Assembly (NCBI GenBank): GCA_002070205.1
Contig: MWCU01000054.1
Location: 11,968 to 75,967 of the forward strand
Direction: 5' to 3'
Length of the DNA stretch: 64,000 nucleotides
DNA from: Firmicutes bacterium ADurb.Bin182
Lineage (GTDB): Bacteria > Bacillota > Clostridia > Christensenellales > CAG-138
Shown: in pieces, positions 1 through 64,000 of the stretch
Layout of the letters: the number at the start of each line of letters is the position of its first letter
How positions within the stretch are numbered: the stretch's first letter is position 1
Notes under the pieces: model-generated
Database searches by the model: none
Seen by the model: the letters and a program-made list of their open reading frames with translations, nothing else
What the model was told of the DNA's origin: nothing
Translations under genes and position numbers: made by a program

Positions 1-33
1 CGCTCTGACACAGGTCAAGGGAGGTGCTGAAGC

Positions 34-1395
34 ATGAACGGCAGCAGGAACGGAAATTTTAACCTGAAAAACAAAATCATCGAAAACATGGTTCCCATAA
101 TATTCGTCGCGTTTACGCTTCTCGGTTTCGCGGTTTCAAGCGGTGTACCGCTGAGCTATTTCCTTTCGGAACTGTCCTCAAGGTTTTTCCGCAATGCGTT
201 TTTGGTGCTGTCCCTCGTCATTCCGGTCATTGCGGGTTTGGGGCTGAACTTCGGCATAGTGGTCGGAGCGATCAGCGGACAGATAGCGATAGCCATCGTC
301 CGGTATTTCTACCTCGAGGGTTTGACCGGCCTTCTGCTGTGCTTCGCGATCGCCGCGCCCATAGCCGCGTTCTTCGGATGGCTGACGGGCAAGCTGTATA
401 ACAAAACAAGGGGGCAGGAGATGATCGCAAGCCTGATAGTCAGCTTCTTTGCGAACGGCATCTATCAGTTCCTGTTCCTGTTTGTCGTCGGCGTCATAAT
501 TTTGGTTCCGGCTACGCACCCCATGATCAAACCCGACGGCGTGGGGATCCGCATGTCGGTGGATATGGGCAAGCTCAAATACGCCCTTGAATCGATACTG
601 GAAGTGCCCTTTATGTGGGCGGTCCTTGTCGTTTGCGTTGCGGCGCTTGTCTTTATGCTGCTCAGGCATTTCAAGAAAAAGCAGGAGCTTACGAAGAATA
701 AAAAGATCAATTTCTATATCCGGATAGGTGTGTTCTCTGTGCTGGCTGTGATTTCGATCATATCGATCATTACGGGAAACAGCCTGATGTCGGTAAGGGA
801 CGTGCCTGCTGCTACGGCGGTATTGATAGCTCTTCTCTGCCTTTTCACATCATGGATAATGAAGACAAAGCTCGGCCAGGATTTCAGGAGCGTCGGTCAA
901 AACCAGTATATTGCTGGCACTAACGGCATCGATGTTGATAAGACCAGAATAATCGCGGTCATCATGTCCACGGTCTTCGCTTCCTGGGGACAGATAATTT
1001 ATCTGCAGAACATGGGAACTCTCAATACATACGGAGCTCACAACCAGATAGGAATGTTCTCGGTCGCGGCGATACTGGTTGGCGGGGCATCAGTATCAAA
1101 AGCCACCGTCGGCCAGGCGCTTCTTGGAACGATTCTGTTCAACTCGATGTTCATAATGTCTCCCGAAATAGGCAAAGCGCTGTTCGGGCAGGCGATACTC
1201 GGAGAGTACTTCAGAACATTCATGGTTTACGGCATCATCGGCATGGCGCTCGGGCTGTATGTCTGGAAAGCCAACAGGGCTTCCAAACTGACTATCGATC
1301 CCGACGCGCTGTCTGAGAGCACCGGACGGTCGGCCTGGATAACCATCCCCACGCCGCCGGACTCTTCATCGTCAAGCGGCACCCGTACGAATTGA
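34..1395 (+). CDS. ABC-type transporter permease (multi-pass membrane protein)
   Basis: 453-aa ORF. AAGGGAGG RBS lies just upstream of ATG 34. About ten hydrophobic helices and a Gly-rich loop GLGLNFGIVVGAISGQ resemble sugar/nucleoside ABC permeases. Family assigned by recall only. Confidence 0.6.
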   Translation: MNGSRNGNFNLKNKIIENMVPIIFVAFTLLGFAVSSGVPLSYFLSELSSRFFRNAFLVLSLVIPVIAGLGLNFGIVVGAISGQIAIAIVRYFYLEGLTGLLLCFAIAAPIAAFFGWLTGKLYNKTRGQEMIASLIVSFFANGIYQFLFLFVVGVIILVPATHPMIKPDGVGIRMSVDMGKLKYALESILEVPFMWAVLVVCVAALVFMLLRHFKKKQELTKNKKINFYIRIGVFSVLAVISIISIITGNSLMSVRDVPAATAVLIALLCLFTSWIMKTKLGQDFRSVGQNQYIAGTNGIDVDKTRIIAVIMSTVFASWGQIIYLQNMGTLNTYGAHNQIGMFSVAAILVGGASVSKATVGQALLGTILFNSMFIMSPEIGKALFGQAILGEYFRTFMVYGIIGMALGLYVWKANRASKLTIDPDALSESTGRSAWITIPTPPDSSSSSGTRTN

Positions 1396-1406
1396 GGGCA
1401 GAAATT

Positions 1407-2474
1407 ATGAAACAAGCTCGATTGAAAAACGTGATTGCCAATATGGAAAAGGCGGGGCTGAATCAGATAATCGTCAGCGATCCGTTATCCATATACTATC
1501 TGACGGGCATAAGCATCAGCCCGGGCGAGCGTCTGTTCGCTCTGCTTGTAAAAAACGACGGCAGCGCTAAGCTGTTCAATAACTATCTGTTTCCTTTGGA
1601 GGAGCAGGAGGGTCTCTCCATCGTTTATCACAGCGACGGGGAGGACGCGGTAGGCATGTTGGCTCAGGCGGTTTCGGGCGGACTTATCGGCATCGATAAG
1701 TTCTGGCCGTCAAAATTCCTTCTGCAGCTGATGGAAAAGCGAAGCGGGATAAAGCCGGTACTCGGCTCCGCTCCGGTTGATAACGCCCGCATGTACAAGG
1801 ACGCCGAGGAAATCGAATTGATGCGCGCGGCGTCGCGCATGAACGACGCGGTTATTGATGAAGCGCTGAAAAATGTCAATACGTATACGACAGAAAAGCA
1901 AATGTCGGGAGTGATTGCTGATCTGTTTATGAAACACGGCGCGGACAACGCGGCGTCTCAGCTCGTATGCTACGGCGCGAGTTGCAGCGAGCCTCATCAT
2001 GAGTCGAGCGGTGTAAAGCTTCAAAAAGGCGACAGCATCATATTCGACATTTTCGCAACCAAACAGCATTACTGGTGCGATATGACGCGGACAGTATTTT
2101 TCGGCTCGGTTTCCGATGAACAAAGGAAGGTTTACGAAATCGTGAAGGCGGCGAACCTTGCGGGTATCGCGGCCGTCCGGCCGGGCGTTCCTTTAAAGGA
2201 CATAGACAGGGCTGCCCGCAAAGTAATCGAGGATGCGGGTTACGGAAAGTTCTTTACTCACAGGCTCGGACACGGAATAGGTCTTGACGTTCATGAGCCG
2301 CCAGATTGCAGCGGCGTCAGTGAAGCCGTCGCCAAGCCCGGCATGTGCTTCTCGATCGAGCCGGGCGTATACATCCCCGGCAAGTTCGGGGTGCGCACGG
2401 AGGACCTTGTCGCGGTAACGGAGGACGGAGTTCTGGTGCTCAACTCGTATTCAAAGGAACTGAGGGTAATATAA
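1407..2474 (+). CDS. M24-family Xaa-Pro aminopeptidase/dipeptidase
   Basis: ORF 1392-2474, with ATG 1407 behind a GAGGG RBS. Pita-bread metal-ligand motifs are present: FDIFATKQHYWCDMTR, HRLGHGIGLDVHEPP, SIEPGVY, RTED. Confidence 0.85.
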   Translation: MKQARLKNVIANMEKAGLNQIIVSDPLSIYYLTGISISPGERLFALLVKNDGSAKLFNNYLFPLEEQEGLSIVYHSDGEDAVGMLAQAVSGGLIGIDKFWPSKFLLQLMEKRSGIKPVLGSAPVDNARMYKDAEEIELMRAASRMNDAVIDEALKNVNTYTTEKQMSGVIADLFMKHGADNAASQLVCYGASCSEPHHESSGVKLQKGDSIIFDIFATKQHYWCDMTRTVFFGSVSDEQRKVYEIVKAANLAGIAAVRPGVPLKDIDRAARKVIEDAGYGKFFTHRLGHGIGLDVHEPPDCSGVSEAVAKPGMCFSIEPGVYIPGKFGVRTEDLVAVTEDGVLVLNSYSKELRVI

Positions 2475-2486
2475 GAATTAATAGAT

Positions 2487-2524
2487 ATCGCTCACACGGC
2501 TTAAGCTGTGTGAGCGATTTTTTC
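2487..2524 (+). terminator. Rho-independent terminator after the peptidase gene
   Basis: TCGCTCACAC / GTGTGAGCGA stem around a GCTTAAGC loop, followed by a T-run. Confidence 0.8.
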
Positions 2525-2536
2525 GGAGAGAACCCT

Positions 2537-2983
2537 ATGCCTGCGAGAATAAAATTTCTTCGCAATCTTAAAAAACCGCGGGTTTTGATTATTTCCTTGC
2601 TCGTTACTGCAGGCGCTGCGGTCGGCATGATTTGGTTTTGGAGTCTTAAAACCGTTAAAATGCCGCTTGACGGGTTGCATATTACGTCCGCCCGCATATG
2701 GTCGAATATTCTGCCGGAGCGCGAGCTTCATTCGGCTGAGATCAACGATTTGATGATTGCCTTAAAATCGGCAAAAAATGTCGTTCTTAACGATTTTGAA
2801 GGCATCACGCCGGGATACGGAATTTACGCCGAATGCGAAAACGGCGGGACGATGCTTATCAATGAAGCGCGCTGCGCGTACGGCGATATCGAAGTGCAGT
2901 ACAAGGGCCGCGCGTATTGGGTGGACGATGTCGAACTGGCGGCGCTTGTTCGCCGGTATTGCGGATTGGACGAGGAATTTTAG
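2537..2983 (+). CDS. hypothetical N-terminally membrane-anchored protein
   Basis: ATG 2537 follows GGAGAG. One N-terminal TM segment (VLIISLLVTAGAAVGMIWFW). The upstream part of ORF 2345-2983 overlaps the peptidase gene and the terminator, so it is not coding. Confidence 0.5.
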   Translation: MPARIKFLRNLKKPRVLIISLLVTAGAAVGMIWFWSLKTVKMPLDGLHITSARIWSNILPERELHSAEINDLMIALKSAKNVVLNDFEGITPGYGIYAECENGGTMLINEARCAYGDIEVQYKGRAYWVDDVELAALVRRYCGLDEEF

Positions 2984-3131
2984 GTGGGGGCAAGTCTGTG
3001 GTTTGCCCGTTCTATGAATTTCGCAGGTGATTACCGTAAGCGTTTTTAATCGTCCCATGTGCCGGATCGATCGCTCCCGTTCAAACACAAGGGGGCGGTT
3101 TATTAACAGCACGCCGCTGACGCACATAAAT

Positions 3132-3169
3132 GTTGATGACGTTCACCGAATCATGTATAATAGGCGAGC
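3132..3169 (+). promoter_or_regulatory. sigma70-like promoter for PNPOx copy 1
   Basis: TTGATG, 17-nt spacer, TATAAT. A diverged equivalent sits upstream of copy 2. Confidence 0.4.
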
Positions 3170-3234
3170 AACTTATTCCAATCAAACGCAAAGGAAACTT
3201 TTATAACCGCATATGCGGTGAAAGCGGGTATACG

Positions 3235-3717
3235 ATGTTCAGTGAAATGAGAAGGTCAAAGCAATTAATGTCAAATGGTGACGCGGAGGCCGTAATGGCA
3301 AGATGCACGAATGGAGTCCTTGCCTGCGCGGGCGACGACGGTTATCCGTATGCGGTTCCGTTGAGCTATGTATATCATAAAAATAAAATCTATTTTCATT
3401 CCGCAAAGGCAGGCCATAAAATCGATTCTATAAAAAGGGATCCCAAGGTTTCATTCGCGGTCGTCGACGAAGATACGATAGTCAGTGAGGAATACACGAC
3501 TTATTATCGCAGCGTCATCGCTTTCGGCAAAGCAAGGATAGCCGAAGGAGCCGAAAGGCTCGAAGCTTTTCGGGCTTTAGTCGAAAAATATTCGGGCGAC
3601 CAGCCCGAAGAATCCAAGCGTGAGAAAACGGAAGGGTGTTCGCAATCAGATATCGTCGCAATCGATATCGAGCACATGACCGGCAAGCAAGCTATCGAAT
3701 ACGCCGCGAAAAAATAA
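3235..3717 (+). CDS. pyridoxamine 5'-phosphate oxidase family (Nim/PNPOx-like FMN-binding) protein, copy 1
   Basis: 160 aa, the same length as copy 2. NGVLACAGDDGYPYAVPLSYVY...IYFHSAKAGHK is typical of the split-barrel PNPOx/Nim family. Confidence 0.8.
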   Translation: MFSEMRRSKQLMSNGDAEAVMARCTNGVLACAGDDGYPYAVPLSYVYHKNKIYFHSAKAGHKIDSIKRDPKVSFAVVDEDTIVSEEYTTYYRSVIAFGKARIAEGAERLEAFRALVEKYSGDQPEESKREKTEGCSQSDIVAIDIEHMTGKQAIEYAAKK

Positions 3718-3767
3718 ACGCAACCGGTCTATCGCCGGCTGCTGCGCAAATAAAGGGGAGTTAAAAA

Positions 3768-4427
3768 ATGAAAGAAATAGAATCGAACAAGCACTCATGG
3801 AGCCAAATTTCCGAGGATCATTATTACGCATTCAAAGCGCGATTCAAAGAAGGAACTCAATTTTTCAATTATTACATAAAACGGGAGCTCGGGGACATCA
3901 CGGGCAAGGATATCATCCACCTTCAATGCAACACGGGCGCGGATACGATACTTTTAGCGCAGATGGGAGCTGAGCACGTAACGGGAGTGGACTTGGTTCC
4001 CGAGAATATTTATTACGCAAAAAAGCTTGCTTCCGATCTAAATGTGACAAACGTTGATTTTTTTGAATCCGATATCATGACTTTATCGCAAAAATACAAT
4101 AAAAAGCACGATATGGTATTCACTTCGGAAGGTGCGCTCGTGTGGCTTCCGGACATGGAAGTCTGGGCGAAAACTGTACGCTCCCTTTTAAACGATACCG
4201 GATATCTTTATGTTTTCGATTCTCATCCGTTTTTCTTAATGCTGGACGAAGAAAAACTCGATAAGCAGATTTACGATATAAAGTATCCCTACTTTAAAAA
4301 AACGCCCGACTTCGATACGACTATAGGCGGCTACGCTTCGGAGCGCAAGGGTTTAAACACACGGTTGTTTAATGTGGTAGACTGTTATAACCATGTAATA
4401 AGCTATTATAACGAACCGTTCAATTAG
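3768..4427 (+). CDS. class I SAM-dependent methyltransferase, 3'-truncated chimeric copy
   Basis: GGGGAG RBS. Identical to 8995-9795 through ...GGYASERKG. It then reads 23 unrelated residues where the duplication ends at 4351. The SAM-binding region IIHLQCNTGADT is retained. Confidence 0.6.
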   Translation: MKEIESNKHSWSQISEDHYYAFKARFKEGTQFFNYYIKRELGDITGKDIIHLQCNTGADTILLAQMGAEHVTGVDLVPENIYYAKKLASDLNVTNVDFFESDIMTLSQKYNKKHDMVFTSEGALVWLPDMEVWAKTVRSLLNDTGYLYVFDSHPFFLMLDEEKLDKQIYDIKYPYFKKTPDFDTTIGGYASERKGLNTRLFNVVDCYNHVISYYNEPFN

Positions 4428-4478
4428 TTTCCGGTTTTACTAAGACATATCATTCAAATAGCGGCGAGGTTGAAAACG

Positions 4479-5228
4479 ATGAAAAAGCGAAAGCGGATAT
4501 ATATATTCTCAGTTGTTTTAATTGAATCCATAGTTATCGTGATTTCTTTGTTTTATGCATCGAGAGCAAGAAACTTTCAATTTTTCGGCAGCATTTATTC
4601 ATCGATACCCAATGACGATAAGAAGATCGCTTTGACATTTGATGACGGTCCAACAAAAAACACCGGATCGATTATTGAAAAGCTGCAAGAATTCGATATT
4701 ACGGCTACTTTCTTTGTCTGCGGAGCCGAAATCGCGGAAAGGCCTGAAGACGCAAGAGCTATTGTAAATGCAGGATATGCCCTCGGGAATCATTCTTATT
4801 CGCATAAGAGAATGGTTTTTAAATCCTACTCCTTTTGCAAAGACGAGGTCGATAAGACAAACGAGCTCATAAGAGAGAGCGGATACGACGGCGAGATTTT
4901 TTTCAGACCTCCTTATTGCAAGAAGCTGTTTGCTTTGCCGTATTATTTGAACAAAATCGATATGCCTTCGATCACATGGGATAATGAGCCGGAATCGGTT
5001 TTGAGGTTTGACGCTTCGCCGAAGGAAACCGCCCAATACATAATGGATAATGTGCAAAGCGGCTCGATAATACTGCTTCACCCGATGTACGAACCAAAAA
5101 ACACACTTCTTGCCTTGGATATGATCGTACCGGAACTTCACAGGCAGGGATATATTTTTTGTACCGTGGCAGAGTTGTATAATGAATATGAGAGAAACGC
5201 GGGGACGGTTGTGAATCAGACAAATTGA
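4479..5228 (+). CDS. polysaccharide deacetylase (NodB homology domain) with N-terminal TM anchor
   Basis: Motifs LTFDDGP and HSYSH, plus an N-terminal hydrophobic helix. ATG 4479 is preferred over TTG 4470. Confidence 0.85.
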   Translation: MKKRKRIYIFSVVLIESIVIVISLFYASRARNFQFFGSIYSSIPNDDKKIALTFDDGPTKNTGSIIEKLQEFDITATFFVCGAEIAERPEDARAIVNAGYALGNHSYSHKRMVFKSYSFCKDEVDKTNELIRESGYDGEIFFRPPYCKKLFALPYYLNKIDMPSITWDNEPESVLRFDASPKETAQYIMDNVQSGSIILLHPMYEPKNTLLALDMIVPELHRQGYIFCTVAELYNEYERNAGTVVNQTN

Positions 5229-5340
5229 GCGATTGACAGGTACATAACCGCAAGAATCGACCCTGCGATTTTACTGTGACTCCATATGCGTGCGCATATG
5301 CGACGCGCGGCGAAAACGTACAGAAACAGGAGGAATGGAC

Positions 5341-7416
5341 ATGAGCGCGAAAAAACTTTTTACGGCGCTGCTGTGCGCAGCGCTGGTTTTGGCACTGCTG
5401 CCCGCTGCTGCGCAGGCGGAAAGCTATCCGGACAACTTAGAGTTTGACGTTTCGGAGGGAGACCTCACGATCAGCAATGCGGGAGATGGCAATCTGATTG
5501 TCACGTACGGCACGCCGGCGAATACAACTGCACCTTTTCCGAATACGCAGAACATTACGATCACCGGCACAACTGCCACCAACACGGTCACGGCGGAAAG
5601 CGGCGTTGTCGCTCATATTACGCTAAACGGCATGCGCATCTATGCTTCGAGCGGCGAGTGCGCGTTTGAACTTGAGGGGAATGCCTCAGTCAGCCTGACT
5701 CTTTCGGGGGCAAGCATCTTAAAGAGCGGCCTCGGCAAAGCCGGACTTCAGGTACCGGAAAACGCCGCGCTCACCATTAGCGGCGCAGGCGCGCTCACGG
5801 CCGCAAGCACCATCGACACCATCAATGGAACTGAGGGAGCGGGCATCGGCGGAGCGCATGGCGGCAAAAACGGAGCGATCACTATTTCCGGCGGCACGGT
5901 CACGGCCACAAGCATCAACGGCGCGGGAATCGGCGGCGGTCACTTAGGAGACGGCGGCAGTATTGAAATCAGCGGCGGCACGGTCATAACCTACAGCAAC
6001 TACGGCGCGGGTATCGGCGGTAGTGGTGGCACTGGTTACGGCGGCAGCGTCGTTATCAGCGGCGGCACGGTCATAACCAACAGCAACTACGGCGCAGGTA
6101 TCGGCGGTGGTGCCACCGGTTATGGCGGCAGCGTCGTTATCAGCGGCGGCACAGTCACGTCCGAGAGCATCAACGGCGCGGGCATTGGCAGCGGCTATTT
6201 AGGAGAAAGCGGCAGCGTCGTCATCAGCGGCGGTACAGTCACATCCGAAAGCAGCTATGGCGCGGGCATCGGCAGCGGCTTTCCCGCAATTGCGGTGACA
6301 ACGGTGATCACGGGCGGCTCAATAAAAGCGAACGGCGGTACCTTAGCCATTCAGGGCACACCGACAAACGGGGCGGATCACGACAATCAGTCGCTCAGCC
6401 TTGCAAAGATAACGATTCCGGGCATCACCGCAGCCACGCGCGTCACTGCGCTGACGATCCCTACTGCGTCTTACTATGGAACTGACGATATATATACGGA
6501 CGATGACGGCAAGCTCTATCTCTGGCTGCCGAGCGGCGCTGTTGTTCAGCAGGCGCGTACGGCGGATACGGCTTACGACAACGTTTCCGATTCGCTCGTC
6601 GCCGATACGGCCAAACCTTCGGTCACGGGCATATCGCCCGCGGGTCCGGATGCGGCTCCCGGCGGCGATATTGTGATCACCTTCAACGAGGAAATGCGCT
6701 CTGAGGCGGGTTCGGTCTGCTTAAACGTGGACGCGCCGTTATCGGGCGGCAGCTGGAACGCGGGCAAGACCGTGTACACTGTTCCCTATTCCGGCCTTGC
6801 TTACGACACGGCATATACGGTCACAGTTTCCGGCTTTGCGGACTATTCGGGCAATGTCATGGATCCCGATTCAGACTATTCGTTCACTACTGTGAAGGCG
6901 CATCCGCCCGAACCGGATTATATTCCCCGCACGCTCATTGATCAAGCCACGGGAGTATCCGTATCCGGCAGCCTTATCCATAAGTACGCCGCGCTTTCGG
7001 CGGGGGATTTAGCGCTGCACTCATCGGGGAACTGCGCAGCCTCCGATGTGATCCGGCAGCGGATGGGGTATAACGATCACCTGTTCCTGCAGGGCAAGGA
7101 TATATCGCTTTCAAGGGGTTTCAAAGGCACGCTGACGATCACGATGCCGGTGGGCGCGAAGTACAACGGGCAGATCGTTACCATTCTCCATTGCGCGGGT
7201 GGCGCGCTTCACACGTATACCGCCACGGTAACGGACGGGAAAGCTGTGTTCAGCGTGACCGAGCTTTCTCCCTTCGCGGTGTTTGCAAGCTCGGCGGTCG
7301 ATATCCCCAAAACCGGTGACAGCGGCTCCACCTTGGGCCTGTGGCTGCTGTGCGCAGGAACAGTTACAATCATCGCTGAGCTCGCTGTAAACAGGAAAAG
7401 AAAAAAGACCGTTTAA
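5341..7416 (+). CDS. sortase-anchored surface protein with parallel beta-helix-type ISGGTVT/GAGIGG repeats and an SbsA-like Ig domain
   Basis: Signal peptide ...LLPAAAQA. At least 5 repeats of about 27-29 aa. The C-terminus has IPKTG, a hydrophobic helix and an RKRKK tail. ATG 5341 sits 7 nt after AGGAGG. Confidence 0.8.
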   Translation: MSAKKLFTALLCAALVLALLPAAAQAESYPDNLEFDVSEGDLTISNAGDGNLIVTYGTPANTTAPFPNTQNITITGTTATNTVTAESGVVAHITLNGMRIYASSGECAFELEGNASVSLTLSGASILKSGLGKAGLQVPENAALTISGAGALTAASTIDTINGTEGAGIGGAHGGKNGAITISGGTVTATSINGAGIGGGHLGDGGSIEISGGTVITYSNYGAGIGGSGGTGYGGSVVISGGTVITNSNYGAGIGGGATGYGGSVVISGGTVTSESINGAGIGSGYLGESGSVVISGGTVTSESSYGAGIGSGFPAIAVTTVITGGSIKANGGTLAIQGTPTNGADHDNQSLSLAKITIPGITAATRVTALTIPTASYYGTDDIYTDDDGKLYLWLPSGAVVQQARTADTAYDNVSDSLVADTAKPSVTGISPAGPDAAPGGDIVITFNEEMRSEAGSVCLNVDAPLSGGSWNAGKTVYTVPYSGLAYDTAYTVTVSGFADYSGNVMDPDSDYSFTTVKAHPPEPDYIPRTLIDQATGVSVSGSLIHKYAALSAGDLALHSSGNCAASDVIRQRMGYNDHLFLQGKDISLSRGFKGTLTITMPVGAKYNGQIVTILHCAGGALHTYTATVTDGKAVFSVTELSPFAVFASSAVDIPKTGDSGSTLGLWLLCAGTVTIIAELAVNRKRKKTV

Positions 7417-7439
7417 ACGGTAAAGGCAGTGTTTATAAA

Positions 7440-7474
7440 GGGGCAAGCGGGAACGACCCGCCTGCCCTCTTTTA
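7440..7474 (+). terminator. Rho-independent terminator after the surface protein gene
   Basis: GGGCAAGCGGG-AACGA-CCCGCCTGCCC (one mismatch), followed by TCTTTT. Confidence 0.65.
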
Positions 7475-7533
7475 AAGCTTTAGCGATATTAACCAACGGC
7501 TATGCCGGTGAGAATAAAGATCTTTAGATACAA

Positions 7534-7603
7534 GCAAAACCTCCTTTTGCTAAAATAAGTGCAGGTCTGCTAACCGCACAAAGGAAGCAAAAGGAGGTTT
7601 TGT
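7534..7603 (+). promoter_or_regulatory. stem-loop sequestering the tnpA ribosome-binding site
   Basis: GCAAAACCTCCTTTTGC (7534-7550) pairs with GCAAAAGGAGGTTTTG (7587-7602), which contains the AAGGAGG RBS. Confidence 0.7.
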
Positions 7604-7606
7604 CGA

Positions 7607-8077
7607 TTGAACGACATACAAAGCTTATCACATTCAAAATGGAGATGCCAATATCATATTGTGTTTGCACCAAAATATCGAAGGAAAGAGATCTATGGAA
7701 AAATCAAAGTGGATATAGGGAAGATATTGCGAAAACTGTGCGAGCAGAAAAATGTGGAGATTGTAGAAGCAAACGCGTGCCCTGACCATATCCACATGCT
7801 GGTATGTATACCGCCGAACTTAAGCGTAGCGCAGTTTATGGGATACCTAAAGGGAAAGAGCGCGCTTATGATATTCGACAGACATGCAAACCTGAAATAC
7901 AAGTACGGGAACAGACATTTCTGGTGCAGGGGGTATTATGTGGATACGGTAGGACGAAATAAAAAAGCGATAGAGGAGTATATAAAAAACCAATTACAGG
8001 AGGATATAGTAGCGGACCAAATATCGTTTAAAGAATACATCGACCCGTTTACGGGTAGCAAGAATTCCGAGGCGTAA
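7607..8077 (+). CDS. tnpA: IS200/IS605 family Y1 (HUH) transposase TnpA
   Basis: SHSKWRCQYHIVFAPKYRRKEIYG and PDHIHMLV (HUH) motifs, with the catalytic-Tyr region near YIKNQ. TTG start. Confidence 0.9.
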   Translation: MNDIQSLSHSKWRCQYHIVFAPKYRRKEIYGKIKVDIGKILRKLCEQKNVEIVEANACPDHIHMLVCIPPNLSVAQFMGYLKGKSALMIFDRHANLKYKYGNRHFWCRGYYVDTVGRNKKAIEEYIKNQLQEDIVADQISFKEYIDPFTGSKNSEA

Positions 8078-8350
8078 AAAAGGCCGCTTTAGCGGCGGCC
8101 TGTAGAAAAAATGCAGTTTGCAGATTATTCGATGCGTCTTGAGACGCAGCAAGCAGTATGCCCTTTTAGGGCTTGTGCATACCACGCGTTTAACGCGTGG
8201 TTTTGATTCAGGTGAAATAAAAAAACTCAAAATATTGCTCTTAGTCTGTTTTTCTGCTTGCAGCAACAACATTAAAGGAAGAGTCAATATCGGCATGAAC
8301 CACTAAGATGAACGGCTGATTCAATATTGGTAATTGCCGAAAGCCCGCAA

Positions 8351-9578
8351 TAAATGTTGATGATATCAGCCGAATCATATATAATAAGCCGCAGGCAACT
8401 TATTCCAATCAAACGCAAAGGAAACTTTTATGATCGCATATGCGGTTAAAGCGGGTACACGATGTTCAGAGAAATGAGAAGGCACAAACAATTACTGCCG
8501 ACCGATGAGGTGGCAGCGGTAATGGCAAGATGCACGAATGGAGTCCTTGCCTGCGCGGGCGACGACGGTTATCCGTATGCGGTTCCGTTGAGCTATGTAT
8601 ATCATAAAAATAAAATCTATTTTCATTCCGCAAAGGCAGGCCATAAAATCGATTCTATAAAAAGGGATCCCAAGGTTTCATTCGCGGTCGTCGACGAAGA
8701 TACGATAGTCAGTGAGGAATACACGACTTATTATCGCAGCGTCATCGCTTTCGGCAAAGCAAGGATAGCCGAAGGAGCCGAAAGGCTCGAAGCTTTTCGG
8801 GCTTTAGTCGAAAAATATTCGGGCGACCAGCCCGAAGAATCCAAGCGTGAGAAAACGGAAGGGTGTTCGCAATCAGATATCGTCGCAATCGATATCGAGC
8901 ACATGACCGGCAAGCAAGCTATCGAATACGCCGCGAAAAAATAAACGCAACCGGTCTATCGCCGGCTGCTGCGCAAATAAAGGGGAGTTAAAAAATGAAA
9001 GAAATAGAATCGAACAAGCACTCATGGAGCCAAATTTCCGAGGATCATTATTACGCATTCAAAGCGCGATTCAAAGAAGGAACTCAATTTTTCAATTATT
9101 ACATAAAACGGGAGCTCGGGGACATCACGGGCAAGGATATCATCCACCTTCAATGCAACACGGGCGCGGATACGATACTTTTAGCGCAGATGGGAGCTGA
9201 GCACGTAACGGGAGTGGACTTGGTTCCCGAGAATATTTATTACGCAAAAAAGCTTGCTTCCGATCTAAATGTGACAAACGTTGATTTTTTTGAATCCGAT
9301 ATCATGACTTTATCGCAAAAATACAATAAAAAGCACGATATGGTATTCACTTCGGAAGGTGCGCTCGTGTGGCTTCCGGACATGGAAGTCTGGGCGAAAA
9401 CTGTACGCTCCCTTTTAAACGATACCGGATATCTTTATGTTTTCGATTCTCATCCGTTTTTCTTAATGCTGGACGAAGAAAAACTCGATAAGCAGATTTA
9501 CGATATAAAGTATCCCTACTTTAAAAAAACGCCCGACTTCGATACGACTATAGGCGGCTACGCTTCGGAGCGCAAGGG
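8351..9578 (+). repeat. segmental duplication, copy 2
   Basis: See 3126-4351. Confidence 0.9.
8462..8944 (+). CDS. pyridoxamine 5'-phosphate oxidase family protein, copy 2
   Basis: Differs from copy 1 only in the first ~18 residues (MFREMRRHKQLLPTDEVAAV versus MFSEMRRSKQLMSNGDAEAV). Confidence 0.8.
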   Translation: MFREMRRHKQLLPTDEVAAVMARCTNGVLACAGDDGYPYAVPLSYVYHKNKIYFHSAKAGHKIDSIKRDPKVSFAVVDEDTIVSEEYTTYYRSVIAFGKARIAEGAERLEAFRALVEKYSGDQPEESKREKTEGCSQSDIVAIDIEHMTGKQAIEYAAKK

Positions 9579-9795
9579 CGGAGTCGAGTCTTATTGCTGG
9601 ATGTTTACGGTTTCAGATATTATTAATTCACTGATAAGGGCCGGCATGCGCATCGACTTCTTTAACGAATTTACGGAGAATTTTTATGATGTCGGCAATA
9701 TGAAAAAGTCTGATAAAGAAGGTTTACTGATATACGAATACAACCGTGATAAATATCCGATGTCCTTCAGCCTGAAGGCTTCGGTCAACGCTTAA
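8995..9795 (+). CDS. class I SAM-dependent methyltransferase, full length
   Basis: 266 aa with a Rossmann SAM-binding motif. This is the intact counterpart of 3768-4427. Confidence 0.8.
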   Translation: MKEIESNKHSWSQISEDHYYAFKARFKEGTQFFNYYIKRELGDITGKDIIHLQCNTGADTILLAQMGAEHVTGVDLVPENIYYAKKLASDLNVTNVDFFESDIMTLSQKYNKKHDMVFTSEGALVWLPDMEVWAKTVRSLLNDTGYLYVFDSHPFFLMLDEEKLDKQIYDIKYPYFKKTPDFDTTIGGYASERKGGVESYCWMFTVSDIINSLIRAGMRIDFFNEFTENFYDVGNMKKSDKEGLLIYEYNRDKYPMSFSLKASVNA

Positions 9796-9848
9796 GCATA
9801 TTATCTTCGGCAGCAGCCCGAACCGAATAAATCCAATAAAGCATTAAA

Positions 9849-9881
9849 ACTGCCGGAACCTTTACAACATGCTCCGGCAGT
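9849..9881 (-). terminator. hairpin terminator shared by convergent genes
   Basis: ACTGCCGGA ... TCCGGCAGT 9-bp stem, followed by TTTTAAT on the minus strand. Confidence 0.5.
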
Positions 9882-9980
9882 GTGTTCAGCAAGACGAAAG
9901 AATCATCTTTGTCTTTCCAGAAAGAAAAAAGAATCGTTCCCTTTGTCTTTTATCTTACCGCGGATCCACATAATTTGCGT

Positions 9981-11135
9981 CTACTTCTTTTTCTGCTTGA
10001 GCAGTATAAAAATCAGCACGGCTATTGCCAGCAGCAGCGCGGCGATTATGATGATAAGCAGAATGAGCGTTATACCCAGGGGAGCCTGCGCTCCTGCTAC
10101 CGCAGGCAGCGGCGAGGGCGAGGCCTCAAGCGTGGGAACGGGCGTATCTTGCGGCAGTTCGGGAGTCGGCGAAACAGCCGCCGCGGGCGCAGTTGAAGCT
10201 GCGCCGGACTCAGGAGTAACCGTGGCTGTGGGCGGCGCTGCCGTATGCGTTTCCCGGGGGCGCTCGGTGGGCCGCTCGGTGGGCCGTACAGTGGGACTTA
10301 CTGTTGCCCGCGGGGCTTCCGTTACGGTATAAACTATGCTGTAGTTGCTGCCGCCATAGTTGACCCCGGCGAGCGAGTATTTGAGACTGCAGTTGATGCG
10401 CAGCCTGTCGGTGATATCCTGCTCCGTCAGCGTATAGCTGAAGGGTACGGTTACCGACTCTCCCAGGTTAAGGTCCCCGAAATCGCGTGCAGGCATGAAG
10501 TGATTTTCAGCCCCGTTCACATCGACTATGACGGCCACGTTCAGGTTTTTGATGACCATGCCGTCTGCGGTACTGACGTTGTCTATGTAGATGTTTCCGG
10601 ACAGCGTATCCCCCGTATGCAGTGTGCTGCGGCGCGGAGTCAAATCGTATGTAAGGCGGTACGGGACACCCGAGCCCCGCATGGTGAAGTTCTCCGTTTG
10701 CATGCCATCCGGATTGGCATCGCCATCGTTGTTGATGGCGACCAATAGCACGCGCTGAGTATTGATGTCGCTTCCGGTGAAACGTATGTTATCAAATACC
10801 AGCTTTTTCTCTTCCCCGGGCGCTATAGTGCCTTCCCAATGCTCCGAAAATCCGTCTTTTAAGTTGATGACGACATCGACCTTGGTTATGTTCGCCGTGC
10901 CCTCGTTCTTCACGCGCAGTATCAGCCTTACATACCCGCCTATGTGCCCCAGGCCGCCCGGATAGAAGTCATAAGTCATCGAAAAATCGTCGTTGGCCGC
11001 AAGCGCGGTAACCGGCGGCAGCTGCGCGGACAACAGCAGTGCCGCGAACAGCAATGAAACAAGTCTGGCTGCGGCAGCTTTCCAGGCAAGTTTCGGCATA
11101 TGCATTTGAATAAAATATTTGCGTTTCATTTTCAT
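9981..11135 (-). CDS. secreted CARDB-like repeat protein with Pro/Thr-rich stalk and C-terminal TM anchor
   Basis: Signal peptide ...PPVTALA. Two or three beta-sandwich-like modules (RVKNEGTANITKVDVVINL...PGEEKKL). PT-rich linker, then LILLIIIIAALLLAIAVLIFILL-KQKKK. ATG 11135 follows AAAGGGG. Confidence 0.65.
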   Translation of the reverse strand: MKMKRKYFIQMHMPKLAWKAAAARLVSLLFAALLLSAQLPPVTALAANDDFSMTYDFYPGGLGHIGGYVRLILRVKNEGTANITKVDVVINLKDGFSEHWEGTIAPGEEKKLVFDNIRFTGSDINTQRVLLVAINNDGDANPDGMQTENFTMRGSGVPYRLTYDLTPRRSTLHTGDTLSGNIYIDNVSTADGMVIKNLNVAVIVDVNGAENHFMPARDFGDLNLGESVTVPFSYTLTEQDITDRLRINCSLKYSLAGVNYGGSNYSIVYTVTEAPRATVSPTVRPTERPTERPRETHTAAPPTATVTPESGAASTAPAAAVSPTPELPQDTPVPTLEASPSPLPAVAGAQAPLGITLILLIIIIAALLLAIAVLIFILLKQKKK

Positions 11136-11399
11136 GTGGGCCCCTTTCAAGATGTGAGTGGGTCTTATAACCGCTTATGTGCGGCTGCGTCTTTTACTTT
11201 TCACCAATAGCAATATGTTAAGAGCGGCGGCGGGCAGACAAGTACGCCGATAATGAGCTGTATCCTGACCGGAATAAAGCTTATATATTAAACTATATGA
11301 TATATTGAAAAATATGAAATAAACCGGTGTTAGGTTTTATGGAATATTTTTATTTATTTTGATATACTGCACATATAAACCTGTCGGGAGGGTCCGAAG

Positions 11400-13943
11400 T
11401 TGTCTGGACCAGTCAGGCTCCTGTGTCCTCCGGTAGTTACGGTTACGGCGTTTGAGCGCTTTGAAATCAACAAAGCCATTGACGGCGCGCTGAAAAAGGA
11501 CGTCGCGTATATCCATGCTCCCGCAGGTTTCGGCAAGACGGTTGCCATGAGCATGTGGCTTGCAAGGAAGCAATGCAATGCGGCATGGATACCTTTCACA
11601 GTATATGACGACAGCCCTTCTGTTTTTTGTCGTTATCTTATAACGGCGCTTTTTAAACTTGAGGCCGGGTTGGCCCTATGTGCCCGCGATGTCCTAAATA
11701 ATCCCGGGTTTGATTCCGCGCCGTTCGAGTATCTCTTTAAAGCGCTTGCTTCAACAGCGGGCAGCGCTTATGGCGGCATAATTGTGCTCGATGATTTCCA
11801 CCAGATTCAAAACGAGGCAATACTCAAGGCTATGCCCATGATTATAAAAAAGCTGTTGCCGACGCATAAGTTCGCCATACTTAGCAGGCTGAAGCCGCCG
11901 GCGACGTTTTCCGATATGGCGGTCAAGCATCTGATAGGGGAGGTCACGGAGCACGAGCTGCGCTTTACAAGGCTGCAGATAGTCAGGCTTTACAAAGCCT
12001 GCGGGATAGAGCTAAGCCCGGCCGACGCGGCGGAAATCGAGGCCAAAACAGGCGGGTGGGCGCTGGGGCTGGGCGCGCGGCTAATATTCGGAAAATCAGA
12101 CAAAACGGAAAGCATGTACTGTGGAGATTCGGGCCGGCAATACATCAGCCAATACCTGAAAAATGAGATTTGGGACAAATGGGATGACAGCACACGCGAA
12201 TTCCTGATAAAGACCTCTATGTTGGAAGACTTGCCGGTCGAGCTGTGCGACACGCTGTGCAATTGCGATAGCAGGCAAACGCTGACTGCGCTTGCGGAAA
12301 GCAGCGGCCTGGTAATACGGCTCTCGGACGGATTATACAGATACCACCATATACTGCGCGATTTCCTGAGGCAACAGGCGGCAGAGTCGCGCGCCGCGCT
12401 TTCGCGCTGTTACGTCATTGCTGCGGACTATATGCACAAAAAGGGGAAGCTTCCGGCAGCGCTCGATTATTATAAGAAAAGCGCGGACAGCGAGGCGTTA
12501 AGCGCATTTTTATACAGCATATTTGATTATGATAATATGAATTCAAGCATAGAGGACATATACGATTCCTTTCTGTTTTTAAAAGAATTGCCCGCTGAAA
12601 CAATAGAAAACGATTTGCCGCTGCTGACATTGTACGCATGCATAAGCTATACCGGCGGCAATTTTGGGCAATTTAAGTCCGGCATGGCAAGGCTTAACGC
12701 TTACATGGAGAATTGTACGAATGTCAGTCCGAGGACGGTGGCCGGCGCGTTGCTGTTGCAATTTGCCAATCCGCTTATTCCGGCCCGCGAGATCGAGATA
12801 AAGGAAATATTCGGTAAATTTGAATTGCAAAGTATACCCGCCCTGTCCATCACGTTTAATCTTCCGTATCTGCACCGCAGCCACAGGGATTATTCGGATA
12901 TTGCAAACGACTGGGCTGAAACTGTGCCCGTGCTTGCAGAACGATTCAAAGCGATAGCGGGGGATATCATAGACATTTATATGAATGGGGTAGCGGGCGG
13001 CCTGCTCTATGAGCAGAACAAACTTGCGAGAGCGAGGGAGTACATGCTGAAAGCCCACAGCCGGCTTGCGGATAAAATAAATCCCGAGCTCAGGTTCGCG
13101 GTTCAGATGCACATAGCTTTGATATTTTTTGCGGAGGGTGATGAAAAAAACGCCTGGGACGCAATTGCTGCTGCGCAGGTGATGATGGACAACAGCAGCG
13201 CTTTATATCATGCAAAGAATTTAAATGCCATAATCACCAAATACCGCTTATATAAGGGCGACATTAATGCGGCAAGGGAATGGCTTTCAAGCTATATGGT
13301 AAGCGATACCGATAAGGTTACCTTGTTTCAATTATACCAGATATTGACAACTATACGCGCCAAAATTACTTTGGGCGAATTTGCTTCCGCGCTTATGCTC
13401 ATATCCAGCGCCGAACGAATCGCCGTTGATTTTTGCAGGCCGCTGGATGAAATAGAATTATATATACTGCGCGCTGTTGTGTACTGGAAAGAAAAAAGAC
13501 GAAGCAGTGCCGTCGATGCCATGGAGAAGGCCGTAATGCTTGCGAAGCCTTATGGCTATATCAGGCTGTTTGCAAACGAAGGCGCCGCGGTCATAACCAT
13601 GCTTCAGAAGCTGTACGGCAAAGTTTCCGCTGTTGCGGCAGAACCGGAACTGTTATGTTTTATACACGAGCTGATTATCTGCGCCAGTGAAAATGCGGAA
13701 GTTTATCCCGGGATGGCGTCAAGCGCGGAGGAGGAACTTGTTAAGCTGTCAAAGCAGCAGGCAATAATGCTTTCGCATATAGCCGGTGGAAAAAACATCC
13801 AGCAGATATGTAAAGCAACCGGATTAAAGCGCAATACGGTAAAAGCGCATTTGTATAAACTTTATGAGAAGCTGGAGGTAAATAACGCGACCGAGGCTGT
13901 GCTTAAAGCCTACCGAATCAAGCTGCTGGAGAAAAAGGAGTAA
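11400..13943 (+). CDS. MalT-like LuxR-family regulator (STAND ATPase + TPR-like region + C-terminal LuxR HTH)
   Basis: Walker A HAPAGFGKT and Walker B IIVLDDFH. C-terminal LSKQQAIMLSHIAGGKNIQQICKATGLKRNTVKAHLYKLYEKLEV. TTG start behind GGGAGGG. Confidence 0.8.
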   Translation: MSGPVRLLCPPVVTVTAFERFEINKAIDGALKKDVAYIHAPAGFGKTVAMSMWLARKQCNAAWIPFTVYDDSPSVFCRYLITALFKLEAGLALCARDVLNNPGFDSAPFEYLFKALASTAGSAYGGIIVLDDFHQIQNEAILKAMPMIIKKLLPTHKFAILSRLKPPATFSDMAVKHLIGEVTEHELRFTRLQIVRLYKACGIELSPADAAEIEAKTGGWALGLGARLIFGKSDKTESMYCGDSGRQYISQYLKNEIWDKWDDSTREFLIKTSMLEDLPVELCDTLCNCDSRQTLTALAESSGLVIRLSDGLYRYHHILRDFLRQQAAESRAALSRCYVIAADYMHKKGKLPAALDYYKKSADSEALSAFLYSIFDYDNMNSSIEDIYDSFLFLKELPAETIENDLPLLTLYACISYTGGNFGQFKSGMARLNAYMENCTNVSPRTVAGALLLQFANPLIPAREIEIKEIFGKFELQSIPALSITFNLPYLHRSHRDYSDIANDWAETVPVLAERFKAIAGDIIDIYMNGVAGGLLYEQNKLARAREYMLKAHSRLADKINPELRFAVQMHIALIFFAEGDEKNAWDAIAAAQVMMDNSSALYHAKNLNAIITKYRLYKGDINAAREWLSSYMVSDTDKVTLFQLYQILTTIRAKITLGEFASALMLISSAERIAVDFCRPLDEIELYILRAVVYWKEKRRSSAVDAMEKAVMLAKPYGYIRLFANEGAAVITMLQKLYGKVSAVAAEPELLCFIHELIICASENAEVYPGMASSAEEELVKLSKQQAIMLSHIAGGKNIQQICKATGLKRNTVKAHLYKLYEKLEVNNATEAVLKAYRIKLLEKKE

Positions 13944-14175
13944 CCAAAAGGTATCCTTCAAATTGAAATATATTAGATGTAAAAGGCCGCCTGACAAGCT
14001 GCTCGTCGTATTCCATAAAGTTAATAAATATCATGTAAAAAACAGATAAGCTGTGGTATTTTATTAATCCCATCAACTCGAGCATTGTTGAGTGTGTCGT
14101 TTTGATTGCAAGAGCATAAGCCTTTATAGTTTTATTTGTATGCAGCTTATTTATATTTGTTTGAGGTAAACAGTA

Positions 14176-14646
14176 ATGACAGAACACGACAAAGTGAGAT
14201 TCGAAACTGTAAAATTTATGCGTGGTAAATATCGATTGGATGAGGTTGCGGGAATGTATTACGACATCCCTTGTCTGAAGTTTCGGCAAGGAAAGAAAAC
14301 CATTGTGTCCATAAATCTGTACGATGATCATTACGATTTTCAAATTGTTCTCGGGAAAGCCGAAAGAGAAAAATTTGAAGCAGTAAAGCATGAGTTCCCG
14401 CTCGAGATACAAGAACTTTATGACCGTGAACGCACCCTGCACGACGGCAAATGGCTCTTAATTCGTGTTGCCGATTTGAAAACTTTGGAAGCTGTCAAAA
14501 AGCTGATACTTATTAAGAAAAAACCAAACCGTAGCCTTTTTCAAAAGAAAATGCCGTGCATAGCAAATGCGGACATCGCTGCGATTTATGTGTGCATTAC
14601 ACCGGCATTACCGAAGAATTCAGAGAAATGCCAATTCCGCATCTGA
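14176..14646 (+). CDS. DUF3788-like protein (possibly the N-terminal half of a frameshifted fusion)
   Basis: GAGGT RBS. The conserved-looking sequence ends at ...LILIKKKPNR, and the remaining 35 residues look like out-of-frame read-through. Confidence 0.5.
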   Translation: MTEHDKVRFETVKFMRGKYRLDEVAGMYYDIPCLKFRQGKKTIVSINLYDDHYDFQIVLGKAEREKFEAVKHEFPLEIQELYDRERTLHDGKWLLIRVADLKTLEAVKKLILIKKKPNRSLFQKKMPCIANADIAAIYVCITPALPKNSEKCQFRI

Positions 14647-14921
14647 ATAACGTATACGGCGTATCTGATTGGGATATGCGTTGCACCGGTTGTGATACGC
14701 CCGATTGTCACTGTTATCGTGACGGGAATGAGTTATGTGAGCCGTTAAAATGTTTACATACAAAACAGCTTAATACTTGCTTTGATTGTGTAAAATATCC
14801 CTGTGAACAGGCAACCGTCGGATACAGGCAATTAGAACATAGAAATATTTCCGCCGATGATGTTACATGGGCGATTTTGCCTTATGTTCCATATCAATAC
14901 GAACAATCATACCAAAACTAA
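14556..14921 (+). CDS. Cys-rich DUF3795-like protein (possibly the C-terminal half of the same gene)
   Basis: CGHRCDLC...CTGC...C.C...C..LKC....C.DC..YPC pattern. Only a GTG start with no RBS. The frame is open from 14535 (PFSKENAVHSKCG). Confidence 0.5.
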   Translation: MHSKCGHRCDLCVHYTGITEEFREMPIPHLNNVYGVSDWDMRCTGCDTPDCHCYRDGNELCEPLKCLHTKQLNTCFDCVKYPCEQATVGYRQLEHRNISADDVTWAILPYVPYQYEQSYQN

Positions 14922-15015
14922 TCAAGCCACACCGTTTACGGGAATACAAATGTCGGGTGTTAAACCGGTTGCCTTGATTCTTCACATAATATTGATGATG
15001 ACGTTGTTCTGCCTT

Positions 15016-16446
15016 TTATTTCATGGGATAAGCCGCCGTAACAGCCGCCCATTCCTTCGGCGTGAACATTGCGCGCACATCTCGGCCGGAGGCATCGGTA
15101 AGCAGGTCTAAGAACACTTTAAGTTTTTTGGCGTCGGTAGTGCCTTCTTTCAGTTCAGGAAATTCGCGGAAAACGGTCTTAAAGCTGTCCCAACCGATCT
15201 CCTGGGCAATTTCCGTAAGCTTTGCGATCATTTCCCAAACACCGTAGCCGTCCTCCAAACGCCCCCCCAACTCACGCGCCGCTTTAAGAACCTCCAAGCC
15301 ACGGAAGGAAGTATTTGAGCTGTATTCGGATGGGGTTGCGCAAATGCTGTTAATATCCATTACATAGAACAGCTTTATGTCAGTCATGACTTCGCAGTTG
15401 AAATCCCAGCTGTGGCCGTCATCGAAAAGGTGGCCCATTTCGTGCAGTACGCCAAAGTTCCAGTCTCCCGGTTCCCGCGCTGCCATTTTGCTCAGGTCTT
15501 CGTACATTGATTTGCTGTCTATGCAGATTTCGTTGGTGCCGGGTGAATAAAACCCCCAGTATTTTTGATGCTCGTTTGCTTGAACCAAAACGGTGTCATA
15601 TTTTGCATAACCGGTCAACTCAGCATAGGAGTCGTATGCATTTTCTAAATCATCCGCCCATTTCTGCAGTCGATCCATACTGATTACCTTTAAAATCCGT
15701 TGTTCCAGAATAATGGTTACAATACCGCGCCCACCCTTCACCTCGATAGGTAACTTAGCCATATTTTGCAGTTGTACAGTCCAAACGTCGCGATCACCGA
15801 TGGCCTTGCGGCGGGTGATAAAGAAACCTCTGTCATTGGATGCTAAAACATACTTAGGTTCCTCGGCGGATACGATAATGTATTCACCAGGCGCATACTC
15901 CTCAAACTGCCAGTGTTGTGCGGTATTGCCGGTATCTTCCCAAAGCTTAACCTTGTTGCCGTTGTTATACCGTGCATTGTCAATATCCAGCATTTTCAGG
16001 CGGAGTGAATCTTTCACAATGTGCCAGCCATCTTCTTGCCCGGCAGGTCTAAAGTACCAGTTATAGGCTTGATCTGAAAGGCAAAGATTATCTTCGAAAC
16101 AGTTTAGATATTGACCTGTGCGGTTTTTGAGGGTAAACACGCCGTAGCTGCAGGGAACGTTTGCGGGGTGGTACGGTGTGGGCTCAAGTACGGGCTCAGG
16201 CGTAGACTCAGGTGTGCGCACGGGTGTGGGTGTGAGTATGAGCGTGAGTGTAGGTTGCCCGGGTTGTGACTGTTCTTTATCGGGTTCCGACTCTGTAGTT
16301 TGTGACATTGACTCTTGCTGCGTTTGTTCAGGTGCAGCGCAGCCTGCAAAACCAACGGTTATGGCTAGCGCCAAAACTAGTGCCGTTAGGTGAAGGATTA
16401 TCGAACTTTTCTTCCGGATAACGCTATTGTGTTGCACTTTTTTCAT
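15016..16446 (-). CDS. lipoprotein with ricin-type beta-trefoil lectin domain and HEXXH zinc-metallopeptidase domain
   Basis: Lipobox VGFAGC. PT-rich linker. QxW motifs (AQHWQF). VLHEMGHLFD zincin motif. Confidence 0.65.
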   Translation of the reverse strand: MKKVQHNSVIRKKSSIILHLTALVLALAITVGFAGCAAPEQTQQESMSQTTESEPDKEQSQPGQPTLTLILTPTPVRTPESTPEPVLEPTPYHPANVPCSYGVFTLKNRTGQYLNCFEDNLCLSDQAYNWYFRPAGQEDGWHIVKDSLRLKMLDIDNARYNNGNKVKLWEDTGNTAQHWQFEEYAPGEYIIVSAEEPKYVLASNDRGFFITRRKAIGDRDVWTVQLQNMAKLPIEVKGGRGIVTIILEQRILKVISMDRLQKWADDLENAYDSYAELTGYAKYDTVLVQANEHQKYWGFYSPGTNEICIDSKSMYEDLSKMAAREPGDWNFGVLHEMGHLFDDGHSWDFNCEVMTDIKLFYVMDINSICATPSEYSSNTSFRGLEVLKAARELGGRLEDGYGVWEMIAKLTEIAQEIGWDSFKTVFREFPELKEGTTDAKKLKVFLDLLTDASGRDVRAMFTPKEWAAVTAAYPMK

Positions 16447-16693
16447 GACTTGATCTCCATATTCCTGTTAGACGCTATTAAACAGACTATATTTTTCAAA
16501 AGGAAAATTCCTCCTGGTTGATATTCCCGAAAAGAAACAATTTTTGGGAAGTTACCTGCATGAAAGAAACATACTTATGTGCAGTATGGGTGATGACGCT
16601 TGAAAAAAATACTTGTTGCCCTACCTAATGCTGGGTAAGACCAATTAAACGTTTGTTTATAGCAGAGCGCGATACCCGCTTTTTAGAATAGTA

Positions 16694-16722
16694 TTGTACT
16701 AGATTATTGTCAAGGGTATAAT
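16694..16722 (+). promoter_or_regulatory. orphan sigma70-like promoter with no downstream CDS
   Basis: TTGTAC, 17-nt spacer, TATAAT. The next gene downstream is on the opposite strand. Confidence 0.3.
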
Positions 16723-16998
16723 AACACACTAAAGAAGCAGGAGGACGGCAGACGGGAGCTGCTGCTAACTCCCCTGCTTTGCGATTATGAAGCAGCCGAT
16801 ATGTTCCCCTATACGGAACGCAAATAACGCTTCAACCGGCATCCATCCCGTTAACTCGAACCGAACCTTTTACGGTTACACAGAAGCCTGGTGTTCAAAA
16901 CCGGTTGCCTTGATGACTCCGGAGGCGGCAGGCGTAAAACGCGCGCCGATAGCTTTCCCGGGTCACCGGTATCCCCATTAATACTATTTGGAAAATGT

Positions 16999-17025
16999 GA
17001 AGCGCAAGAACCGACCCTGCGCTTC
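16999..17025. terminator. hairpin between the orphan transcript region and the 3' end of 17033-17404
   Basis: GAAGCGCA ... TGCGCTTC 8-bp stem, with weak T-rich flanks on both strands. Confidence 0.45.
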
Positions 17026-17032
17026 TTATGGT

Positions 17033-17404
17033 TTATTGCATTTCAGTCTCGCGCCACGCTACAGTGCCGTTTTTTATATGGTTGCGGGCAGCGACGATAT
17101 CTTTTTTCGTAATGCCAAGTTTTTTGGAATAGTACTCGACTTTCTCGCCGGTCCTCTTGATTGAACCCGAGCCTGTGATCAGGCCGATGAAGATGAATAC
17201 TATCGCGAGCAAATTGCCCGCCACACCGCCGATGCCGATCGCAAAGACCTGGCTTATAAGCAGACCGCCTAATACACATGGCAGAAACCGCGTGAATACG
17301 GCTTTAGTCGCATTCGCGCTTGCATTAATATACGCGTCAAAATCCGTCTGAGAAAAGTTCATTCCTTTTTCAAAATGTTCACGTCGGTAATCCGTCGCTT
17401 TCAT
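17033..17404 (-). CDS. hypothetical small membrane protein
   Basis: 123 aa with two adjacent hydrophobic helices in the centre. No family recognised. Confidence 0.5.
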   Translation of the reverse strand: MKATDYRREHFEKGMNFSQTDFDAYINASANATKAVFTRFLPCVLGGLLISQVFAIGIGGVAGNLLAIVFIFIGLITGSGSIKRTGEKVEYYSKKLGITKKDIVAARNHIKNGTVAWRETEMQ

Positions 17405-17515
17405 TGTAATAACCCACCCTTGTTTTGATAGCTTTATGCTGCCACATACCGTGTTTCCGCCGGATGGCAGCCCTTTATCAAAATGATTTCAGCATAAAAC
17501 CATAAAACCGGCGAG

Positions 17516-17998
17516 CTATTCATTAAGCAGATACGTTATCAGTACGCATCCGTTGTTAGTTTTTACTATTACCGCAACAAAAGCTTGGCTGCCGCGCCTC
17601 CAGGAAAATCCGCTGAAGCTATCCCCGCTCACATCATCTCCCTCTGTCCATTCATAGTCGCTCAATTCATTATCATAAAATTCTTTTACAGATGATTCCG
17701 AGCCGGGGAAAATGCTGTATATGTTCAACCCGGTTAATGAGTTTTCTTCAGTATAAACTTCCCATCCCTTGAACGGTCCGTCGGTAAGTTCACTGCCCTT
17801 AATTCCCCATACGGTTATCGGTAAACCATTCATTGCAGCGACTGCAGCAGATATTTCTCCGCCACTCTCATATATCGCAATGCTGTCCGCAGAAACGGGT
17901 TCCCGGACAGGTTCTTCAGGTTGTTTTGTCCGGGTTGCGCATGCTGGAAACATAAAAATCATTGCCAACGTTAAAAGAACTGCAAAAAGCTTCTTCAC
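17516..17998 (-). CDS. hypothetical lipoprotein
   Basis: Signal peptide with lipobox MFPAC. GGAGG RBS. No family recognised. Confidence 0.55.
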   Translation of the reverse strand: MKKLFAVLLTLAMIFMFPACATRTKQPEEPVREPVSADSIAIYESGGEISAAVAAMNGLPITVWGIKGSELTDGPFKGWEVYTEENSLTGLNIYSIFPGSESSVKEFYDNELSDYEWTEGDDVSGDSFSGFSWRRGSQAFVAVIVKTNNGCVLITYLLNE

Positions 17999-18414
17999 GG
18001 TATTTCCTCCTAAAGATTTGTTTTATGTTATGCCAAAGGTCTTTCTTCCTTTGGAATAACAAATTTTCATCTGGATACCAATAAGAACGATCCGCACAAT
18101 TAAGCCCGGGCTGCTCTCGAAAACATGACGTACCACAACTTTCTCTTAGTTTTTGTACTCCGGATGATTATGCTGCTTTTATTATGAGCGATAAGAAATA
18201 GTATTTGGTGAGCCGCCGGCACATTTTTTAAAGATATATTGCGTGTTCAAGCCGATGTAACGGTGATGCCGGACCGCAGTTTACCGACAGTATCCGTATC
18301 AATTTTTCGCAGGATCGTGCAGCGGCGGCAGATGCTGTTCGGCGCGTTACGCTCTTGATCGATAGGTATCGCACATAAGAGAGCAGTTTTTGCCGTAAGG
18401 TACAATAAGTAACG

Positions 18415-18458
18415 CGCGCCGCCGTGATGCAGCTTATCGGCAATCCGGCAGCGCGCAA
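18415..18458 (-). repeat. 44-bp copy of the 23312-23355 terminator hairpin, overlapping the adhesin stop codon
   Basis: CGCGCCGCCGTGATGCAGCTTATCGGCAA..CGGCAGCGCGCAA, 42/44 identical to the upstream copy. Confidence 0.9.
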
Positions 18459-21400
18459 GTTTTAATATTAATGATGTTATCGGGTTTTTTTCGCTTCTTA
18501 ACTATCACGAACACCGTTAAGGCAAAGCCGGTAAATATCGCGGCCCATCCCGCCGCGCTTTCACCGCTTCCTGTTTTAGGGGGAGGCAGAGTCGCCGGAC
18601 CCCATGCAGCAAACAGAATAATGTCGCTGTTACCCATTATGAGCGGGCTTTCAACTCGAGTGCCGTCACGAAGCTCCCAGCCCAAGAATATAAATCCCGG
18701 TTTTGATAGCCCCGCGCCCGAGGCGAGGGTTATGCTGTCGCCCGTGTAATAGCGGTTCATATCCACGGGAACGGCGCCTGTTCCGCCGTTCGTATGGTAG
18801 GATACGGTATAGCGGTTTACTGTAGGTTCCGATTGCTCAGATTTTTTAAAAACCGCTTTAAAACTCATATTGCTGTCCACCATAACGGTTATTGGGTTAA
18901 CCTCCGAATAAAATACCCAACTGCTATCTTCGCTTAGTGCCGCATAAGCCGCGCCGTTCAATAATGCATCCGGATCGTTTTCGTTGACGGGGACATCACT
19001 GCTGCCGGTATTCCCGGGGACTAACCAATGAAGGAACGTGTAGCCGCGCCCGGGTACAGCCGTGAGAGTTACGGATGTTTCTTCCTGATAAGTGCCGCCC
19101 TGAGGATCGAACGTAATTTTGCCGCCGCCCTCGGAATCATCTTCTAAAACCGCATCCGCAGTCACGGTAAATGTACCAAGTTCGGTAAAGATTGCGGTAT
19201 AGGTCAGATCTCCTTCGATCTTTTCCGGGAATTCGGCTGACCATCCGCTGAACTTGTAGTCTTCATCCGCTATGGGAGTCGGCGTTGTTACACTTTCATC
19301 CCATGCCGAACCGGTAAGAATACCGGAAAATTGTACTTGTGTTTCGCCGCCGGTAAAAGACCCGTGTTCGCCCGCTATAAATGTGACGGTGTGCCAATCG
19401 CTTTCTTTAATTTTAAAATATGCGGTGTAGACAGCCGTTTCATATTTACCGTCTTTCTGTCCGGGTATTATCGGATTTTCGGTTATATGCATGCTGTCAT
19501 CATCGCGTGTCCAATAGTCAAATTCATAGCCCGGCATAGCTTCTGCTTCTGAACCTTGCGCTTTGCCCGTTTCGGGGTTAAGTTCTTCGCTGTTCCGGCT
19601 GACCGAACCCATTTCATTGTCGGCGGATATATAGCTGATGGTTACTTTATCAAGCTCAGTAAAATACGCGGTATAGGCAAGATTTTCGCTCCAGCCTTCG
19701 TCTGGTCTGTTTACTGTTAATGTTTCCTCTGAGGTTACAGTGTCGGTCCCTTTTCTCCACTCCACAAAACGGTAACCCGGTTTCGGTATCGCTTTCGAGC
19801 TGACAGACGATACGCCTGAGTGCAAAACAGCGCTTGTTAAGTCCACCGTGCCCATGCTGTCATTGTCGGCTCTGAACGTGACAGTATATGTTTTTTCAAA
19901 GTTTGCGGCATATGTGACGGGTACCCAGACCGCTCCCGGTTTTGTCGGCACAAAGTTCGCATCCGTGCTGACTTCAACGCCATCACAAGTCCAGTTAACA
20001 AAGCGGTAGCCGTCGCTTGCCGTCGCGGTTGAGCCTTGCGCTATGCCTGTTGCAGGGGCAAGGCTCTCGCTGCTTCGGTCGATCGAACCGCCGACGCCCG
20101 CCGTGTATGTTATGGTAACATTGGCGTTTTCTATGAAATTTGCGATATAGGTGACTGGCATCCAGACCGCTCCCGGTTTTGTCGGCACAAACTTCGCATC
20201 CGTGCTGACTTCAACGCCATCACAAGTCCAGTTAACAAAGCTGTAGCCGACGTCTGCCGTTGCCTTTGAGCCTTGAGCTATGCCTGTAGCCGGGGCAAGG
20301 CTTTCGCTGCTCGGGTCGACCGAACCGCCGGCGCCCGCCGTATATGTTATGGTCACATCAGGTTTTTCTCTAAAGGTTGCGGTATATGTTTCAGTTTCGG
20401 TGATTGTTTCCGGCAAGACGGGGTCCCATTTATCGAACTCATATCCGGCATTTGCGACAGGTTCCGGCTCTGTGTCTATGGCGTCTTCCCATGCCGTTCC
20501 TGTGAGAATATCGGTAAATTCAGTTTTTGTTCCGGCGGCAAAATATCCGTGATCGCCTGCTTCAAACGTAACGGTATGCCATTGACCGGGATCCTTTATA
20601 AAGCTTACTTTATAAGTTATGCTCGCAGTTATCATGCTTTCGCTATTGCTGTCCGGCAATTCGGGACTCCAATTCGCCGCATAACCATTGTCCGGAACCG
20701 GCGTAGGTACTGTTATTCCGGCATCTTTCCATTTCGTACCGTTTAAAATCTCATACTGCGTTTTACCGTTAAGATGTCCGTTGCCGCCGTCTGTTTCGAA
20801 CAAGACTTTATGCCACATAGCGGGATCCTTTTCAAAATATGCGGTATAAGCCGCATCGCTCCAGCCGCCGGCGGGTTTAGAAACCGTCAGCACGGCGTTT
20901 GAGGAAACAAAATCATTGGAGTCTCGCCATTCAACAAAACGGTAACCCGTATTCGGGGTCGCAGCGGAACTGACCGAAACCGTATTCAGGTCCACGCTTG
21001 CACTTGCGGGGCTGACCGTACCCATGGCTGAATCGCCGGAATTAAAAGTAATCGTATGTGGGACTGGCTCGAAGTATGCGGTATAAGCCGCATTACTCCA
21101 GCCGCCGGCGGGCTTAGGAACCGTCAGCACGGCGTTTGAGGAAACAAAACCATTGGAGTCTCGCCATTCAACAAAACGGTAACCCGTATTCGGGGTCGCA
21201 GTGGAACTGACCGAAACCGTATTCAAGTCCACACTTGCACTTGCGGGGCTGACTGTACCCATGGATGAATCGCCGGAATTAAAAGCAATCGTATATGGTA
21301 CAGGCTCGAAGTATGCGGTATAAGTTACATCACTCCAGCCGCCTGCGGGTTGAAAAACCGTCAAAACGGCATTATTGGAAACGGGATTCTCGCCGTTTCT

Positions 21401-23029
21401 CCACTCAATAAATCGATAGCCCGCATTAGGAATCGCAGTGGAGCTTACAGATGATACGCCTGAATGCAGAACAGAGCTTGTTAAGTCCACCGTGCCCATG
21501 CTGTTATTGCCGGATTCAAACGTAGCGGTATAAGTTTTTTCAAAGTTTGCCCTAAATGTTAAGGGTATCCAGGGACCTCCTTCCGGTTTTGGCGGCACAA
21601 ATTTCGCATCTTGACCAACTTCAACGCCGTTATGGGTCCAATTAACAAAGCGGTAGCCGTCGTTCGCTGTCGCGGTTGAACCTTGCGCTATGCCCGTAAC
21701 CGGGGCAAGGCTTTCGCTGCTTCGATCGACCGAGCCGCCGACACCTGCTTCGTATGTGATGGTTACATCGGCATTTTCTCTGAAGTTTGCGGTATAGGTG
21801 ACAGGTACCCAGACCACTCCCGGCTTTGTCGGCACGAACTTTGCATCCGTGCTGACTTCAACGCCATCACAAGTCCAGTTAACAAAGCTGTAACCGATGT
21901 TCGCCGTTGCGGTTGAGCCTTGCGCCACGCCTATCTTAGGGTTAAGCCACTCGCTGCTTGGGTTTATCGAACCGCCTGCTGTTGCTTCGTAATTGATCGG
22001 TATATGCTTAAGTTCTTTGAATAGCGCTGTATAAGTTTTTGTTTCTGTTATCGTATCCGGCAATTCGGGATCCCATTTATCGAACTCGTAGCCGTCTGAC
22101 GGGTGTATGGACGGCATTGGTTTTATTGCCGTATTCCATGGTGTTCCGGTTATTATATTGGAAAAGATTTTTGTACCGAGTAATGACCCATGTTCGCCCG
22201 CCTGAAGCGTAACGGTAAAGCGTTCCTCGGGATTCTCTTTCCATCTTGCGGTATAGGTCTTATCTTGATTTATTATGCCTGTATCGCCGGGCAGCGCAGG
22301 ATCCCACCTGTCAAATAAATATCCGGGTTTGCGGTTCGTTTCTGGTACCGTTATGCCGGCGTTTCTCCACTCTGTGCCGCTGGTGACTCTGAACTCCGCT
22401 GTCCCCGAAAGCGTGCCCTTATTCGGATCTTCGGTCACGAAATTTATCGTGTACTTGGGGGAATAGTAAACTCTTAACTGTAAGTGGTCGAGCCATATAT
22501 CCTTACTTCCTCCCGTGCATTTCAGCCAGACGCGTAATGGATCATTTACCAGCCCGGGCGTCCACATGTCATAGCCCCACTTTTCGGTGGGACCGCCCAG
22601 TATTATTGTCGACCATGAAGTACTGCTGACAGCCCCTGTGTCTTTAAAATAAGTAAAATTGCCTACCGGCGCATGATTACTATCACGCAGAGATACTTCC
22701 AGCGAGCGGTATTCATTTTCATTTCCATTTTCGTTGCATCGAACCCTCAAGTGCACTTCAATCCCATCTATCCTGCAGTCTTCGGGCACAATGGGTGCGC
22801 TATGTTCTGTGAAAGTATATTCTACTATTGAATCTTCAATGTAAAACCTGGCATATTGTCCGTCAGATGAATAGGCATTTTCCGGGTCACTTACCAACTC
22901 AGGGTTGCTAAAGCGTATATAGGACTGTGCGCTTAACAGCCCGGTATCATCCGCCAGCGCAAGCGGCCTTGCCATGACGAATATGAAAGAAAAAATCAAG
23001 ACCAACGCGAGAATTCTTCTGCACGACAT
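18434..23029 (-). CDS. giant sortase-anchored adhesin with about 16 Listeria-Bacteroides-type (GYxFxxW) repeat domains
   Basis: Start ATG 23029 behind GGGGAGG. Signal peptide ...RPLALA. Repeated ~75-80 aa modules ending ..YTA.F. C-terminus has PPKTG, a hydrophobic helix and KKRKK. Confidence 0.85.
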   Translation of the reverse strand: MSCRRILALVLIFSFIFVMARPLALADDTGLLSAQSYIRFSNPELVSDPENAYSSDGQYARFYIEDSIVEYTFTEHSAPIVPEDCRIDGIEVHLRVRCNENGNENEYRSLEVSLRDSNHAPVGNFTYFKDTGAVSSTSWSTIILGGPTEKWGYDMWTPGLVNDPLRVWLKCTGGSKDIWLDHLQLRVYYSPKYTINFVTEDPNKGTLSGTAEFRVTSGTEWRNAGITVPETNRKPGYLFDRWDPALPGDTGIINQDKTYTARWKENPEERFTVTLQAGEHGSLLGTKIFSNIITGTPWNTAIKPMPSIHPSDGYEFDKWDPELPDTITETKTYTALFKELKHIPINYEATAGGSINPSSEWLNPKIGVAQGSTATANIGYSFVNWTCDGVEVSTDAKFVPTKPGVVWVPVTYTANFRENADVTITYEAGVGGSVDRSSESLAPVTGIAQGSTATANDGYRFVNWTHNGVEVGQDAKFVPPKPEGGPWIPLTFRANFEKTYTATFESGNNSMGTVDLTSSVLHSGVSSVSSTAIPNAGYRFIEWRNGENPVSNNAVLTVFQPAGGWSDVTYTAYFEPVPYTIAFNSGDSSMGTVSPASASVDLNTVSVSSTATPNTGYRFVEWRDSNGFVSSNAVLTVPKPAGGWSNAAYTAYFEPVPHTITFNSGDSAMGTVSPASASVDLNTVSVSSAATPNTGYRFVEWRDSNDFVSSNAVLTVSKPAGGWSDAAYTAYFEKDPAMWHKVLFETDGGNGHLNGKTQYEILNGTKWKDAGITVPTPVPDNGYAANWSPELPDSNSESMITASITYKVSFIKDPGQWHTVTFEAGDHGYFAAGTKTEFTDILTGTAWEDAIDTEPEPVANAGYEFDKWDPVLPETITETETYTATFREKPDVTITYTAGAGGSVDPSSESLAPATGIAQGSKATADVGYSFVNWTCDGVEVSTDAKFVPTKPGAVWMPVTYIANFIENANVTITYTAGVGGSIDRSSESLAPATGIAQGSTATASDGYRFVNWTCDGVEVSTDANFVPTKPGAVWVPVTYAANFEKTYTVTFRADNDSMGTVDLTSAVLHSGVSSVSSKAIPKPGYRFVEWRKGTDTVTSEETLTVNRPDEGWSENLAYTAYFTELDKVTISYISADNEMGSVSRNSEELNPETGKAQGSEAEAMPGYEFDYWTRDDDSMHITENPIIPGQKDGKYETAVYTAYFKIKESDWHTVTFIAGEHGSFTGGETQVQFSGILTGSAWDESVTTPTPIADEDYKFSGWSAEFPEKIEGDLTYTAIFTELGTFTVTADAVLEDDSEGGGKITFDPQGGTYQEETSVTLTAVPGRGYTFLHWLVPGNTGSSDVPVNENDPDALLNGAAYAALSEDSSWVFYSEVNPITVMVDSNMSFKAVFKKSEQSEPTVNRYTVSYHTNGGTGAVPVDMNRYYTGDSITLASGAGLSKPGFIFLGWELRDGTRVESPLIMGNSDIILFAAWGPATLPPPKTGSGESAAGWAAIFTGFALTVFVIVKKRKKPDNIINIKTCALPDCR
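20833..21545 (-). repeat. three tandem ~237-bp intragenic repeats (two nearly identical)
   Basis: 20833-21069 and 21070-21306 differ at only a few positions. 21307-21545 is more diverged. Confidence 0.85.
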
Positions 23030-23304
23030 ATTTTCTTGCCTCCCCGGAATATTGAATTGCAACTGTTTTCCCTTTTATTATGTATCCCAAAAGTCCGTGC
23101 CGCTGAAGGCACGTTCCTAAAAAACCTGCTCAGATGCTGTTTACCCGTCAGGGTAAGCAACAGTTCCCTATTAAAGAGTAGCATAAAAAAAAGGCTGCGG
23201 CATCGTACCTAAGTACGATATTGCGACAAAATTCTTATATAAGGGAAGACTGATTAAGGCTTTCCTAAATAACCGGTCGACTTGATGCCGCCGGAGTCGG
23301 CAGA

Positions 23305-23355
23305 AGAAAAACGCGCCGCCGTGATGCAGCTTATCGGCAACTCGGCAGCGCGCAA
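23305..23355 (-). terminator. Rho-independent terminator of the CofE-like gene
   Basis: Minus strand: CGCGCTGCCG - 21-nt loop - CGGCGGCGCG, followed by TTTTT. Confidence 0.7.
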
Positions 23356-23437
23356 ATTCTTATATTCGTAATCTCATTTTCTTTATCCGCACCGGGCGCG
23401 AAACATACTTCGGCCCGGCGTGCTTTCAGTGTGCGTC

Positions 23438-24619
23438 TCAGTCCGCGTAATTGTTGAAATAGTTCTGTATGAGCACTATGGGAGTGCCTTTGTCCCCGCT
23501 TCCGGTGGTCAGGTCGCACAGCGAACCGATAAGATCGGTCAGGCGCCTCGGCGTCGTGCCCTGCGAAAGCATGTTTCCCATCAGATCGCGGTCTTTGCTG
23601 CGGATCCTGTCGCGGATCGCCTGACTCAGTTCCTCGCCCGAAAGATTGGCAAAATCATTGTCCGCGATGTATTTGAGCTTCAGCTCGTTGGGAAGGCCTG
23701 TGAGACCGTCCGTATACCCGGGCGATACAACGGGATCCGCAAGCTCCCAGATCTTGCCCACGGGATCCTTGAACGCGCCGTCGCCGTATACCATGACCTC
23801 TATGTTCTTTTCCGTCCTTTTGAGCAATTCCGCCTGCACGGCTTTGACGAACCGGACGCAGTCCCTCGGGAAAAGCTTCACCGTATGCTCCGACGCTTTG
23901 TTGGAACCCAAAAGGCCGTAATTCTCGTTGAAACCGCTGCCGTTTACGGATGAGGTGAGTATATCGTCAAGCCCGAGCACATTGCGTACGCCGGCTTTTT
24001 TTATAAGCCGCTTTGTGCGCGCGCGGGTGTGGATATCGCAGCACAGCACGTCTTTTGTAAACTTTAAGATAGCTTCGGGCCGGTTCGCGAATATGACCTC
24101 CGCCTCCGCTCCCGATTCCGCGATAAGCGACCGATAGTATTCGACATAATCCATATTGGTGAAAGGATGTATGGGATAGCCGAAATGCTTTCTGAATTCC
24201 TCAAGGCTCAGTACGTCGGACCAGGGGTTGACTCCGCTTGAATCCAATGCGTCCTCGTCTATCAGGTGATTGCCGACTTCGTCCGAAGGGTAGCTCAATT
24301 GCAGCACGATTTTTTTGCAGCCGAGCGCGATTCCTCTCAGAACTATCGCAAAGCGGTTTCGGCTCAGTATGGGGAACAAAACCCCGACGGTCCCGCCGCC
24401 GAACTTAGCTTTTATATCGTCCCTGATGTTTTCAACGCTTGCATAGTTGCCCTGCGATTTTGCGACCACCGCTTCGGTAACCGCTACCACGTCCCTGTCG
24501 TTGAAGCCGTAACCGTTTTGTTCCGCGTCCTTGAGCACGCTGTTAACTGTGATTTCAACAAGATCGTCGCCGCTTCGTATAATGGGCGCTTTGATTCCCC
24601 GGGAAATAGTTCCTGCCAT
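23438..24619 (-). CDS. CofE-like (F420-0:gamma-glutamyl ligase family) protein
   Basis: 393 aa. N-terminus GIKAPIIRSGDDLVEI...VVAVTEAVVAKSQG resembles the CofE/FbiB ligase fold. Assigned by recall only. Confidence 0.5.
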   Translation of the reverse strand: MAGTISRGIKAPIIRSGDDLVEITVNSVLKDAEQNGYGFNDRDVVAVTEAVVAKSQGNYASVENIRDDIKAKFGGGTVGVLFPILSRNRFAIVLRGIALGCKKIVLQLSYPSDEVGNHLIDEDALDSSGVNPWSDVLSLEEFRKHFGYPIHPFTNMDYVEYYRSLIAESGAEAEVIFANRPEAILKFTKDVLCCDIHTRARTKRLIKKAGVRNVLGLDDILTSSVNGSGFNENYGLLGSNKASEHTVKLFPRDCVRFVKAVQAELLKRTEKNIEVMVYGDGAFKDPVGKIWELADPVVSPGYTDGLTGLPNELKLKYIADNDFANLSGEELSQAIRDRIRSKDRDLMGNMLSQGTTPRRLTDLIGSLCDLTTGSGDKGTPIVLIQNYFNNYAD

Positions 24620-24648
24620 AAAAATTGACCTCCTGCTTTTATGCTCTC

Positions 24649-24678
24649 ATTATAACCGCAGGGATGGTATTCATGCAA
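24649..24678 (-). promoter_or_regulatory. sigma70-like promoter of the CofE-like gene
   Basis: Minus strand: TTGCAT, 17-18 nt spacer, (T)TATAAT, about 30 nt upstream of the AGGAGG RBS. Confidence 0.45.
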
Positions 24679-24718
24679 ATTATGAGTTTTAATATAGGTA
24701 TAAGTATATATTATTTCA

Positions 24719-24853
24719 AGAGCTTCGCTCGCAGAGCGGCAGCTTAGCTGCCGTAGAGAACGCTTACGCGCGTCGAGAGGAAGCTTACGCTTCCGCAGAG
24801 TCGTAGAGAGCAAGCTGCGCTTGCGTATAGAATAAGCGCAAAGCATTTTATTC
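24719..24853 (+). repeat. tandem array of 21-25 bp AGAG-prefixed mini-hairpins
   Basis: Six to seven units. The arms differ but remain complementary: CGGCAGC/GCTGCCG, GGAAGC/GCTTCC, GCAAGC/GCTTGC, GAGC/GCTC. Confidence 0.8.
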
Positions 24854-24858
24854 AGACT

Positions 24859-25071
24859 GTCAAAAAACCCCTCCTAGGGATTATCAAGGGATCGGAACCC
24901 CTTGATTTACATTCCGGCTTCGGTGGCATGTACGTTGAAACGGATGAAATTCGTAAGAATTTCGTACATTGCACGCTTTGACGCTCGAAAATCTCTGATT
25001 TTAGTTCGTCAAAAATCTTGTTTTTGACTACGTGTAAATCTCGAAAAAGTCTGTACAGCCTTTTTCGACAC
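24859..25071 (+). repeat. structured dispersed element, copy A
   Basis: Shares ordered conserved boxes with 52337-52527 and with the reverse complement of 43589-43882. Confidence 0.85.
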
Positions 25072-25182
25072 GCTGCATAAACGCAAAGCGTTTATTCTCT
25101 ACTATTGCTCAACAATTGCTTTACGGCTGTGATTGCGCCATAGCGTAACTCGCAGTCTTTGCGGCTTTGCAGCTCCGGCGTA

Positions 25183-25668
25183 TTAAAAAAGCTTTCTTCC
25201 GAATTTCTCGATAAGAAGCAACAGCGGCATTCCGAGCCCGTAACAGGCAAGCGTTTGGCCGATTGCCACATACAGTATACAAAGGGACAGGGAGATCCCG
25301 AGCTCCTTCATTTCGTATACGTAATAGAGTATAAAACCGACAACCACCGCATTTATCAATACTGCGGGAAGTGGCGCCAGCCAGCGGCTGAAACCGCGTT
25401 TGCTCAAAAATCTTGTGATATAGGCCGCCAAAAGAGTCGCAAGGCTTCCGAACACGATGTCATATACGGCTGCGCCGGCGATTATATTTGCCGCAACGCA
25501 TCCGACGAACAACCCGGGGACGGCGGCGGGAATAAACCACGGAAGCACGCTCAAAGCCTCCGATACGCGCATTTGGATAAGGCCCGAGCTTAAAGGCAGA
25601 ACGGCAAAAGTCAAAAGCGCGTATATTGCGGCTATCAAAGCTCCCTGTGCAAGCTTTTTCGCATTCAT
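25183..25668 (-). CDS. queT: queuosine-precursor transporter QueT (ECF S-component-like)
   Basis: 161 aa, 5-6 TM helices. LIAAIYALLTFAVLPLSSGLIQMRVSEALSVLPWF is typical of QueT. Start taken at MNAKK. Confidence 0.7.
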   Translation of the reverse strand: MNAKKLAQGALIAAIYALLTFAVLPLSSGLIQMRVSEALSVLPWFIPAAVPGLFVGCVAANIIAGAAVYDIVFGSLATLLAAYITRFLSKRGFSRWLAPLPAVLINAVVVGFILYYVYEMKELGISLSLCILYVAIGQTLACYGLGMPLLLLIEKFGRKLF

Positions 25669-25801
25669 AAGCGTTATATTAGCATATTCCCCCGGATGCT
25701 TCAATCGAGTTCTTCCGGATTCGGCAAATTTCGCTGTACAGGCACACTGCCGCATTTTATAATAGAACAGACGGTCTTATCATTTCTTTGGGGGGAGTTC
25801 T

Positions 25802-27127
25802 ATGCTTAAACAGTTTACAAAGCAGGAAAAAAGCTGGATCATGTACGATTGGGCGAACTCGGCTTATTCCATTCTTGTCGCGTCGATATTGCCGATTTAT
25901 GCGGGCGTTGTCGGCGGCGCCGCGGGCATTCCCGCGGTCACGCAAACTTCCCACTGGGCGTTCGTAAGCTCGTTTTCCGCGCTTATAATCGCGCTGTCGG
26001 CGCCCGTTCTCGGGGCGGTCGCGGATTACCGGGGAATGCGAAAGCGCCTCTTTTTCTCCTTCTTTTTGGTCGGCGTGATCGCGACGGGTCTTTTGCCCGT
26101 CACGAACTCCTATGTTTTTCTGTTATTTTTGTACGGCATAACTAATTTCGGGTTCGCGGGCTCAAACGTATTCTATGACGCTTTCCTTATGGACGTCACT
26201 ACGAACGAACGGATGAACAAGGTATCCTCCTGGGGATTTGCGATGGGGTATATCGGGGGCAGCACAATCCCGTTCCTTGCAAGCATCGCATTGACCGTTC
26301 TGGCGAAGGACGGAATGGTCCCGCTTCTCCCCATCGACCAGACCGCCGCCATGAAAGCAGCGTGCCTGATAACGATGGGCTGGTGGGCGGTATTTACTGT
26401 TCCGCTTTTAAAGAACGTGAAGCAGGTCTATTCCATAGAGCCTGAAAAGGGAACCGTGAAAAGGAGTTTTGCACGTCTGCTCTCTACCGTGCGGGAAGTA
26501 AAAAAACACAGGATGCTGCTCGTGTTCCTCATAGCGTATTTCTGCTACATAAACGGAGTCGGAACGATCATAATGATGGCGAGCAAGCTGGCGACGAGCA
26601 TCAGCATGCCGGACGGGTCGACGGGCTTCGGAACGCTTTATATCATAGGCGGTCTGTTGATAACCCAAGTGGTCGCGTTCCCGTTCTCAATCATTTATGA
26701 CAAGCTGAGCAAGCGCTTTTCCACAAAAGCTATGATACTCTGCGGTATAATCACATATACGGTGATTTGCGCAATAGGTTTCTTCATGGTGCGCGAGTGG
26801 CAGTTCCTTATGCTGGCGGGTTTCGTGGGCACCGCGCAGGGAGGCGTTCAGGCACTTTCCAGGGCATTTTTCGGAAAGCTTATTCCGGATAAAAACCGGT
26901 CCGGAGAGTTTTTTGGATTTTACAATATCTTCGGCAAATTTGAGTCGGTTGCCGGCACCGCGCTTATGGGGCTCGTTCTGCTTTTTACGGACGACGTGCA
27001 TTACGGTATAATACCGGTATTCGTTTTGTTTATACTCGGCGGATTATTGATGCTGCGCGTGCCTGAAGTTAAGGAAGCGGGCGGCGCTGTTTCGCTTGCT
27101 TGTAATGAACGAAACGCCGCGTTATAA
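25802..27127 (+). CDS. MFS transporter, UMF1/Atg22-like family
   Basis: 12 TM helices. N-terminus KQEKSWIMYDWANSAYS is characteristic of this family. Confidence 0.75.
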   Translation: MLKQFTKQEKSWIMYDWANSAYSILVASILPIYAGVVGGAAGIPAVTQTSHWAFVSSFSALIIALSAPVLGAVADYRGMRKRLFFSFFLVGVIATGLLPVTNSYVFLLFLYGITNFGFAGSNVFYDAFLMDVTTNERMNKVSSWGFAMGYIGGSTIPFLASIALTVLAKDGMVPLLPIDQTAAMKAACLITMGWWAVFTVPLLKNVKQVYSIEPEKGTVKRSFARLLSTVREVKKHRMLLVFLIAYFCYINGVGTIIMMASKLATSISMPDGSTGFGTLYIIGGLLITQVVAFPFSIIYDKLSKRFSTKAMILCGIITYTVICAIGFFMVREWQFLMLAGFVGTAQGGVQALSRAFFGKLIPDKNRSGEFFGFYNIFGKFESVAGTALMGLVLLFTDDVHYGIIPVFVLFILGGLLMLRVPEVKEAGGAVSLACNERNAAL

Positions 27128-27130
27128 TAG

Positions 27131-28510
27131 GTGCAAATTCCGGCGGGGAAAGGTATGCTCGAAACTGTAAAAAAAACCATAGCGGAATACGGGCTTATCA
27201 AAAGCGGGCAGAGCGTAGTCGCAGGCATAAGCGGAGGGGCGGATTCGGTTGCTTTGCTGCACTGCCTTTTAGCTTTGTCGCGCACGGAAGGCTTTTCGGT
27301 TTTCGCCGCGCATCTTCATCACGGCATCAGGGGTGAGAGCGCGGACGCCGATCAACTGTTCACGCAGGAGCTCTGCGAGCAATGGGGAGTTCCGTTTTAT
27401 ACCGAAAAGGCGGACGTGCCCGGGCTGGCCGCGCTAAAAAAACAAACGCTGGAGCAGGCGGGCAGGGAAGTCCGATACGCTTTTTTGGAGAAAGCGCGCG
27501 CAAGGTTCGGAGCCGACCGCATTGCCGTCGCTCACCATATGGATGACCAGGCCGAGAGCATACTGCTGCATTTGATAAGAGGAAGCGGCCTCAGCGGGCT
27601 TGCGGGGATGTATCCTAAAAGGGATCGCATAATCCGTCCGCTGCTTCGGCTCAGAAGGTCCGAAATCGAAAGCTATCTTGAAAAAGAGGGGATCGCATTT
27701 TGTACGGATGAGACCAATCTTGAGGCGGAAGGGGCGCGCAACCGGCTGAGGCTGGATATTATCCCATATATCGAACAAAATCTCAATAAGGCTATAGTGC
27801 CGACTCTTTGCTCGATGGCTGAGCTGTTAAGAAGGGATGAAAGTTATTTGGCTTCGCTTGCGCGGGAGGCGCTCGATTCCTCGAGGCGGAACAGGGGATA
27901 TGACAGATTCGCCCTGAACAAGCTTGAGCTTCCAATAAAAACACGGGCGTTGAGGATGGCCTTAGCCGAGCACGGTATATTAAAGGATATCGAGAGGGTG
28001 CATATAGAAGCGCTGTGCGATCTTCTTGAAGCAAAAACAGGCACGCGGCTTGAGCTGCCGGGAATCACCGCAAGGACAAGCTATAATCTTATCAGCTTCG
28101 GCAGAATAACTTTCCCCCGGGTTGACGATACACCGCTTGTTTTGCCCGGAATAACTCATACTCCTTACGGGGATTTCGAAGCCGTGTTCGTTGACGGAAA
28201 CGGGTACACGAAGGATAAAAACACAGCCTGTATGGATGCGGATTCCTTAAGCTGCCTTGAATTGACTGTCAGGTCCAGGAGGCCGGGAGACAGATTTTAT
28301 CCGCTCGGCGCGCCGGGAAGGAGAAAGCTCAAGGAATTCTTCATAGATAAAAAAGTGCCGAGGAGCGCAAGGGATCGCCCGCTGTTGTGCGCGGGTGACG
28401 AGGTGCTTTTTATCCCCGGCTGCGGCATCTCGGAAAGGGTGAAACTTAGCGCCGGCTCGACAAAGGCGTTATGGGTGACTTTTAATGAAATCAACGATGA
28501 CGGGAGATAA
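27131..28510 (+). CDS. tilS: tRNA(Ile)-lysidine synthase
   Basis: PP-loop SGGADSVALLH. Conserved tilS-hpt-ftsH order. The start could be GTG 27131 or ATG 27155. Confidence 0.9.
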   Translation: MQIPAGKGMLETVKKTIAEYGLIKSGQSVVAGISGGADSVALLHCLLALSRTEGFSVFAAHLHHGIRGESADADQLFTQELCEQWGVPFYTEKADVPGLAALKKQTLEQAGREVRYAFLEKARARFGADRIAVAHHMDDQAESILLHLIRGSGLSGLAGMYPKRDRIIRPLLRLRRSEIESYLEKEGIAFCTDETNLEAEGARNRLRLDIIPYIEQNLNKAIVPTLCSMAELLRRDESYLASLAREALDSSRRNRGYDRFALNKLELPIKTRALRMALAEHGILKDIERVHIEALCDLLEAKTGTRLELPGITARTSYNLISFGRITFPRVDDTPLVLPGITHTPYGDFEAVFVDGNGYTKDKNTACMDADSLSCLELTVRSRRPGDRFYPLGAPGRRKLKEFFIDKKVPRSARDRPLLCAGDEVLFIPGCGISERVKLSAGSTKALWVTFNEINDDGR

Positions 28511-28512
28511 GT

Positions 28513-29070
28513 ATGGCTAAAGCAACGAATATGCACGATGACATCATGGAGGTGCTGCTCGGCGAGGAGACCATTAAAAAACGCGTTTCGGAATTGGGCA
28601 GGCAGATATCGCGGGATTATGACGGCAAAGACCTGATACTTGTATGCATACTGAAAGGGGCAGTCGTCTTTTTTTCGGATCTTTGCAGGGCTATAGACTG
28701 CTACGCGGAGATGGACTTCATGTCCATTTCGAGTTACGGCAACAGCTCGAAAACCTCCGGCATAGTCAGAATAAGCAAAGATATGGATATTTCGATCACC
28801 GGCAGACATGTTTTGATAGTTGAAGACATTATGGACAGCGGTCTGACCCTCAACCATTTGACGACGCTTTTAAAAGCGCGCGAACCCGCCTCGCTTAAAG
28901 TTGTTTGTCTTTTGGATAAGCCCGAGCGCCGCGAATGCGATATCGTGCCCGATTACGTCGGGTTCGTCATTCCTAACCGCTTTGTTGTGGGATACGGCCT
29001 CGATTGCGAAGGACGCTATCGCAATCTCCCGTATGTCGGCGTTATGAAGCCCGAGGTCTACAACGGTTAA
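28513..29070 (+). CDS. hpt: hypoxanthine phosphoribosyltransferase
   Basis: PRPP-binding motif VLIVEDIMDSGLTL. GGGAG RBS. Confidence 0.9.
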   Translation: MAKATNMHDDIMEVLLGEETIKKRVSELGRQISRDYDGKDLILVCILKGAVVFFSDLCRAIDCYAEMDFMSISSYGNSSKTSGIVRISKDMDISITGRHVLIVEDIMDSGLTLNHLTTLLKAREPASLKVVCLLDKPERRECDIVPDYVGFVIPNRFVVGYGLDCEGRYRNLPYVGVMKPEVYNG

Positions 29071-29274
29071 AAATGTTTTTTAAGCCGTTTTATGCCGCTG
29101 TAGTATCTTTGAACAGGGCTCCGGCATTGCCTGCATACACGGATTTTGACACACAAAATTCACTATGCAATTTCAAAAATACTTTGTATACAGCTGTGTG
29201 TTGTGGTAGTATTATAAGGATAGTTGTAAATTGGACCGATATGTTCAATTTGAAAACACGCGGGAGGACAGGCA

Positions 29275-31278
29275 TTGAACAAAAAACTAAAAACGCCTTT
29301 AATATATCTTATTATTATCGTCGCAATCATAATAATGGCTACGGGTCTTGACCCTCAGCGGAAAACTCCGGAGGAATGGGATTATAAGCATTTCCTGAAC
29401 GCCGTAAGGGAAGATAAAGTCGCGGCCGCGGAACTCACCGTGATAGAACTGAGGGGGCTTCTGAAGGGCAGTGAGATAAAAAGGGAGGACTTCCCGAAAT
29501 CCTCTGATTTTGTGCTTACTGTTCCGAGCGAAGAAACGTTCAAGGCCGATATGGCGGTCATATATGCCGAAAAGCTCGGCAAATCACCCGATTTGGTTAC
29601 AGCTACCGATTATGCGTTCGACTATGCCAGCAAACAGGCGCCCAAAGCCGGTTTGTTCGAGGTGCTGCTCCCTTATCTTCTGATATTCGGCGCAATAGGA
29701 ATATTCTATTATTTCATGATGCAGCAGCAGGGCGGCGGCAACAAGGTCATGAGCTTCGGAAAGTCGCGCGCGCGCACGAATCTCGATTCCGCGAATAAGG
29801 TCACGTTCGATAATGTGGCGGGCGCAGACGAGGAAAAGGAAGAGCTTAAAGAAGTCGTTGAGTTTATGCGCAATCCCAAGCGATTTTCGCAGATGGGCGC
29901 AAGGATCCCCAAGGGCGTGCTGCTCGTTGGCCCTCCGGGAACCGGGAAAACTCTGCTTGCAAAGGCTGCCGCGGGAGAAGCGGATGTTCCGTTTTACTCC
30001 ATATCCGGTTCCGACTTTGTTGAAATGTTCGTAGGCGTCGGAGCATCGCGCGTACGCGACCTTTTTAACACGGTGAAGAAAACCGCTCCGGCAGTCGTCT
30101 TCATCGATGAAATAGACGCCGTCGGCCGTCAGCGCGGGGCGGGCCTCGGGGGTGGGCATGATGAGCGCGAGCAGACGCTTAACCAGCTTCTCGTCGAAAT
30201 GGACGGTTTCGCGCCCAATGAAGGAATAATCGTGATTGCGGCCACAAACAGGCCGGATATCCTTGACCCGGCTCTTTTAAGGCCGGGCAGGTTTGACAGG
30301 CAGATCACCGTCAACTACCCCGATGTCAAAGGGCGGGAAGACATTTTGAAGGTGCATGCGAAAAACAAACCTTTTGAGGACGACGTGGATCTTTCCGTTC
30401 TTGCGAAGCGTACCCCGGGTTTCACGGGCGCGGACCTTGAAAACGTGCTGAACGAGGCTGCCATACTCGCGGCAAGGTTCCACAAAAACAAAATCGGCAT
30501 GAACGAGCTTGAGGAGGCGATTACGCGCGTAGTCGTCGGTCCCGAGAAAAAGAGCCGCGTCATTACCGCGGAAGATAAAAAAATTACGGCGTATCATGAA
30601 TCGGGCCACGCTATCGTTGCAATGAAGCTGCCCGGGTGCGACCCCGTTCACGAGGTGAGCATAATCCCGCGCGGCCTTGCGGGCGGTTATACGATGACCC
30701 TTCCCAAGGAAGACATGAGGCATATGACGCGCGGCAAGATACTCGACGAGATAGCGATGCTTTTGGGCGGACGCGTAGCGGAGACTCTTGCGCTTGGAGA
30801 TATCAGCACGGGCGCTTATAACGATTTGCAGCGCGCGAGCGATCTTGCGAGGAAAATGGTAGTCGAGTACGGCATGAGCGAAGAAATAGGGCCGGTGTTT
30901 CTCGGCGGAAAAGAAGAAGTCTTTATCGCGAAGGACTGGGGTCATCAGCGTAATTTCTCCGAGGAGATCGCGGCGAAGGTGGACGCCGAGATAAAGCGCA
31001 TATTGGAAGAGCAGTTTAAAAGGGCGCGGGATGTCATCAACGCCGATATGGAAGCTCTCGGCCGTACCGCCGCGGCGCTCATTGAGTATGAGCGGGTTAC
31101 CGGAGAGGAATTCGAGGCCATCTATGAGGGCAGGGATGTAGAGATTTCGGCTTTCGTAACAAAACCGGCAGAGAAGACCGAAAAGGAAAACGAAACGCAA
31201 ACGCCGCCACCTGAACCGGAACAGCAAACCCCGGAAGTAATCGAAAAAGCGGAAGACGATTCAAATAAAGGCGATTAG
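29275..31278 (+). CDS. ftsH: ATP-dependent zinc metalloprotease FtsH
   Basis: Two N-terminal TM helices, Walker [12 protein letters not shown] region, HESGHA zinc site. TTG start behind GGGAGG. Confidence 0.95.
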
Positions 31279-31413
31279 GGGATTATTAAGGGGCCGAGCG
31301 GAAATTTTCGATTGCAGGCAAAACATGTACAATTTGAAGGGGTCCATCCGGACTTCTTCGATACTCAAACCCGGCCGTGCCGGGTTATTTTACGAACAGG
31401 AGCTGTCGGCCGC

Positions 31414-32238
31414 ATGAATAACCCTTACGACCTTCACGCGCATTCCGACCGGTCGGACGGTACTGAGTCCCCTTCGGCAATCGTTCAAAAAGCGAAGGAA
31501 AAAGGACTCAGTCTGCTGGCTGTTACCGATCACGATACCGCGGACGGCGTCAGCGAGGCGGTCAACGAAGGGAAAAGGATCGGGCTTAGCGTGATTCCTG
31601 GCATTGAATTCAACACCGAGCATCCCGGCGAATTGCATATACTCGGATACTGCGTGGACATTCAAAACGAAGCGCTCATAAACGCTTTATCATCGTCAAA
31701 AAGGGCGAGGGAAAAAAGGAACGGGCTTATTTTTGAGAAGCTTAAGAGCCTGGGTCTTGATATATCCGGGGTTTTCAAGCAAAGCTCGGGCACCACGACC
31801 CGATTGAATTTTGCTATTGCTCTAAGGGACGCGGGATATGCGGATTCGGCCAGGGAAGCGTTCAACGCATATCTTTCTCCCGGCGCCCCCGCATATGTCC
31901 CGACTGAAAGGATAGCCCCTGAAGACGTAATTGAAGTCATACACGGCGCGGGCGGCGTCGCCGTGCTTGCTCACCCGTGCAAACTTAAGGGGGACCCGCT
32001 TGACCTGATACGCAAGCTTATGGGGGCGGGCATTGACGGACTTGAGGTGTATTATCCGGGATCAACGGAGGAGCAGACGGAACGCTTTTTGAACTTTGCC
32101 TTACAAAACGGGCTTATGGTCACGTGCGGAAGCGATTACCACGGGGCTAACCGTTCATCAGTATCTTTGGGATGCTCCTGGCGGGATACTCCCGAATTGA
32201 AGAAAACATTCGAGAGGCTCATAAAAATGCTGCCTTAA
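31414..32238 (+). CDS. PHP-domain phosphoesterase
   Basis: YDLHAHSDRSDGT and LAVTDHD motifs. ATG 31414 lies within ORF 31312-32238. Confidence 0.8.
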   Translation: MNNPYDLHAHSDRSDGTESPSAIVQKAKEKGLSLLAVTDHDTADGVSEAVNEGKRIGLSVIPGIEFNTEHPGELHILGYCVDIQNEALINALSSSKRAREKRNGLIFEKLKSLGLDISGVFKQSSGTTTRLNFAIALRDAGYADSAREAFNAYLSPGAPAYVPTERIAPEDVIEVIHGAGGVAVLAHPCKLKGDPLDLIRKLMGAGIDGLEVYYPGSTEEQTERFLNFALQNGLMVTCGSDYHGANRSSVSLGCSWRDTPELKKTFERLIKMLP

Positions 32239-32256
32239 CGGGAAAACCCGTTTTGC
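32237..32256 (+). terminator. short hairpin terminator
   Basis: AACGGG-AAAA-CCCGTT followed by TTTG. Confidence 0.45.
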
Positions 32257-32373
32257 CCTTAATTATGCATTATGCTTAAAGTATGCAATATTTCCTTCAT
32301 TTCCGGCGTTGCTACCAGATAAGTTATTTGTTATAATGGATTGGGATTGACAAATCATTTAAGGTGAGGCGTT

Positions 32374-33396
32374 TTGAATATGGTTCCGGGTATCATCAAA
32401 ATATTCGCGGGAAGAACGGGCAGGGTTTTCGCCTCGAAAATGTGCGATTATCTCGGTGCAAAGCTGGGTGATTCCGAGACGATCAGGTTCTCCGAAGGGA
32501 ATATATTCGTAAAGGTAAATGAATCCATAAGGGATAAGGATGTATATATCGTTCAGCCCATAGGCCGCGAACCCAACGATGAATTTGTGGAACTTCTTTT
32601 CTGGATAGACGCATTCAAGCGCGCAAGCGCAAATTCCGTTACCGCCATCATCCCGTATTTCAGCTACGCAAAAGGAGATAAAAAGGACGAACCCCGCGTT
32701 TCCATACGCGCGAGAGTATGTGCCGAATGCATTGAGCTTGCGGGAGCGGACCGCATTTTGACAATGGACCTTCATAGTGCTCAGGTCCAGGGATTTTTCA
32801 AAAAACCGGTCGATCATCTGTACGCGAGTTCCATTCTGTGCGAATATGCAAGAAGAATAGGCATTGTGGATGAGGACCTCGTGGTCGTATCGCCGGACGC
32901 CGGATTCGCGAAACGCGCGAGGCAGTTTGCAAATGAGCTTGGCTGCCCGGTCGCTATCGGCGACAAAACGCGCTCCGATCATGACGAAAAAGCAAAAGTG
33001 CTTGAGATCATCGGCGACGTAAAAGGCAAGAATTGTCTTGTCGTCGACGACTTTACGATTTCAGGCGGAACTTTGGTCGATTTGGCTCTCGGGCTCAAGG
33101 ATAAGGGAGCGAAAAGGATATTTGCTTTCCTGTCGCATATAGTTTTAGGCGAAGCCGGAGTCAAAAAAATCGAAGAGAGTCCGATTGAGCTGCTGGTTTC
33201 CACCGATACCGTGCAATGCCCCGCCGTGAAAGGATCGGGCAAGATCAAAATCGTTTCCGCCGCTCCCATGTTTGCGGAAGCCGTCAGGATCATCCACGAC
33301 CGCGAACCCATGAGCAAGATGTTCACTGAGTCCGCGTCAAGGCGGATGTTCGATATGAGCTTCGCGTCGCAGCTGAGCATAAAGGATATTAGATAG
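32374..33396 (+). CDS. prs: ribose-phosphate pyrophosphokinase
   Basis: DLHSAQVQGFF and PRPP-loop VVDDFTISGGTL motifs. The start could be TTG 32374 or ATG 32380. Confidence 0.9.
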   Translation: MNMVPGIIKIFAGRTGRVFASKMCDYLGAKLGDSETIRFSEGNIFVKVNESIRDKDVYIVQPIGREPNDEFVELLFWIDAFKRASANSVTAIIPYFSYAKGDKKDEPRVSIRARVCAECIELAGADRILTMDLHSAQVQGFFKKPVDHLYASSILCEYARRIGIVDEDLVVVSPDAGFAKRARQFANELGCPVAIGDKTRSDHDEKAKVLEIIGDVKGKNCLVVDDFTISGGTLVDLALGLKDKGAKRIFAFLSHIVLGEAGVKKIEESPIELLVSTDTVQCPAVKGSGKIKIVSAAPMFAEAVRIIHDREPMSKMFTESASRRMFDMSFASQLSIKDIR

Positions 33397-33575
33397 TTTT
33401 CAGTATATAGTAACAAGTATTCAGTTGAATGAAAAAAATCTGCCTCCCGGCAGATTTTTTTTGAACTAATAACTTTATCAGTTTTCAGTATATAGTAATA
33501 AGTATTCAGTTTATGAAAAAAAATCTGCGGCAGCAGATTTTTCATTAAATTATAACTTTATCAGTTTTGAGTATT
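33397..33575 (+). repeat. two and a bit tandem ~84-bp modules (AT-rich box + AAATCTGCC..GGCAGATTT hairpin)
   Basis: Units 33397-33481 and 33482-33564. A partial third unit is cut off at 33575. Confidence 0.85.
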
Positions 33576-33702
33576 CGGACGAAATGGGCGGGCGATTCGT
33601 GAATCGCCCCTACATATAGGAATAACATGTCAGTACAATACAACATATTGTAGGGAACGACCCCCATGTCGTTCCGAATTTGTATTTCCGGGCAACCCTT
33701 TC
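33576..33702 (+). repeat. GGGCGATTC-hairpin element, copy 1
   Basis: Collinear with 60172-60349 except for one loop. Confidence 0.85.
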
Positions 33703-33741
33703 CTGAACTTATAACTCATTACTTATTATTGATAACTGTTC

Positions 33742-33766
33742 AAATCTGCCTCCCGGCAGATTTTTC
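33742..33766. terminator. AAATCTGCC-TCCC-GGCAGATTT hairpin (bidirectional terminator-like)
   Basis: Perfect 9-bp stem with A/T runs on both sides. It lies between the convergent prs and murC genes. Confidence 0.6.
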
Positions 33767-33799
33767 ATGAACTTATAACTGAATACTTATTACTGAGAA

Positions 33800-35164
33800 C
33801 TATAAAAGCTTTTTAGTCTGCTTATACACGTCTCCGCTGCCGAGGGTCAAAACGAGGTCGCCGGGTTTTGCGGTCGTTTTAAGATAATCGCGCACGTCCT
33901 CGAATGTCGGAGTATAGCGGGCGTCGATCCCCGCGTTTACAAATGCGTTTACCATGTCCCCGGCATGAACGGTGCCGTCGTCCTTCTCGCGCCCCGGATA
34001 AATGTCTACCGTCAGCACTTCATCCGCGCCGGCAAGGCATGAGGGGTCCTTTAAGAACAGAGTTTTTGCCCGCGTATAGGAATTGCATTGAAGGACCGCT
34101 ATCAGCCTGTTGCGCTTCACCCTATTCGCGGTCTCAATTATCGCACGGATCTCGCCGGGATGATGGGCAAAGTCGTGGTAAAGCATTGCGCCCTCGGGCG
34201 TTTTGCCGTAAAACTCAAACCTGCGCTTGGCAAGCCTGTAGCGAGATAATGCCTCGGCGGCCTTTTTTATGTCCGATTTCAGCTCGAGCGCGACCGCCAT
34301 CGCGGCGAGCGAATTCATAACGTTATGCGTTCCCGGAACGTGAAGCGTTATCCGCGCGAGTTTTTCACCCTTGTAAGTAAAGTCATAGGACGCTGAGCCC
34401 GAATCGTCGAATTCGATGTTCTGCGGGCGGCAGTCTCCGCCGTGCATTCCGTAAGTCAGCTTACGTCCCTTGAATTCCCCGAGCAGCTTTATTACGTGCT
34501 CGTCGTCCGTGCAGCCTATAAACAAACCGTCTTCCGGAAGCTTATTGACGAATTTTCTAAACGCGTCCGTGATGGCGTCGATGTCCTTGAAATAGTCGAG
34601 ATGATCGTCATCGATGTTATGAATAAGAGCTATGGTCGGCCGCAGCGTTAAAAAACTTTCCACATATTCGCAGGCTTCGGTAATAAAGAGGTCTTTTGAG
34701 CCGACGCGCGTCCCTCCGCCTAAAAACTCTTCGTATCCGCCTACGTGTACAGTGGCATCCGGTCCTCCCGTCAAACTGATAAGAGCGAGCATGGATGTTA
34801 TCGTGGTTTTGCCGTGGCAGCCGGCAATGCCGACAACGCTTTTGTATCCTTCGGATAATTGTCCGAGAGCGACGGAACGCTCAAGCTCCGGGATGCCGGC
34901 TTCGCGCGCGGCGCGGCGCTCCGGGTTATCCGGCTTGATTGCCGCCGAATAGATTATTAAATCGCTGCTGCCTATGTTTTCAGGCCTGTGTCCGATAAAT
35001 ACGGGAATGCCGAGCTCAATGAGCCTGTCGGTAAAAGGGGAATCGGTAACGTCTGAACCCTGGACCTTCAAGCCCCGATCGGATAGCAGCTGGGCAAGCC
35101 CGTTCATGGAGCACCCCCCGATTCCGATCAGGTGAACTTGTTTATGATTATTGATATGCGTCAT
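33800..35164 (-). CDS. murC: UDP-N-acetylmuramate--L-alanine ligase
   Basis: GIGGCSMNGLA and GCHGKTTITSM motifs, with a Mur ligase C-terminal domain. Confidence 0.95.
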   Translation of the reverse strand: MTHINNHKQVHLIGIGGCSMNGLAQLLSDRGLKVQGSDVTDSPFTDRLIELGIPVFIGHRPENIGSSDLIIYSAAIKPDNPERRAAREAGIPELERSVALGQLSEGYKSVVGIAGCHGKTTITSMLALISLTGGPDATVHVGGYEEFLGGGTRVGSKDLFITEACEYVESFLTLRPTIALIHNIDDDHLDYFKDIDAITDAFRKFVNKLPEDGLFIGCTDDEHVIKLLGEFKGRKLTYGMHGGDCRPQNIEFDDSGSASYDFTYKGEKLARITLHVPGTHNVMNSLAAMAVALELKSDIKKAAEALSRYRLAKRRFEFYGKTPEGAMLYHDFAHHPGEIRAIIETANRVKRNRLIAVLQCNSYTRAKTLFLKDPSCLAGADEVLTVDIYPGREKDDGTVHAGDMVNAFVNAGIDARYTPTFEDVRDYLKTTAKPGDLVLTLGSGDVYKQTKKLL

Positions 35165-35375
35165 GAAAGTCTCCTCATATTTTGTATGATATTATACTAC
35201 CGGGGAATTCAGCGTTCAATGCTTTATAATATTATGACGGCGAAAAGGCTAAATGTTCCGGTTTTTTGCGTTCGTTCATTGCAGGATGCCAACATGTTCG
35301 TTAAGACCGCCTCAGGATGCCTGCATGGATGTTTTCCTCCGGGGGGAAGATAAAAGCGGAGGTGATGTTCCTGAT

Positions 35376-35523
35376 GAGAAAAAAAAGGCCCAAAAGCGTA
35401 AGGAAGAATATGGACGACATGATGGATATCATACCCAATTTAACATACGGGTATATTCCGTCGGATCAGGGCGATGATCTCGATGAACTGCCCGAATCGA
35501 TGAACGACTGGGACGGCACCTGA
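35376..35523 (+). CDS. possible small acidic protein (49 aa)
   Basis: GGAGGT lies upstream. The sequence has a basic N-terminus and an acidic C-terminus. No homology recognised. Confidence 0.25.
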
Positions 35524-35543
35524 ACCGGCGGCGGAGAATTTAA

Positions 35544-35606
35544 GACGGGGCCGCTACGATGCCCGGGCTGCGGCAGGCTTTAACTTATAATCAAGCCGGC
35601 CCCGTC
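35544..35606. terminator. long-range hairpin between convergent genes
   Basis: GACGGGGCCG ... CGGCCCCGTC 10-bp stem enclosing a 43-nt structured loop. Confidence 0.4.
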
Positions 35607-35629
35607 TTCGTTGCCGCAAAAAGCGTCCT

Positions 35630-36901
35630 TTATTTGGTTATCATCCAGGATTGAATGATATATCCGCCGGCAGCGGCATGCTGGGCTTGTGCGAGCGTAA
35701 TAATTATCCCGCTTACGAACCTCGCATCCTGCGTTCCCGGCGTGCCGAACATGATGTTCCCGGTTAAAACGACCGTGTTGTTTTCCCGCTTCGCGTCGGT
35801 GAATTCAATGCTGAACGGATGGGATACTTCTGAGAGTTCAACCGTATAAAGGCCGTTTTCCTCTTTAACCGAAGGGACGGCGCTGTCGGCGCCCGGGAAT
35901 TGTCCGGCGCTGAAATAGCTTCTGAACAGCTCGTCCATGTCTTCCCGTGTCAGCTGCAGCCGGGTCCCGTATTTTGAGGGCCCCGCGTCTTCGCTCAAAG
36001 TATCCGCGATGAACACGGCTGAAACGAAAGGGGACGGAACCGTGTCGAAGCTCTCGAAATTAACGAGGGTGGCGGCCGCAAGCCTTGAAAACACCGGAAG
36101 CAGTTCCCGATAGGACTCGACGCTGAGCACGTCGCCCACGAATGAAGGATAGATTTCTGTTTCGGAAAGCTCGAATACCTTGAATCCTTCGCCCGCTTCA
36201 TAAAGGACGCCGGGATCAAAGAATACCGCATAGCCTGTTTCGGTCAAATAAAAGCCGTTGTAAATGTCGAGCGCCTGAAGCACGGTGTCCCTTGTGATGC
36301 CGCCGAACGCGTTCATGCGGTTCCATATCAGCTGGGCTACAAGCACGTCCGCGTCATATATGCCGGTGATTTTTGCAAGCGACATCTCGTCGCCGTCGGG
36401 CGAAAGCACGAGAGCGTATTTATGATGAAGGGTTTGCGCGCCCTTTCTCGTTTCCTCCGTGAAAATGATATTTGTATAGTCTGTAACTTTTGTAACCTCC
36501 ACATTTACATAAGTGGTGAGCTGCTCGCCGGATCCTTCGCCCGGCTGCTCGGTGATCCTCGCTATAAGCTCCTCCTCATACAGGGCGACGTTCGCGTTAA
36601 AAGCGTCCGCCGCGTCGTTCTGCTCTGAAAAGACGGGAAGAGCATATATAAGGACATGTTCCGCGTTGCTTATATCGCTTCCGTCCGGAAAGCAAAGAAG
36701 ATGGGTTTCAACTGTATAAGTCCCGTCAGAGCTTACTACAGGCTCGGGTATCAAAGGCTCGTCCGGAGTTTCCGTCTCATATGGCGTTCCGGCGGGAACG
36801 GGAGAAGGCGATTCGAAAGGGCCGGGAACGGCTCCGGGATCGCACGCCAAAAGCAAAAACACTATTGCGGTAATTATGAAAATCAGCGTGATTTTACGCA
36901 T
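35630..36901 (-). CDS. hypothetical lipoprotein
   Basis: ATG 36901 behind AGGGAGG. Lipobox LLLAC. No confident family, though it may be DUF3298/RsiV-like. Confidence 0.6.
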   Translation of the reverse strand: MRKITLIFIITAIVFLLLACDPGAVPGPFESPSPVPAGTPYETETPDEPLIPEPVVSSDGTYTVETHLLCFPDGSDISNAEHVLIYALPVFSEQNDAADAFNANVALYEEELIARITEQPGEGSGEQLTTYVNVEVTKVTDYTNIIFTEETRKGAQTLHHKYALVLSPDGDEMSLAKITGIYDADVLVAQLIWNRMNAFGGITRDTVLQALDIYNGFYLTETGYAVFFDPGVLYEAGEGFKVFELSETEIYPSFVGDVLSVESYRELLPVFSRLAAATLVNFESFDTVPSPFVSAVFIADTLSEDAGPSKYGTRLQLTREDMDELFRSYFSAGQFPGADSAVPSVKEENGLYTVELSEVSHPFSIEFTDAKRENNTVVLTGNIMFGTPGTQDARFVSGIIITLAQAQHAAAGGYIIQSWMITK

Positions 36902-36993
36902 ATATGCCTCCCTTAGGATATTCGTACATATTATAATAACACCTATCATTGCGCGCTACAAATAAATTAACGGTGAACAGCTTCGCTCAGAGT

Positions 36994-37010
36994 AGTTATA
37001 AGTAATAAGT
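36994..37010 (+). repeat. 17-bp direct repeat at the left edge of the RHS cassette island
   Basis: AGTTATAAGTAATAAGT here versus AGTTATCAGTAATAAGT at 41866-41882. Confidence 0.8.
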
Positions 37011-38013
37011 ACTAATCACATGGGAAAAGACCGGCTCCGATGATCCGATCTATTACCTATACGACGCGAACGGGAACCTCTGGGGTCTGAAATACGATGG
37101 CAGCACGTACTTCTATATCCGAAACGCCCAAAACGATATCACCGGAATAGTTGATTCGACCGGCGCTGTTGTGGTAACGTATAGCTATGATGCGTGGGGC
37201 AAGCTGCTTGACGTATCCGGCACTAAGGCAGCTACATTAGGGCAGGATAATCCGTTCCGTTACAGAGGGTATTATTACGATACGGAGACGGGACTGTATT
37301 ATCTGCAGAGCAGGTATTATAACCCGGAGTGGTGCAGGTTTATTAATGCGGATGTCTACGTTTCCACCGGGCAGGGGTTGTTGGCAAGCAATATGTTTGC
37401 GTATTGCGCGAATAATCCGGTATTGCTAAAAGATCCAAGCGGGTTTGCCTACGTTATAGGTGATGATGAACATGGTAGGCCAATACTGTATTTTCCCCCA
37501 AAATCTTCACCTTCTAAAACAAATTCTGAAAGAGTAATTGATACAGTAAAGAATTCATCAACATATAAGAAAAATTCATCGGATATTTCTACTATTGTTC
37601 AAAGAAGTGGTGGAACGATAATAGATGATTCAAGAATCGAAATAAACAACATAAGAACATCATTTGTATCAGACAAAATTGCATATAACACATATATTAA
37701 AAACTGCATAGCTGAGACAGGTAATATAAACAGAGGAAAGAGTATATTGGCTGCAGCATTAGGGATGGTACCAGGTATGGGTGAAGTAGCTACTGTAATT
37801 GATTATGTAACAGGTTTTGACACTGAAATTAACGGAGATTATTATGATACATTAGGAGGTAACTATGTATTCGCGGATGTTACTTATATAGTAGATTTTG
37901 ATTTTCGAGGAATCGGTGAAGGAAAGAAGATCACATATTATGGTAGTGTTGTTGTTGGTCCGTCAATTGATAATCCCTTAAATAGTGTTTCTTGGTATGG
38001 TTGGAAAGATTGA
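37009..38013 (+). CDS. orphan RHS-core tail + DPSGF junction + ~190-aa unknown C-terminal toxin domain (no ATG/RBS)
   Basis: The frame opens at 37009 right after a stop. Reads ...YDAWGKLL..DNPFRYRGYYYDTETGLYYLQSRYYNPEWCRFINADVY...NNPVLLKDPSGF. The only listed start is GTG 37171. Confidence 0.75.
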   Translation, partial: VLITWEKTGSDDPIYYLYDANGNLWGLKYDGSTYFYIRNAQNDITGIVDSTGAVVVTYSYDAWGKLLDVSGTKAATLGQDNPFRYRGYYYDTETGLYYLQSRYYNPEWCRFINADVYVSTGQGLLASNMFAYCANNPVLLKDPSGFAYVIGDDEHGRPILYFPPKSSPSKTNSERVIDTVKNSSTYKKNSSDISTIVQRSGGTIIDDSRIEINNIRTSFVSDKIAYNTYIKNCIAETGNINRGKSILAAALGMVPGMGEVATVIDYVTGFDTEINGDYYDTLGGNYVFADVTYIVDFDFRGIGEGKKITYYGSVVVGPSIDNPLNSVSWYGWKD

Positions 38014-38033
38014 TAGAATTGGAGATTTTTATA

Positions 38034-38984
38034 ATGGAAACATTGAAAAGAACTCTAGTATGCGCATTGCTGATTATTATAATGATTTTGACTGGTTGCA
38101 GACCAAACAATAAATCGGATTACAATAGAAATTCTTTAGTTGCCGCATTGAATTTAGACTGCCAAGTAAGTATTAACAATGACGGTGCGGTTAACGTGAT
38201 AGATAAAACTCGAGGTAGTGGCTTTGATTTCAGCGACTGGCAGGACATAAAGAGCGTTTCAGCAAGCGAAGTTCAATTAGGTGCAATAAAAGTAGATGGT
38301 TCGGTGGTTATGACAGGCTATCCTGGTTTTGTTATGGACTTGACCGATTGGAAGGATATTGATATGTTGGAATTTACCGATTTTGCAGCATATGGACTGA
38401 AAGAAGACGGAACAATAATTTTTCAAAACGTGGATGATTCTCAGGTAGATGAAACTGTCAATGAAACGGTGAAGGTATGGAGAGATATCAGTTACATTGA
38501 TACTGGATTTCAAGCTATTGTTGGTGTTACGAAAAACGGTAAGGTCGTTGCATCGGTTCCTCAATTTCCGGATTTAGAAAAGAGAGTGAATCAATGGGAA
38601 GATATTAAAATGGTTAGCATATCTAATAACTTCTTTGGAAGAGCCAGGATAGTCGCAGTAAAAAACAACGGAGAAATCGTTGAAGAAAGGTATGAAGAAT
38701 CTGAAATCATTAAATACGATTTAGAGTCTTATGAAGATCTAAAAGGTGCTGTGAAAATCTGTGCAGGAGATTATTTTACCGCTGGATTAATGCCTGATGG
38801 GACATTAAAAGTAAGATGTGGCCTTGATTATGATAAGCGGCTTATGTCAGAAGTAGAAGGAGAATTTTTAGATCTAAGAAATCTAGATAATACCAAGGAC
38901 GTGGCAGACATAAACAGCTTTGAGGATATTCTCGTTGTTTTGAAAAATGATGGTACAATTTTGGTTGGTGGTTTTGAAGATTAG
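38034..38984 (+). CDS. lipoprotein with beta-propeller-like DG(T/S)hh repeats; putative immunity protein 1
   Basis: GGAGA RBS. Lipobox MILTGC. Six repeats centred on DGSVVMTG / DGTIIFQ / NGKVVAS / NGEIVEE / DGTLKVR / DGTILVGG. AT-rich. Confidence 0.6.
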   Translation: METLKRTLVCALLIIIMILTGCRPNNKSDYNRNSLVAALNLDCQVSINNDGAVNVIDKTRGSGFDFSDWQDIKSVSASEVQLGAIKVDGSVVMTGYPGFVMDLTDWKDIDMLEFTDFAAYGLKEDGTIIFQNVDDSQVDETVNETVKVWRDISYIDTGFQAIVGVTKNGKVVASVPQFPDLEKRVNQWEDIKMVSISNNFFGRARIVAVKNNGEIVEERYEESEIIKYDLESYEDLKGAVKICAGDYFTAGLMPDGTLKVRCGLDYDKRLMSEVEGEFLDLRNLDNTKDVADINSFEDILVVLKNDGTILVGGFED

Positions 38985-39025
38985 ACTCTAAGCGTGATTG
39001 TGACATACGATATACGATTGTTACA

Positions 39026-39631
39026 ATGAACTACAACGGCAGCGTGTACTTCTATGTTCGAAACGCGCAGAACGACATCGTAAGCATAGTTGATTCCACC
39101 GGCACTGTTGTGGTAACGTATAGCTATGATGCGTGGGGCAAGCTGTTTGACGTGTCCGGTGCTAAGGCAACTACATTAGGCAAAGACAATCCGTTCCGTT
39201 ACAGAGGGTATTACTTTGATTCGGAAACTGGATTGTATTATCTGCAGAGCAGGTATTATAACCCGGAATGGGGAAGGTTTATCAATGCGGATGTCTACGT
39301 TTCCACGGGACAAGGGTTATTGGCGAGCAATATGTTTGCGTATTGCGCTAATAATCCGGTTATGTTTTCCGATGAACATGGTTATCGTTATGCTATTTCT
39401 GCTGGTATAGGAGGACTTAATGCTGAAGATAGAGCTCGTAAAGAAATGAAGGATCTTCAGTCGCTCAAGGGGATAACTGGTTATGTAAACGATCAAAGAA
39501 AATTACCGGGTCTACAGCTTGGTTCAAAGGGCAATTTACCTAAACATGGGTGTGGGGTTGTTGCTGTACATAACGCCATTGTTTTAACTGGGAAAGAGTC
39601 TAATTTATATGATGTAATATATGTATTTTAA
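39026..39631 (+). CDS. orphan RHS-core tail + DEHGY junction + N-terminal part of a Cys-containing toxin domain
   Basis: Same core tail as 37009-37446. After the junction only 83 aa remain, containing Q...KHGCGVVAVHNAI. There is no SD before ATG 39026. Confidence 0.7.
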   Translation: MNYNGSVYFYVRNAQNDIVSIVDSTGTVVVTYSYDAWGKLFDVSGAKATTLGKDNPFRYRGYYFDSETGLYYLQSRYYNPEWGRFINADVYVSTGQGLLASNMFAYCANNPVMFSDEHGYRYAISAGIGGLNAEDRARKEMKDLQSLKGITGYVNDQRKLPGLQLGSKGNLPKHGCGVVAVHNAIVLTGKESNLYDVIYVF

Positions 39632-39944
39632 TGATGATTCAAATATAATTAAAAGAACTTTTGTAAATCCGATAGCGATTATGAAATATCTAAATAATCA
39701 AGGTTTAAATACATCGATTAATTGGTTCGATAATAAAGTATTAGATTCTGATGCATGTATTGTTATTTATAAATGGGAAATAAATGATAAATGGGATTTA
39801 CATTACCAGACTATAGCAAAAGTAAATTTCGGCGATGCAAATACTTATATAGCATTTAGTAAAACTGGTTTTTATACAAATCCCCAAGATTATATAAAGG
39901 AAAACGCTATAACAGAAATGTATGGGATTATTGGTATAAATTGA
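39621..39944 (+). CDS. 107-aa protein: either a small immunity protein or the frameshifted C-terminal half of toxin 2
   Basis: Overlaps the previous ORF by 11 nt in another frame. Contains WDLHYQTIAKV, which resembles a papain-fold His motif. Confidence 0.5.
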   Translation: MYFNDDSNIIKRTFVNPIAIMKYLNNQGLNTSINWFDNKVLDSDACIVIYKWEINDKWDLHYQTIAKVNFGDANTYIAFSKTGFYTNPQDYIKENAITEMYGIIGIN

Positions 39945-39957
39945 GGTGAATAGGATT

Positions 39958-41205
39958 ATGGCGCGTAAAATATTTAAATATTTGCTAATACTCATGATAT
40001 TGAATATAGTCGTGGGATGTACCGGTTGTGTACATAGTTATAAAAATTTTGAAGGAAGCCTTACTCGAAAAGTAATGCTAAAACAGAATGTTTACAGCAG
40101 TACCGGACAATTTGCCGCTTTCAATAAAGATCGAATATACTATATTTCACAAGAAGCAGATAATAATGGGATATACAGTATGAAGACTGATGGATCGGAT
40201 ATAAAGTTTGAGTTGGAAACTACAAAAGTCACGAGAATACAAGTTACAGATAACGAAATATATTATGTTGGTGTAAAAGAAGAAAGAGAGAATAAAAACA
40301 GGCTCTATGGACTTTATGAATTCGATAGATCCAATCCTGGTATAAAAAGTGTTAATTATACAGATATTCAAAGCGACGCAACAACAGAAGATGCATTTGT
40401 TTTTGCAAGTGGTACTATCGCAGTTATGGATGAAACAGGACTTTTTAGTACATTGCAACCCTCCACCGGAATTTTTGTTGTATCAAATAATACCAATTAT
40501 AATTTTGTCAAAAGGCCTGCTAAAATATCTGAAGACTTCTTTATTGCGGAATTTCAAGATTTCATTATCGTTAGCAGGTCATATCCTAATGCACATAAAA
40601 GTAAAAATATGATAAATGATTTCGCTAGCAGTCTTGTTGATGTACATAGCGGTGAATACGTAATGGATAATCTTTTTGAAGATGAGTTACGAGTTTTTTA
40701 TTCGGATGAAAAACAAATCATTAGTTCCCTAAATAATGTTTTAATTTTCATAGACCGCGATACACTGACAGAAAACAGAACGATAACTATTGGTAAAACT
40801 AATGAGAATCAGGAAGTAGCATATATTTTTAAAGATGGTGATATTTTATATGTAGTCATGAGAAACGATAATGATAGATATAACAGCAGCCTTTTCAGCG
40901 TGGATATATCTTCCGCGGAAGTAAAAAAGATAACATCGCTTAATGCTGGTAAATTAGTATTAAACATTGATAAAGGCAAGATTTATTGGGTAAAAGGTGC
41001 GAATATTTATTGTAATCTAGTTAATTCGCAGCGGATTGGGGACCGAGTAAGTAAAATTACAATCGATGAAACTATTACAGATAGTGATAATAGCATCGAA
41101 ATCGCCGGTAATTGGCTATTTATTTATAAAAACTCGGACATTAATGAACTTTGTTACAAAATTAACTTGGCGAATCTTCAAGTAATAAAGATTAATCGCC
41201 AATAG
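39958..41205 (+). CDS. DUF5050-like beta-propeller lipoprotein; putative immunity protein 2
   Basis: GAGGTG RBS. Lipobox VVGCTGC. Repeated ..IYY....D.NGIY.M..DGSD.. motifs. Confidence 0.6.
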   Translation: MARKIFKYLLILMILNIVVGCTGCVHSYKNFEGSLTRKVMLKQNVYSSTGQFAAFNKDRIYYISQEADNNGIYSMKTDGSDIKFELETTKVTRIQVTDNEIYYVGVKEERENKNRLYGLYEFDRSNPGIKSVNYTDIQSDATTEDAFVFASGTIAVMDETGLFSTLQPSTGIFVVSNNTNYNFVKRPAKISEDFFIAEFQDFIIVSRSYPNAHKSKNMINDFASSLVDVHSGEYVMDNLFEDELRVFYSDEKQIISSLNNVLIFIDRDTLTENRTITIGKTNENQEVAYIFKDGDILYVVMRNDNDRYNSSLFSVDISSAEVKKITSLNAGKLVLNIDKGKIYWVKGANIYCNLVNSQRIGDRVSKITIDETITDSDNSIEIAGNWLFIYKNSDINELCYKINLANLQVIKINRQ

Positions 41206-41237
41206 TATAAATAGGATAATATCGTTACTAATATATA

Positions 41238-41714
41238 AAACTGCGACAGACGCAGCCATATCGACTACGGAGTACAATATCATCGGTGACCTAATAACGT
41301 GGGAGAAGACCGGCTCCGATGATCCGATCTATTACCTGTACGACGCAAACGGGAATCTTTGGGGACTGAACTATGATGGCGCTGTGTACTTCTATGTTCG
41401 AAACATGCAGAACGATATCATCGGAATAGTTGATTCCGCCGGCGTTGTTGTGGTCGTATCTTTACGACGCATGGGGAAATCTTAGTATTACGGGCACCTT
41501 GGCAACTTCATTAGGGCAGGATAATCCGTTCCGATACAGAGGGTATTATTACGATACGGAGACGGGGCTGTATTATCTGCAGAGCCGGTACTATAACCCC
41601 GAGTGGTACAGGTTTATAAATGCGGATGTGTTCGTTTCCACAGGACAGGGATTGTTAGGTTATCGAGGCCGCGTTCGCTGTTGTGACGCCGATCTCCGCA
41701 CCTGCATCAGTTAA
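41238..41714 (+). pseudogene. third RHS-core tail, frameshifted and truncated
   Basis: Reads ...WEKTGSDDPIYYLYDANG..., then has a deletion where the other copies read VVTYSYDAWG. Homology ends after GQGLLG with no junction motif and no toxin domain. Confidence 0.8.
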
Positions 41715-41838
41715 AATACCGGTCGGCTGGGGTTCACCATCACCGCTGATACAAGCGGCTTCCTCTTTTCTTCCGAACGGCGGGCAAACTCGTTCAGAAG
41801 GTAGTGTTCTGGGACGAAGCCCATATCTTTAACATAAG

Positions 41839-41919
41839 AAAAAATCTGTTGCCGCAGATTTAAACAGTTATCAGTAATAAGTTATAAGTCAAAGAAAAAT
41901 CTGCCGGGCGGCAGATTTT
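41839..41919. repeat. two AAATCTG..CAGATTT hairpins flanking the right-hand 17-mer
   Basis: Hairpins at 41839-41860 and 41895-41919, with the 17-mer at 41866-41882. The second hairpin probably terminates the minus-strand 5'-nucleotidase gene. Confidence 0.7.
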
Positions 41920-41959
41920 CTCATTAACTAAATACTGACTATTGACTACTGAATACTTT

Positions 41960-43489
41960 TTACCCTACCCAGTTTATCCTCGGGGTATCGTCGAATACCG
42001 GGCCGTATGTTTTCAGGTATTCCGCAAGCATTTCGGCGTCGATTCCGTAAAAGCCGGAAAACTCCCTGTCGAGCATGGTGTAGCCGTCGCCGCCCGAACC
42101 CATGAATTCATTTGTAGCGAGTTTATAGGTTTTGCGAAGGTTGACAGGTTCCCCGCCCACCTTCACATCGCTGACCTTCAAAGTGGATTTGTTGAATGTG
42201 AACGTTATGCCCGCAACGTGCGGGAACGCGCCGTTTGCGGCGGGATACTTGCTCGTGCCCCATTCAAGCGCTTTTACGATGTCAGCCCCCGAGAGCTCAA
42301 CTGTAACCACCACATTTCCGAACGGCATTACGCCGAGCAGATCGCCCATCGTTATGCTGCCCGCCTTTATCGTCTGGCGGATATTCCCGCCGTTCCAGAT
42401 CACCGCGTCGGCGCCTGTGAGAGTGAGAAAAGCGTGCGTCGCAAGGTGCCCGAGATTGCTCTCGCCGGCTCTGACAATTTCACGCTCGCCGATAAGGTCT
42501 ACCGGGGTGGAGCAGATCACGGTGTCCGTCAAAGCTCTTTTCTGCTTTAAAAGGTAATCGATGCTGTCCTTGACTTTGGAGGAAACGGGATACTCTTTTG
42601 CCTCTTCGTAATTGTCGAGATGTGCTTCTGTCGTAAACTTCCCGTCATCGAACGTCACGGTGACCTTGCCGACATATTTTGAGTATTCGCCGGCGGAAGC
42701 GATCAGAGTCTTTTTGACCTTTTTGCCGTTCTCCAGCACGGTATGGCTGTGGCCGTCTATTATAAGATCTATTCCGCTCACCTTTTTTGCGATGTATTCG
42801 GTGGTCATGGTCGCGGATTCGTCCAGCCCGACATGCGCGATGCATACGATGTAATCCGCTCCAAGTCTTTTAAGCTCTTTCACCGCCCATTTCGCCATGG
42901 TTCTGGCGTTTTTGAACTCGAGGCCGATCGTGTTGTCGGGATGAGCCATCACCACGGTATCCTGCGTTGTGAGGCCGAAGAAGCCGACCCTCTTCCCGTC
43001 GACATTCCTTATCATATAGGGAGGGAACAAAAACCTGTTCGAATCCTTGACAACTATATTGGCGGACAGGTATTGTCCGAAGCAGTTGTAACTCAGCTCT
43101 TTGAGCCGTTTCCAGTCGTAATTGAATTCGTGGTTTCCCGGCACAAGATAATCGTAGCCGGTTTCATTAAGTACGAACGGCGCGCTTTGACCTTTGCTGA
43201 GGTTCGTTATCAAATCGCCGTGAATGGAATCGCCCGCGTCGATAAGCAGCACGTTTTTGCCTTCGTTTATAAGGCGCTGCTTCTCTCCGGCAACCTTCGC
43301 GAGGCCGATATAGCCCTGGGTCGCATCCTCATAGTAGCGGGAGTGCACGTCGTTCGTGTGCATTATGATGAGTTCCCACTCCGGTTCGGCGGGCGCGCTT
43401 ATAAGGACCGGAGCCTCGGCAGCAGCAGCGGCGATTAAGGAGAAAATCATCATCAAGACCAAAAACAGGGAAAACAGCTTCTTTCTCAT
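41960..43489 (-). CDS. secreted bifunctional metallophosphatase/5'-nucleotidase (UshA-like)
   Basis: Signal peptide. HTNDVHSRY, DAGDSIHG and GNHEFN motifs. C-terminal 5'-nucleotidase domain. Confidence 0.85.
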   Translation of the reverse strand: MRKKLFSLFLVLMMIFSLIAAAAAEAPVLISAPAEPEWELIIMHTNDVHSRYYEDATQGYIGLAKVAGEKQRLINEGKNVLLIDAGDSIHGDLITNLSKGQSAPFVLNETGYDYLVPGNHEFNYDWKRLKELSYNCFGQYLSANIVVKDSNRFLFPPYMIRNVDGKRVGFFGLTTQDTVVMAHPDNTIGLEFKNARTMAKWAVKELKRLGADYIVCIAHVGLDESATMTTEYIAKKVSGIDLIIDGHSHTVLENGKKVKKTLIASAGEYSKYVGKVTVTFDDGKFTTEAHLDNYEEAKEYPVSSKVKDSIDYLLKQKRALTDTVICSTPVDLIGEREIVRAGESNLGHLATHAFLTLTGADAVIWNGGNIRQTIKAGSITMGDLLGVMPFGNVVVTVELSGADIVKALEWGTSKYPAANGAFPHVAGITFTFNKSTLKVSDVKVGGEPVNLRKTYKLATNEFMGSGGDGYTMLDREFSGFYGIDAEMLAEYLKTYGPVFDDTPRINWVG

Positions 43490-43588
43490 ATGTGACCTCC
43501 TCTTGCTTGATTGACCTGTGAGATATCTTTACCTAATTGTATTATAAGCAGGTTCCCATAATGCGGCAATCGGTATGATTGTCATTAA

Positions 43589-43882
43589 GTGTCGAAGAAG
43601 TCTTGACAGACTTCTTCGAGTTTTACACGTTTTGCCTAAAATCGAAGATTTCCGGGCGGCCTGAGCGAATATTTTCGCGGGGAGCTGCAAAATACGATTG
43701 TCTGAAACATAGATTTCAGACTACCTTGTGGATTTCATCCGTTTCACCGCATAATCGCTGATGACGGAACGTATCAGTCGATCATGCCGCTCATGCAAAA
43801 GCAGAGCTTTTGCTGGGCCGGAATGAAAATCAAGGGGCCATGCGGAAATCGAAGATTTCTGCTCAGCCCCTTAATAATCCCC
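43589..43882 (-). repeat. structured dispersed element, copy C (expanded hairpins)
   Basis: The reverse complement carries the same box order as copies A and B. It lies between two divergent promoters. Confidence 0.8.
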
Positions 43883-43985
43883 AAATGAATGATAGGCCTA
43901 AACCGGTTACATGTGATATAATATAAGAATTATGAATAATATCGGCTTGCGCATGTTCGCCCGTCAAATCAAGAAAAGGAGTTTC

Positions 43986-44945
43986 ATGAAGCGTTTTTTT
44001 ATTCTCTTTTTAATAATGATATCGGTTTTTTCGGCGTCCTGCGGCAGTCCGCCCGTGCAATACCCGCTTCCTCTCAGCAGGGAGGATGTCGAATCGGTCA
44101 TTGCTGGGCAGCAGTTGGAGTGGCGGTTTGAGGAAGCCCAGTCATTCGATGAGTTTCATACTATATATTCATTCAGAGACGATGACGGGGTTTTATTCGC
44201 TGTCGAAAGCAGAGGCGGCGATAAAGGCGAAAGATCTGTATCTGTTGTTATTCATACATCCGGTTATTCGGAAGATCAAATGCGGAAATTCCACGAGCGG
44301 GAATCATACATGCTGTTCGATCTGGCGGGATCGCTTTTTGGAAATCCCAAAGAGACTAAACGGTTTTTTGGCGATGTTGAAAAGTTTATGGAAAGCAAAG
44401 AATCTTGCGGGCAATACGGCCTGTCGGTTACGAAGCGGATAGGGGACAATCATTTTCTGTACGGGTTTTCCCCGTGGTCCGCAAAATCATCACAGAGTAA
44501 ATCGGGCAGGCTGACTGTCATGAATACCGCAGCTTTTGAGCGGCAGAATTTTATTCGCGCAAGGGGCACGGAAAACACTGCGAAGCTTGAAAACCGGCCG
44601 CTTGAAATTATGACGGTCGCCGGCATAAAGGCGGCGGAACCGGCCGTAGAAAGTTCTGATGAAGCCGACATACGCTTCGCAGTCCGCGGCCGACTGGAGG
44701 ACATACGGAAATTAAAGGATATTCCCGAATCGTTCAAGAATAAAGACGGCGAAACGCCGCTGCCGTGTATGGAGGATTACTTAATAGCGAAGCTTACGGA
44801 CGCGACGGGCAGCATGGAGGTTTATTTGCGCCCGACGTCATTAAGCAAGGAAGAATTAGGCGTGGAGCGCGACCATTACATGCAGTTTTTCAGTGCGGAA
44901 GAGTCCTTTTTCGTTATCGTTTTCAGCGCGCTGACCGGTTTATAA
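43986..44945 (+). CDS. hypothetical lipoprotein
   Basis: AAAGGAG RBS. Lipobox FSASC. No family recognised. Confidence 0.6.
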   Translation: MKRFFILFLIMISVFSASCGSPPVQYPLPLSREDVESVIAGQQLEWRFEEAQSFDEFHTIYSFRDDDGVLFAVESRGGDKGERSVSVVIHTSGYSEDQMRKFHERESYMLFDLAGSLFGNPKETKRFFGDVEKFMESKESCGQYGLSVTKRIGDNHFLYGFSPWSAKSSQSKSGRLTVMNTAAFERQNFIRARGTENTAKLENRPLEIMTVAGIKAAEPAVESSDEADIRFAVRGRLEDIRKLKDIPESFKNKDGETPLPCMEDYLIAKLTDATGSMEVYLRPTSLSKEELGVERDHYMQFFSAEESFFVIVFSALTGL

Positions 44946-44970
44946 TAAATGTGCAGCGGGGGTTTAAAGC

Positions 44971-45291
44971 ATGGAGCAGGGTAAAAATCAGTTTATTTAT
45001 GTGTTGAGGCTTGCGCCGCGCCTCAGGAAAGAGGAAAACTGGACGGACAGGGATGAAAACGCCGTAGAGCGTCATTTTGCCAAGCTCAAAGAGCTTTTGA
45101 ATGAGGGAAAGCTCCTGCTTGCGGGCAAGACGGAAGGACTTGACGACAAAACGTTCGGAATAGTGGTTTTTGAAGCCGAAACGCAGGAGGAAGCCGAAAA
45201 AATCGTCAGAAGCGACCCCGCCGTATCGGAAGGGGTAATGACGGCTGAGCTGTTTCCCTATCATGTCGCTTTGATGAGAAAATCGTTGTGA
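44971..45291 (+). CDS. YciI-family protein
   Basis: 106 aa. H..YL..L...G.LLLAG...........VFEA...EEA...V..DP pattern. Confidence 0.7.
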   Translation: MEQGKNQFIYVLRLAPRLRKEENWTDRDENAVERHFAKLKELLNEGKLLLAGKTEGLDDKTFGIVVFEAETQEEAEKIVRSDPAVSEGVMTAELFPYHVALMRKSL

Positions 45292-45464
45292 AGCTCCGGT
45301 CCGCTGTCCCTGTTTTTGAGCATATCCCCGCGCCCGCATCCGGATCGGTAGTTCGTGTAAATCCTGTTTTCTGTTTTCATCTTTTGATTGCCGCATCATG
45401 CTTCTTTTTCGGCATGCAAAAAAATGGTATAATATCAATAATTTAATGGAATCGGGTGATTGTC

Positions 45465-47255
45465 ATGTCAAGGACGGGTGCAAGCGCGCTGTTTTGCACC
45501 GCTTCGCGCTCCACGCTCAGGCTCGCGGCGGCTTCTCCGGACCTTACTCTGTGCGATCCGGAAGCGAACGCGGAGGAGATAATAAAGTGCATTATCCGCA
45601 GTGACGAACTGGATGTCTCCTACCTTGCCCTGCCCGAGCTTTGCATCACCGGCGCAACGGCGGGTTCGCTTTTATCGCACGATATTCTTTTGAATGCTGC
45701 GTCGCGCGCGCTGCAGCGGATATTGAAAGCCACGCAGAATACGAGCGTTACGACGGCTTTGGGACTTCCTTACAGAATGAACGGCAAGGTGCGAAGCTGC
45801 TCAGCGCTCATATGCGCCGGCAGGGTATACGCCATAATCCCTTCCGGAACGGGCGATGCCCCCTTCGGGTTTTTGCCCGAACTGGACTACGACCCTGTCA
45901 GCAAGCCCCCGCTTACGCCCATTCCGCGGCTGCTTCTAAGGTTCGGAAACGAGCTTTTCGACCAGGCGCCGAAAGCGCATCCGGGCTGCGTCATCCTGTC
46001 GCCCGGAGCCCTCAACGCGACGGCGACAAGCTTCGAACAACTGACTCAGTCGCTTTCTTCATACAGTGCCCGTACCGGCTGCGCCATCGCGTACGCATCG
46101 CCGAACCCCGGTGAATCGGGATCGTTTTATCTTTTCGACGGCGTTTGCGCCGTTGCGGCACACGGAAGCATACTTGCCGTCAGCGAGCCTTTTTCAAAGG
46201 ATCCCTTCGTTTATGCCGATGTGAATATGGCGGAGCTTTCGCAGTTTGAGCCGTATGTTTCCCCGGATGAAATAAAGGGCGATACTTATCTTTCCTGTGT
46301 GCCGGAAATCCAAAAGAAACAATGCCGCAGGATCCTTGACCTTCAGGCGGCGGCTTTGAGCCGAAGGCTCATTCATATGAAAGGGAAAGGTTTCGTAATA
46401 GGAGTTTCGGGAGGCCTTGACAGTACGATGGCTTTGCTTGCCTGCGCCGCAGCCGCGGATGATATGGGGCTTAAAAGGGACGCGGTACTCGGCGTGTCCA
46501 TGCCCGGTTTCGGAACGAGCGAAAGAACAAAGAGCAATGCGAAAAGGCTTGTTGAAGCACTCTCGTGCAAATATATGGAGATAAGCGTGAAAGGCGCGTG
46601 CGAGAGGCATTTTGAGGATATCGGCCACGATATCAAGGATAAAAGCATCGTGTTTGAGAACGCTCAGGCGAGGGAACGCACAAAAATCCTGCTTTCCTTA
46701 TCAAACAAGTATCAGCTTCTTGATGTCGGGACCGGCGACCTGTCCGAGTCGGCGCTTGGCTGGACCACGTTTTGCGGGGATCATATGTCCCAATATGCCA
46801 TAAACTCTTCGCTTCCCAAAACCGTTATAAGGCTTGTGGTAAGGGAGGCCGCGGAGCGATTCAGGGAAGCCGCGGATATTCTTGAAAACATATTGGATAC
46901 TCCGGTGAGCCCCGAGCTTTTGCCGCCGGACAAGGGAGGTATCACTCAAAAGACTGAGCAGATACTAGGCTATTACGAGCTTCATGATTTCTTTTTGTAT
47001 CAGTTGCTAGCGAACAAGGCGGGGCCCGCGGAAATATACCGCAAGGCGAAAGCCGCCCTTCCTTATGATGAGGACGAGATTTACCGGGTCCTCGGTATAT
47101 TCCTGAACCGGTTCTTTTCATCGCAATTCAAACGCAATTCCGGAACGGAAGGCCCGAATATTTTGCTGTCCGTATCGCCTTTCGCATTCGTGATGCCGAG
47201 CGATCTTATAGGCTCACCGTGGATGAAGGAATATCTGTCCATCAAAAATTGTTAA
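45465..47255 (+). CDS. nadE: glutamine-dependent NAD+ synthetase
   Basis: N-terminal CN-hydrolase-like domain plus PP-loop GVSGGLDST. Confidence 0.85.
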   Translation: MSRTGASALFCTASRSTLRLAAASPDLTLCDPEANAEEIIKCIIRSDELDVSYLALPELCITGATAGSLLSHDILLNAASRALQRILKATQNTSVTTALGLPYRMNGKVRSCSALICAGRVYAIIPSGTGDAPFGFLPELDYDPVSKPPLTPIPRLLLRFGNELFDQAPKAHPGCVILSPGALNATATSFEQLTQSLSSYSARTGCAIAYASPNPGESGSFYLFDGVCAVAAHGSILAVSEPFSKDPFVYADVNMAELSQFEPYVSPDEIKGDTYLSCVPEIQKKQCRRILDLQAAALSRRLIHMKGKGFVIGVSGGLDSTMALLACAAAADDMGLKRDAVLGVSMPGFGTSERTKSNAKRLVEALSCKYMEISVKGACERHFEDIGHDIKDKSIVFENAQARERTKILLSLSNKYQLLDVGTGDLSESALGWTTFCGDHMSQYAINSSLPKTVIRLVVREAAERFREAADILENILDTPVSPELLPPDKGGITQKTEQILGYYELHDFFLYQLLANKAGPAEIYRKAKAALPYDEDEIYRVLGIFLNRFFSSQFKRNSGTEGPNILLSVSPFAFVMPSDLIGSPWMKEYLSIKNC

Positions 47256-47273
47256 TAGGCGTCGTTATAAGTC

Positions 47274-47341
47274 TTTCATTCTGAGCTTGCGAAGGATTTT
47301 GTTCCCTTTTTTCTTGTCATTCTGAGCTTGCGAAGAATCCG
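47274..47341 (+). repeat. two 22-24 bp direct repeats TCATTCTGAGCTTGCGAAG(G/A)AT
   Basis: Copies at 47274-47297 and 47318-47341. Confidence 0.8.
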
Positions 47342-47447
47342 GTCGCTTCGGATTGCTGCGGGAGTACGCCGGTCGCTATTGTCCTTGGGACCGAATCATC
47401 GGTTATCTGCTTATTGCGCGGCGGCGCCGCGTTGAAAGGGTATCCCT

Positions 47448-49583
47448 ATGAAAAAACTGTTATCGTTGATTTTGATTATTACCGTGATTTTCATCTTAAC
47501 GGGCTGCGAAAAGCCCGGGGGAATCGAAATCTGCGCCCGTTTTTTGAATCATATCAAAGCCGGGGAGTACGAAGCCGCATACGATATGCTGAGCGCGTCC
47601 TCACGAAATGATACGGGGGAACCTTTATCGAATAAAATCTCGAAAGACGAGTTTATAGGCAAATATAAAGCCATATTCGATGAACTTCAGATCACAGGCG
47701 TTTCTTATGAGATATTCGCGTTCAAGGAAGGCGAAATAATCACTACGGCCGACTATACCATGACTTATTTTTCGGGAAAAGCGGGCCCGATGACGGATGA
47801 ATACCGCATGTCCGCGATACGAGAGTCGGGTTCGTGGCGCATCGAATGGACTCCCTCTTATATATTCCCGCAAATGGAATGGGGGGATACGGTCAGAGTA
47901 GCGAAAACGCAAGCCAAAAGGGGAGAGATCCTCGCCGAAGGAATACCGCTCGCCGCCAATGTCAACGCGGTGTCGGTAATCGCGAAGCCTTCAAAGATCG
48001 AGGACGAAGATTTTGTTGTGCGCCAGGTTGCCGTCCTTTTGAATATGACGGAGCAGGCGGTCAAAAAAAAGCTGGACAGCGCCTATAATGATTTTACAAT
48101 AATCAAAAAGACGTATCCGGACGGTATCGACTCATTTACGGAGCAGCAGCTGCTTCTTATACCGGGCATCGGCATCGATAAGTCAAACTTCGGCTTGCTG
48201 CGCGATTATCCCGAAGGCTCGCTGCTTTCGCATATACTCGGCTACACGGGTTTCGCGTCGGAAGAGGATCTTAATTATATCAAAGACCGGTGGCTGGATG
48301 CTCAAGGCATGTACAGCGCCGATTCGATAATCGGGAAATCGGGCCTCGAGTACAGGTTCGAAAGGGAGCTTCGGGGTACGGACGGGAGCTTCACCTATAT
48401 CGCGGCGCCTGACGGAAGCGTGAAAAGGACGCTGTATACGCAGGAGGTTCAAGACGGCCTGGATATCGAGCTTACTGTCGATATCGAGCTTCAAAGAAGG
48501 GCGGAGGAGCTCCTCAGGCTGACGCTGTTCGATGACATTACTGCCGGCGCCGTCATCGTAATGGACCCTCTGACGGGCAGGGTGGATGCGATGTGCTCTT
48601 ATCCTTCCTACGACCTCAATCTGTTTACGCGCGGCATAAGCGAGGAAGACTATCAAAAACTGCTTGCTCAAAAGAACAAACCGCTGTTCAACCGGCTCAC
48701 GCAGGGTTTGTACCCACCCGGGTCATTATTCAAGCCGTTTACAGCGGCCGCTGCGCTGGAGAGCGGGGCGATTACGCCGGACTACGTTTTTTCGGAACCC
48801 ATCGTCGACGATTACTGGATACCGTCCAAATACGGGCATTGGCAGTGGTCCGCAATAAAAAGGGCCGAAATCAAACACAGGGAAATGCCGCTCAACCTTC
48901 ACAGCGCAATTCTGCACTCGGATAATATCTATTTCGCCAACGCGGCTCTTCTCACCGGCGCCGGGGACTTTACTGAATTTGTAAAAGCCGCCGGTCTGGG
49001 AGAGGCAGTGCCCTTTGAGCTCAGCGTCAGCAGATCGCAGCTGTTGAACGAGAGCTCGCAGATGAATCTCATGCTGCTTGCGGATAGCGGCTACGGGCAG
49101 GGCGAGGTGCTGATCACGCCCCTGCAGATGGCGTCTTCGTTCTGCGCGTTCGCGAACGGGGGAAATATACCTGTTCCTTTTATCGTTAAGGCTGTTTACC
49201 GCACGGAAGGAACAGAATATACTGCGGAATATGAAACTCAGCCCCAAAACTGGAAGGAAGGGGTCATCCGCAAAAGGACGATAGACGTGCTTGAGCCCAT
49301 GATGAAAGACGTCGTCGACCCCAAATTCAACGGCACGGGCAACAAGCTTAGGGTCGGCAGCTGCAAAATCGCCGGCAAGACGGGAACCGCACAGATAGGG
49401 AACGACAGGAACCGTGAAATAGCCTGGTTTGCGGGTTATCGAACCGGAGTTGACGATGAGGACGCGCGGCTTGTGCTTGTCATGCTGGAGGTCCCGGCCG
49501 GCGAGGAATACAACGACTTTAAGTTTGATATCGCGAGGAAGCTGCTTAAGATGGATAAACAACAGCAGACGGAAGGGGATTGA
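47448..49583 (+). CDS. class B penicillin-binding protein (transpeptidase) with NTF2-like N-terminal domain
   Basis: Lipobox-like LTGC. SxxK (SLFK), SxN (HSDN) and KTGTA motifs. Confidence 0.85.
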   Translation: MKKLLSLILIITVIFILTGCEKPGGIEICARFLNHIKAGEYEAAYDMLSASSRNDTGEPLSNKISKDEFIGKYKAIFDELQITGVSYEIFAFKEGEIITTADYTMTYFSGKAGPMTDEYRMSAIRESGSWRIEWTPSYIFPQMEWGDTVRVAKTQAKRGEILAEGIPLAANVNAVSVIAKPSKIEDEDFVVRQVAVLLNMTEQAVKKKLDSAYNDFTIIKKTYPDGIDSFTEQQLLLIPGIGIDKSNFGLLRDYPEGSLLSHILGYTGFASEEDLNYIKDRWLDAQGMYSADSIIGKSGLEYRFERELRGTDGSFTYIAAPDGSVKRTLYTQEVQDGLDIELTVDIELQRRAEELLRLTLFDDITAGAVIVMDPLTGRVDAMCSYPSYDLNLFTRGISEEDYQKLLAQKNKPLFNRLTQGLYPPGSLFKPFTAAAALESGAITPDYVFSEPIVDDYWIPSKYGHWQWSAIKRAEIKHREMPLNLHSAILHSDNIYFANAALLTGAGDFTEFVKAAGLGEAVPFELSVSRSQLLNESSQMNLMLLADSGYGQGEVLITPLQMASSFCAFANGGNIPVPFIVKAVYRTEGTEYTAEYETQPQNWKEGVIRKRTIDVLEPMMKDVVDPKFNGTGNKLRVGSCKIAGKTGTAQIGNDRNREIAWFAGYRTGVDDEDARLVLVMLEVPAGEEYNDFKFDIARKLLKMDKQQQTEGD

Positions 49584-49586
49584 GAG

Positions 49587-50426
49587 GTGCCCGTAGAACT
49601 TGCTCCCGCTTACTTAAAAAAAACGAGGGAGCTAATTAAAAAGTACGACATTAAGCCCAATAAAGCGCTCGGGCAGAATTTTCTTGTCAGCGGTGAAGCG
49701 GTGCGCCGCATAATCGAGGCGCTGGAGCCGGACGGGAGGAATGTTTTGGAGATAGGGCCGGGGCTCGGGATACTGACGGAGGAGATCGCGAAAAGGGCGA
49801 GCAGCGCGGCCGCGGTGGAAATCGACGCTTCGATGGTAAACGTGTTGAGGAATGAGCTCGGCAATTATAATAATCTTGCCGTGATCCACTCAGATTTTCT
49901 TAAAGTCGATCACGAAAAAATCCGCGAAATGCTGGGAGAACAAATAGCAGTCGCGGGAAATCTGCCGTATTATATAACCACTCCCATAGCAACGAGCCTG
50001 CTCACAAGCCGGCTTGCTCCCGAAACTATCGTATTGACTGTTCAGAGGGAGGCCGCTCAAAGGTTCTTTGCCCGTCCCGGCGAAAGGGTATACGGCCCGC
50101 TGGCAGCGCTTTCTCAAACAGCTTATGATATATCGCCCGTTATGCGTATTTCCGCCTCCGGCTTTTATCCCGCTCCCGAAGTTGATTCGGCCGTTGTAAA
50201 GCTTTCGCGAAGACATGGGCCTTTGCCCGATATGGGAGCTTTTTCTTCTTTTTTGCAAACGGCGTTTTCCATGCGAAGAAAAACGCTCGGCAACAATTTG
50301 AACGGTATAGTTTCAAGGGAAGAAACCGCAAGAATCCTCGAATCCATGGGGCTCCCGGCGGACAGCAGAGCGGAAATGCTCTCTCCTTCGGAGCTGGCGG
50401 AATTTTCGGCCCGGATCGGGAGATAA
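49587..50426 (+). CDS. rsmA: 16S rRNA (adenine1518/1519-N6)-dimethyltransferase
   Basis: QNFL, LEIGPGLG and GNLPYYITTPI motifs. Confidence 0.9.
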   Translation: MPVELAPAYLKKTRELIKKYDIKPNKALGQNFLVSGEAVRRIIEALEPDGRNVLEIGPGLGILTEEIAKRASSAAAVEIDASMVNVLRNELGNYNNLAVIHSDFLKVDHEKIREMLGEQIAVAGNLPYYITTPIATSLLTSRLAPETIVLTVQREAAQRFFARPGERVYGPLAALSQTAYDISPVMRISASGFYPAPEVDSAVVKLSRRHGPLPDMGAFSSFLQTAFSMRRKTLGNNLNGIVSREETARILESMGLPADSRAEMLSPSELAEFSARIGR

Positions 50427-50555
50427 TATTGCCTTATATAAACGGGCTTGTATGGAATTTGCAATCAAGGTATAATATTCGCGTCGATATACCCCAGCTT
50501 ATAGTCGGTAAAGATAAAGCTAACAGCTTTAATATTTTTAAAGGAGCAAAAAAAT

Positions 50556-52136
50556 ATGAAAAATTACATTGAAAACCTCGGGATCCGTCACCCCAAAGCG
50601 GTTTATCGCAACCTTACCCCGGCAAGGCTCACTGAAGCGGCGCTGCTCAGAGGCGAGGGAAAGCTGTCCGAGACCGGCGCGCTGGTCGTAGAGACGGGGA
50701 AATATACCGGGCGCTCTCCCAATGACCGCTTCGTGGTGGATTATCCCTCCATTCACGGCGAGATCGACTGGGGAAAAGTCAATGTACCGATCTCTCCCGA
50801 AAAGTCGGACGCGATTTTCAAAAAGATAGCCGGTTATCTTCAGGGCAAAGAAATTTTCGTGTTTGACGGATTTGCGGGAGCAAATGAAAAATACGCGCTT
50901 TCCGTTCGCGTTATAAACGAGCTGGCAAGCCAGAATTTATTCATCCACCAGCTCCTCATCCGCCCGACTGAGGAACAGCTGAAAAACTTCGAGCCCGGTT
51001 TCCTAATAATAGCGGCGCCCGGATTCAAATGCGACCCGGAAGCGGACGGCGTCAATTCGGAAGCCGCGATAATCGTGGATTTTGAAAAGAAGATGGTTTT
51101 GATAGCTGGCAGCCAGTACTCCGGCGAAATAAAAAAGAGCGTGTTTTCTGTGATGAACTACATCCTGCCTCACAAAAACGTGCTCCCGATGCACTGCTCC
51201 GCAAATATCGGATATAAAGGCGATACCGCTCTGTTTTTCGGATTATCGGGCACGGGGAAAACGACTCTTTCCGCCGACCCCGACCGCAAGCTTATAGGCG
51301 ACGACGAGCATGGGTGGAGCGAGGACGGAATATTCAATTTCGAAGGCGGATGCTACGCCAAGTGCATAAATCTTTCAAAAGAGCATGAACCCCAGATTTG
51401 GAATGCGATAAAATTCGGAGCGCTCGTTGAAAACGTCGTGATGGACGAAACGACCCGCAGGCTGGATTTTGACGACGGCGGCCTCACCGAGAATACGCGC
51501 ACGGGATATCCCGTGGATTTTATTCCGAACTGCGCCATCCCGGGCGTGGGCGGACATCCGAAAACCGTCATTTTTCTTACCGCGGATGCGTTCGGTGTGC
51601 TTCCCCCGGTATCAAAGCTTGATAAAAACATGGCGATGTATCATTTCATATCGGGATATACGAGCAAGCTCGCGGGCACCGAGCGCGGAATAGTCGAGCC
51701 GCAGACGACGTTTTCGACCTGCTTCGGAGCGCCGTTCCTGCCGCTTCATCCGTCCGTATACGCCGAAATGCTCGGCAAAAAGATCGATGAGCACGATTCT
51801 AATGTTTATCTCATAAATACCGGATGGTCCGGCGGCCCCTACGGAGTGGGCAAGCGCATGAGCATAAAGCATACGCGCGCAATGGTCACGGCCGCTCTCA
51901 ACGGCGATCTTGAAAAGGGCGAATTCGTTTTGGACCCCGTATTCAACGTTTTGGTCCCGACGGCGTGCCCCGGCGTTCCCTCCGATGTTCTAAGCCCGAG
52001 GAAGGTATGGGCGGACAAGGTAGCCTATGACAGGCAGGCGAAAGACCTGGCGGCACGCTTCGTAAAGAACTTCAAGCAGTACACGGGCATGAAGCAGGAG
52101 ATAATAGACGCGGGACCTAAAGTAAACATTGATTAA
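50556..52136 (+). CDS. pckA: phosphoenolpyruvate carboxykinase (ATP)
   Basis: [19 protein letters not shown] and GGCYAK motifs. Confidence 0.95.
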
Positions 52137-52244
52137 GTCGGGCACATCACTGGTTCTTTTTTCGCCCGGGTTCGTTAAAAATGCTTGAAATAGCTCTGCT
52201 ATTACTGCGCTTTTTGCCTTGACGGACAAAAAAATTCCTCGCTG

Positions 52245-52331
52245 TGCCGACAACCCTCCCATTAATCAGTGTTTACTAAAGCGTAATTGATTGAAACACG
52301 TTCAAGAGGCAATGCAAACATGCATTGCCTC
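52245..52331 (+). repeat. ~87-bp direct repeat R1 (ends in the GGCAATGCA hairpin), copy 1
   Basis: TGCCGACAACCCTCCC..TAATCAGTG...AAGCGTAATT...AGAGGCAATGCAAACATGCATTGCCTC. A diverged copy lies at 54189-54273. Confidence 0.8.
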
Positions 52332-52336
52332 AGATC

Positions 52337-52527
52337 GTCAAAAAACCCTCATGGGGATTATCAAGGGGTCGAAATCCCTTGATTTCCATTCCGGCTTCGG
52401 CGGCATGTACGTCGAAACGGATGAAATCCGTATGGATTTCGTACTTTGCATGCTTTGCCGCCGGAAATCTCTGATTTTAGGCAAAGCATGAAAATCTCGA
52501 AAAAGTCTGCAATGACTTTTTCGACAC
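52337..52527 (+). repeat. structured dispersed element, copy B
   Basis: See copies A and C. Confidence 0.85.
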
Positions 52528-52532
52528 TCTCG

Positions 52533-52554
52533 GGCAATGCAAACCTGCATTGCC
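52533..52554 (+). repeat. second copy of the GGCAATGCA..TGCATTGCC hairpin
   Basis: Differs from 52309-52330 by one loop base. Confidence 0.85.
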
Positions 52555-52665
52555 TTTTATGATAGTGCCGGTTAAGTTAATCGCCTTTTCTATGATTCAG
52601 GAGCATTTTACGTTTGCAAACAGATCGAAATGTATGTTTGTTTAAAATCGTTTGTTATCATATAT

Positions 52666-52694
52666 GTTGACAAATGGTACGAAGTATGCCATAA
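52666..52694 (+). promoter_or_regulatory. sigma70-like promoter of the abiE operon
   Basis: TTGACA, 17-nt spacer, CATAAT. Confidence 0.5.
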
Positions 52695-52731
52695 TATCGT
52701 GTCAATTGTAAACAGAAGGGTGGAGATGCAG

Positions 52732-53334
52732 ATGACGTCTATGGATATTATGGATAACCTGTCAACCGTCTCCCGCCAAAACAACGGGTTGATCCTCACT
52801 AAAGCAGCTGAAGCAAACGGAGTTTCGAGAGCAATGTTATCTAAGCTTTGCAAGAAAGGAACGCTGTTTCGTATCGCTGCGGGTCAGTATGTGTTTGCTT
52901 CCGAGCTCGGCGATGAGATGCTGTCGTTAAGCCGGCGTTCGGGACTGATCGTTTTTTCTCATGAGAGTGCTTTGTTCCTGAACGGCATTTCGGAGAGGAC
53001 ACCATTCGAGCATACGGTCACGATTCCAAGCTCGAAAAAACTTGCAGCGTCCATAAGCGAACACTGCAAGGTATATTATGTCAAAGATAAACTGGCACAC
53101 TTGGGAAAAACAACATTAAAGACTACCCTGGGTAATCCGGTTCCGGCATATGACCCGGAACGAACTATCTTAGATATCATCCGGAGTCGGAGAAGAATTG
53201 CTGAAGAGACCTTACTCTCATCGCTGAAACTGTACGCAGCAAGCCCAAAAAAAAATCTGTTGAATCTACGCGCTTACGCCGAAGCCTTTGGAATGACAGA
53301 AAAGGTCAGAAGGTATATGGAGGTGTTATTATGA
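52732..53334 (+). CDS. type IV TA system AbiEi-family antitoxin/transcriptional regulator
   Basis: N-terminal wHTH (GLILTKAAEANGVSRAMLSKLCKKGTLFRIAAGQYVF) followed by ..FSHESALFLNG. ATG 52732 sits 6 nt after GGTGGAG. Confidence 0.8.
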   Translation: MTSMDIMDNLSTVSRQNNGLILTKAAEANGVSRAMLSKLCKKGTLFRIAAGQYVFASELGDEMLSLSRRSGLIVFSHESALFLNGISERTPFEHTVTIPSSKKLAASISEHCKVYYVKDKLAHLGKTTLKTTLGNPVPAYDPERTILDIIRSRRRIAEETLLSSLKLYAASPKKNLLNLRAYAEAFGMTEKVRRYMEVLL

Positions 53335-54158
53335 GCGCGAACGCTATGAGCCTGAAAGCGAAGATACGCAGCCTTGCCAAGCAGAAAAGTATCCCCGCAC
53401 AAGTAATTCTGCAAAACTATATGTTCGAGCGATTTCTCGTCCGGCTTTCTGCATCAGTTTATAAAGATAAATTTATACTCAAGGGTGGAATGCTGGTGGC
53501 TGCGATTGTCGGTCTTGAAAACCGCGCGACAATGGATTTAGATACTACGATAAAAGACTTGCCGTTGACGCCTGAAAGCATCAAGACAGCTTTGCAGGAG
53601 ATAATCGGTATTGACATGGATGATGAAGTGACTTTTACCATCGGAAACATTTTGCACATCCGGGATAACGATGTTTATGGCGGATATCGCGTAATGATAA
53701 GCGTGCGATACGAAACGATTCTCACGCCGCTATCGATCGATGTATCCACTGGCGATGTCATCACGCCTCGCGCGGTAAATTATATCTTCAGAGGAATATT
53801 CGACGATGCTCTGACCTTTGATCTTTGGGCGTATAACATTGAAACCGTTATGGCGGAAAAGGTGGAAACTATACTGAGCCGCAGTGTATTCAACACCCGA
53901 CCGAGAGATTTTTACGATGTATATATCCTTTGTACAACGCAGCAGTTCGACAAGCAGGTGTTCCGGGATGCATTTTGTGCAACTGCAGTTCGCCGCGGAA
54001 CTGCTGAACAGATTAGAGATATTCCGTCTTCGCTTAAAACCCTTACAGCAAGCAATGAATTGCGAAATCTATGGGACGGGTTCAGGAGGCAATTTGCTTA
54101 CGCTGAAGATATAACCTATGACATGATAATCGGTAAATTGACAGAACTGCTAAATTGA
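53331..54158 (+). CDS. AbiEii/AbiGii-family nucleotidyltransferase toxin (DUF1814)
   Basis: 4-nt overlap with abiEi. FILKGGMLVA...RATMDLDT motif. Confidence 0.85.
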   Translation: MSANAMSLKAKIRSLAKQKSIPAQVILQNYMFERFLVRLSASVYKDKFILKGGMLVAAIVGLENRATMDLDTTIKDLPLTPESIKTALQEIIGIDMDDEVTFTIGNILHIRDNDVYGGYRVMISVRYETILTPLSIDVSTGDVITPRAVNYIFRGIFDDALTFDLWAYNIETVMAEKVETILSRSVFNTRPRDFYDVYILCTTQQFDKQVFRDAFCATAVRRGTAEQIRDIPSSLKTLTASNELRNLWDGFRRQFAYAEDITYDMIIGKLTELLN

Positions 54159-54188
54159 TGTTTTCGCGTGTCCTATACAATAGGAATC

Positions 54189-54273
54189 TGCCGACGACCC
54201 TCCCTATAATCAGTGCTTGCTGAAGCGTAATTATTAATGCAAGATAAGAGGCAATGCAAACCGCATTGCCTCT
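54189..54273 (+). repeat. direct repeat R1, copy 2 (with third hairpin copy)
   Basis: See 52245-52331. Confidence 0.8.
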
Positions 54274-54309
54274 TATAATATTTAAATGCGGCAAATGCTT
54301 GACTCGGTT

Positions 54310-54352
54310 TAGTCTATAATGATAGACTGAATATGGTCGATTACGATAGACT
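54310..54352 (+). promoter_or_regulatory. candidate BlaI-type operator (TAGTCTA-N6-TAGACT dyad plus an extra GATAGACT box)
   Basis: Dyad at 54310-54328 and a third half-site at 54345-54352, immediately upstream of the repressor gene. Confidence 0.35.
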
Positions 54353-54369
54353 GGGAGCCGGAGGCAGGT

Positions 54370-54735
54370 ATGGAAAGGAATTTAAAGCTTTACGACGCTG
54401 AATATCGTATGGTAAATATCGTTTGGAAAAACGAGCCCCTGCACTCCAGAGAACTCACAGAGCTTTGCGCGAAGCAGCTCGGATGGAAGCGCAGCACTAC
54501 TTATACCGTATTGAAAAAGCTATGTGACCGAGGTATTTTAAAGAATGATTCAGCAATCGTCACATCTCTTGTTTCGCAAGGCGAGGTGCAGCGCTATGAG
54601 GCGGAAGCGGTCATGGGAAAAAGCTTTGGCGGCTCTTTGCCTAAGTTTATAACGGCATTTTTGGATGATAAAAAGCTGTCGGCCGAGCAAGTCTCGGAAA
54701 TCAAACGCCTGATCGACAGATATAAGGAGGATTGA
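54370..54735 (+). CDS. BlaI/MecI/CopY-family transcriptional repressor
   Basis: 121-aa winged helix (WKRSTTYTVLKKLCDRGIL). Translationally coupled to the M56 gene. Confidence 0.85.
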   Translation: MERNLKLYDAEYRMVNIVWKNEPLHSRELTELCAKQLGWKRSTTYTVLKKLCDRGILKNDSAIVTSLVSQGEVQRYEAEAVMGKSFGGSLPKFITAFLDDKKLSAEQVSEIKRLIDRYKED

Positions 54736-56834
54736 TCATGTTTGAGAACGTTTTTATTGCAGTACTCAACATGAGCATTACCGCGTCCTATGCCGCTGTA
54801 TTCATAATTCTTTTGCGTCTGCTTTTAAAAAAAGCTCCAAAGTCAATTTCATATGCACTGTGGTCTGTGGTTTTGCTGCGGGCAATATGCCCCGTTTCTT
54901 TCTCATCTGTAATCAGCTTGTTTGGCAGGCTCGGTACGGTTAATACAGCAGCGGGTAATGGGACGATTCGCTATATTCCGGAAAATATGGGCATGAGCGC
55001 CGTACCTGCTGTTAATGTTGGAATTGCAAACGTGAACATTGTTATTAACGAGAGTCTCTCCGCTGCCACTCCCACGAGCAGTGTTAATCCCATGCAGCTC
55101 ATAATAACCGCCGGTATGATCATTTGGTTGATCGGTGCTATGGCAATGATGGCGTACAGCATCATTGCCTATATAGTTCTAAGGCGCAGAATATCCACTG
55201 CCGTACACATTGAAAACAATATTTATGAAAGTGACCTTATCAGCACAGCATTTGTATGCGGTTTCATCAAACCGCGGATATACCTGCCCGTTGGAATGGA
55301 TGAAAACAGCAGGAGTTTTGTGTTGGCTCATGAGCGGATCCATATACGGCGGCGCGATCATCTCATCAAGCCGGCTGCGTTTTTGGTTTTGTCGATGCAT
55401 TGGTTCAATCCGTTTATGTGGGCAGCGTATTTTTTAATGGGAAAAGATATGGAAATGAGCTGTGACGAGCGTGTTTTAAAAAGCATCGGGCTAGATGAAA
55501 AAGCAAATTACGGCACAGCATTGCTGACTCTTTCGGCAGGGCGGCGGATCATAGCAGGAAGCCCGTTGGCGTTTGGTGAGAGCAATACCAGATCGCGCGT
55601 GAAAAACGTGCTCAATTATAGAAAACCGGCATTTTGGATGGCTTTCTTCGCAATAGCACTGGTCGCAGCTGTCGGTGTGAGTCTGCTTGCAAATCCAAAA
55701 ACGCCTGAACCGACTGACCTTGCGCCGGAAATTCCCGCCGTACCTGACGCAAGTCCGGGCGAAGAGCAACCGGCAACGCCTTTCCCAACGGTCACCACCG
55801 ATATTCCCGATGGTTTTATAATAAACGCAGCCGGTGCTGCCGACTCTGAGGTGTCCGCCATATTCGCCGTTGAAAAGAACAGCCTTTACATCCAAACGCT
55901 TGCCGAACAGGACATTCACTTATATATCTATGCGCGGCAGGATTGGCATGACGGTGCGCTTATATTGGCGGGGGTATCCCCCAGGGGCGAGACCGCTCCC
56001 GAGCTTTATTTCATAAACAGCAGCGGCGCGGTCATGCGCACGAGCGGCTCCGACTGTTGGAGCATCAACTATACCCATTATGAAGGCGAAACCATCGTGT
56101 TTGGAAAATCTTTCGCGTGGGATAACGGACCGCTTGCCACAGATGAAGTAAGGGCAGAATTTTGGGGCACAGAAGCCGTATCCGTGCCGATGGAATATAT
56201 TCCGAATGAAGATAATGAAATAACGCGCGGCTTTATTTGCACGACACCCTCCGTAACATGGCTAAAATCGCTTAAAATATTAAGAGACGGTAAAACTGTC
56301 ACGGATGATGGGAGCGGCCAGTTCATTTACAGTCCGGAAAACGAGCCGTGGTATGGCGAGGCGGAGAGCATTCGCAACCGAACGCGTTACGTATGGATGT
56401 CCGATGCACTGCCTGCCGCTCAAAAAATAAACGTTTTAGATTTCTTTGGCGGTTACCCGTCGGTCACAGTCGAAACGGGAGTTGCCGCCCAACCGAGCAT
56501 TACCCGTGCGCTTACATATTGGCCGGATTGTTCGGCGCATAAGGGCATATCCCCCGATATATGGCACAGCAACAACGGCTTATACGATAGGGTCAGCGTA
56601 AAGGCGGGAAGTAAAATAACAGCTGAGGTATCGGCGGTGACCGATGATTCTCAAGACCATCAGAAAGTATCGGACCTTGCCATATCCAAGATATACTGGG
56701 CAGACTTATCCATAAACAGCGATGATTTGTGCATAACCGAAGGCGAGCTTGTAAGCCCCGCAAAAAAGGGATATTATGTACTTGTTCTGTATACGGACTA
56801 TGGATACTTCTCTCAAACAGTGAGAGTCGTATGA
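54732..56834 (+). CDS. BlaR1-like M56 peptidase signal transducer with a non-canonical ~370-aa extracellular domain
   Basis: Four TM helices. HEXXH motif LAHERIHIRRRDH. The C-terminal domain shows no SxxK/KTG penicillin-binding motifs. Confidence 0.75.
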   Translation: MIMFENVFIAVLNMSITASYAAVFIILLRLLLKKAPKSISYALWSVVLLRAICPVSFSSVISLFGRLGTVNTAAGNGTIRYIPENMGMSAVPAVNVGIANVNIVINESLSAATPTSSVNPMQLIITAGMIIWLIGAMAMMAYSIIAYIVLRRRISTAVHIENNIYESDLISTAFVCGFIKPRIYLPVGMDENSRSFVLAHERIHIRRRDHLIKPAAFLVLSMHWFNPFMWAAYFLMGKDMEMSCDERVLKSIGLDEKANYGTALLTLSAGRRIIAGSPLAFGESNTRSRVKNVLNYRKPAFWMAFFAIALVAAVGVSLLANPKTPEPTDLAPEIPAVPDASPGEEQPATPFPTVTTDIPDGFIINAAGAADSEVSAIFAVEKNSLYIQTLAEQDIHLYIYARQDWHDGALILAGVSPRGETAPELYFINSSGAVMRTSGSDCWSINYTHYEGETIVFGKSFAWDNGPLATDEVRAEFWGTEAVSVPMEYIPNEDNEITRGFICTTPSVTWLKSLKILRDGKTVTDDGSGQFIYSPENEPWYGEAESIRNRTRYVWMSDALPAAQKINVLDFFGGYPSVTVETGVAAQPSITRALTYWPDCSAHKGISPDIWHSNNGLYDRVSVKAGSKITAEVSAVTDDSQDHQKVSDLAISKIYWADLSINSDDLCITEGELVSPAKKGYYVLVLYTDYGYFSQTVRVV

Positions 56835-56840
56835 GGGAAA

Positions 56841-57698
56841 ATGGAATCACACACAAACGCGCCTATGAATGAAATAATCGAAAGCATCGCAAAGGAAAAG
56901 GGCTTTGCGAAGGTTTTCTTTTTGCCCTGCGAGCCTCTTGACCGGCATATTTTTGAAGCTCAAAAGGAAGGTCAAGTCGCCTCCGCCCTTAAACTGCCGC
57001 ATGACCCGCTATCGGTTTATCCATGGGCAAAATGCGTGCTGCTGCTCATTTGGGCATATGAACCGTTCGCTCCGGATGAACGCATACCGGCATACTACCT
57101 TGCGTCAAACAAGGCATATCACGCGGCAAAGGAAGTCGCCGCAGAAATCAAGGCGTCGGGATTTCGATCCGAGCTCATCAACCTTCCCGCCCGTTCACTC
57201 GCGCTTCAAAACGGAATAGGCTCCGCCGGCAAAAACGGTTTGCTTGCGCTCAAGGGGTTAGGCACCCGCATAGCCCTGTATACGCTTGTCACCGACGCAT
57301 GCGGTCCCGTCAAGCCGAATGAACCTGTTCCCGATGAGTGCGGGGAGTGCAATGCGTGCTCGCTGGCCTGCCCCGCGGGCGCTATCGGCGCAGGACTTAC
57401 TCCAGTAAAATGCATGCGCTACGAAATGGATACGGGGGAGCATCCCGAATGGGTGAACGCCGTAATGCCGGGATTCCTCGGCTGCGAGATTTGCCAGCAC
57501 GTATGCCCCAAAAACGCGGGCTTGCGGGTTATTGAGCCTTCGGATGACGTCAAGAGAGCGTTTGAGCTCAAACGTCTGCTTTCGGGGGACGACGCGGAAG
57601 CCCGAAGGCTCGCCGGCAAAAACATGACCAAAGAAGGAAAGCTTATAAACGAAGCGCGCGTATTTGCGCAAAGAGACGGTATTTTAACCGAAAAATAA
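56841..57698 (+). CDS. QueG-like 4Fe-4S double-cluster protein (epoxyqueuosine reductase family?)
   Basis: CGECNACSLACPAGAI and CEICQHVCPKN motifs. Shorter than canonical QueG. Confidence 0.5.
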   Translation: MESHTNAPMNEIIESIAKEKGFAKVFFLPCEPLDRHIFEAQKEGQVASALKLPHDPLSVYPWAKCVLLLIWAYEPFAPDERIPAYYLASNKAYHAAKEVAAEIKASGFRSELINLPARSLALQNGIGSAGKNGLLALKGLGTRIALYTLVTDACGPVKPNEPVPDECGECNACSLACPAGAIGAGLTPVKCMRYEMDTGEHPEWVNAVMPGFLGCEICQHVCPKNAGLRVIEPSDDVKRAFELKRLLSGDDAEARRLAGKNMTKEGKLINEARVFAQRDGILTEK

Positions 57699-57801
57699 CA
57701 ATAATTTGAGTGAAACGTAAAACATTTGTGATACATCGGTTATTACGATATGTTATAATACAGCCGTAAGAATCAATAATCATCCCCTTTCAGTTTTATT
57801 C

Positions 57802-57829
57802 AGCCGCCTTATCGGAGGCGGTTTTTTTT
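57802..57829 (+). terminator. Rho-independent terminator
   Basis: AGCCGCC-TTATCGGA-GGCGGT followed by T8. Confidence 0.7.
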
Positions 57830-57842
57830 GCGGCAATGATCA

Positions 57843-57882
57843 ACAAAAAATAAATCCGCCGGCGCAATATCGCGCCGGCGGG
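57843..57882 (-). terminator. Rho-independent terminator of the SRP RNA
   Basis: Minus strand: CCGCCGGCGC-GATATT-GCGCCGGCGG, followed by ATTTATTTTTT. Confidence 0.8.
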
Positions 57883-57895
57883 TTATTAAAATTAT

Positions 57896-58164
57896 GCCGC
57901 GCACCCGTCCTTTGACAAAGCGCCTCCGGGCGGTATGCAGGCAGGCGGCTCCTTCCGGGCGTCCCCGCGGCACACCGCCTTTTCCGCTTAATGCTGCTTC
58001 CGTCAGGACCTGACATGCTTCACGGACGGCGATTGCACGGGACCCGGATATCAACGCTCCTTGCCTGCGCCGGACCCCACAGGCACCCGCCGGGGGACGG
58101 GACTTCAGCCCTGCTGTAGCGGATTGCAGGTACAGGGCACCGCTGTCTCCCCGCTTAGCGCGGC
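57896..58164 (-). ncRNA. ffs: signal recognition particle RNA, long (Alu-domain-containing) Firmicutes type
   Basis: Minus strand contains the domain IV core GTCAGGTCCTGACGGAAGCAGCATTAAG and an Alu-like 5' part GGTGCCCTGTACCTGCAATCCGCTACAGCAGGGCTGAA. The termini GCCGCGC/GCGCGGC pair. Confidence 0.85.
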
Positions 58165-58191
58165 AAACTTTGATTCCTCAGGTATTCTACT

Positions 58192-58220
58192 ATTCTACAC
58201 GCGGCGCGAGCCGATTGCAA
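58192..58220 (-). promoter_or_regulatory. sigma70-like promoter of the SRP RNA
   Basis: Minus strand: TTGCAA, 17-nt spacer, TAGAAT. Confidence 0.5.
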
Positions 58221-58273
58221 GCGTTAAAGGTTTCCTTTGTTTAGGAGGCGGACGCCTTGCTTTTATTGTTATA

Positions 58274-58302
58274 TTGACAAATATATGTCAAAAGTATAGA
58301 AT
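58274..58302 (+). promoter_or_regulatory. promoter with embedded 18-bp palindrome upstream of the ABC operon
   Basis: TTGACA, 17-nt spacer, TAGAAT. TTGACAAATATATGTCAA is a perfect inverted repeat covering the -35 box and the spacer. Confidence 0.5.
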
Positions 58303-58373
58303 TGACGATGTGTATTTATTTGTTTGTATATTGTCTTAAATGCGTAATTTATTATCCAAAAGGAAGATAATTT

Positions 58374-59288
58374 ATGGATAAGATCATAGAAGTAAAGGGC
58401 TTGAAAAAATCATACGGAAGCGTGCAGGCTGTTCGCGGTATCGACTTTTATGTCGAGAGGGGCAAATTGTTCGCTTTTCTCGGGCCGAACGGCGCGGGGA
58501 AATCCACGACCATCGATATCATAAGCACTCTGCTTAAGCCCGACGAAGGCAGCGTGACGGTCGATTCGCTGATTCTCGGCAGGGATGACGTGAAGATCCG
58601 TGAAAAAGTGGGCACCATGTTTCAGGACAGCTTGCTGGACGACGAGCTCACCGTCAGGGAAAATCTCCGTGTTCGCGGCAGCTTCTACGGCATGAGCAAG
58701 GCAAAGCTCGAAAGCGCGGTGGATGAGGCCGCGAAAGCCGCCGGGCTTGAAGGCTTTTTGGACAGAAGATACGGAAAGCTCTCCGGAGGACAGCGCCGCA
58801 GAACTGACATAGCGCGGGCGCTTTTGAACGCTCCGGATATACTCATACTGGATGAGCCGACTACCGGCCTTGACCCTCAGACCCGCAAAAGCATATGGGA
58901 TACTATTCGTTTGCTTCAAACGAAAAACGGCATGACCGTGTTTTTGACTACTCATTACATGGAAGAAGCGGACAACGCCGATTTCGTCGTCGTGATAGAC
59001 GACGGTTTGATCGCCGCAAAAGGCACGCCTTCCGAGCTGAAAGAAAGATATACGTCCGATATCCTGAAAATCACGCCGAAGCAAAACGATGCGCTTGCGG
59101 AGCTTTTGAACGAAATGGGACTGGATTATTTTTCGGCCGGAGGCGCAGTTCATATAAAGATTCAAAGTTCTTTTGACGCTTTGCCGGTAATCGAGCGCTG
59201 TAAGGATTTGATAAGCAGCTTTGAAGTGCACAGCGGGACGATGGATGACGCTTTTATCGGGATAACCGGGAAGGAGATAAGAGAATGA
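58374..59288 (+). CDS. ABC transporter ATP-binding protein (ABC-2/DrrA-like)
   Basis: Walker A GPNGAGKST, signature LSGGQRRR, Walker B ILILDEPT. Confidence 0.9.
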   Translation: MDKIIEVKGLKKSYGSVQAVRGIDFYVERGKLFAFLGPNGAGKSTTIDIISTLLKPDEGSVTVDSLILGRDDVKIREKVGTMFQDSLLDDELTVRENLRVRGSFYGMSKAKLESAVDEAAKAAGLEGFLDRRYGKLSGGQRRRTDIARALLNAPDILILDEPTTGLDPQTRKSIWDTIRLLQTKNGMTVFLTTHYMEEADNADFVVVIDDGLIAAKGTPSELKERYTSDILKITPKQNDALAELLNEMGLDYFSAGGAVHIKIQSSFDALPVIERCKDLISSFEVHSGTMDDAFIGITGKEIRE

Positions 59289-60139
59289 AGGGATTGACCA
59301 GAAGGAACCTCTTGATGTTCTTCAGAGACCGCTCCAACGTGTTCTTTTCCATGCTTGCGGTCATCATAGTTTTTATGCTTTACATACTGTTCCTCGGCGA
59401 TATGTATGCTGGAAATTTCCAAGGCGAGGGAGTGCGGTCGATGATGAATTACTGGCTCATGGCGGGGCTTATAACCGTTACGACTGTGACCTCTACTCTC
59501 GGCGCGTTTTCGTTGATACCTTATGACAGAGAGACAAAACGCATAAAAGATTTTAATTCTTCGCCGCTCAGCGGGGCGGAAATCAGCGCCGCTTATATCA
59601 TAAGCGCGCTCGTTATAGGCGTTATAATGAGTCTAATCGCCTTGATCTGCGCGCAGGCGTATATTTTGCTTCAGGGCGGCGTCTTGATGCGCCTTGAAAC
59701 ACTGGCCAAGACTTTGGGGCTTATTGTGCTTTCGGTGATCTCCGGCAGCGCAATGGTATATTTGATGGCGGCGCTGTTCAAAAGCAGGAACGCGTTCGGC
59801 ACCGCATTTTCCGTTACGTCCACGCTGCTCGGCTTTCTGACCGGCATATATATTCCCATAGGATATCTCCCGAAAGCCGTTCAGGGCTTTATAAAGGTAT
59901 TCCCGTCCGCTCATGCCGCCGCACTTATGCGCCAGGTGCTTATGGAGGATTCGATGGCAAAGGTTTTCGCCGGCGCGCCCGCTGCAATCATAGAGGAGAA
60001 TTCACAGGTTCTGGGCGTAATGTTTAAGATCGGCGATCAAACAGTAAGCCCGCTTGCAAGCGTTTTGATTTTGCTTGGCTCGTCTCTTCTGTTCTTTGCG
60101 CTTGCGATCGCGATCATGTCCGGGAAAAGGCGGGACTGA
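59285..60139 (+). CDS. ABC-2 type transporter permease
   Basis: 4-nt overlap with the ATPase gene. Six TM helices. Confidence 0.8.
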   Translation: MKGLTRRNLLMFFRDRSNVFFSMLAVIIVFMLYILFLGDMYAGNFQGEGVRSMMNYWLMAGLITVTTVTSTLGAFSLIPYDRETKRIKDFNSSPLSGAEISAAYIISALVIGVIMSLIALICAQAYILLQGGVLMRLETLAKTLGLIVLSVISGSAMVYLMAALFKSRNAFGTAFSVTSTLLGFLTGIYIPIGYLPKAVQGFIKVFPSAHAAALMRQVLMEDSMAKVFAGAPAAIIEENSQVLGVMFKIGDQTVSPLASVLILLGSSLLFFALAIAIMSGKRRD

Positions 60140-60171
60140 CACGCATGGCGTATTTAAAAAGCATGGGGCTC

Positions 60172-60349
60172 TCCGGAAATGGGCGGGCGATTCGTGAATC
60201 GCCCCTACATATAGGTAAACATGTCAGCGAAACACAATATATTGTAGGGAACGATCTGGGGCGTCTTGTTTTCTCCCTATAAACATTAATCAAAGAAAAA
60301 AGACGCTCAAAGTGTCGTTCCGAATTTGTATTTCCGGACAAACCCTTTC
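60172..60349 (+). repeat. GGGCGATTC-hairpin element, copy 2 (with 60-nt insertion in one loop)
   Basis: See 33576-33702. Has a 9-bp terminal inverted repeat TCCGGAAAT / ATTTCCGGA. Confidence 0.85.
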
Positions 60350-60390
60350 TCATCATGCTATGCCAAACGGTATCTAAACTTTACGCAATT

Positions 60391-60885
60391 TCACAGGATC
60401 GATTCCGCGAAGGATGCGATTGCCTGCCAATCGCGATAATCGCCTTCTGGCGCTTTCACGTTTTTTATGATCCACTTTTCAAAGGAACTCAGTTCATTTA
60501 TTATCAGCTTACCTCCAAAGCAGGTAATAGCGCGCGGATGTATGCGGTCGATTACCGGCTGAAGATTCTTTGGGTAAAACTGGCCATCCATATGTTCAAC
60601 AGGGTCTTCCGGACCGGTCGGGCCGCTTATAAAGAGCCAGACCGGTAGTTTTTCCAATACCTCTGTGTTTTTTTTCAGGAACTGCACGGCATTTCTATGC
60701 CAAAGCCCGTAGTAGACCGAACTGCCGAGGATGATCTTGCTATAAGGAGTCAGATCTTTTACTTTACCCGCATCCAGCACATCCGCCTGCAAGCCTTTTT
60801 GCCTGAGAATTTCACCTATTCTTTCGGCTATTTGCGCGGTCGAGCCTCTTTTTGATCCGTAAGCCACCAATATTTTCTTATCCAT
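60391..60885 (-). CDS. flavodoxin-domain protein (HemG-like)
   Basis: KILVAYGSKRGSTAQIAERI FMN-phosphate loop. Confidence 0.7.
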   Translation of the reverse strand: MDKKILVAYGSKRGSTAQIAERIGEILRQKGLQADVLDAGKVKDLTPYSKIILGSSVYYGLWHRNAVQFLKKNTEVLEKLPVWLFISGPTGPEDPVEHMDGQFYPKNLQPVIDRIHPRAITCFGGKLIINELSSFEKWIIKNVKAPEGDYRDWQAIASFAESIL

Positions 60886-61561
60886 TGATCACCACTCCTT
60901 TTTCAATGTCATGAGCGCATCCCGATATAAATGCGAGAATAAAGAACAGCAGTCCGGCGCTTAAAGTATAAACCATTGACATACTGATACTTTCCGGATC
61001 GGTTACGCCGGGCATAAATCCGAATATCGCTATTTGCAGCGTAAAAAGCACAAGCAGCGAACCTGCAATCAGGAAAGGAAGCCACAGTTTCAGTATAAAC
61101 TTCCTGAGACCTTGGGGCAAGACCTTTCGCCACCAATAGAGCGGCTTGCGGATCCGCGTGGACATTGCCCATCCTATCATAAAGAAGATCACCTGACCTA
61201 TCCCGCCGCCCACTAGAAACAGCAGTATAAACAGCGACAGGAAAACAAGGGGCGCATGCTTTCTGTGCATAAAGCCGGCTGACCAGATGATGACGGCAAT
61301 ACCCGTCAGCATAGCGGCAATACCGGTTATCAGAAAATTCGGGATGACGGTAAAGGCGGGCTCATTCCCATGAAGCCACATTCTGTTTGCTTCTCCGATA
61401 GCCTCGATCATAAAACCGTTCGTTGCCGTATTGCCTTGCAGTGCTTCAAAAAAGCCGTGGCCAATGCCGCCGATGCCGAAAATGACGCCGATTGCGGCTG
61501 TGATCGTCTTGATCGCGCGGTTAAGGCCTTGCCTTGCGTCAATAGTTTTTTCGCTGTTCAT
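60878..61561 (-). CDS. hypothetical 6-TM membrane protein
   Basis: 227 aa and hydrophobic. Overlaps both neighbours, consistent with an operon. Confidence 0.6.
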   Translation of the reverse strand: MNSEKTIDARQGLNRAIKTITAAIGVIFGIGGIGHGFFEALQGNTATNGFMIEAIGEANRMWLHGNEPAFTVIPNFLITGIAAMLTGIAVIIWSAGFMHRKHAPLVFLSLFILLFLVGGGIGQVIFFMIGWAMSTRIRKPLYWWRKVLPQGLRKFILKLWLPFLIAGSLLVLFTLQIAIFGFMPGVTDPESISMSMVYTLSAGLLFFILAFISGCAHDIEKGVVING

Positions 61562-62142
61562 TACTTTTCCTCCTTGATTCGCTTAAATAATATACAATCG
61601 ACCATTTGATTGATTGTTTGCTTTCTCTTTTTTTCATCGAAAAAGTCAGTATTCAAATATCTGCCATAAAGTTCAGGTTTGAGCACGATATGGTGAAACG
61701 GGATCATGAGCTGCAACGCGATGATATTTAACTCTGATTCATCACAATCAGTAAAAATCTCTCTCAGCAAGGGTATTACCATTTTACAGGAATTTCCACA
61801 GCCGGATTTCAGTTCGAGTGATATGGCAATCTTGCAGATATTATGGTATTTGAATGCTGTATCTGCCGTTTCGAGCAGCATGTTTTTCAGCCTTGTTTCA
61901 GGGTCGCTATCCAAACGATTATTTTGGCCGGACTGCTCGATGATATCTCCCATCATAGTTCCTACGACCTCGGAGAGAAGGTTCTCTTTTGACCTGTAGT
62001 AATAATTGACTAGCGCAAGATTCACACCCGCTTTTGACGCGATTTCCCTTGTCGTTATTTGCTGCTCTGTTTTCCCCTCAGCCACTAATTCCATTGCGGC
62101 CAGGAATATTTTCTCTTTTGCGGTCGATTCATCGGTGCTCAT
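61561..62142 (-). CDS. TetR/AcrR-family transcriptional regulator
   Basis: N-terminal HTH TTREIASKAGVNLALVNYYYRSKENLL. Confidence 0.85.
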   Translation of the reverse strand: MSTDESTAKEKIFLAAMELVAEGKTEQQITTREIASKAGVNLALVNYYYRSKENLLSEVVGTMMGDIIEQSGQNNRLDSDPETRLKNMLLETADTAFKYHNICKIAISLELKSGCGNSCKMVIPLLREIFTDCDESELNIIALQLMIPFHHIVLKPELYGRYLNTDFFDEKKRKQTINQMVDCILFKRIKEEK

Positions 62143-62156
62143 TAAATGTGCTCCTT

Positions 62157-62183
62157 ATTAAACATGATTAAATCATGTTTAAT
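62157..62183. promoter_or_regulatory. perfect 27-bp palindrome, candidate TetR operator
   Basis: ATTAAACATGATT-A-AATCATGTTTAAT, 15 nt upstream of the tetR start. Confidence 0.6.
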
Positions 62184-62293
62184 ATTATGCTCAATATTTG
62201 GAAATGTCAATAGGGTTTTTTTATTTCTTAATGATTCTGATAATCTAAGTTTGAGGAATACAGGTATTAAAGCAAATCAGTAAAACCGTAAAC

Positions 62294-62338
62294 AAAAAAA
62301 TATCCCCGATATGTTTCCGTGAACGCATATCGGGGATA
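62294..62338 (-). terminator. Rho-independent terminator of the apbE/FMN-bind operon
   Basis: Minus strand: TATCCCCGATATG ... CATATCGGGGATA 13-bp stem, followed by T7. Confidence 0.8.
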
Positions 62339-62381
62339 AATCAGGGTTGACAGATTTACTTTGATCCGAAAACTCACGGGA

Positions 62382-62858
62382 TCACTGTTTTTCCTGCGCC
62401 TGCATCAAAGCGTTTTCAAGCGCTTTAAGGTGCGATTTTGAGGTTACCGTCGCGCCGCTTATCACGTCCACTTGAAGAGTCTGTGATTTGACCGATCTGC
62501 CGAATAGGTCATCAACAGTTTGATCGTTTGTCATCTTTACAGGCTTTCCGTCCTTATCCACAGCTCCTTTGAGCACTTTGATATCGGATATCTCGCCCCC
62601 GGATACGGTTACCTCGACTTTAGTATCCCTTAAATGAGATTTTGTCCCTTTATATTCCCCGATATAGGTACCGTCTTTAAGGTTTTTAAAATCTACCGGC
62701 GCAAACGTAAGTTCCGCGATTTCACGCCTTCCCGGCGCATCGGCTAAAACTCCTGCCAATAAGCCGCCCCCTGCTACCACTGCAATCAATATTGCTACCC
62801 ACATTTTCTTTTTCCCCTTTCTTTTATCTGTTTTTTTCATTTTTTTTGTTCCCTTCAT
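62382..62858 (-). CDS. membrane-anchored FMN-binding domain protein
   Basis: Lys-rich N-terminus plus one TM helix. Flavinylation motif DVISGATVTS. Confidence 0.8.
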   Translation of the reverse strand: MKGTKKMKKTDKRKGKKKMWVAILIAVVAGGGLLAGVLADAPGRREIAELTFAPVDFKNLKDGTYIGEYKGTKSHLRDTKVEVTVSGGEISDIKVLKGAVDKDGKPVKMTNDQTVDDLFGRSVKSQTLQVDVISGATVTSKSHLKALENALMQAQEKQ

Positions 62859-63811
62859 ACGAAATTTGCTTTTATTCCGTCAACCGCTTTATAACGATCC
62901 TTCAATTCACGGGTTATGAAAACCCTCTGCCGCTTGTCGACAAGAACGGCTTGGGTGTCCGGGAAACAGCCGAGGTATCGCAGTCCTTTCTCCATTCCCG
63001 CCACGAATATGAGCGTTGACAGAGCGTCCGCCGTCATAGCGCTGTCCGCGATCACCGTAACGCTGATAAGTCCCGATTCGGCGGGATATCCCGTGGTAGG
63101 ATCAAGTATGTGATGCCTTCTTTTTCCTTTACGGTCAATAAAATACCGCTCGTAATCGCCGGATGTAACTACCGCTTTGCCGGTCACCTTGACTGCTCCG
63201 ATTAAGGCTCCGGCATGTCTCGGGTGCCGGATGCCGACGCTCCATTCGGACCCGTCGGGCTTATTTCCGAGTGTGGACACATTTCCGCCGATATTGACGG
63301 CGGCTGAAGTCACGCCATGGTCTTGAAGCACTTTTATGCACCGGTCGCTTGCGTACCCTTTCCCGATACCGCCCAAATCTATTGATTGACCCGGTTTACG
63401 AAGGCAGGCTGTTATATTGACAGTATCCAGTACAAGATCGCGAAAGCCGACTTTTTCTTGAGCATTCCTGATTTTTGAGTTATCCGGAACGCGGTTCGAA
63501 TGCTTGTAGTCCCATAAATCCATTAAAGGCGCGACGGTAATATCAAACAAACCCTGAGATATTTCGGAAAGCTGAAGCGCGAACGAAAGGATCTCGAGCG
63601 TTTCGCAGTTGATTTTTACCCGGCCCGAACCCGCAAGCATGTTTATCCTGCTTATTTCGCTATTTTGAATAAAGCGGCTCAACATGCTTTCAAGCCGCGA
63701 AAGCTCCGATTTCGCGTATGAAAGCGCCTGCTCGGAATTTTCGCCGTAAACCCTGTATGAAATGCCCGTGTTCATGCCAAAGCTCTCTGACGCCGCAGCT
63801 GCTGATTGCAT
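62855..63811 (-). CDS. apbE: FAD:protein FMN transferase (ApbE family)
   Basis: FGMNTGISYRVYG, DLGGIGKGYA and HHILDPTTGYP motifs. GGGAGGG RBS. No signal peptide visible. Confidence 0.85.
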   Translation of the reverse strand: MQSAAAASESFGMNTGISYRVYGENSEQALSYAKSELSRLESMLSRFIQNSEISRINMLAGSGRVKINCETLEILSFALQLSEISQGLFDITVAPLMDLWDYKHSNRVPDNSKIRNAQEKVGFRDLVLDTVNITACLRKPGQSIDLGGIGKGYASDRCIKVLQDHGVTSAAVNIGGNVSTLGNKPDGSEWSVGIRHPRHAGALIGAVKVTGKAVVTSGDYERYFIDRKGKRRHHILDPTTGYPAESGLISVTVIADSAMTADALSTLIFVAGMEKGLRYLGCFPDTQAVLVDKRQRVFITRELKDRYKAVDGIKANFV

Positions 63812-63836
63812 GATTGATTCCCTCCCGAAATCCTTG

Positions 63837-63864
63837 GTGAATGAATATGTTCATGTTCATTCAC
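63837..63864. promoter_or_regulatory. inverted repeat upstream of apbE
   Basis: GTGAATGAA-N10-TTCATTCAC. Confidence 0.35.
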
Positions 63865-64000
63865 CCGTTTTCCTTAAAAACTGCTCCTTATTCAGAGCAG
63901 AAGTCATAAAAGCCCGTCCGCCGGGTCTGCGCCGTTTTACACCTGCCTGCCCGTTATGAGCAGTCAGTCAATCCTTTCATTATCAATTCCGTCATAGTAC

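What the first reader, a model, noticed from the sequence alone, without database searches (positions are those of the whole stretch)
33576..33702. Second unassigned element: GGGCGATTC-hairpin repeat with short terminal inverted repeats and an insertion-tolerant loop
Copies at 33576-33702 and 60172-60349 share GAAATGGGCGGGCGATTCGTGAATCGCCCCTACATATAGG..AACATGTCAG...ATTGTAGGGAACGA[loop]GTCGTTCCGAATTTGTATTTCCGG.CAA.CCCTTTC. Both contain a perfect 9-bp stem, GGGCGATTC-GTG-GAATCGCCC, and a GGAACGA/TCGTTCC stem. In copy 1 that stem's loop is about 6 nt. In copy 2 it holds about 60 nt carrying its own GCGTCTT/AAGACGC hairpin. Copy 2 ends in TCCGGAAAT...ATTTCCGGA. Both copies lie in spacers between convergent genes (prs/murC and ABC-2 permease/flavodoxin). 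Copy 1 interrupts a third unit of the 84-bp tandem module, which suggests it inserted there.
Basis: seen in the sequence. Interest (0 to 1): 0.6.

Follow-up and report, generated by a model that had tools for sequence, protein, structure and literature searches.

The report
Paired REP-type hairpin repeat in Clostridia
The two copies are real, but each is built from two hairpins of a long-known bacterial repeat class (GTAG-tagged REP sequences), so this is a rare, lineage-specific member of a known kind and not a new type of element.

Summary
The two copies exist as described, at 33581-33702 and 60176-60349 on the + strand. Each lies between convergent genes, and no third copy is in the window. 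The genome is the MAG 'Firmicutes bacterium ADurb.Bin182'.

Each copy holds two short G+C-rich palindromes, each tagged by GTAG. Hairpin 1 reads GTAG-GGGCGATT-CACG-AATCGCCC on the minus strand. Hairpin 2 reads GTAG-GGAACGAC-loop-GTCGTTCC on the plus strand. The tags face inward across a 36-nt spacer. In the nomenclature of Di Nocera et al. 2013 this is a tail-to-tail heterodimer of GTAG-tagged REPs. Variable-length, self-complementary loops, like the 59-nt one in copy 2, are described for that class.

Hairpins with the same 9-nt arms flank RAYT-like transposase genes in Chloroflexota. The exact hairpins also occur singly in viral contigs.

The whole ~122-nt composite was found only in this species. 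Two relatives with 79-82% MurC identity have a short prs-murC spacer without it.

Rfam gave no match. The 'terminal inverted repeat' is 9 bp in copy 2 but only 5 bp in copy 1. No RAYT gene lies in the ~74 kb available for this species. Copy number, mobility and RNA function remain untested.

Verdict: new member of a known kind, low to moderate interest.

The parts
33581..33702 (+). Copy 1 of the composite element (122 nt shared with copy 2)
   Evidence: Alignment A1; block coordinates
33590..33613 (-). Copy 1, REP unit 1: GTAG + GGGCGATT-CACG-AATCGCCC, read on the minus strand
33614..33649 (.). Copy 1, spacer between the two inward-facing GTAG tags. It holds 7 of the substitutions/indels between the copies
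33650..33675 (+). Copy 1, REP unit 2: GTAG + GGAACGAC-CCCCAT-GTCGTTCC, followed by the T-rich GAATTTGTATTT. This was the only terminator-like site the scan reported in 33300-33900
33676..33702 (+). Copy 1, conserved 3' tail GAATTTGTATTTCCGGGCAACCCTTTC. ATTTC can pair with GAAAT at 33581-33585
60176..60349 (+). Copy 2 of the composite element (174 nt). The flanking TCCG at 60172-60175 completes the 9-bp inverted repeat seen only in this copy
60185..60208 (-). Copy 2, REP unit 1, identical to that of copy 1
60244..60321 (+). Copy 2, REP unit 2: GTAG + GGAACGA ... GTCGTTCC with an expanded loop
60255..60313 (+). 59 nt in place of the 6-nt loop. They form an imperfect hairpin (GGGGCGTCTT...AAGACGCTC) that extends hairpin 2 coaxially
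60322..60349 (+). Copy 2, conserved 3' tail GAATTTGTATTTCCGGACAAACCCTTTC

Best explanation
Each copy is a tail-to-tail heterodimer of two GTAG-tagged repetitive extragenic palindromes (REP-type hairpins). The dimer is embedded in about 35 nt of conserved flanking sequence.

Shown: the anatomy; membership of both hairpins in the GTAG-tagged class by its published structural definition; association of same-arm hairpins with RAYT-like genes in Chloroflexota; extragenic position between convergent genes; absence from the orthologous spacer in two relatives.

Inferred:
(i) The unit spread, or was assembled, within this Clostridia lineage as non-autonomous single-strand-hairpin DNA. A REP-associated Y1 (HUH) transposase encoded elsewhere in the genome, cutting next to GTAG, would process it.
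(ii) Where it sits it is transcribed as the 3' end of the converging mRNAs. Its stable hairpins then act as a 3' barrier or weak terminator. In both copies hairpin 2 with its T-rich tail faces the upstream + strand gene.
(iii) The 59-nt loop in copy 2 is a loop expansion or a nested palindrome of the kind described for REP families.
For: Anatomy:
- Both units are GTAG + 0 nt + a perfect 8-bp G+C-rich stem + a 4-6-nt loop. This matches the operational REP definition of Quentin et al. 2018: GTAG or GTGG 0-2 nt 5' of a fully paired stem of 7-20 nt with a 2-5-nt loop, or long hairpins with an extra inner stem. It also matches Di Nocera et al. 2013: stems 5-13 bp, loops 2-20 bp, inner loop regions self-complementary up to 27 bp.
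- In the window such perfect GTAG hairpins number 5 against about 0.4 expected. The three G+C-rich ones all lie in the two copies, and copy 2's expanded hairpin 2 falls outside the scan's loop limit.
- The tags face inward across 36 nt. That is a 'TT dimer' of unlike partners, a 'heterodimer', within the usual 20-100 bp spacing. TT dimers are reported to have variable spacers. Here 7 of the differences fall in the 34 spacer positions compared, against 2-4 in 81 nt elsewhere.
- REPs are reported to lie mainly between convergent or co-directional genes. Both copies lie between convergent genes.

Related hairpins elsewhere:
- Hairpins with the same 9-nt arms (GGGCGATTC/GAATCGCCC-CTAC, 3-nt loop) are abundant in Chloroflexota, Verrucomicrobiota and other MAGs. 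They sit alongside arm variants that keep the pairing (ACAC, GCC, CCC) and form HH, TT and HT dimers.
- In L061, two plus two inverted copies flank an ORF whose only NCBIfam hit is REP_Tyr_transpos (65.6 bits, E = 4e-18). L070 and L071 are similar.
- Group 1 RAYTs are reported in Clostridia.
- The exact hairpin 1 occurs in 15 IMG/VR loci, and hairpin 2-type units (GTAGGGAACGA..TCGTTCC) in 15. L159 differs from the window's hairpin 2 by one loop base.

Lineage-specific presence:
- Relatives with 82% and 79% MurC identity have prs-murC spacers of 114 and 73 nt. Each holds one plain terminator hairpin and no element.

Real sequence:
- Both copies are identical in a second MAG of the species (L121, L140). 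The part of copy 2 covered by two Logan contigs is also identical.
Against: - Copy number is low as far as can be seen: 2 in about 74 kb of this species. No other GTAG hairpins are enriched in the window under relaxed criteria. REPs are usually defined by dozens to hundreds of copies.
- No RAYT gene lies in the available sequence. The only Y1 transposase (7607-8077) is IS200-type (153.7 bits for IS200; 31.6 against a cutoff of 80 for the RAYT model). Its ends do not resemble the element.
- The RAYT-like ORFs in Chloroflexota score below NCBIfam's curated cutoff (65 against 80 bits).
- About 35 nt of conserved sequence outside the two hairpins is not explained by the REP model.
- The composite was found nowhere else: JGI metagenomes with 2 patterns, IMG/VR, PLSDB plasmids, GenBank phages, and an exhaustive protein search in one reading frame. 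Mobility therefore rests on two insertion sites and on absence in two relatives.
- Transcription and any RNA role are untested.
Confidence: 0.6

Rival explanations
1. A structured non-coding RNA: a four-way junction made of a closing stem GGAAAT/ATTTCC, hairpin 1, the CCCTACA/TGTAGGG stem and a variable-length hairpin 2. It would act as an sRNA or a 3'-UTR element, and the GTAG/CTAC motifs would only be the two halves of one stem.
For: - Copy 2 folds into exactly this four-way junction as both MFE and centroid (-58.4 kcal/mol, z = -4.6, 0 of 200 shuffles fold as well).
- All differences between the copies fall in predicted loops, in the spacer or in the 3' tail, and none in hairpin 1, hairpin 2 or the tag stem.
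- The size variation sits in a terminal loop, as is common in RNA families.
- The eighth pair of hairpin 2 in copy 2 is T-G, which pairs only as RNA on the + strand.
Against: - No Rfam family matches, even at E <= 10.
- Copy 1 does not adopt this fold as its MFE, and its stability is unremarkable (z = -1.7 on the + strand, -2.6 on the - strand).
- The minus strand of copy 2 folds equally well (z = -4.0), as expected of palindromic DNA.
- Two copies offer no covariation.
- No homologue exists in relatives' orthologous spacers or in any searched collection.
- Both hairpins occur alone, in other arrangements, in unrelated genomes and phages. This argues for modules and against one RNA.
- No promoter-like site lies upstream.
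Confidence: 0.12
2. [quoted passage not shown]
For: - Copy 2 has a 9-bp inverted repeat, TCCGGAAAT/ATTTCCGGA.
- It is a dispersed repeat in two unrelated spacers and is absent from relatives.
- Its size, 120-180 nt, is typical of MITEs.
Against: - In copy 1 the inverted repeat shrinks to 5 bp.
- Sequence conservation continues 11-12 nt past the right repeat.
- No target-site duplication flanks either copy.
- No parent IS with matching ends is in the window. The IS200 copy shows no similarity.
Confidence: 0.1
3. Not mobile at all: two locally useful terminator or 3'-stabiliser cassettes that became similar by duplication, gene conversion or convergence on common hairpin motifs.
For: - Hairpin 2 plus GAATTTGTATTT was the only terminator-like hit the scan reported in 33300-33900.
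- The copy 2 spacer has no other terminator-like site.
- Hairpin 2-type units in viral contigs are sometimes followed by runs of T (L151, L154).
Against: - 40 and 25 nt of perfect identity, including unpaired segments, are far more than function alone would demand.
- By reading, the copy 1 spacer holds three A-run/hairpin/T-run sites on either side of the element (stems near 33432-33461, 33519-33542 and 33742-33765). The scan did not report them. An extra terminator is therefore not needed there.
- Hairpin 1 has no T-run on either strand.
Confidence: 0.1

Closest known systems
GTAG-tagged REP families and their dimers (Di Nocera, De Gregorio & Rocco 2013, PMC3733652; REP/BIME of Enterobacteria and Pseudomonas)
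   Same: - A GTAG tetranucleotide directly abuts a 20-26-nt G+C-rich palindrome.
- Stem length (8 bp) and loop lengths are within the published ranges.
- Two unlike units lie in opposite orientation, 36 nt apart, with tags inside (a TT heterodimer).
- The spacer is variable.
- The loop can be long and self-complementary.
- The location is between convergent genes.
- From memory: Pseudomonas REPs begin GTAGGAGCGA..., very like GTAGGGGCGA... here.
   Different: - The host is an uncultured member of the Clostridia. 'Firmicutes' does not occur in the text of the 2013 survey.
- Only two dimers were seen in about 74 kb, and no singletons.
- About 35 nt of conserved sequence lies outside the dimer.
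- The whole composite, and not the single hairpin, is the repeated unit here.
REPIN-RAYT systems (Bertels & Rainey 2011, PMC3116915; Nunvar et al. 2010, PMC2817692)
   Same: - Two inverted REP units plus a spacer behave as one unit of roughly 100 nt.
- Same-arm hairpins flank RAYT-like genes in Chloroflexota (L061).
   Different: - A REPIN's two arms are near-identical and pair with each other. Here the two hairpins have different stems and fold separately.
- No RAYT is known for this genome.
- No population of copies is available to show replication.
IS200/IS605-derived palindrome-associated elements (PATEs and similar hairpin-ended MITEs)
   Same: - Hairpin-containing ends, no target-site duplication, no strict TIR.
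- An IS200 copy is present in the same window (7607-8077).
   Different: No sequence similarity to the ends of that IS200. The GTAG tags point to the RAYT branch of Y1 enzymes and not to IS200 TnpA.

Membership tests
GTAG-tagged REP (repetitive extragenic palindrome) | GTAG or GTGG tetranucleotide 0-2 nt 5' of the palindrome | tested here: met
   Both units in both copies have GTAG at offset 0. The definition is from PMC6006769 and PMC3733652.
GTAG-tagged REP (repetitive extragenic palindrome) | Short G+C-rich stem-loop: fully paired stem of about 6-13 bp (7-20 in Quentin et al.) and a short loop, or a longer loop with a self-complementary inner part | tested here: met
   Stems are 8 bp and perfect. 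Loops are 4 nt and 6 nt. Copy 2 has a 59-nt self-complementary loop. That is longer than the 27 bp cited but of the same kind.
GTAG-tagged REP (repetitive extragenic palindrome) | Extragenic location, preferentially downstream of genes (convergent or co-directional neighbours) | tested here: met
   Both copies lie between convergent genes.
GTAG-tagged REP (repetitive extragenic palindrome) | Repetition: from 20-100 up to thousands of units per genome | tested here: inconclusive
   There are 4 units (2 dimers) in about 74 kb of this species. The rest of the genome could not be searched. An exhaustive protein search in one reading frame found no further ORF across a copy, which hints at a low copy number.
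GTAG-tagged REP (repetitive extragenic palindrome) | Association with a REP-associated tyrosine transposase (RAYT) gene flanked by the same REPs | not testable with these tools
   No RAYT lies in the window or in the added loci of this species. For same-arm hairpins in Chloroflexota the association is seen, although the ORFs score below NCBIfam's cutoff.
REPIN | Two near-identical REPs in inverted orientation that pair into one long hairpin | tested here: not met
   The two stems differ (GGGCGATT and GGAACGAC). Only the tag regions CCCTACA/TGTAGGG pair with each other.
TIR-type MITE | Conserved terminal inverted repeats at the element boundaries, flanked by a target-site duplication | tested here: not met
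   The inverted repeat is 9 bp in copy 2 and 5 bp in copy 1. Conservation extends beyond it, and there is no duplication.
Any Rfam RNA family | Covariance-model match at or near the gathering score | tested here: not met
   Only the SRP RNA passes in the window. Nothing credible overlaps either copy at E <= 10.

The most novel reading that the evidence does not exclude
The 122-nt unit is a distinct composite mobile element of an uncultured Clostridia lineage. On this reading it was assembled from two different GTAG-tagged hairpin modules that also travel on phage genomes, since the exact hairpin 1 and near-exact hairpin 2 occur in IMG/VR contigs of 32-65% G+C. It would be mobilised in trans by a Clostridial RAYT. 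That would make REP modules horizontally shared between phages and hosts, in contrast to the vertically inherited single-lineage replicators described for Proteobacteria. A structured-RNA role for the four-way junction is also not excluded.
Probability: 0.2. Interest if true: 0.45.

Novelty: new member of a known kind. Interest (0 to 1): 0.25.

Why it matters
It takes the finding off the list of unexplained elements. The hairpins are REP-type, a class known since the 1980s, and the 'insertion-tolerant loop' and paired arrangement are documented properties of that class.

The modest added value is threefold:
- GTAG-tagged REP dimers occur in an anaerobic-digester Clostridia MAG, a group barely covered in REP surveys.
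- Here the repeated unit is a heterodimer with conserved flanks, not a single hairpin.
- The same hairpin modules turn up in viral contigs. If followed up, this bears on how REP sequences spread.

Tried and rejected
1. The genome-contig scan used a 3-nt loop between the 9-nt arms. The window's hairpin has only 2 nt there, so the scan could not retrieve this genome or exact matches. It did reveal the same-arm REP class.
2. Two metagenome scans found nothing: the 3' block GTCGTTCCGAATTTGTATTTCC, and the gapped tag-to-tag pattern.
3. IMG/VR with the 3' block gave 0 hits. PLSDB plasmids and GenBank phages by blastn gave no match.
4. A concatenated six-frame peptide query against the protein collection returned nothing. 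It missed even the 40-aa ORF P0001, which is in the collection, so the trick failed technically and is not evidence of absence.
5. An exhaustive phmmer search with one full-length frame found only P0001.
6. The ABC-2 permease has no close orthologue (the next hit is 50% identical). Presence or absence at site 2 could therefore not be tested.
7. Extending the species' sequence by about 10 kb (L140, L143-L146) gave no further copy.
8. A link to the IS200 copy at 7607-8077 was considered and rejected. There is no end similarity, and the transposase is IS200-type, not RAYT.
9. Hammerhead or other small ribozymes, attC sites and a small protein gene were considered from the sequence and dropped. 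Core motifs are absent, and the open frames across the element lack starts and conservation.
10. A relaxed scan for imperfect GTAG hairpins in the window showed no enrichment over random (9 against 4-13).

Full report
**Observation**

The shared unit runs from GAAATGGGC (33581; 60176) to CCCTTTC (33702; 60349), on the + strand in both. Two diagnostic sub-blocks each occur exactly twice in the 64-kb window with up to three mismatches allowed, against none in 100 shuffles. Blast of both copies, and of the copy 2 insertion, against the whole window finds no third or partial copy.

Small corrections:
- Hairpin 1 is 20 nt (GGGCGATT-CGTG-AATCGCCC). It is an 8-bp stem, not 9 bp with a 3-nt loop.
- Hairpin 2 is GGAACGAC-CCCCAT-GTCGTTCC in copy 1. 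In copy 2 the loop is replaced by 59 nt (60255-60313) that form their own imperfect hairpin.
- The 9-bp 'terminal inverted repeat' of copy 2 is only 5 bp in copy 1, and conservation continues 11-12 nt beyond it.
- There is no target-site duplication.

**Context**

Pfam and the gene calls confirm convergent neighbours: prs(+)/murC(-) for copy 1, and ABC-2 permease(+)/flavodoxin(-) for copy 2. MurC and the permease are 100% identical to proteins of 'Firmicutes bacterium ADurb.Bin182', an anaerobic-digester MAG. A second MAG of the same species (GCA_022706985.1) carries both copies unchanged. Two Logan contigs carry the flavodoxin-proximal part of copy 2. The sequence is therefore not an assembly artefact.

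Copy 1 sits in a 403-nt spacer built of two 84/85-nt direct modules on its left and two 64-nt units on its right. Inverted repeats link these to the left modules. By reading, both left modules and the right-hand array carry an A-run/hairpin/T-run terminator-like stem, although the consensus scan did not report them. The head (12 nt) and a tail-like 13 nt of a third module flank copy 1, but the module's central ~54 nt are missing.

**What the element is made of**

On the minus strand hairpin 1 is preceded directly by GTAG. On the plus strand hairpin 2 is preceded directly by GTAG. A scan for GTAG followed at once by a perfect stem of at least 7 bp finds five sites in the window against about 0.4 expected. 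The three G+C-rich ones are in the two copies, and copy 2's hairpin 2 escapes only because of its long loop.

This is the published definition of GTAG-tagged REPs:
- GTAG or GTGG lies 0-2 nt 5' of a fully paired stem, with a short loop or an extra inner stem (PMC6006769).
- Stems are 5-13 bp and loops 2-20 bp, with self-complementary inner loops in some families.
- Units are commonly paired 20-100 bp apart as head-head, tail-tail or head-tail dimers, and partners are often unlike ('heterodimers').
- TT dimers have variable spacers.
- The preferred location is between convergent or co-directional genes (PMC3733652).

The element is thus a TT heterodimer with a 36-nt spacer. The differences between the copies cluster in that spacer: 7 in the 34 positions compared, against 2-4 in 81 nt elsewhere.

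**Relatives of the modules**

A scan of one genome per species returned at least 120 loci, mostly Chloroflexota but also Verrucomicrobiota, Bacteroidota, Nitrospirota and others. The pattern used the same 9-nt arms but, by my slip, a 3-nt loop. Only the roughly 25-30-nt hairpin is shared with the window. Next to those hairpins lie variants with compensating arm changes (GGGCGACAC.., GGGCGAGCC.., GGGCGACCC..), arranged as HH, TT and HT dimers: 368 units in 0.9 Mb.

In L061 an ORF is flanked by two plus two inverted copies of GTAG-GGGCGATTC-nnn-GAATCGCCC. Its only NCBIfam hit is REP-associated tyrosine transposase (65.6 bits, E = 4e-18, below the curated cutoff of 80). L070 and L071 are similar. 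That is the canonical REP-RAYT arrangement, so the hairpin 1 type is a substrate-like REP in at least one phylum.

The exact hairpin 1 with its CGTG loop occurs in 15 IMG/VR loci, often 10-20 nt upstream of an ORF start. Hairpin 2-type units (GTAGGGAACGA..TCGTTCC) occur in 15 more. One of them (L159) differs from the window's hairpin 2 by a single loop base. Several sit beside GGGGCGA-type units.

**The composite as a whole**

The composite was found nowhere else:
- Two JGI metagenome scans.
- IMG/VR.
- Plasmids and GenBank phages.
- An exhaustive protein search with a full-length reading frame.

About 10 kb of additional sequence from the same species held no further copy. The two nearest relatives recovered (MurC 82% and 79% identical, same prs-murC synteny) have spacers of 114 and 73 nt. 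Each holds one ordinary hairpin terminator and neither the element nor the 84-nt modules. Site 2 could not be compared because the ABC-2 operon has no close orthologue.

**Mechanism**

The best-supported reading is a REP-type, non-autonomous hairpin element.

*Shown:* the anatomy, class membership by structural definition, RAYT association of same-arm hairpins elsewhere, extragenic convergent location, and lineage-specific presence.

*Inferred:* mobilisation by a RAYT encoded elsewhere in this genome. RAYT Group 1 is reported in Clostridia (PMC5581495). A role as a 3' hairpin barrier or weak terminator is also inferred. Hairpin 2 with its GAATTTGTATTT tail is the only terminator-like site the scan reported near copy 1, and no terminator-like site at all was reported in the copy 2 spacer.

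*Against:* low visible copy number, no RAYT in about 74 kb (the window's Y1 transposase at 7607-8077 is IS200-type), and about 35 nt of conserved non-hairpin flank that the model does not explain.

**Rivals**

- Structured RNA. This is suggested by the clean four-way junction of copy 2 (z = -4.6). Copy 1 does not share that MFE (z = -1.7). The opposite strand folds as well. Rfam is silent. No homologues exist to test covariation.
- TIR-type MITE. It fails on non-conserved TIRs and the absence of a target duplication.
- Pure terminator convergence. It cannot explain 40- and 25-nt perfect blocks that include unpaired bases.

**Verdict**

The interpretation as an unassigned, MITE-like novelty is only partly supported. 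It is a new, apparently low-copy member of the GTAG-tagged REP kind in an uncultured Clostridia lineage. Interest is low to moderate. The most useful follow-ups are a whole-assembly census and a RAYT search.

Noticed in passing
window 33395-33562 and 33703-33805: The prs-murC spacer holds two 84/85-nt direct modules on the left of copy 1 and two 64-nt units on the right that inverted repeats link to the left modules. By reading, both left modules and the right-hand array carry an A-run/hairpin/T-run terminator-like stem (AAAAATCTGCC-TCCC-GGCAGATTTTT). The orthologous spacers of two relatives (L137, L138) are 114 and 73 nt with a single unrelated terminator, so the module array is lineage-specific too.
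   Followed up: partly
window 24855-25090 and 52332-52545: A second dispersed intergenic repeat of about 230 nt, about 85% identical, with a 20-nt indel and several internal hairpins (for example GGGATTATCAAGGG...CCCTTGAT). The whole-window Rfam scan at gathering threshold reported nothing here. No sensitive (E-value) scan was run on these two stretches.
   Followed up: partly
window 7480-8220 (TnpA ORF 7607-8077, +): An IS200-type insertion sequence: Y1 transposase (NCBIfam transpos_IS200 153.7 bits, Pfam Y1_Tnp) preceded by a long hairpin that covers the ribosome-binding site (GCAAAACCTCCTTTTGC...GCAAAAGGAGGTTTTG). Several hairpins follow it downstream. Its ends are unrelated to the element under study.
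   Followed up: yes
window 3126-3717 (and onward) vs 8350-8944 (and onward): A direct duplication 5.2 kb apart (83-92% identity at the DNA level) covers a 160-195-aa ORF and the following 219/266-aa ORF. It brackets a 708-aa repeat-rich surface-type protein and the IS200 copy. Contigs of other assemblies of this species (L143, L144) end near the first copy.
   Followed up: no
L061 7246-7976 (Aggregatilineales MAG OY759986.1); also L070 2768-3331 and L071 4910-5770: RAYT-like ORFs (motifs VMPNHxHG and WQRNYY(D/E)H) lie beside GTAG-GGGCGATTC-nnn-GAATCGCCC units. In L061 the ORF is flanked by two plus two inverted units. In L071 and L101 the ORFs themselves contain REP-derived peptide stretches such as VGATRRVA.
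   Followed up: partly
L136 2660-6575; L125 364-1763 (IMG/VR contigs): Viral contigs carry GTAG-tagged hairpins. L136 has three exact copies of the window's hairpin 1 at about 1.94-kb spacing, each just upstream of an ORF start. L125 has six different GTAG hairpins within 1.4 kb on one strand. I did not find REP-type hairpins in phage genomes described in the papers I read.
   Followed up: partly
L141 4882 and L142 4059 (= window about 60270): Two Logan contigs from different sequencing runs end at exactly the same base inside the 59-nt loop insertion of copy 2 (after ...TTTATAGGGAGAAA). This suggests a branch in the assembly graph there, from a repeat or a polymorphism such as A-run length.
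   Followed up: no
window 19749-22258: Tandem 237-nt (79-codon) repeats in several blocks (19933-20469, 20832-21542, 21580-22116). They are probably a repeat-domain surface protein.
   Followed up: no
window 57897-58163 (-): Bacterial large SRP RNA (Rfam RF01854, 193 bits). This was the only Rfam match at gathering threshold and fits a Firmicutes origin.
   Followed up: yes

Follow-up and report, generated by a model that had tools for sequence, protein, structure and literature searches.

Results

A tandem array of RHS tails in a Clostridial genome

The window analysed here, a stretch of 64 kb, belongs to the MAG of Firmicutes bacterium ADurb.Bin182, an uncultured Clostridial organism from an anaerobic digester. 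It holds three direct copies of a block of ~300–430 nt, in an island whose right edge precedes a convergent 5′-nucleotidase gene. On the other side stands a lipoprotein gene, divergently oriented as a previous sequence-only reading had it. The features are as follows.

35630–36901, minus strand: upstream neighbour, a lipoprotein gene with lipobox LLAC
36713–41424, no strand assigned: tract variable between strains, 4.7 kb here versus ~1.4 kb in Logan contig L107
36987–37008, plus strand: left junction, in which AGTAGTTATAAGTAATAAGT, a fragment of a dispersed intergenic repeat, is followed by TAA at 37006–37008
37009–37446, plus strand: block 1 handle, in which the 5′-truncated end of a YD shell leads into the RHS-associated core, with NNPVLLKDPSGF as its last residues
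37447–38013, plus strand: CT1, an intact candidate toxin tip of 188 aa, C-terminal to the block 1 handle
38034–38984, plus strand: imm1 candidate, a 316-aa lipoprotein with lipobox LTGC and RCC1-like repeats
39026–39385, plus strand: block 2 handle, an RHS-associated core from an internal ATG without SD, ending in NNPVMFSDEHGY
39386–39944, plus strand: CT2, a candidate toxin tip of ~185 aa, split into two ORFs and a pseudogene as it stands
39958–41205, plus strand: imm2 candidate, a 415-aa lipoprotein with lipobox VVGC and a DUF5050 domain
41238–41655, plus strand: block 3, a dead RHS tail cut at GQGLL near 41655, with no toxin tip
41658–41827, minus strand: piece of a major capsid gene of HK97-type phage, frameshifted (Pfam Phage_capsid, PF05065)
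41836–41960, no strand assigned: two hairpins, part of a dispersed intergenic repeat, at the right edge of the island

All three blocks encode one RHS-core tail, with the imperfect nucleotide identity that had been judged by eye: in BLASTN, block 1 is 87% identical to block 2 and 84% to block 3, blocks 2 and 3 are 77% identical, and a MAFFT alignment takes in all three. The proposed check against RHS-core HMMs gave scores of 74.4 bits (E = 7.9e-21), 76.6 bits (E = 1.6e-21) and 52.0 bits (E = 7.7e-14) for blocks 1, 2 and 3, each above the curated cut-off of TIGR03696 (Rhs_assc_core, 32.5 bits). Block 1 also matches RHS_repeat, with just ~50 aa of YD repeat before the core. The RHS-associated core ends in a PxxxxDPxG-type boundary. 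Beyond this boundary (NNPVxxxDxxG), blocks 1 and 2 pass into unrelated sequence of 24–40% GC, against ~50% in the flanks, which confirms the abrupt switch into AT-rich DNA reported earlier.

The frames opening at 37009 and 39026 begin mid-shell and have no signal peptide. At the left junction, homology with a cassette-less strain allele stops at ~36987 and the TAA closes the RHS frame upstream of block 1; the junction is identical in a second MAG (GCA_022706985.1) and in Logan contig L106. Block 1 offers its first canonical start codon at GTG 37171, which has no SD. Block 1 had been said to lack an ATG and RBS, its frame opening at 37009 directly after a stop, and this description stands; the start of homology is to be moved from 37021 to 37009–37015. 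For block 2, the internal ATG without SD was likewise recognized, and its start is corrected from 39032 to 39026. Block 3 is decayed, as previously noted: compared with blocks 1 and 2 it has lost 2 bp after 41454, and it is truncated at GQGLL. The capsid-gene fragment, overlooked in the sequence-only reading, abuts this truncated end (E = 1.5e-6, 28.3 bits versus a cut-off of 24.2). Of the two hairpins that follow, the second (41895–41920) scores terminator-like.

Two candidate toxin tips with downstream lipoprotein genes

Cassettes 1 and 2 have the layout of orphan modules, a 5′-truncated core fragment without initiation signals followed by a variable tip, and the tips (188 and ~185 aa) fall in the family range of ~160–210 aa. 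CT1 has no match in Pfam, NCBIfam, PADLOC or PDB; its AF2 model was poor and gave no fold match. It is very rare, with two homologues among 1.84 billion representative proteins: a stand-alone protein of 192 aa and a 430-aa non-RHS protein (P0124) that carries the domain at its C-terminus. Its presence on a non-RHS carrier suggests that CT1 is a modular toxin tip.

CT2 likewise has no family match and no PDB match, and its one homologue (P0121, 175 aa, 74% identical) is stand-alone. The two ORFs of this cassette (39026–39631 and 39621–39944) result from one extra T in the run at 39626–39629. This frameshift, also overlooked earlier, is present in GCA_022706985.1 as well, and it is proven by P0121, which spans both halves in a single frame.

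Each tip is followed by an intact gene with SD and ATG that encodes a large lipoprotein of β-propeller type. The ATG of imm1 is preceded, at a distance of 9 nt, by a GGAG SD of its own, and the imm1 gene call is identical in the second MAG; imm2 has a GAGGTG SD at the same spacing from its ATG and matches DUF5050 (E = 1.7e-9, 37.8 bits versus a cut-off of 27). The two are unrelated to each other in sequence comparison. Neither of these SD-equipped genes, likely immunity partners of the tips, had been remarked on before. Tip and downstream gene both have 24–40% GC against ~50% in the flanks, which indicates that they were acquired together. From its position and the low GC that it has in common with CT1, imm1 is a putative immunity gene; position, co-acquisition and intactness point to both lipoproteins being the cognate immunity proteins. 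With 316 and 415 aa, both far exceed the usual size of downstream ORFs in the family (median 157 aa), of which ~8% are lipoprotein-like. β-Propeller immunity proteins were unreported as of Zhang et al. 2012 (PMC3482391). Since the candidate immunity lipoproteins would sit outside the membrane, the predicted toxins would be expected to act on the cell envelope.

Delivery genes in the window and in relatives

Neither the N-terminal Sec signal peptide nor the YD-repeat shell of >1,000 aa that mark a full-length toxin is present at the locus. TBLASTN with four full-length Clostridial RHS shells found no YD-repeat shell in the 64-kb window, as the sequence-only reading had held, and the single very long ORF (18434–23062, minus strand) encodes an InlB B-repeat/LPXTG surface protein. 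A full-length rhs gene is likewise missing from the adjoining sequence recovered from other assemblies, ~8 kb on the left of the window and ~2 kb on its right. These results support the earlier view of the blocks as orphan RHS-tail (rhs-CT) cassettes detached from a full-length rhs gene.

Among GTDB species-representative genomes with the same tail family, 52 loci had enough upstream sequence to be informative: 35 had a master gene, 10 a partial shell only and 7 essentially no shell. A full-length rhs gene adjoining the tail was thus lacking in 17 of the 52 Clostridial loci, and the survey does not support the earlier claim that an array standing apart from a master is unusual. More detached examples come from long contigs, among them a closed genome of 2.37 Mb. 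Full-length relatives in Clostridia carry Sec signal peptides. Their masters typically precede the orphan arrays, whose handles are 80–95% identical to the master; the identity of the window's handles to one another (77–87%) lies at or just under this range. In the isolate Clostridium sp. C8-1-8, a handle of 539 bp is common to a detached orphan (L029) and to a full-length gene that lies on a different contig (L012), at 93% identity. No public sequence among those scanned exceeded ~76% DNA identity to the window's handle over most of its length.

Cassette differences between strains

The flanks of the variable tract are >99.8% identical between strains. In L107, a single, longer orphan occupies the locus, and cassettes 1 and 2 are absent as a unit. 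On the right side, 35 of the 45 mismatches between L107 and the window fall in 41270–41423, and none in the following 6 kb. The strain in SRR17648133 is identical to the window across CT1 and imm1 (37539–39145) and diverges by 17–19% within handle 1 (37017–37203) and handle 2 (39146–39226). All strain breakpoints lie inside handles save one (36713, in the lipoprotein gene). Related strains thus differ by cassettes, contrary to the outcome under which the modules would have been only dead remnants. As the comparison of alleles draws in part on short Logan contigs that end inside repeats, the mosaicism of the handles could to some extent reflect chimeric assembly of paralogous copies; the one-block allele L107 is safe from this concern, because a single 13-kb contig spans it. 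The 3′ part of block 3 (from ~41424) recurs in L107, deletion and truncation included, so block 3 has probably been at the locus longest.

Discussion

We consider the locus to be, probably, the residue of a polymorphic-toxin locus of the WapA-like, Sec-exported RHS type, left as an array of orphan rhs-CT/immunity cassettes with no adjoining delivery gene. The predicted toxins of this orphan rhs-CT/immunity island are probably undeployable, its candidate immunity genes probably still work, and recombination through the handles probably drives its turnover. As things stand, none of the three toxins could be made and exported. The sequence-only reading had allowed for some unknown way of expressing the modules, for which there is no support: the toxin frames show neither SD nor start codon nor signal peptide, CT2 is frameshifted and block 3 is dead. 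The two lipoproteins, displayed outside the membrane, may still be expressed and could act as a shield against competitors' RHS toxins. The conserved handles would supply the homology for recombination by which cassettes are added, removed and reshuffled. Reactivation would be conceivable for cassette 1 alone, where CT1 is intact, through recombination onto a full-length rhs gene.

The array could instead be a silent reservoir, the plausible alternative raised in the sequence-only reading, in which a distant full-length wapA/rhs gene with the same handle occasionally recombines and swaps in CT1 and imm1. Such activation of orphans through recombination is reportedly established in Salmonella, in 2014 work by Koskiniemi and colleagues. 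The pair in Clostridium sp. C8-1-8, with its common handle on separate contigs (539 bp, 93% identical), offers a precedent, the strain alleles indicate that the handles are recombinogenic, and CT1 with its handle is intact from GTG 37171 on. We nevertheless find a reservoir unlikely: no master lies in the window or the recovered flanks, the sequence collections scanned hold no recombination-grade match to the handle, and recombination across widely separated repeats, whether direct or inverted, would mean deleting or inverting at least tens of kilobases. Moreover, only one module of the three is still alive, which speaks against lasting selection on the toxins. If a master gene exists elsewhere in the genome, a reservoir fits as well as a remnant does.

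It is considerably harder to see the cassettes as internal modules resembling toxin–antitoxin (TA) systems, with the tail and tip translated from GTG 37171 or ATG 39026 and acting inside the producer cell. Both main and orphan Rhs-CT of Salmonella provide a model, since Starsta et al. 2020 (PMC7043789) described internal promoters, internal translation and type II TA behaviour for orphan Rhs-CT/RhsI, and gene callers predict ORFs of 280 and 201 aa here. Yet neither start codon is preceded by an SD, a promoter scan of the locus is at chance level (16 sites versus 20.7 expected), CT2 is frameshifted, and the candidate antidotes are exported lipoproteins that could not neutralize a cytoplasmic toxin. 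Repeated handles are also hard to assemble, and several contigs from other samples end within them, so a mis-assembly or binning chimera that joined RHS tails to an unrelated chromosome has to be considered. This is extremely improbable: the independent MAG GCA_022706985.1 reproduces 12.9 kb, including the left junction and cassettes 1 and 2, at 99.98% identity (3 mismatches, no gaps), Logan contigs from a third sample span the left junction (L106) and the junction of imm1 with block 2 (L111), and L109 and L107 run from block 3 through the capsid fragment into the 5′-nucleotidase gene.

As a remnant with probable immunity function, the locus reveals no new mechanism; such RHS leftovers are frequent in Clostridia, which makes this an ordinary, well-documented case. 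The value of the finding is limited but real. Strain-level alleles document the gain, loss and reshuffling of RHS cassettes through the core handle with no adjacent delivery gene, and about one-third of the surveyed Clostridial loci with this tail family lack an adjacent master, which is useful for annotation because such ORFs are routinely mislabelled 'WapA precursor'. Candidates for envelope-acting toxin/immunity pairs also emerge, made up of two large lipoproteins and two toxin domains that are essentially orphans. More speculatively, and with low confidence, arrays of RHS handles that lack a master may be more than debris in Clostridia and function as a means of immunity capture, the handle serving as a portable recombination site through which whole toxin–immunity cassettes are imported. 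If so, imports from other strains or species would enter a locus without a delivery gene, selection would act on the exported lipoprotein immunity genes and not on the toxins, and the β-propeller lipoproteins would be a new extracytoplasmic immunity class, set against two tips with almost no relatives among publicly available proteins.

Comparison with known systems

The closest parallels are the orphan rhs-CT/rhsI modules of Enterobacteria (Poole et al. 2011, PMC3150448). There, too, a 5′-truncated piece of rhs core ends at a PxxxxDPxG-type boundary, an unrelated, horizontally acquired tip with its own downstream gene follows, the modules form tandem arrays, and toxin fragments without initiation signals contrast with downstream genes that have an SD and start codon. 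Here, however, no full-length rhs gene lies immediately upstream, the setting is Gram-positive and of Sec/WapA type instead of T6SS, the downstream genes encode large lipoproteins instead of small cytoplasmic proteins, and only one module of the three has escaped inactivation. WapA of Bacillus subtilis and Streptococcus suis (PMC12704120) likewise represents a Gram-positive RHS toxin family in which the full-length protein has a signal peptide, as the Clostridial relatives do. Its 'truncated duplications' are orphans with an incomplete RHS core and no signal peptide, and an S. suis WapA orphan was shown experimentally to be undelivered. The toxin tips are unrelated to those of the window, and the S. 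suis orphans sit directly behind full-length wapA, whereas no wapA-like gene is nearby here.

In Escherichia coli, decayed rhs genes such as the rhsE pseudogene of K-12, and regions that combine a partial core with variable tips, are recognized as belonging to rhs genome biology (PMC3032704); unlike in E. coli, where tips mostly stand behind intact genes or full genes are frameshifted, the whole shell is absent here. Islands of orphan immunity and polyimmunity have been described by Zhang et al. 2012 (PMC3482391), and orphan immunity genes are also described for Serratia (PMC10539506) and for Bacteroidales of the gut (PMC12247911). Polyimmunity loci are by definition uninterrupted by toxin cassettes (PMC3482391), and in this they differ from the island, where handles and toxin tips stand between the two lipoprotein genes. 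As in orphan immunity islands, the functional-looking parts are the putative immunity genes, and their retention without a deployable cognate toxin fits a defence against non-self toxins.

Three RHS-core blocks with no shell gene in the window

Three direct copies of a 300–430-nt block, 87% (1 versus 2), 84% (1 versus 3) and 77% (2 versus 3) identical in DNA, all scored above the TIGR03696 (RHS-associated core) cut-off of 32.5 bits.

Features of the locus and its surroundings (window positions, strand, description)
18434–23062, minus: InlB B-repeat/LPXTG surface protein, 1,542 aa, the only giant ORF in the window
33395–33558, 33714–33796 and 41836–41960: dispersed intergenic repeat, ~55–125 nt (also 12000–12120 of Logan contig L107)
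37009–37446, plus: block 1, direct copy, TIGR03696 74.4 bits
37447–38010, plus: CT1, toxin tip after block 1, 188 aa, intact, unrelated AT-rich sequence
ATG 38034, plus: imm1, candidate immunity gene, 316-aa lipoprotein, GGAG SD, lipobox LTGC, RCC1-like repeats
39026–39385, plus: block 2, direct copy, TIGR03696 76.6 bits
39026–39631 and 39621–39944, plus: CT2, toxin tip after block 2, two ORFs, frameshift in T run 39626–39629
ATG 39958, plus: imm2, candidate immunity gene, 415-aa lipoprotein, GAGGTG SD, lipobox VVGC, DUF5050
41238–41655, plus: block 3, direct copy, TIGR03696 52.0 bits
41658–41827, minus: HK97-type phage major capsid gene fragment, Pfam Phage_capsid, E 1.5e-6

The sequence-only reading had described these blocks as RHS-core tails, one opening after a stop, one beginning at an ATG with no SD and one decayed, and our analysis agrees on each point. 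The frame of block 1 follows TAA 37006–37008, and its first start codon, GTG 37171, has no SD; block 2 starts at ATG 39026, likewise without SD; block 3 lacks 2 bp after 41454, ends abruptly at ...GQGLL and carries no toxin tip. The abrupt switch reported for blocks 1 and 2 was also found: past their boundary motifs (NNPVLLKDPSGF and NNPVMFSDEHGY) they run into unrelated sequence of 24–40% GC, compared with ~50% in the flanks. NCBI lists the ORFs of block 1 (280 aa) and block 2 (201 aa), on a 102.5-kb ADurb.Bin182 contig, as 'WapA precursor'. As had been claimed, the 64 kb contain no YD-repeat shell: TBLASTN with four full-length Clostridial RHS shells gave no match, and the 1,542-aa surface protein, with at least nine divergent InlB B-repeats, a Listeria–Bacteroides repeat and an LPXTG anchor, has no kinship to RHS.

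An assembly artefact as the origin of the locus was ruled out. A second MAG (GCA_022706985.1) repeats 12.9 kb over the left junction and cassettes 1 and 2 (each a handle, the conserved RHS-core end of a block, plus toxin tip and candidate immunity gene) with three mismatches and no gaps, and the remaining junctions are spanned by Logan contigs of other samples. The ~170-bp capsid fragment, frameshifted and on the opposite strand, is fused to the cut end of block 3 and is common to all strain alleles seen; no further prophage genes lie nearby, and the 64-kb window has no tRNA. Separately, a phage origin of the RHS tails found little support, viral contigs giving only two weak matches. The dispersed repeat is centred on hairpins (AAAAATCTGCC...GGCAGATTTTT) and a AGTAATAAGT-type motif; one copy adjoins the island, the left junction of block 1 is made of a piece of that motif, and in the cassette-less allele copies of the repeat fill the spacer.

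Toxin tips and their downstream lipoprotein genes

A search of 1.84 billion representative proteins found just two relatives of CT1, a 192-aa stand-alone protein and a 430-aa protein (P0124) with a different, non-RHS N-terminal region; since the domain also occurs alone and on a non-RHS carrier, CT1 behaves as a modular toxin tip. Deleting one T from the run at 39626–39629 fuses the two CT2 ORFs. This frameshift is present in both MAGs, and an intact homologue (P0121, 175 aa, 74% identical) covers both halves, so CT2 is a frameshifted pseudogene. Searches of Pfam, NCBIfam, PADLOC and PDB sequences returned no credible functional match for CT1, CT2 or P0121. Foldseek against PDB with an AF2 model of CT1 (3-sequence alignment, pLDDT 53.7) found nothing at E ≤ 0.001, and the P0121 model (pLDDT 40) was set aside. 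Neither homologue's context supports toxin–immunity pairing: P0121 stands alone as an ORF, and the gene after it encodes a membrane protein with an Lcl_C domain rather than DUF5050, and the P0124 contig is 1.7 kb without neighbouring genes.

The toxin fragments have no initiation signals and the genes 3' of them have both SD and ATG, a pattern matching the orphan modules of Poole et al. 2011 (PMC3150448); a Gram-positive WapA orphan was experimentally not delivered (PMC12704120). imm1 and imm2, which are not paralogues, are larger than the downstream ORFs typical of the RHS-tail family (median 157 aa), of which only ~8% are lipoprotein-like. Beta-propeller immunity proteins were unreported as of Zhang et al. 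2012 (PMC3482391), and the exact imm2 protein from ATG 39958 has no record in the protein collection searched. The evidence indicates that both lipoproteins are intact and were co-acquired with the toxin tips; judging from their position, they are probably extracytoplasmic immunity proteins. Promoter and terminator scans of the region stayed at chance level. The best sigma-70-like match (37817–37845, plus; TTGACA-17-TATTAT, 11/12) lies inside CT1, ~190 nt 5' of the imm1 start, and could drive immunity-only transcription, the scan total being at chance level.

Strain alleles differ at the handles

Logan contig L107 (SRR29782968) contains, in order, the 5'-nucleotidase gene, the capsid fragment, block 3 and, ~1 kb on, the lipoprotein gene; it thus carries a single orphan, with a YD extension ~125 aa longer and without cassettes 1 and 2. 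On the right side, 35 of its 45 mismatches to the window fall in 41270–41423, and the 6 kb beyond have none; on the left side, 84 of 86 fall in 36713–36979. These clusters delimit the exchanged tract: it begins at the lipoprotein gene's 5' end and stops at a breakpoint within the handle of block 3. The first ~60 codons and leader of that upstream gene (35630–36901, minus) differ by ~30% (36713–36949) between two strains otherwise ~99.8% identical, which places the left recombination breakpoint inside the gene. The 2-bp deletion and the truncation of block 3 are the same in both alleles, and this block has probably been at the locus longest.

A third allele (SRR17648133) is identical to the window at the left junction and over 37539–39145 (CT1, imm1 and the start of block 2), and diverges by 19% in 37017–37203 and 17% in 39146–39226, both inside handles. 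Such allele differences bear the mark of whole cassettes exchanged by way of their handles, although some of the mosaicism could be artefactual because the Logan contigs of the third allele end in repeats. The L107 allele is robust, since one contig spans all of it.

Detached orphan tails across Clostridia

Detachment was assessed by a DNA-level locus survey rather than by the lengths of protein homologues; homologue lists reach only ~1.75 times the query length (334 aa gives at most 585; 174 aa gives 304), so an absence of long homologues is no evidence on a master (a full-length rhs gene with YD-repeat shell). Covering one genome per species, the survey returned 75 Clostridial loci with this RHS tail; at each we determined how far the reading frame stays open 5' of every tail and how much YD-shell homology the locus contains. 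Among the 52 informative loci (at least 6 kb of upstream sequence), 35 carried a shell of 3 kb or more (a master, in many cases with 1–8 orphan tails behind it), 10 had a partial shell only (0.9–3 kb) and 7 had less than 0.9 kb. The interpretation as orphan RHS cassettes stands, but a detached array is not the rarity it had been taken for: 17 of 52 loci had less than 3 kb of shell, and more detached cases occur on long contigs (a closed 2.37-Mb genome, a 930-kb contig, and a four-tail array adjoining an integrase). Full-length relatives carry Sec signal peptides, and canonical arrays show 80–95% identity between master and orphan handles.

Array layouts varied. Clostridium leptum DSM 753 (L030, DS480350.1) has one master then 8 orphan tails in 15 kb; Clostridium subterminale JCM 1417 (L028) has 8–11 tails or tail fragments in 20 kb with shell homology of only ~0.8 kb. 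One 575-aa ORF on an ENA contig (P0007) has two RHS core ends in series (...NNPVNMVDPTGH, a new YD segment, ...NNPVVRADDEGD, then a tip) and looks like a displaced tail joined in frame to the next orphan. Two ENA gut contigs (L003 and L004, 243–309 kb) have RHS-tail matches on both strands, seven in all; four fall inside called RHS-tail genes of 330–575 aa. Small ORFs and an ankyrin protein are interspersed among them, and a phage-type integrase and HTH genes lie alongside. Such an arrangement could be a mobile orphan-cassette island; the 575-aa protein is indexed in 158 collection blocks.

A probable master-less island and its alternatives

A master-less orphan rhs-CT/immunity island is the best-supported reading of the locus. 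None of the toxins would be deployable in the present state, the handles would act as recombination substrates, and the intact lipoproteins, arriving together with the toxin tips, would serve as extracytoplasmic immunity.

A reservoir for a master elsewhere in the ADurb.Bin182 genome is a live rival, because that genome lies outside the scanned collections. Detached orphans can coexist with distant masters, as in the isolate Clostridium sp. C8-1-8, where a detached orphan and a master on another contig share a 539-bp handle at 93% identity. None of the scanned sequences, the ADurb.Bin182 genome not among them, had a handle at recombination-grade identity: the best tail match in the genome-contig scan was 67–69% identical in amino acids, an exact 32-mer common to blocks 1 and 3 had no match among the metagenome contigs scanned, and a degenerate 31-mer found 15 contigs, none of which exceeds ~76% identity along the greater part of the handle, although short segments reach 87%. 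Toxin–antitoxin-like internal expression of cassettes, reported in Salmonella (PMC7043789), is unlikely here, since the would-be antidotes are exported proteins and no SD precedes the toxin frames. Orphan cassettes of this kind are known; here they come with two toxin tips that have almost no relatives and with atypical candidate immunity genes.

Follow-up and report, generated by a model that had tools for sequence, protein, structure and literature searches.

The stretch of DNA analysed here, 64,000 nucleotides of a contig assigned to Firmicutes bacterium ADurb.Bin182 and called the window throughout, harbours two copies of a short repeat, A and B, which are each bracketed by two copies of a hairpin of about 20 bp. 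Does such a hairpin belong to the element or to the site into which the element was inserted, and what kind of element and enzyme would leave a whole hairpin on either side of an insertion? A previous sequence-only reading of the locus had favoured an origin in the insertion site, but knew of no transposition mechanism that would account for it and named a RAYT or other Y1 HUH transposase as a candidate mobiliser.

Copies of the element

The repeat family is non-coding, its full-length members measuring 200-224 bp, and three full-length copies (A, B and E) were identified. Element B is 202 bp long (52331-52532, plus strand), starts with CAGATCGTCAAAAAA, ends with ...TTTTTCGACACTCTC(G) and scored 235 bits with the covariance model. 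Element A is 224 bp long (24853-25076, plus strand; 206 bits), carries an additional 21-nt hairpin at 25008-25028 and is oriented antisense to both neighbouring genes. The cores of A and B are approximately 87% identical.

Copy E is located on the minus strand at 2466-2665 of the 3-kb contig L009, which is labelled Firmicutes bacterium ADurb.Bin300; it starts with CAGGCTGTCAAAAAA and ends with GACGCTG. This was the single extra copy obtained when a genome collection, with one genome per species, was scanned with the pattern GAAACGGATGAAATN{40,70}GATTTTAG, the remaining nine matches being due to chance. The E locus was also present in assembly GCA_022706985.1 (contig L055), and because the same assembly contains the window's own loci, E was treated as a third insertion in the organism of the window and not as a separate lineage. 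L009 (MWBL01000117.1) is binned as 'ADurb.Bin300', and its locus recurs in L055 (JAKJBM010000027.1), a contig of the 'ADurb.Bin182'-like MAG in which the loci of the window are found; this suggests either that the two public MAGs were binned inconsistently or that they represent very close relatives.

Profile and covariance-model searches, which covered the window, L055 and every other locus, detected two further copies. One of them, copy C (43588-43887, minus strand), contains the same core as the other copies and four extra hairpins sited in its loops. Copy D (31277-31366, plus strand) is of the C type with everything between two internal GAAATCTTCGATT repeats deleted, and lies between the stop codon and the terminator of ftsH; this terminator hairpin (AACCCGGCCGTGCCGGGTT, 31368-31386, plus strand, then ATTTTAC) adjoins the right end of the copy. 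Both C and D are devoid of the first ~20 nt of the element, the left terminal repeat included. The total is five copies in about 84 kb (window and L055), four of which are found at the 3′ end of a gene beside a terminator. No open reading frame is conserved in the family, each frame being stopped in at least one copy. Short-read assemblies are interrupted within A, B and E, which is to be expected where a repeat is multi-copy.

Elsewhere, a scan of metagenome contigs with AAATCTNNGATTTTAGN{15,45}AAGTCTG gave 27 chance matches and no real copy, viral contigs yielded one chance match and no real copy, and plasmids and phages had no match to the element. The relatives' loci with an approximately 80% identical PEPCK showed neither synteny nor copies of the element, and a protein database searched with the concatenated six-frame translation of the elements returned no match. 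Exact-protein look-ups revealed no presence/absence polymorphism between strains at A, B or C; all assemblies carry the elements.

Element ends and flanking hairpins

Elements A, B and E start with CAG, and the right end is CTG (CTC in B). The terminal inverted repeats are approximately 15 bp long and imperfect (about 11-12 of 16 positions), with the consensus CAGnnnGTCrAAAAA. They are located at 52331-52345 (plus strand) and 52517-52531 (minus strand) in B, and at 24853-24867 (CAGACTGTCAAAAAA, plus strand) and 25061-25075 (CAGCGTGTCGAAAAA on the minus strand) in A. At the right end there is a perfect terminal hairpin of 10-11 bp (52497-52524 in B), and the right repeat is its 3′ arm. The pattern CAGNNNGTCRAARAA has seven occurrences in the window, where 1.1 would be expected, and the ends of A and B account for four of them.

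The 35-nt stretches flanking the CAG...CTG ends were aligned with each other, with 2000 shuffles as control. The flanks of B (52308-52330 and 52533-52555) were identical in 22 of 23 positions, and those of A (24832-24852 and 25077-25096) in 17 of 20 with a 1-nt indel; the observed score was reached by none of the 2000 shuffles in either case, which confirms that duplicated hairpins bracket both elements. The coordinates given in the sequence-only reading were exact for three of the four hairpins, and the left hairpin of B was correctly found but is displaced by one base (52308-52329, not 52309-52330). In A and B the left repeat stops exactly at the first base of the element and the right repeat begins 0-1 nt past its last base. 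The left duplication of B (GGCAATGCAAACATGCATTGCCT, plus strand) consists of a 9-bp stem, a 4-nt loop and a T; the right one (GGCAATGCAAACCTGCATTGCCT, plus strand) precedes a TTTAT and was classed as terminator-like by the scan. The left duplication of A (ATAAGCGCAAAGCATTTTATT, plus strand) is decayed; the right one reads ATAAACGCAAAGCGTTTATT (plus strand).

A survey of the further copies, which had been proposed as a check, revealed the same pattern at E, where the flanks GCCGGCCGTTAATAACGGCCGGT and GCCGACCGTTAATAACGGCCGGT are identical in 22 of 23 positions and form a third, unrelated hairpin. The 35-nt flanks of C and D contained no repeat, in agreement with the earlier remark that C lacks flanking duplicates.

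The hairpins flanking A, B and E are mutually unrelated and have stems of 8-10 bp, the palindromes being GGCAATGCA-AACA-TGCATTGCC at B and ATAAACGC-AAA-GCGTTTAT at A. The duplications are long and variable (20 bp in A, 23 bp in B and 23 bp in E) and are centred on the dyad of the palindrome within one base. The palindrome itself is longer than the duplication, by 2-4 bp on each side. When the outer flanks of each pair were joined, they gave an extended palindrome between an A-tract and a T-tract, which is an intrinsic terminator. The sites rejoined in this manner read CAAGAGGCAATGCAAACATGCATTGCCTTTTATG for B and AAAAGCCGGCCGTTAATAACGGCCGGTTTTG for E; the reconstructed empty sites are AAGAGGCAATGCAAACATGCATTGCCTTTTATG for B, TAGAATAAACGCAAAGCGTTTATTCTC for A and, for E, the same sequence as rejoined. 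The repeats of 20-23 bp and the rebuilt intrinsic terminators support the proposal that the elements were inserted into terminator-like hairpins with a duplication of about 20 bp.

Empty sites

Since no strain-level polymorphism was seen, empty sites were taken from a paralogue and from orthologues in other species. The paralogous empty site, R2 (54189-54288, plus strand), contains one hairpin (54244-54276) and no element. It is 86% identical to the 90 bp preceding and including the left hairpin of B; this occupied paralogue, R1 (52245-52330, plus strand), resumes at 52556-52566 past the element. The orthologous empty sites are located on three contigs of related species (L059, L060 and L061), which encode a DUF4064 protein 71-72% identical to that of the gene beside E. 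Directly after this gene they have a single hairpin with the arms CCGGCCG...CGGCCGG as at E, then T-tracts, and no element. None of the empty sites carries two hairpins, as had been predicted for a duplication of the target.

The reading of the flanking hairpins as target-site duplications is supported because two kinds of empty site carry one hairpin. The three unrelated hairpins, the rebuilt terminators and the single-hairpin empty sites together show that the duplicated hairpin derives from the insertion site and not from the element. Being short, non-coding and multi-copy, with terminal inverted repeats and, in three of the five copies, target-site duplications, the family has the characteristics of a MITE.

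The R1 and R2 repeats are direct repeats of approximately 90 bp (52245-52330 with 52556-52566; 54189-54288) which bracket not only B but also an AbiEi/AbiEii toxin-antitoxin pair (52732-54158). This arrangement is reminiscent of restriction-modification cassettes, for which an 'insertion with long target duplication' has been described (PMC2853133). Both R1 and R2 also contain a TCAGTGyTTrCT sequence complementary to a stretch 125-150 nt upstream (52121-52136 with 52262-52277, and 54046-54058 with 54210-54222). One of the upstream stretches comprises the last codons of pckA and the other is inside abiEii, and the differences between R1 and R2 are compensatory.

Likeness to IS1630 and a proposed mechanism

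The insertion sequence IS1630, an IS30 family member of Mycoplasma fermentans, inserts into variable inverted repeats and duplicates them, the resulting direct repeats being described as 'long and variable' at 19-26 bp. The published duplications for strain M64 are of 16, 23, 25 and 26 bp, and the description of ISMhom-1 of M. hominis agrees with that of IS1630. The duplicated targets of IS1630 reportedly derive, in the work of Calcutt, Lavrrar and Wise, from rho-independent terminators of neighbouring genes. A transposition behaviour matching the hairpin duplications is thus on record in the literature, although the sequence-only reading knew of no mechanism that would account for them.

The behaviour of A, B and E matches that of IS1630 on every point examined. 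In both, a variable inverted-repeat target is duplicated, over 19-26 bp in IS1630 and 20-23 bp in the present element. The repeats of the element are long and variable, its palindromes differ in sequence from site to site and its empty sites (R2 and L059-L061) have one hairpin. The two differ in that the element is approximately 200 bp long with terminal repeats of about 15 bp against the 27 bp of IS1630, in that the host of IS1630 is a mollicute and that of the element an uncultured clostridial-type Firmicute from a digester, and in the conserved internal multi-hairpin fold of the element. At about 200 bp and without an open reading frame, the element must be non-autonomous. The behaviour shared with IS1630 makes a DDE transposase like that of IS1630 the most probable mobiliser. 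From the three informative copies, all in one organism, we consider it likely that A, B and E represent a MITE-like DNA transposon, approximately 200 bp long and non-autonomous, which targets terminator palindromes and is mobilised in trans by such an enzyme. Within the window and the 20-kb L055 (~84 kb of the genome), neither a DDE transposase nor a transposase with matching ends was found.

The insertion may be depicted as follows. A transposase encoded elsewhere in the genome would bind the CAG...CTG ends and capture the inverted repeat of an intrinsic terminator, which offers a symmetric target. One element end would then be joined to each strand, some 10-12 nt to the left and to the right of the dyad, and gap repair would copy the 20-23 bp between the joins, leaving a complete hairpin on each side. 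The upstream hairpin copy would lose the T-tract and the downstream copy would keep it. The element would thereby become part of the 3′ UTR of the neighbouring gene without abolishing termination, because the downstream hairpin copy keeps the T-tract. Transcription from pckA (at B) or from the DUF4064 gene (at E) is predicted to read across the element and to terminate at the second hairpin, since the gene-proximal copy has lost its T-tract. We are not aware of any account of how a transposase measures a stagger of 19-26 bp about a palindrome of arbitrary sequence.

The same target-duplicating transposition might be performed by another enzyme with a long stagger, such as one of the IS1202 family, an IS1634/IS1549-type relative of IS4 or a Cas1-type integrase (casposase). 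The length of the duplications, 20-23 bp, would suit such enzymes: IS1202-family elements with long duplications (15-17 or 24-29 bp) exist, those of the IS1634/IS1549 type are long and variable, and casposase and Cas1-Cas2 also duplicate a defined target segment, as in the duplication of the CRISPR repeat. For Cas1-Cas2 and casposons the likeness is that two opposite-strand joins bordering a defined, often palindromic segment duplicate the whole of it; the difference lies in a fixed repeat or target sequence and another enzyme, and no cas1 gene is present in the window. Casposon duplications are 14-15 bp and occur at specific sequences. None of these enzymes is known to pick arbitrary terminator palindromes and duplicate them symmetrically, as IS1630 does, and no gene for any of them was found in the window. 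We regard this alternative as unlikely, though it would leave the origin of the duplications as described.

Other systems that make use of hairpins resemble the element in part. Bacterial class C group II introns home beside intrinsic-terminator stem-loops, but they are retroelements that leave no target duplication, and the element has neither intron domains nor a reverse transcriptase. IS1397 and ISKpn1 insert in the loop and duplicate 3-4 bp, and they target one repeat family and not arbitrary terminators, whereas the element duplicates 20-23 bp at unrelated terminators. With other REP-targeting insertion sequences they have extragenic palindromes as targets (PMC1525189), as the element does.

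The duplication of hairpins on insertion is a rare phenomenon with a published precedent (IS1630, 1999). New here is a small non-autonomous element with this type of insertion in a clostridial-type Firmicute, together with an unusually conserved internal fold. The occurrence of a 200-bp element of this kind in a Firmicute unrelated to the mollicutes suggests that the hairpin-duplicating mechanism is wider than the mollicutes, and the element would offer a compact substrate for biochemistry. We know of very few elements that duplicate a whole terminator hairpin on insertion, essentially the IS1630-type insertion sequences in mollicutes. Insertion within a 3′ UTR with the downstream terminator kept would allow a repeat to spread with little harm and would provide a route to new 3′ UTRs. 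In genome annotation, paired identical terminators approximately 200 bp apart may be readable as the signature of such an element.

The internal fold and alternative readings

The fold of the 200-nt core is considerably more stable than that of shuffled sequences (z = -6.6 for B and -8.8 for C). Among three sequences, seven compensatory pairs were found on the plus strand and nine on the minus strand. The consensus energy was -66.9 kcal/mol for the plus strand and -57.7 kcal/mol for the minus strand, a modest asymmetry. Copies A, B, C and E all contain the motifs GAAACGGATGAAAT and AAATCTnnGATTTTAG unchanged, and all four insertions in C are hairpins that fall within loops. The internal multi-hairpin fold is thus conserved beyond the need of a simple MITE. 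Conservation of the fold by compensatory changes is not predicted by a plain MITE model, and neither is the existence of C and D without left terminal repeat or duplication.

A role for the folded strand is possible, in transposition or for the host. The conserved core could function as a single-stranded structure, of RNA or DNA, with a part in the structure-directed capture of terminator hairpins or cruciforms, or it could be a 3′-UTR module recruited by the host; in both cases the mobiliser would not be of the IS30 type. We hold this to be rather improbable; if true, the transposition system would be a previously undescribed one. An RNA guide in the style of bridge RNA or omega-RNA was also considered for B and was rejected, the matches between core and hairpin being at positions that are unchanged in copies with other hairpins.

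The fold could alternatively belong to genes for a structured non-coding RNA, forming a family without mobility at the DNA level. The matching hairpins would then be an upstream terminator and the terminator of the RNA itself, with local duplication or gene conversion accounting for their likeness. The z-scores, the seven compensatory pairs among three sequences, the placing of the extra hairpins of C in loops and the lower energy of the plus strand are all consistent with such a family. This reading leaves unexplained, however, the base-exact abutment of the duplications to CAG...CTG at three loci with unrelated hairpins, as well as the single hairpin that stands alone at the empty paralogue and orthologues. 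Furthermore, the element had no match in Rfam 15 (the best E-value for B was 0.3, to a microRNA model), no conserved promoter was seen for it, and A is antisense to both of its neighbours. A non-mobile RNA family is accordingly improbable.

The Y1 HUH transposases named by the sequence-only reading would move the element as single-stranded DNA, in the manner of a REPIN (by a RAYT) or a PATE (by an IS200/IS605 TnpA). The element is similarly short, hairpin-rich, intergenic and multi-copy, its fold is slightly better on one strand, and the window encodes a single transposase, a Y1 enzyme of the IS200 type (7607-8077). REPIN/RAYT systems and IS200/IS605-derived PATEs differ, however, in duplicating no target sequence and in having internal hairpins that the Y1 enzyme recognises. 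Y1 transposition leaves no target duplication. The element has duplications and shares no ends with the IS200 copy, whose own end hairpins are unrelated to it; the copy (7420-8230) gave no match to the element profile and its transposase is on record at one locus. A RAYT or Y1 mobiliser is not supported because the IS200 end hairpins are unrelated to the element and Y1 chemistry leaves no duplication, and we judge it highly improbable. Most improbable is site-specific recombination, by which folded hairpins, like an integron attC or Xer site, would receive the element as a cassette: this would suit the chain of hairpin, element, hairpin, AbiE cassette and hairpin around B, but the hairpins, perfect palindromes of 19-22 nt, have no GTTRRRY cores, are wholly different between loci, lack attC or dif features and are duplicated whole and not split, and no integrase is encoded nearby.

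Other features of the window

The IS200-type element (7420-8230) encodes a 156-aa Y1 transposase (PF01797, E = 1e-39) and has the usual 5′ hairpin over the ribosome-binding site. It is located between two diverged PNPOx-methyltransferase gene pairs (3130-4427 and 8462-9795), which share a 300-nt repeat that is 92% identical.

Directly left of the left duplication of A, the region 24717-24830 contains about five short G+C-rich hairpins with YAGAG between them at a spacing of 21-22 nt. These could be the footprints of earlier insertions or of excision; neither the periodicity nor the fold of this array was significant.

A second repeat family was detected at 33395-33801 and 41842-41919, in which terminator hairpins AAATCTGCC...GGCAGATTT are embedded in AT-rich units of approximately 85 bp (AGTTTTCAGTATATAGTAA...). 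It comprises five hairpin copies, some of them in tandem.

An open reading frame of 1542 aa on the minus strand (18434-23062) contains 237-bp tandem repeats in several blocks and probably encodes a repetitive surface protein. Three copies of a 300-nt repeat (37088-41661) run across open reading frames with weak RCC1, RHS-repeat and DUF5050 matches (37171-41205) and extend approximately 450 bp past the last of them; these frames look like fragmented toxin genes of the RHS/YD type. The only Rfam match in the window was the bacterial large SRP RNA at 57897-58163 on the minus strand (193 bits).

What the first reader, a model, noticed from the sequence alone, without database searches (positions are those of the whole stretch)
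52245..54273. AbiEi/AbiEii module and element B nested inside a duplicated pckA-downstream segment
An ~87-bp segment (TGCCGAC.ACCCTCCC..TAATCAGTG...AAGCGTAATT...AGAGGCAATGCA..GCATTGCCTC) occurs at 52245-52331 and, diverged, at 54189-54273. Between the two copies lie element B, a third hairpin copy, a TTGACA/CATAAT promoter and the abiEi-abiEii pair, whose genes overlap by 4 nt. The simplest reading is that the original pckA terminator region served at least twice as an insertion site, once for the abortive-infection/TA module and once for the structured element. No integrase or transposase accompanies the module.
Basis: partly seen in the sequence, partly recalled or inferred. Interest (0 to 1): 0.6.

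Follow-up and report, generated by a model that had tools for sequence, protein, structure and literature searches.

The report
AbiE defence operon between duplicated terminators
A normal-looking two-gene AbiE phage-defence/toxin-antitoxin operon sits between pckA and blaI, bracketed by two diverged copies of a ~95-base terminator segment, one of which was later split by a small repeated structured element; the defence system is ordinary, and only the way it was inserted is mildly unusual.

Summary
R1a (52245-52331) and R1b (54189-54273) are homologous (72/87, E=4e-16). The hairpin occurs three times, the TTGACA/CATAAT promoter is there, and abiEi/abiEii overlap by ATGA.

The genes are a bona fide, intact AbiE pair. 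PADLOC gives 5e-57 and 5e-95, Pfam AbiEii 7e-42, and the solved S. agalactiae AbiEi:AbiEii complex 9HLO matches at 5e-26 and 1.6e-47.

The nested-insertion reading is partly supported.
- Removing element B plus one hairpin copy restores a contiguous 95-nt R1 that aligns with R1b.
- B is a multi-copy structured element. Two of its copies are each flanked by a duplicated local terminator hairpin.
- DNA similarity to abiE operons elsewhere is confined to 52613-54158, inside the R1 pair.
- No mobility gene lies within about 10 kb.

An empty site could not be found. The organism (MAG ADurb.Bin182) has no close relative in any collection, and every assembly of it carries abiE here. R1 is also not simply "the pckA terminator": its 5' arm is an inverted repeat of a remodelled pckA 3' end.

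Closest precedents are "insertion with long target duplication" of restriction-modification genes, and IS1630-type duplication of terminator hairpins. This is a known system in a modestly interesting context.

The parts
50556..52136 (+). pckA (ATP-dependent PEP carboxykinase), with an atypical C-terminus ...GPKVNID*
   Evidence: Pfam PEPCK_ATP 8e-226. The listed closest homologs end GPK/GPR plus A, G, E or GE.
52121..52145 (+). Left arm of a long inverted repeat: the last 16 nt of pckA including the stop codon, plus GTCGGGCAC
   Evidence: 15/16 complementary to 52262-52277 (I4). Alignment reached by 0 of 2000 shuffles; duplex -30 kcal/mol against -16.2 +/- 3.3 for shuffles. Appears as the closing stem in the MFE fold.
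52155..52240 (+). 'Element A' core: a conserved ~90-nt motif enclosed by the inverted repeat
   Evidence: 77% identical to L031:20505-20593 and 79% to Subdoligranulum variabile OY725836.1. No Rfam family.
52245..52331 (+). R1a, the left repeat copy: 5' arm 52245-52277, spacer, and hairpin H1 52306-52331, which has no T-tract after it
52332..52527 (+). Element B, copy 1: 5' extension AGATCGTCAAAAAACCC..., a core of hairpins in series (58 pairs in 8 helices in the tested structure), and its own terminator-like hairpin 52497-52524
   Evidence: Other copies at 24854-25071(+), 43882-43589(-) and a truncated one at 31277-31364(+). Homologs in L008, L013, L017, L019 and L116. 58 pairs, 83% of cells paired, 15 pairs with changes on both sides, 0 of 500 shuffles reach this. 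No Rfam hit.
52532..52565 (+). Hairpin H3 plus T-tract TTTATGATAG. It is the duplicated copy of H1 and carries the original 3' tail of R1
   Evidence: 22/23 identical to H1, 0 of 1000 shuffles. Scored as terminator-like. The tail aligns with the R1b tail.
52608..52731 (+). abiE promoter/operator: -35 at 52667-52672, -10 at 52690-52695, and three ~23-nt motif copies at 52611-52633, 52664-52686 and, inverted, 52695-52716
   Evidence: Promoter scan. Motif copies at 52611-52633 and 52664-52686 and the core promoter align with L086, L092, L091 and L088; the inverted copy at 52695-52716 was read by eye. DNA similarity to other abiE modules begins at 52613.
52732..53334 (+). abiEi (200 aa): antitoxin and predicted autorepressor
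   Evidence: PADLOC AbiEi 5.1e-57. PDB 9HLO_A and 6Y8Q E~5e-26 over residues 15-200. Pfam AbiEi_4 scores 24.5 bits against a cut-off of 25.
53331..54158 (+). abiEii (275 aa): DUF1814 nucleotidyltransferase toxin
   Evidence: Pfam PF08843 7.4e-42. PADLOC 5.2e-95. PDB 9HLO_B 1.6e-47 over residues 6-273. KGG51-53, T67 (equivalent to phospho-acceptor T65) and D69xD71 are conserved, read from that alignment.
54189..54282 (+). R1b, the right repeat copy: 5' arm 54189-54222, hairpin H2 54244-54276, tail TTATAATA. It is the likely abiEii terminator
   Evidence: The arm is complementary to abiEii 54045-54092.
54299..56834 (+). blaI promoter (54299-54328), blaI (54370-54735) and blaR1 (54732-56834). This is the downstream neighbour, not part of the module
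   Evidence: Pfam Penicillinase_R 4.7e-19 and Peptidase_M56 5.2e-53. Promoter scan.

Best explanation
An intact AbiE operon of about 1.6 kb (52608-54188) was acquired horizontally and now sits in the pckA-blaI intergenic region.

What the operon does, by homology to S. agalactiae AbiE. This is inferred, not shown here.
- AbiEii is a DUF1814 nucleotidyltransferase. It arrests growth by adding pyrimidine nucleotides to tRNAs, which blocks translation.
- AbiEi binds AbiEii and neutralises it, by occluding the active site and inducing auto-phosphorylation at the residue equivalent to T67.
- AbiEi is also predicted to repress the operon's own promoter through the ~23-nt repeats that overlap the -35 and flank the -10.
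- Phage infection is expected to release the toxin and abort the infection.

How it got there.
- The operon carries no recombinase. It is bracketed by two diverged direct copies of a ~95-nt host segment (R1 = 5' arm, spacer, terminator hairpin, T-rich tail).
- The most economical reading is an 'insertion with long target duplication'. The left copy terminates pckA and the right copy now terminates abiEii.
- Later, element B inserted between the hairpin and the T-tract of the left R1 copy. B is a ~196-nt structured, multi-copy element. Its insertion duplicated the 23-24-nt hairpin.

Shown here: sequence identity, homology, the repeat anatomy and the clean excisability of B. Inferred: the order of events, the duplication mechanism and all biochemical activities.
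For: AbiE identity. Catalytic and phospho-acceptor residues were read from the alignment against T65 reported in bioRxiv 10.64898/2026.01.19.700257.

Operator-like repeats overlapping the -35 and flanking the -10 match the two 23-bp inverted repeats bound by AbiEi (PMC7319586). Two of the three copies and the core promoter are shared with four other abiE promoters.

Modularity and mobility: AbiEii homologs of 67-82% identity sit in unrelated neighbourhoods, next to PemK, TniB/rve transposition genes, or housekeeping genes. Their DNA similarity to the window is confined to 52613/52665-54158.

Composition: GC3 is 0.48-0.50 for abiE against 0.64 for pckA.

No integrase or transposase among the ORFs from 41960 to 63811, and no tRNA gene.

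The R1 pair is significant and unique.

B as a later insertion:
- The composite R1 aligns over 95 nt once B and H3 are removed.
- H1 has no T-tract, while H3 has one.
- H1 and H3 are 22/23 identical.
- B copy 2 is flanked by a different duplicated hairpin. Both duplications reach 0 of 1000 shuffles.

Precedents: restriction-modification genes inserted with 46-423-bp target duplications and no mobility genes, and IS1630 duplicating 19-26 bp (PMC2853133).
Against: - No empty site exists in any collection, so a single-copy ancestral state is unproven.
- The R1 copies are only 82% identical, against roughly 90-98% in published long target duplications.
- Conservation along R1 is patchy, which suggests constraint or gene conversion rather than simple decay.
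- The GC of the cassette is only at the 16th percentile of the window. blaI and the first ~700 nt of blaR1 are similarly AT-rich.
- Other abiE cassettes show no long flanking repeats.
- The R1a arm belongs to an inverted repeat with the pckA 3' end, so this region has a more complex history than one duplication.
Confidence: 0.6

Rival explanations
1. The R1 duplication has nothing to do with how abiE arrived. A terminator module was duplicated locally, by slippage, unequal exchange or gene conversion, either before or after abiE landed between or beside the copies. Both copies were then kept because each terminates a transcription unit.
For: The hairpin and T-rich tail are the best-conserved parts (24/26 and 7/8), as expected for selected terminators. 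18% divergence overall suggests an old duplication. Other abiE cassettes lack such repeats.
Against: It needs two independent events at exactly the cassette boundaries. R1 is otherwise unique in all sequence examined. The non-hairpin 5' 44 nt is also 86% conserved, which terminator function alone does not explain.
Confidence: 0.17
2. abiE entered on a small circular or linear DNA that already carried an R1-like sequence from a related donor. It integrated by a single crossover, either homologous or by a recombinase acting in trans. The two copies are then attL/attR-like hybrids of host and donor sequence, which explains the 18% divergence from the outset.
For: The divergence is too high for a recent exact duplication. 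No recombinase is needed in cis. Furuta et al. list site-specific recombination as one class of direct repeats flanking defence genes (PMC2853133).
Against: No R1-like sequence is attached to any other abiE cassette or found anywhere else. There is no integrase or tRNA target nearby. There is no identical core within R1 longer than the 16-nt AAGAGGCAATGCAAAC.
Confidence: 0.12
3. R1 is a functional 3'-UTR RNA module, not a passive scar. Its 5' arm folds back onto the 3' end of the upstream ORF and is followed by a terminator. Two copies are maintained by selection, each co-adapted to its own gene.
For: The R1a arm pairs with pckA 52121-52145, and the R1b arm with abiEii 54045-54092. Both beat shuffled arms (4/300 and 0/300). 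Cross-pairings are weaker, and the three arm differences GTG[T/C]TT[A/G]CT[A/G] each match the cognate partner.
Against: Against an empirical null of real 38-mers, the duplex energies fall only at the 27th and 4.5th percentiles. There are only two sequences, so no true covariation test is possible. Other abiE operons have no such pairing. No Rfam family matches.
Confidence: 0.1
4. The R1 similarity is a chance resemblance between two AT-rich terminators.
For: None beyond the short length.
Against: E=4e-16 over 87 nt, and 44 nt of non-hairpin sequence at 86% identity.
Confidence: 0.01

Closest known systems
AbiE (AbiEi/AbiEii, also annotated AbiGI/AbiGII) of Streptococcus agalactiae and Lactococcus. 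An abortive-infection toxin-antitoxin system, classed as type IV and proposed in 2026 to be type VII.
   Same: Bicistronic operon with overlapping genes. AbiEi has a COG5340-type fold (E~5e-26 to 6Y8Q/9HLO_A). AbiEii is a DUF1814 nucleotidyltransferase (E=1.6e-47 to 9HLO_B) with KGG, the T67 phospho-acceptor and DxD conserved. ~23-nt repeats overlap the promoter.
   Different: The aligned sequences are clearly diverged from the S. agalactiae proteins. The host is an uncultured anaerobic-digester Bacillota MAG. The promoter has three motif copies, one upstream and direct, rather than one inverted pair 3 bp apart. No activity was tested.
Insertion with long target duplication of restriction-modification genes (Nobusato et al. 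2000; Furuta, Abe and Kobayashi 2010, PMC2853133)
   Same: A small defence-gene unit with no mobility gene, flanked by direct repeats longer than 30 bp that are otherwise unique in the genome and lie at gene ends or terminators.
   Different: The cargo is a toxin-antitoxin/Abi system, not an RM system. The repeats are 82% identical, against about 90-98% in published cases. No empty-site genome is available, and that is the defining evidence in those studies.
IS1630 of Mycoplasma fermentans (IS30 family), which targets and duplicates inverted repeats of 19-26 bp. Its preference for terminator hairpins is from my own memory of Calcutt et al. 1999; the 19-26-bp duplication is stated in the PMC2853133 Fig. 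1 legend.
   Same: Element B copies 1 and 2 are each flanked by a 22-24-nt duplication that is a whole local terminator-like hairpin, with a different sequence at each site.
   Different: B is ~196 nt and non-coding. It has only a weak terminal inverted repeat (GTCAAAAAAC / GTCGAAAAAG). Its hairpin structure is conserved through covariation, with G-U pairs on one strand. No IS30-type transposase was seen in the 64-kb window or about 10 kb of flanks. Copies 3 and 4, and the homologs in other genomes, show no such duplication.
Integron gene cassettes and attC sites, and CIME/att-flanked islets
   Same: A small, self-promoted TA cassette bracketed by similar structured ~90-nt sites, with no recombinase in cis.
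   Different: R1 has no RYYYAAC/GTTRRRY core sites and does not fold end-to-end like attC (inspection). There are only two copies, no array, and no integrase within about 10 kb.

Membership tests
AbiE toxin-antitoxin / abortive infection system | Toxin of the DUF1814 (PF08843, COG2253) nucleotidyltransferase family with an intact catalytic motif | tested here: met
   Pfam 144 bits against a cut-off of 22.5. PADLOC 5.2e-95. 9HLO_B 1.6e-47, full length, with KGG51-53, T67 and D69xD71 aligned.
AbiE toxin-antitoxin / abortive infection system | Upstream two-domain AbiEi (COG5340) antitoxin with an N-terminal winged helix-turn-helix | tested here: met
   PADLOC AbiEi 5.1e-57, full length. 6Y8Q and 9HLO_A ~5e-26 over residues 15-200. 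Pfam AbiEi_4 and AbiEi_1 fall just below their cut-offs (24.5/25 and 19.2/22.2). NCBIfam TAA_AbiEi is far below its cut-off.
AbiE toxin-antitoxin / abortive infection system | Bicistronic operon, antitoxin first, genes adjacent or overlapping | tested here: met
   ATGA overlap at 53331-53334 and a single upstream promoter.
AbiE toxin-antitoxin / abortive infection system | ~23-bp repeats in the promoter that AbiEi binds for autoregulation | tested here: inconclusive
   Three ~23-nt motif copies, two of them inverted around the -10. The two direct copies and the core promoter align with four related promoters (the inverted copy was read by eye). Literature criteria come from PMC7319586. Binding was not tested.
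AbiE toxin-antitoxin / abortive infection system | Toxicity neutralised by the antitoxin; phage resistance by abortive infection | not testable with these tools
   Needs expression and phage-challenge experiments.
Insertion with long target duplication (Kobayashi group) | Insert flanked by direct repeats longer than 30 bp, with no mobility gene in the insert | tested here: met
   95-nt repeats. The insert holds only abiEi and abiEii.
Insertion with long target duplication (Kobayashi group) | A related genome with an empty site holding one copy of the repeat | tested here: inconclusive
   Searched GTDB genomes, the 5.8-billion-protein collection, exact-protein contig look-ups and JGI metagenomes. 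No close relative and no empty site were found.
Insertion with long target duplication (Kobayashi group) | The repeat sequence is otherwise unique in the genome | tested here: met
   Only two copies in the 64-kb window plus about 10 kb of flanks. The rest of the genome could not be read.
IS1630-like hairpin-duplicating transposition (for element B) | Target duplication of about 19-26 bp that consists of an inverted repeat or terminator, of variable sequence | tested here: met
   Copy 1: 52308-52330 / 52533-52555, 22/23. Copy 2: 24832-24853 / 25077-25097, 19/22. Each reaches 0 of 1000 shuffles. Copies 3 and 4 do not show it.
IS1630-like hairpin-duplicating transposition (for element B) | IS30-family transposase and matching terminal inverted repeats | tested here: not met
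   No transposase among the ORFs scanned. Only about 8 of 11 terminal bases are complementary (inspection). A trans-acting enzyme elsewhere in the genome cannot be excluded.
Integron cassette / attC | R''/R' core sites (RYYYAAC...GTTRRRY) and an end-to-end imperfect hairpin | tested here: not met
   The core sites are absent on inspection. The fold shows only a terminal terminator hairpin.

The most novel reading that the evidence does not exclude
The locus records a hairpin- or terminator-directed way of adding DNA that needs no recombinase in cis.

(i) Element B would be an undescribed family of ~190-nt structured RNAs, with hairpins in series, covariation and no Rfam family. It lands immediately 3' of terminator hairpins and can duplicate the whole hairpin.

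(ii) R1 would be a portable 3'-UTR module whose arm re-pairs with the 3' end of whichever ORF lies upstream: the pckA stop region, and abiEii codons ~239-254. It would have been duplicated to cap the newly acquired defence operon.
Probability: 0.15. Interest if true: 0.55.

Novelty: new member of a known kind. Interest (0 to 1): 0.3.

Why it matters
AbiE itself adds nothing new, because it is one of the most widespread defence/TA systems.

The modest value lies in the context.
- It is a candidate case outside restriction-modification systems of a defence operon inserted with a long target duplication and no mobility gene. That supports the idea that small defence islets can spread by a recombinase-independent route.
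- It exposes element B. This multi-copy, structurally conserved element has no Rfam family, sits just after terminator hairpins in several Clostridia, and twice duplicated the hairpin it landed beside. That behaviour is otherwise described only for IS1630.

Neither point can be settled without closer genomes or experiments.

Tried and rejected
- **Empty-site comparison.** The GTDB scan with PckA gave 80 loci at 80% identity or less, with no ksgA or blaI synteny. A search of 5.8 billion proteins found the nearest PckA at 81%. Exact-protein look-ups of PckA, AbiEii and BlaI returned only contigs of the same species, all with abiE.
- **R1 pattern scan of JGI metagenomes.** It gave 16 hits, none homologous beyond the pattern.
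- **R1 as part of the abiE cassette.** Rejected. Other cassettes share no sequence beyond the stop codon and have no long flanking repeats.
- **A longer duplication reaching upstream of R1.** Rejected (p~0.2).
- **Known RNA families.** Rfam found only SRP RNA elsewhere in the window, and only noise in 52100-54400.
- **tRNA or tmRNA integration target.** None in the window.
- **attC or integron reading.** Rejected on inspection and by folding.
- **R1 as a coding remnant.** A short frame PTTLP(L/I)IS..* is shared by both copies, but it has no start codon or upstream ORF, so I did not pursue it.
- **Covariance model of element B.** I used nhmmer instead.
- **Plasmid and phage BLAST of the cassette.** Only partial, 65-77% identical AbiEii matches.
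- **Literature search for B's conserved 13-mer.** Nothing relevant.
- **Composition as proof of foreign origin.** Weak: the cassette sits only at the 16th percentile.
Full report
**1. The observation**

The region was read directly and checked with repeat finding and alignment.
- R1a (52245-52331) and R1b (54189-54273) align at 82.8% over 87 columns. BLAST gives E=4e-16 against 1.24 Mb of collected loci.
- The left edge of the repeat is sharp at TGCCGAC.
- The hairpin GGCAATGCAAAC(N)TGCATTGCC is present three times: H1 52306-52331, H3 52532-52555 and H2 54244-54276. None is expected by chance.
- The promoter TTGACA-17-CATAAT lies at 52667-52695.
- abiEi and abiEii overlap by ATGA.

**2. The genes**

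abiEii (53331-54158):
- Pfam AbiEii at 7.4e-42.
- PADLOC AbiEii at 5.2e-95.
- The solved S. agalactiae toxin, 9HLO chain B, at 1.6e-47 over residues 6-273.

Read from that alignment, KGG51-53 and D69xD71 are conserved. So is T67, the equivalent of the phospho-acceptor T65 described in bioRxiv 10.64898/2026.01.19.700257.

abiEi (52732-53334):
- It falls just under the Pfam cut-offs (24.5 bits against 25).
- It matches PADLOC AbiEi at 5.1e-57.
- It matches the AbiEi structures 6Y8Q and 9HLO_A at about 5e-26.

Upstream there are three copies of a ~23-nt motif, TGTT[TG][AG]CAA..G.ACGA.AT:
- 52611-52633, an upstream direct copy.
- 52664-52686, overlapping the -35.
- 52695-52716, inverted, just after the -10.

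The two direct copies and the core promoter align with four related abiE loci; the inverted copy was identified by eye. This fits the 23-bp repeats that AbiEi binds (PMC7319586).

The pair is therefore an intact, apparently self-regulated AbiE system of a known kind. By homology, it most likely works as follows.
- The toxin adds pyrimidine nucleotides to tRNAs and stops translation.
- The antitoxin binds the toxin, induces its auto-phosphorylation and represses the promoter.

None of this was tested here.

**3. Organism and the empty-site test**

The exact PckA and AbiEii proteins belong to the MAG 'Firmicutes bacterium ADurb.Bin182' and to GCA_022706985.1.

- The next-best PckA among 5.8 billion proteins is 81% identical.
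- The 80 GTDB loci found with PckA are at most 80% identical. None has ksgA or blaI next to pckA.
- Every contig that carries this PckA, AbiEii or BlaI shows the same arrangement or breaks inside element B.
- A scan of JGI metagenomes with an R1 pattern gave only chance hits.

**4. Is abiE an insert?**

For:
- AbiEii homologs of 67-82% identity are abundant and sit as two-gene modules in unrelated neighbourhoods. Examples are beside a PemK toxin, beside TniB/rve transposition genes, and among housekeeping genes.
- Their DNA similarity to the window runs from 52613 or 52665 to the abiEii stop codon and no further. R1a, R1b, the 45 nt at 52566-52610 and the 30 nt after the stop codon all lie outside this shared stretch.
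- The ORFs scanned between 41960 and 63811 include no integrase or transposase. The window has no tRNA gene.
- GC3 is 0.48-0.50 for abiE and 0.64 for pckA.

Against, or weak:
- blaI and blaR1 are also lower in GC3 (0.51-0.53).
- The cassette sits only at the 16th percentile of window GC.
- Other abiE cassettes have no long flanking direct repeats.

The anatomy matches the published class 'insertion with long target duplication'. There, restriction-modification genes are flanked by otherwise unique 46-423-bp direct repeats, with no mobility gene (PMC2853133). Two caveats apply. The R1 copies are much more diverged, at 82%. The defining empty-site comparison is also missing.

**5. Element B and the third hairpin**

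B (52332-52527) is a repeated element.
- Other window copies lie at 24854-25071(+) and 43882-43589(-). A truncated copy lies at 31277-31364(+), right after the ftsH stop codon.
- Homologs occur in other Clostridia MAGs (L008, L013, L017, weakly L019) and in one IMG/VR contig, L116.

All full-length copies fold into the same series of hairpins, with extra hairpins inserted at fixed points. On a 7-sequence alignment:
- 83% of cells are paired.
- 15 of 58 pairs change on both sides.
- No shuffle out of 500 reaches this, and slid controls collapse.
- Frequent G-U pairs favour the strand that is '+' at 52352-52532.

No Rfam family matches.

Evidence that B inserted into the left R1 copy:
- Removing 52332-52556 (B plus H3) leaves a contiguous sequence that aligns with R1b over 95 nt, including the tail TTATGATA/TTATAATA.
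- H1 has lost its T-tract, which now follows H3.
- H1 and H3 are 22/23 identical.
- B copy 2 is flanked by a different duplicated hairpin: ATAAGCGCAAAGCATTTTATTC and ATAAACGCAAAGC-GTTTATTC. Each duplication reaches 0 of 1000 shuffles.
- Copies 3 and 4, and the homologs elsewhere, lack such duplications. Most still lie just 3' of a hairpin.

The only precedent I know for duplicating whole terminator-like inverted repeats of 19-26 bp is IS1630. The size range is in the PMC2853133 Fig. 1 legend. The targeting of terminators is from my own memory of Calcutt et al. 1999. No matching transposase was seen.

Since R1b lacks B, B most likely inserted after the R1 duplication.

**6. R1 is not just a pckA terminator**

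- The R1a arm (52243-52277) is an inverted repeat of pckA's last 16 nt plus GTCGGGCAC. It is 15/16 complementary, no shuffle out of 2000 reaches the alignment score, and the duplex is -30 kcal/mol against -16 +/- 3 for shuffles.
- This pairing closes a stem around a ~90-nt 'element A' core. That core has 77-79% matches in two distant Clostridia (L031 and Subdoligranulum variabile), each with its own closing stem.
- PckA here ends GPKVNID*. The listed closest homologs (76-81% identical) end GPK/GPR plus A, G, E or GE. The gene's last codons were therefore replaced.
- The R1b arm is complementary to abiEii 54045-54092. About 3 of 2000 shuffles reach the alignment score, and the duplex is -37.9 against -21.8 +/- 3.5. 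The three arm differences between R1a and R1b each match the cognate partner.
- Against an empirical null of real 38-mers, these energies are only at the 27th and 4.5th percentiles. With two sequences there is no proper covariation test.
- Other abiE operons lack such pairing.
- The sequences upstream of the two R1 copies are not homologous.

I record this as unexplained. It is compatible with a functional 3'-UTR module, or with a more complex rearrangement history.

**7. Verdict**

The finding is real. The functional assignment is right. The 'nested' picture is well supported for element B and plausible, but unproven, for abiE. The defence system is a new member of a known kind.

The unusual aspects are:
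- the long, diverged flanking duplication with no mobility gene;
- the hairpin-duplicating structured element B;
- the arm-to-ORF complementarity of both R1 copies.

These deserve a note rather than a headline.

Noticed in passing
window 52332-52527(+), 24854-25071(+), 43882-43589(-), 31277-31364(+, truncated); L008:3339-3156(-), L013:9057-8868(-), L017:7680-7902(+), L116:3398-3182(-): Element B is a multi-copy element of about 190-300 nt with a conserved multi-hairpin structure: 15 of 58 pairs change on both sides, and G-U pairs favour one strand. Extra hairpins are inserted at fixed points, and it ends in its own terminator-like hairpin. It has no Rfam family. It usually lies just 3' of a gene's terminator hairpin, and two copies are flanked by a 22-24-nt duplication of that hairpin.
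   Followed up: partly
window 52121-52277; L031:20456-20730; L111 (Subdoligranulum variabile OY725836.1):1480-1600: The 'element A' core (52155-52240) is a ~90-nt motif, 77-79% identical across distant Clostridia. Each copy is closed by its own stem (YTTTTTGCGCC / GGCACAAAAA) and, in the window and L031, by a further long inverted repeat of unrelated sequence. It has no Rfam hit. In the window, the outer stem includes the pckA stop codon.
   Followed up: partly
window 52122-52136: PckA carries an atypical C-terminal extension, GPKVNID*. The listed closest homologs (76-81% identical) end GPK/GPR plus A, G, E or GE. This suggests the last codons were supplied by the inverted-repeat element downstream.
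   Followed up: yes
window 33581-33660 and 60176-60254: Another ~80-nt direct repeat, 91% identical, lies in two unrelated intergenic regions. It contains the hairpin GGGCGATTCGTGAATCGCCC followed by CTACATATAGG. It is probably a further small interspersed repeat family.
   Followed up: no
window 24720-24853: A run of short GC-rich hairpins separated by GTAGAGA-like spacers lies immediately upstream of element B copy 2. The last hairpin is the one duplicated on the other side of B. Tandem Repeats Finder does not call it.
   Followed up: no
window 47448-49583 and 54370-56834: A PBP with a MecA_N domain (PBP2a-like architecture) lies 4.8 kb upstream of blaI-blaR1, separated from it by ksgA, pckA and abiE. 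A regulatory link is possible but was not examined.
   Followed up: no
window 57897-58163 (-): Bacterial large SRP RNA (Rfam RF01854, 193 bits). This is the only Rfam family above its gathering score in the window.
   Followed up: yes
window ~39000-40600: The lowest-GC stretch of the window: a 1.58-kb sliding window reaches a minimum GC of 0.306, against a window mean of 0.484. Not examined.
   Followed up: no
L002 end / L003 start (Logan SRR29782968): A short-read assembly of the same species breaks inside element B, at window 52416/52421. This is consistent with B being repetitive genome-wide.
   Followed up: yes
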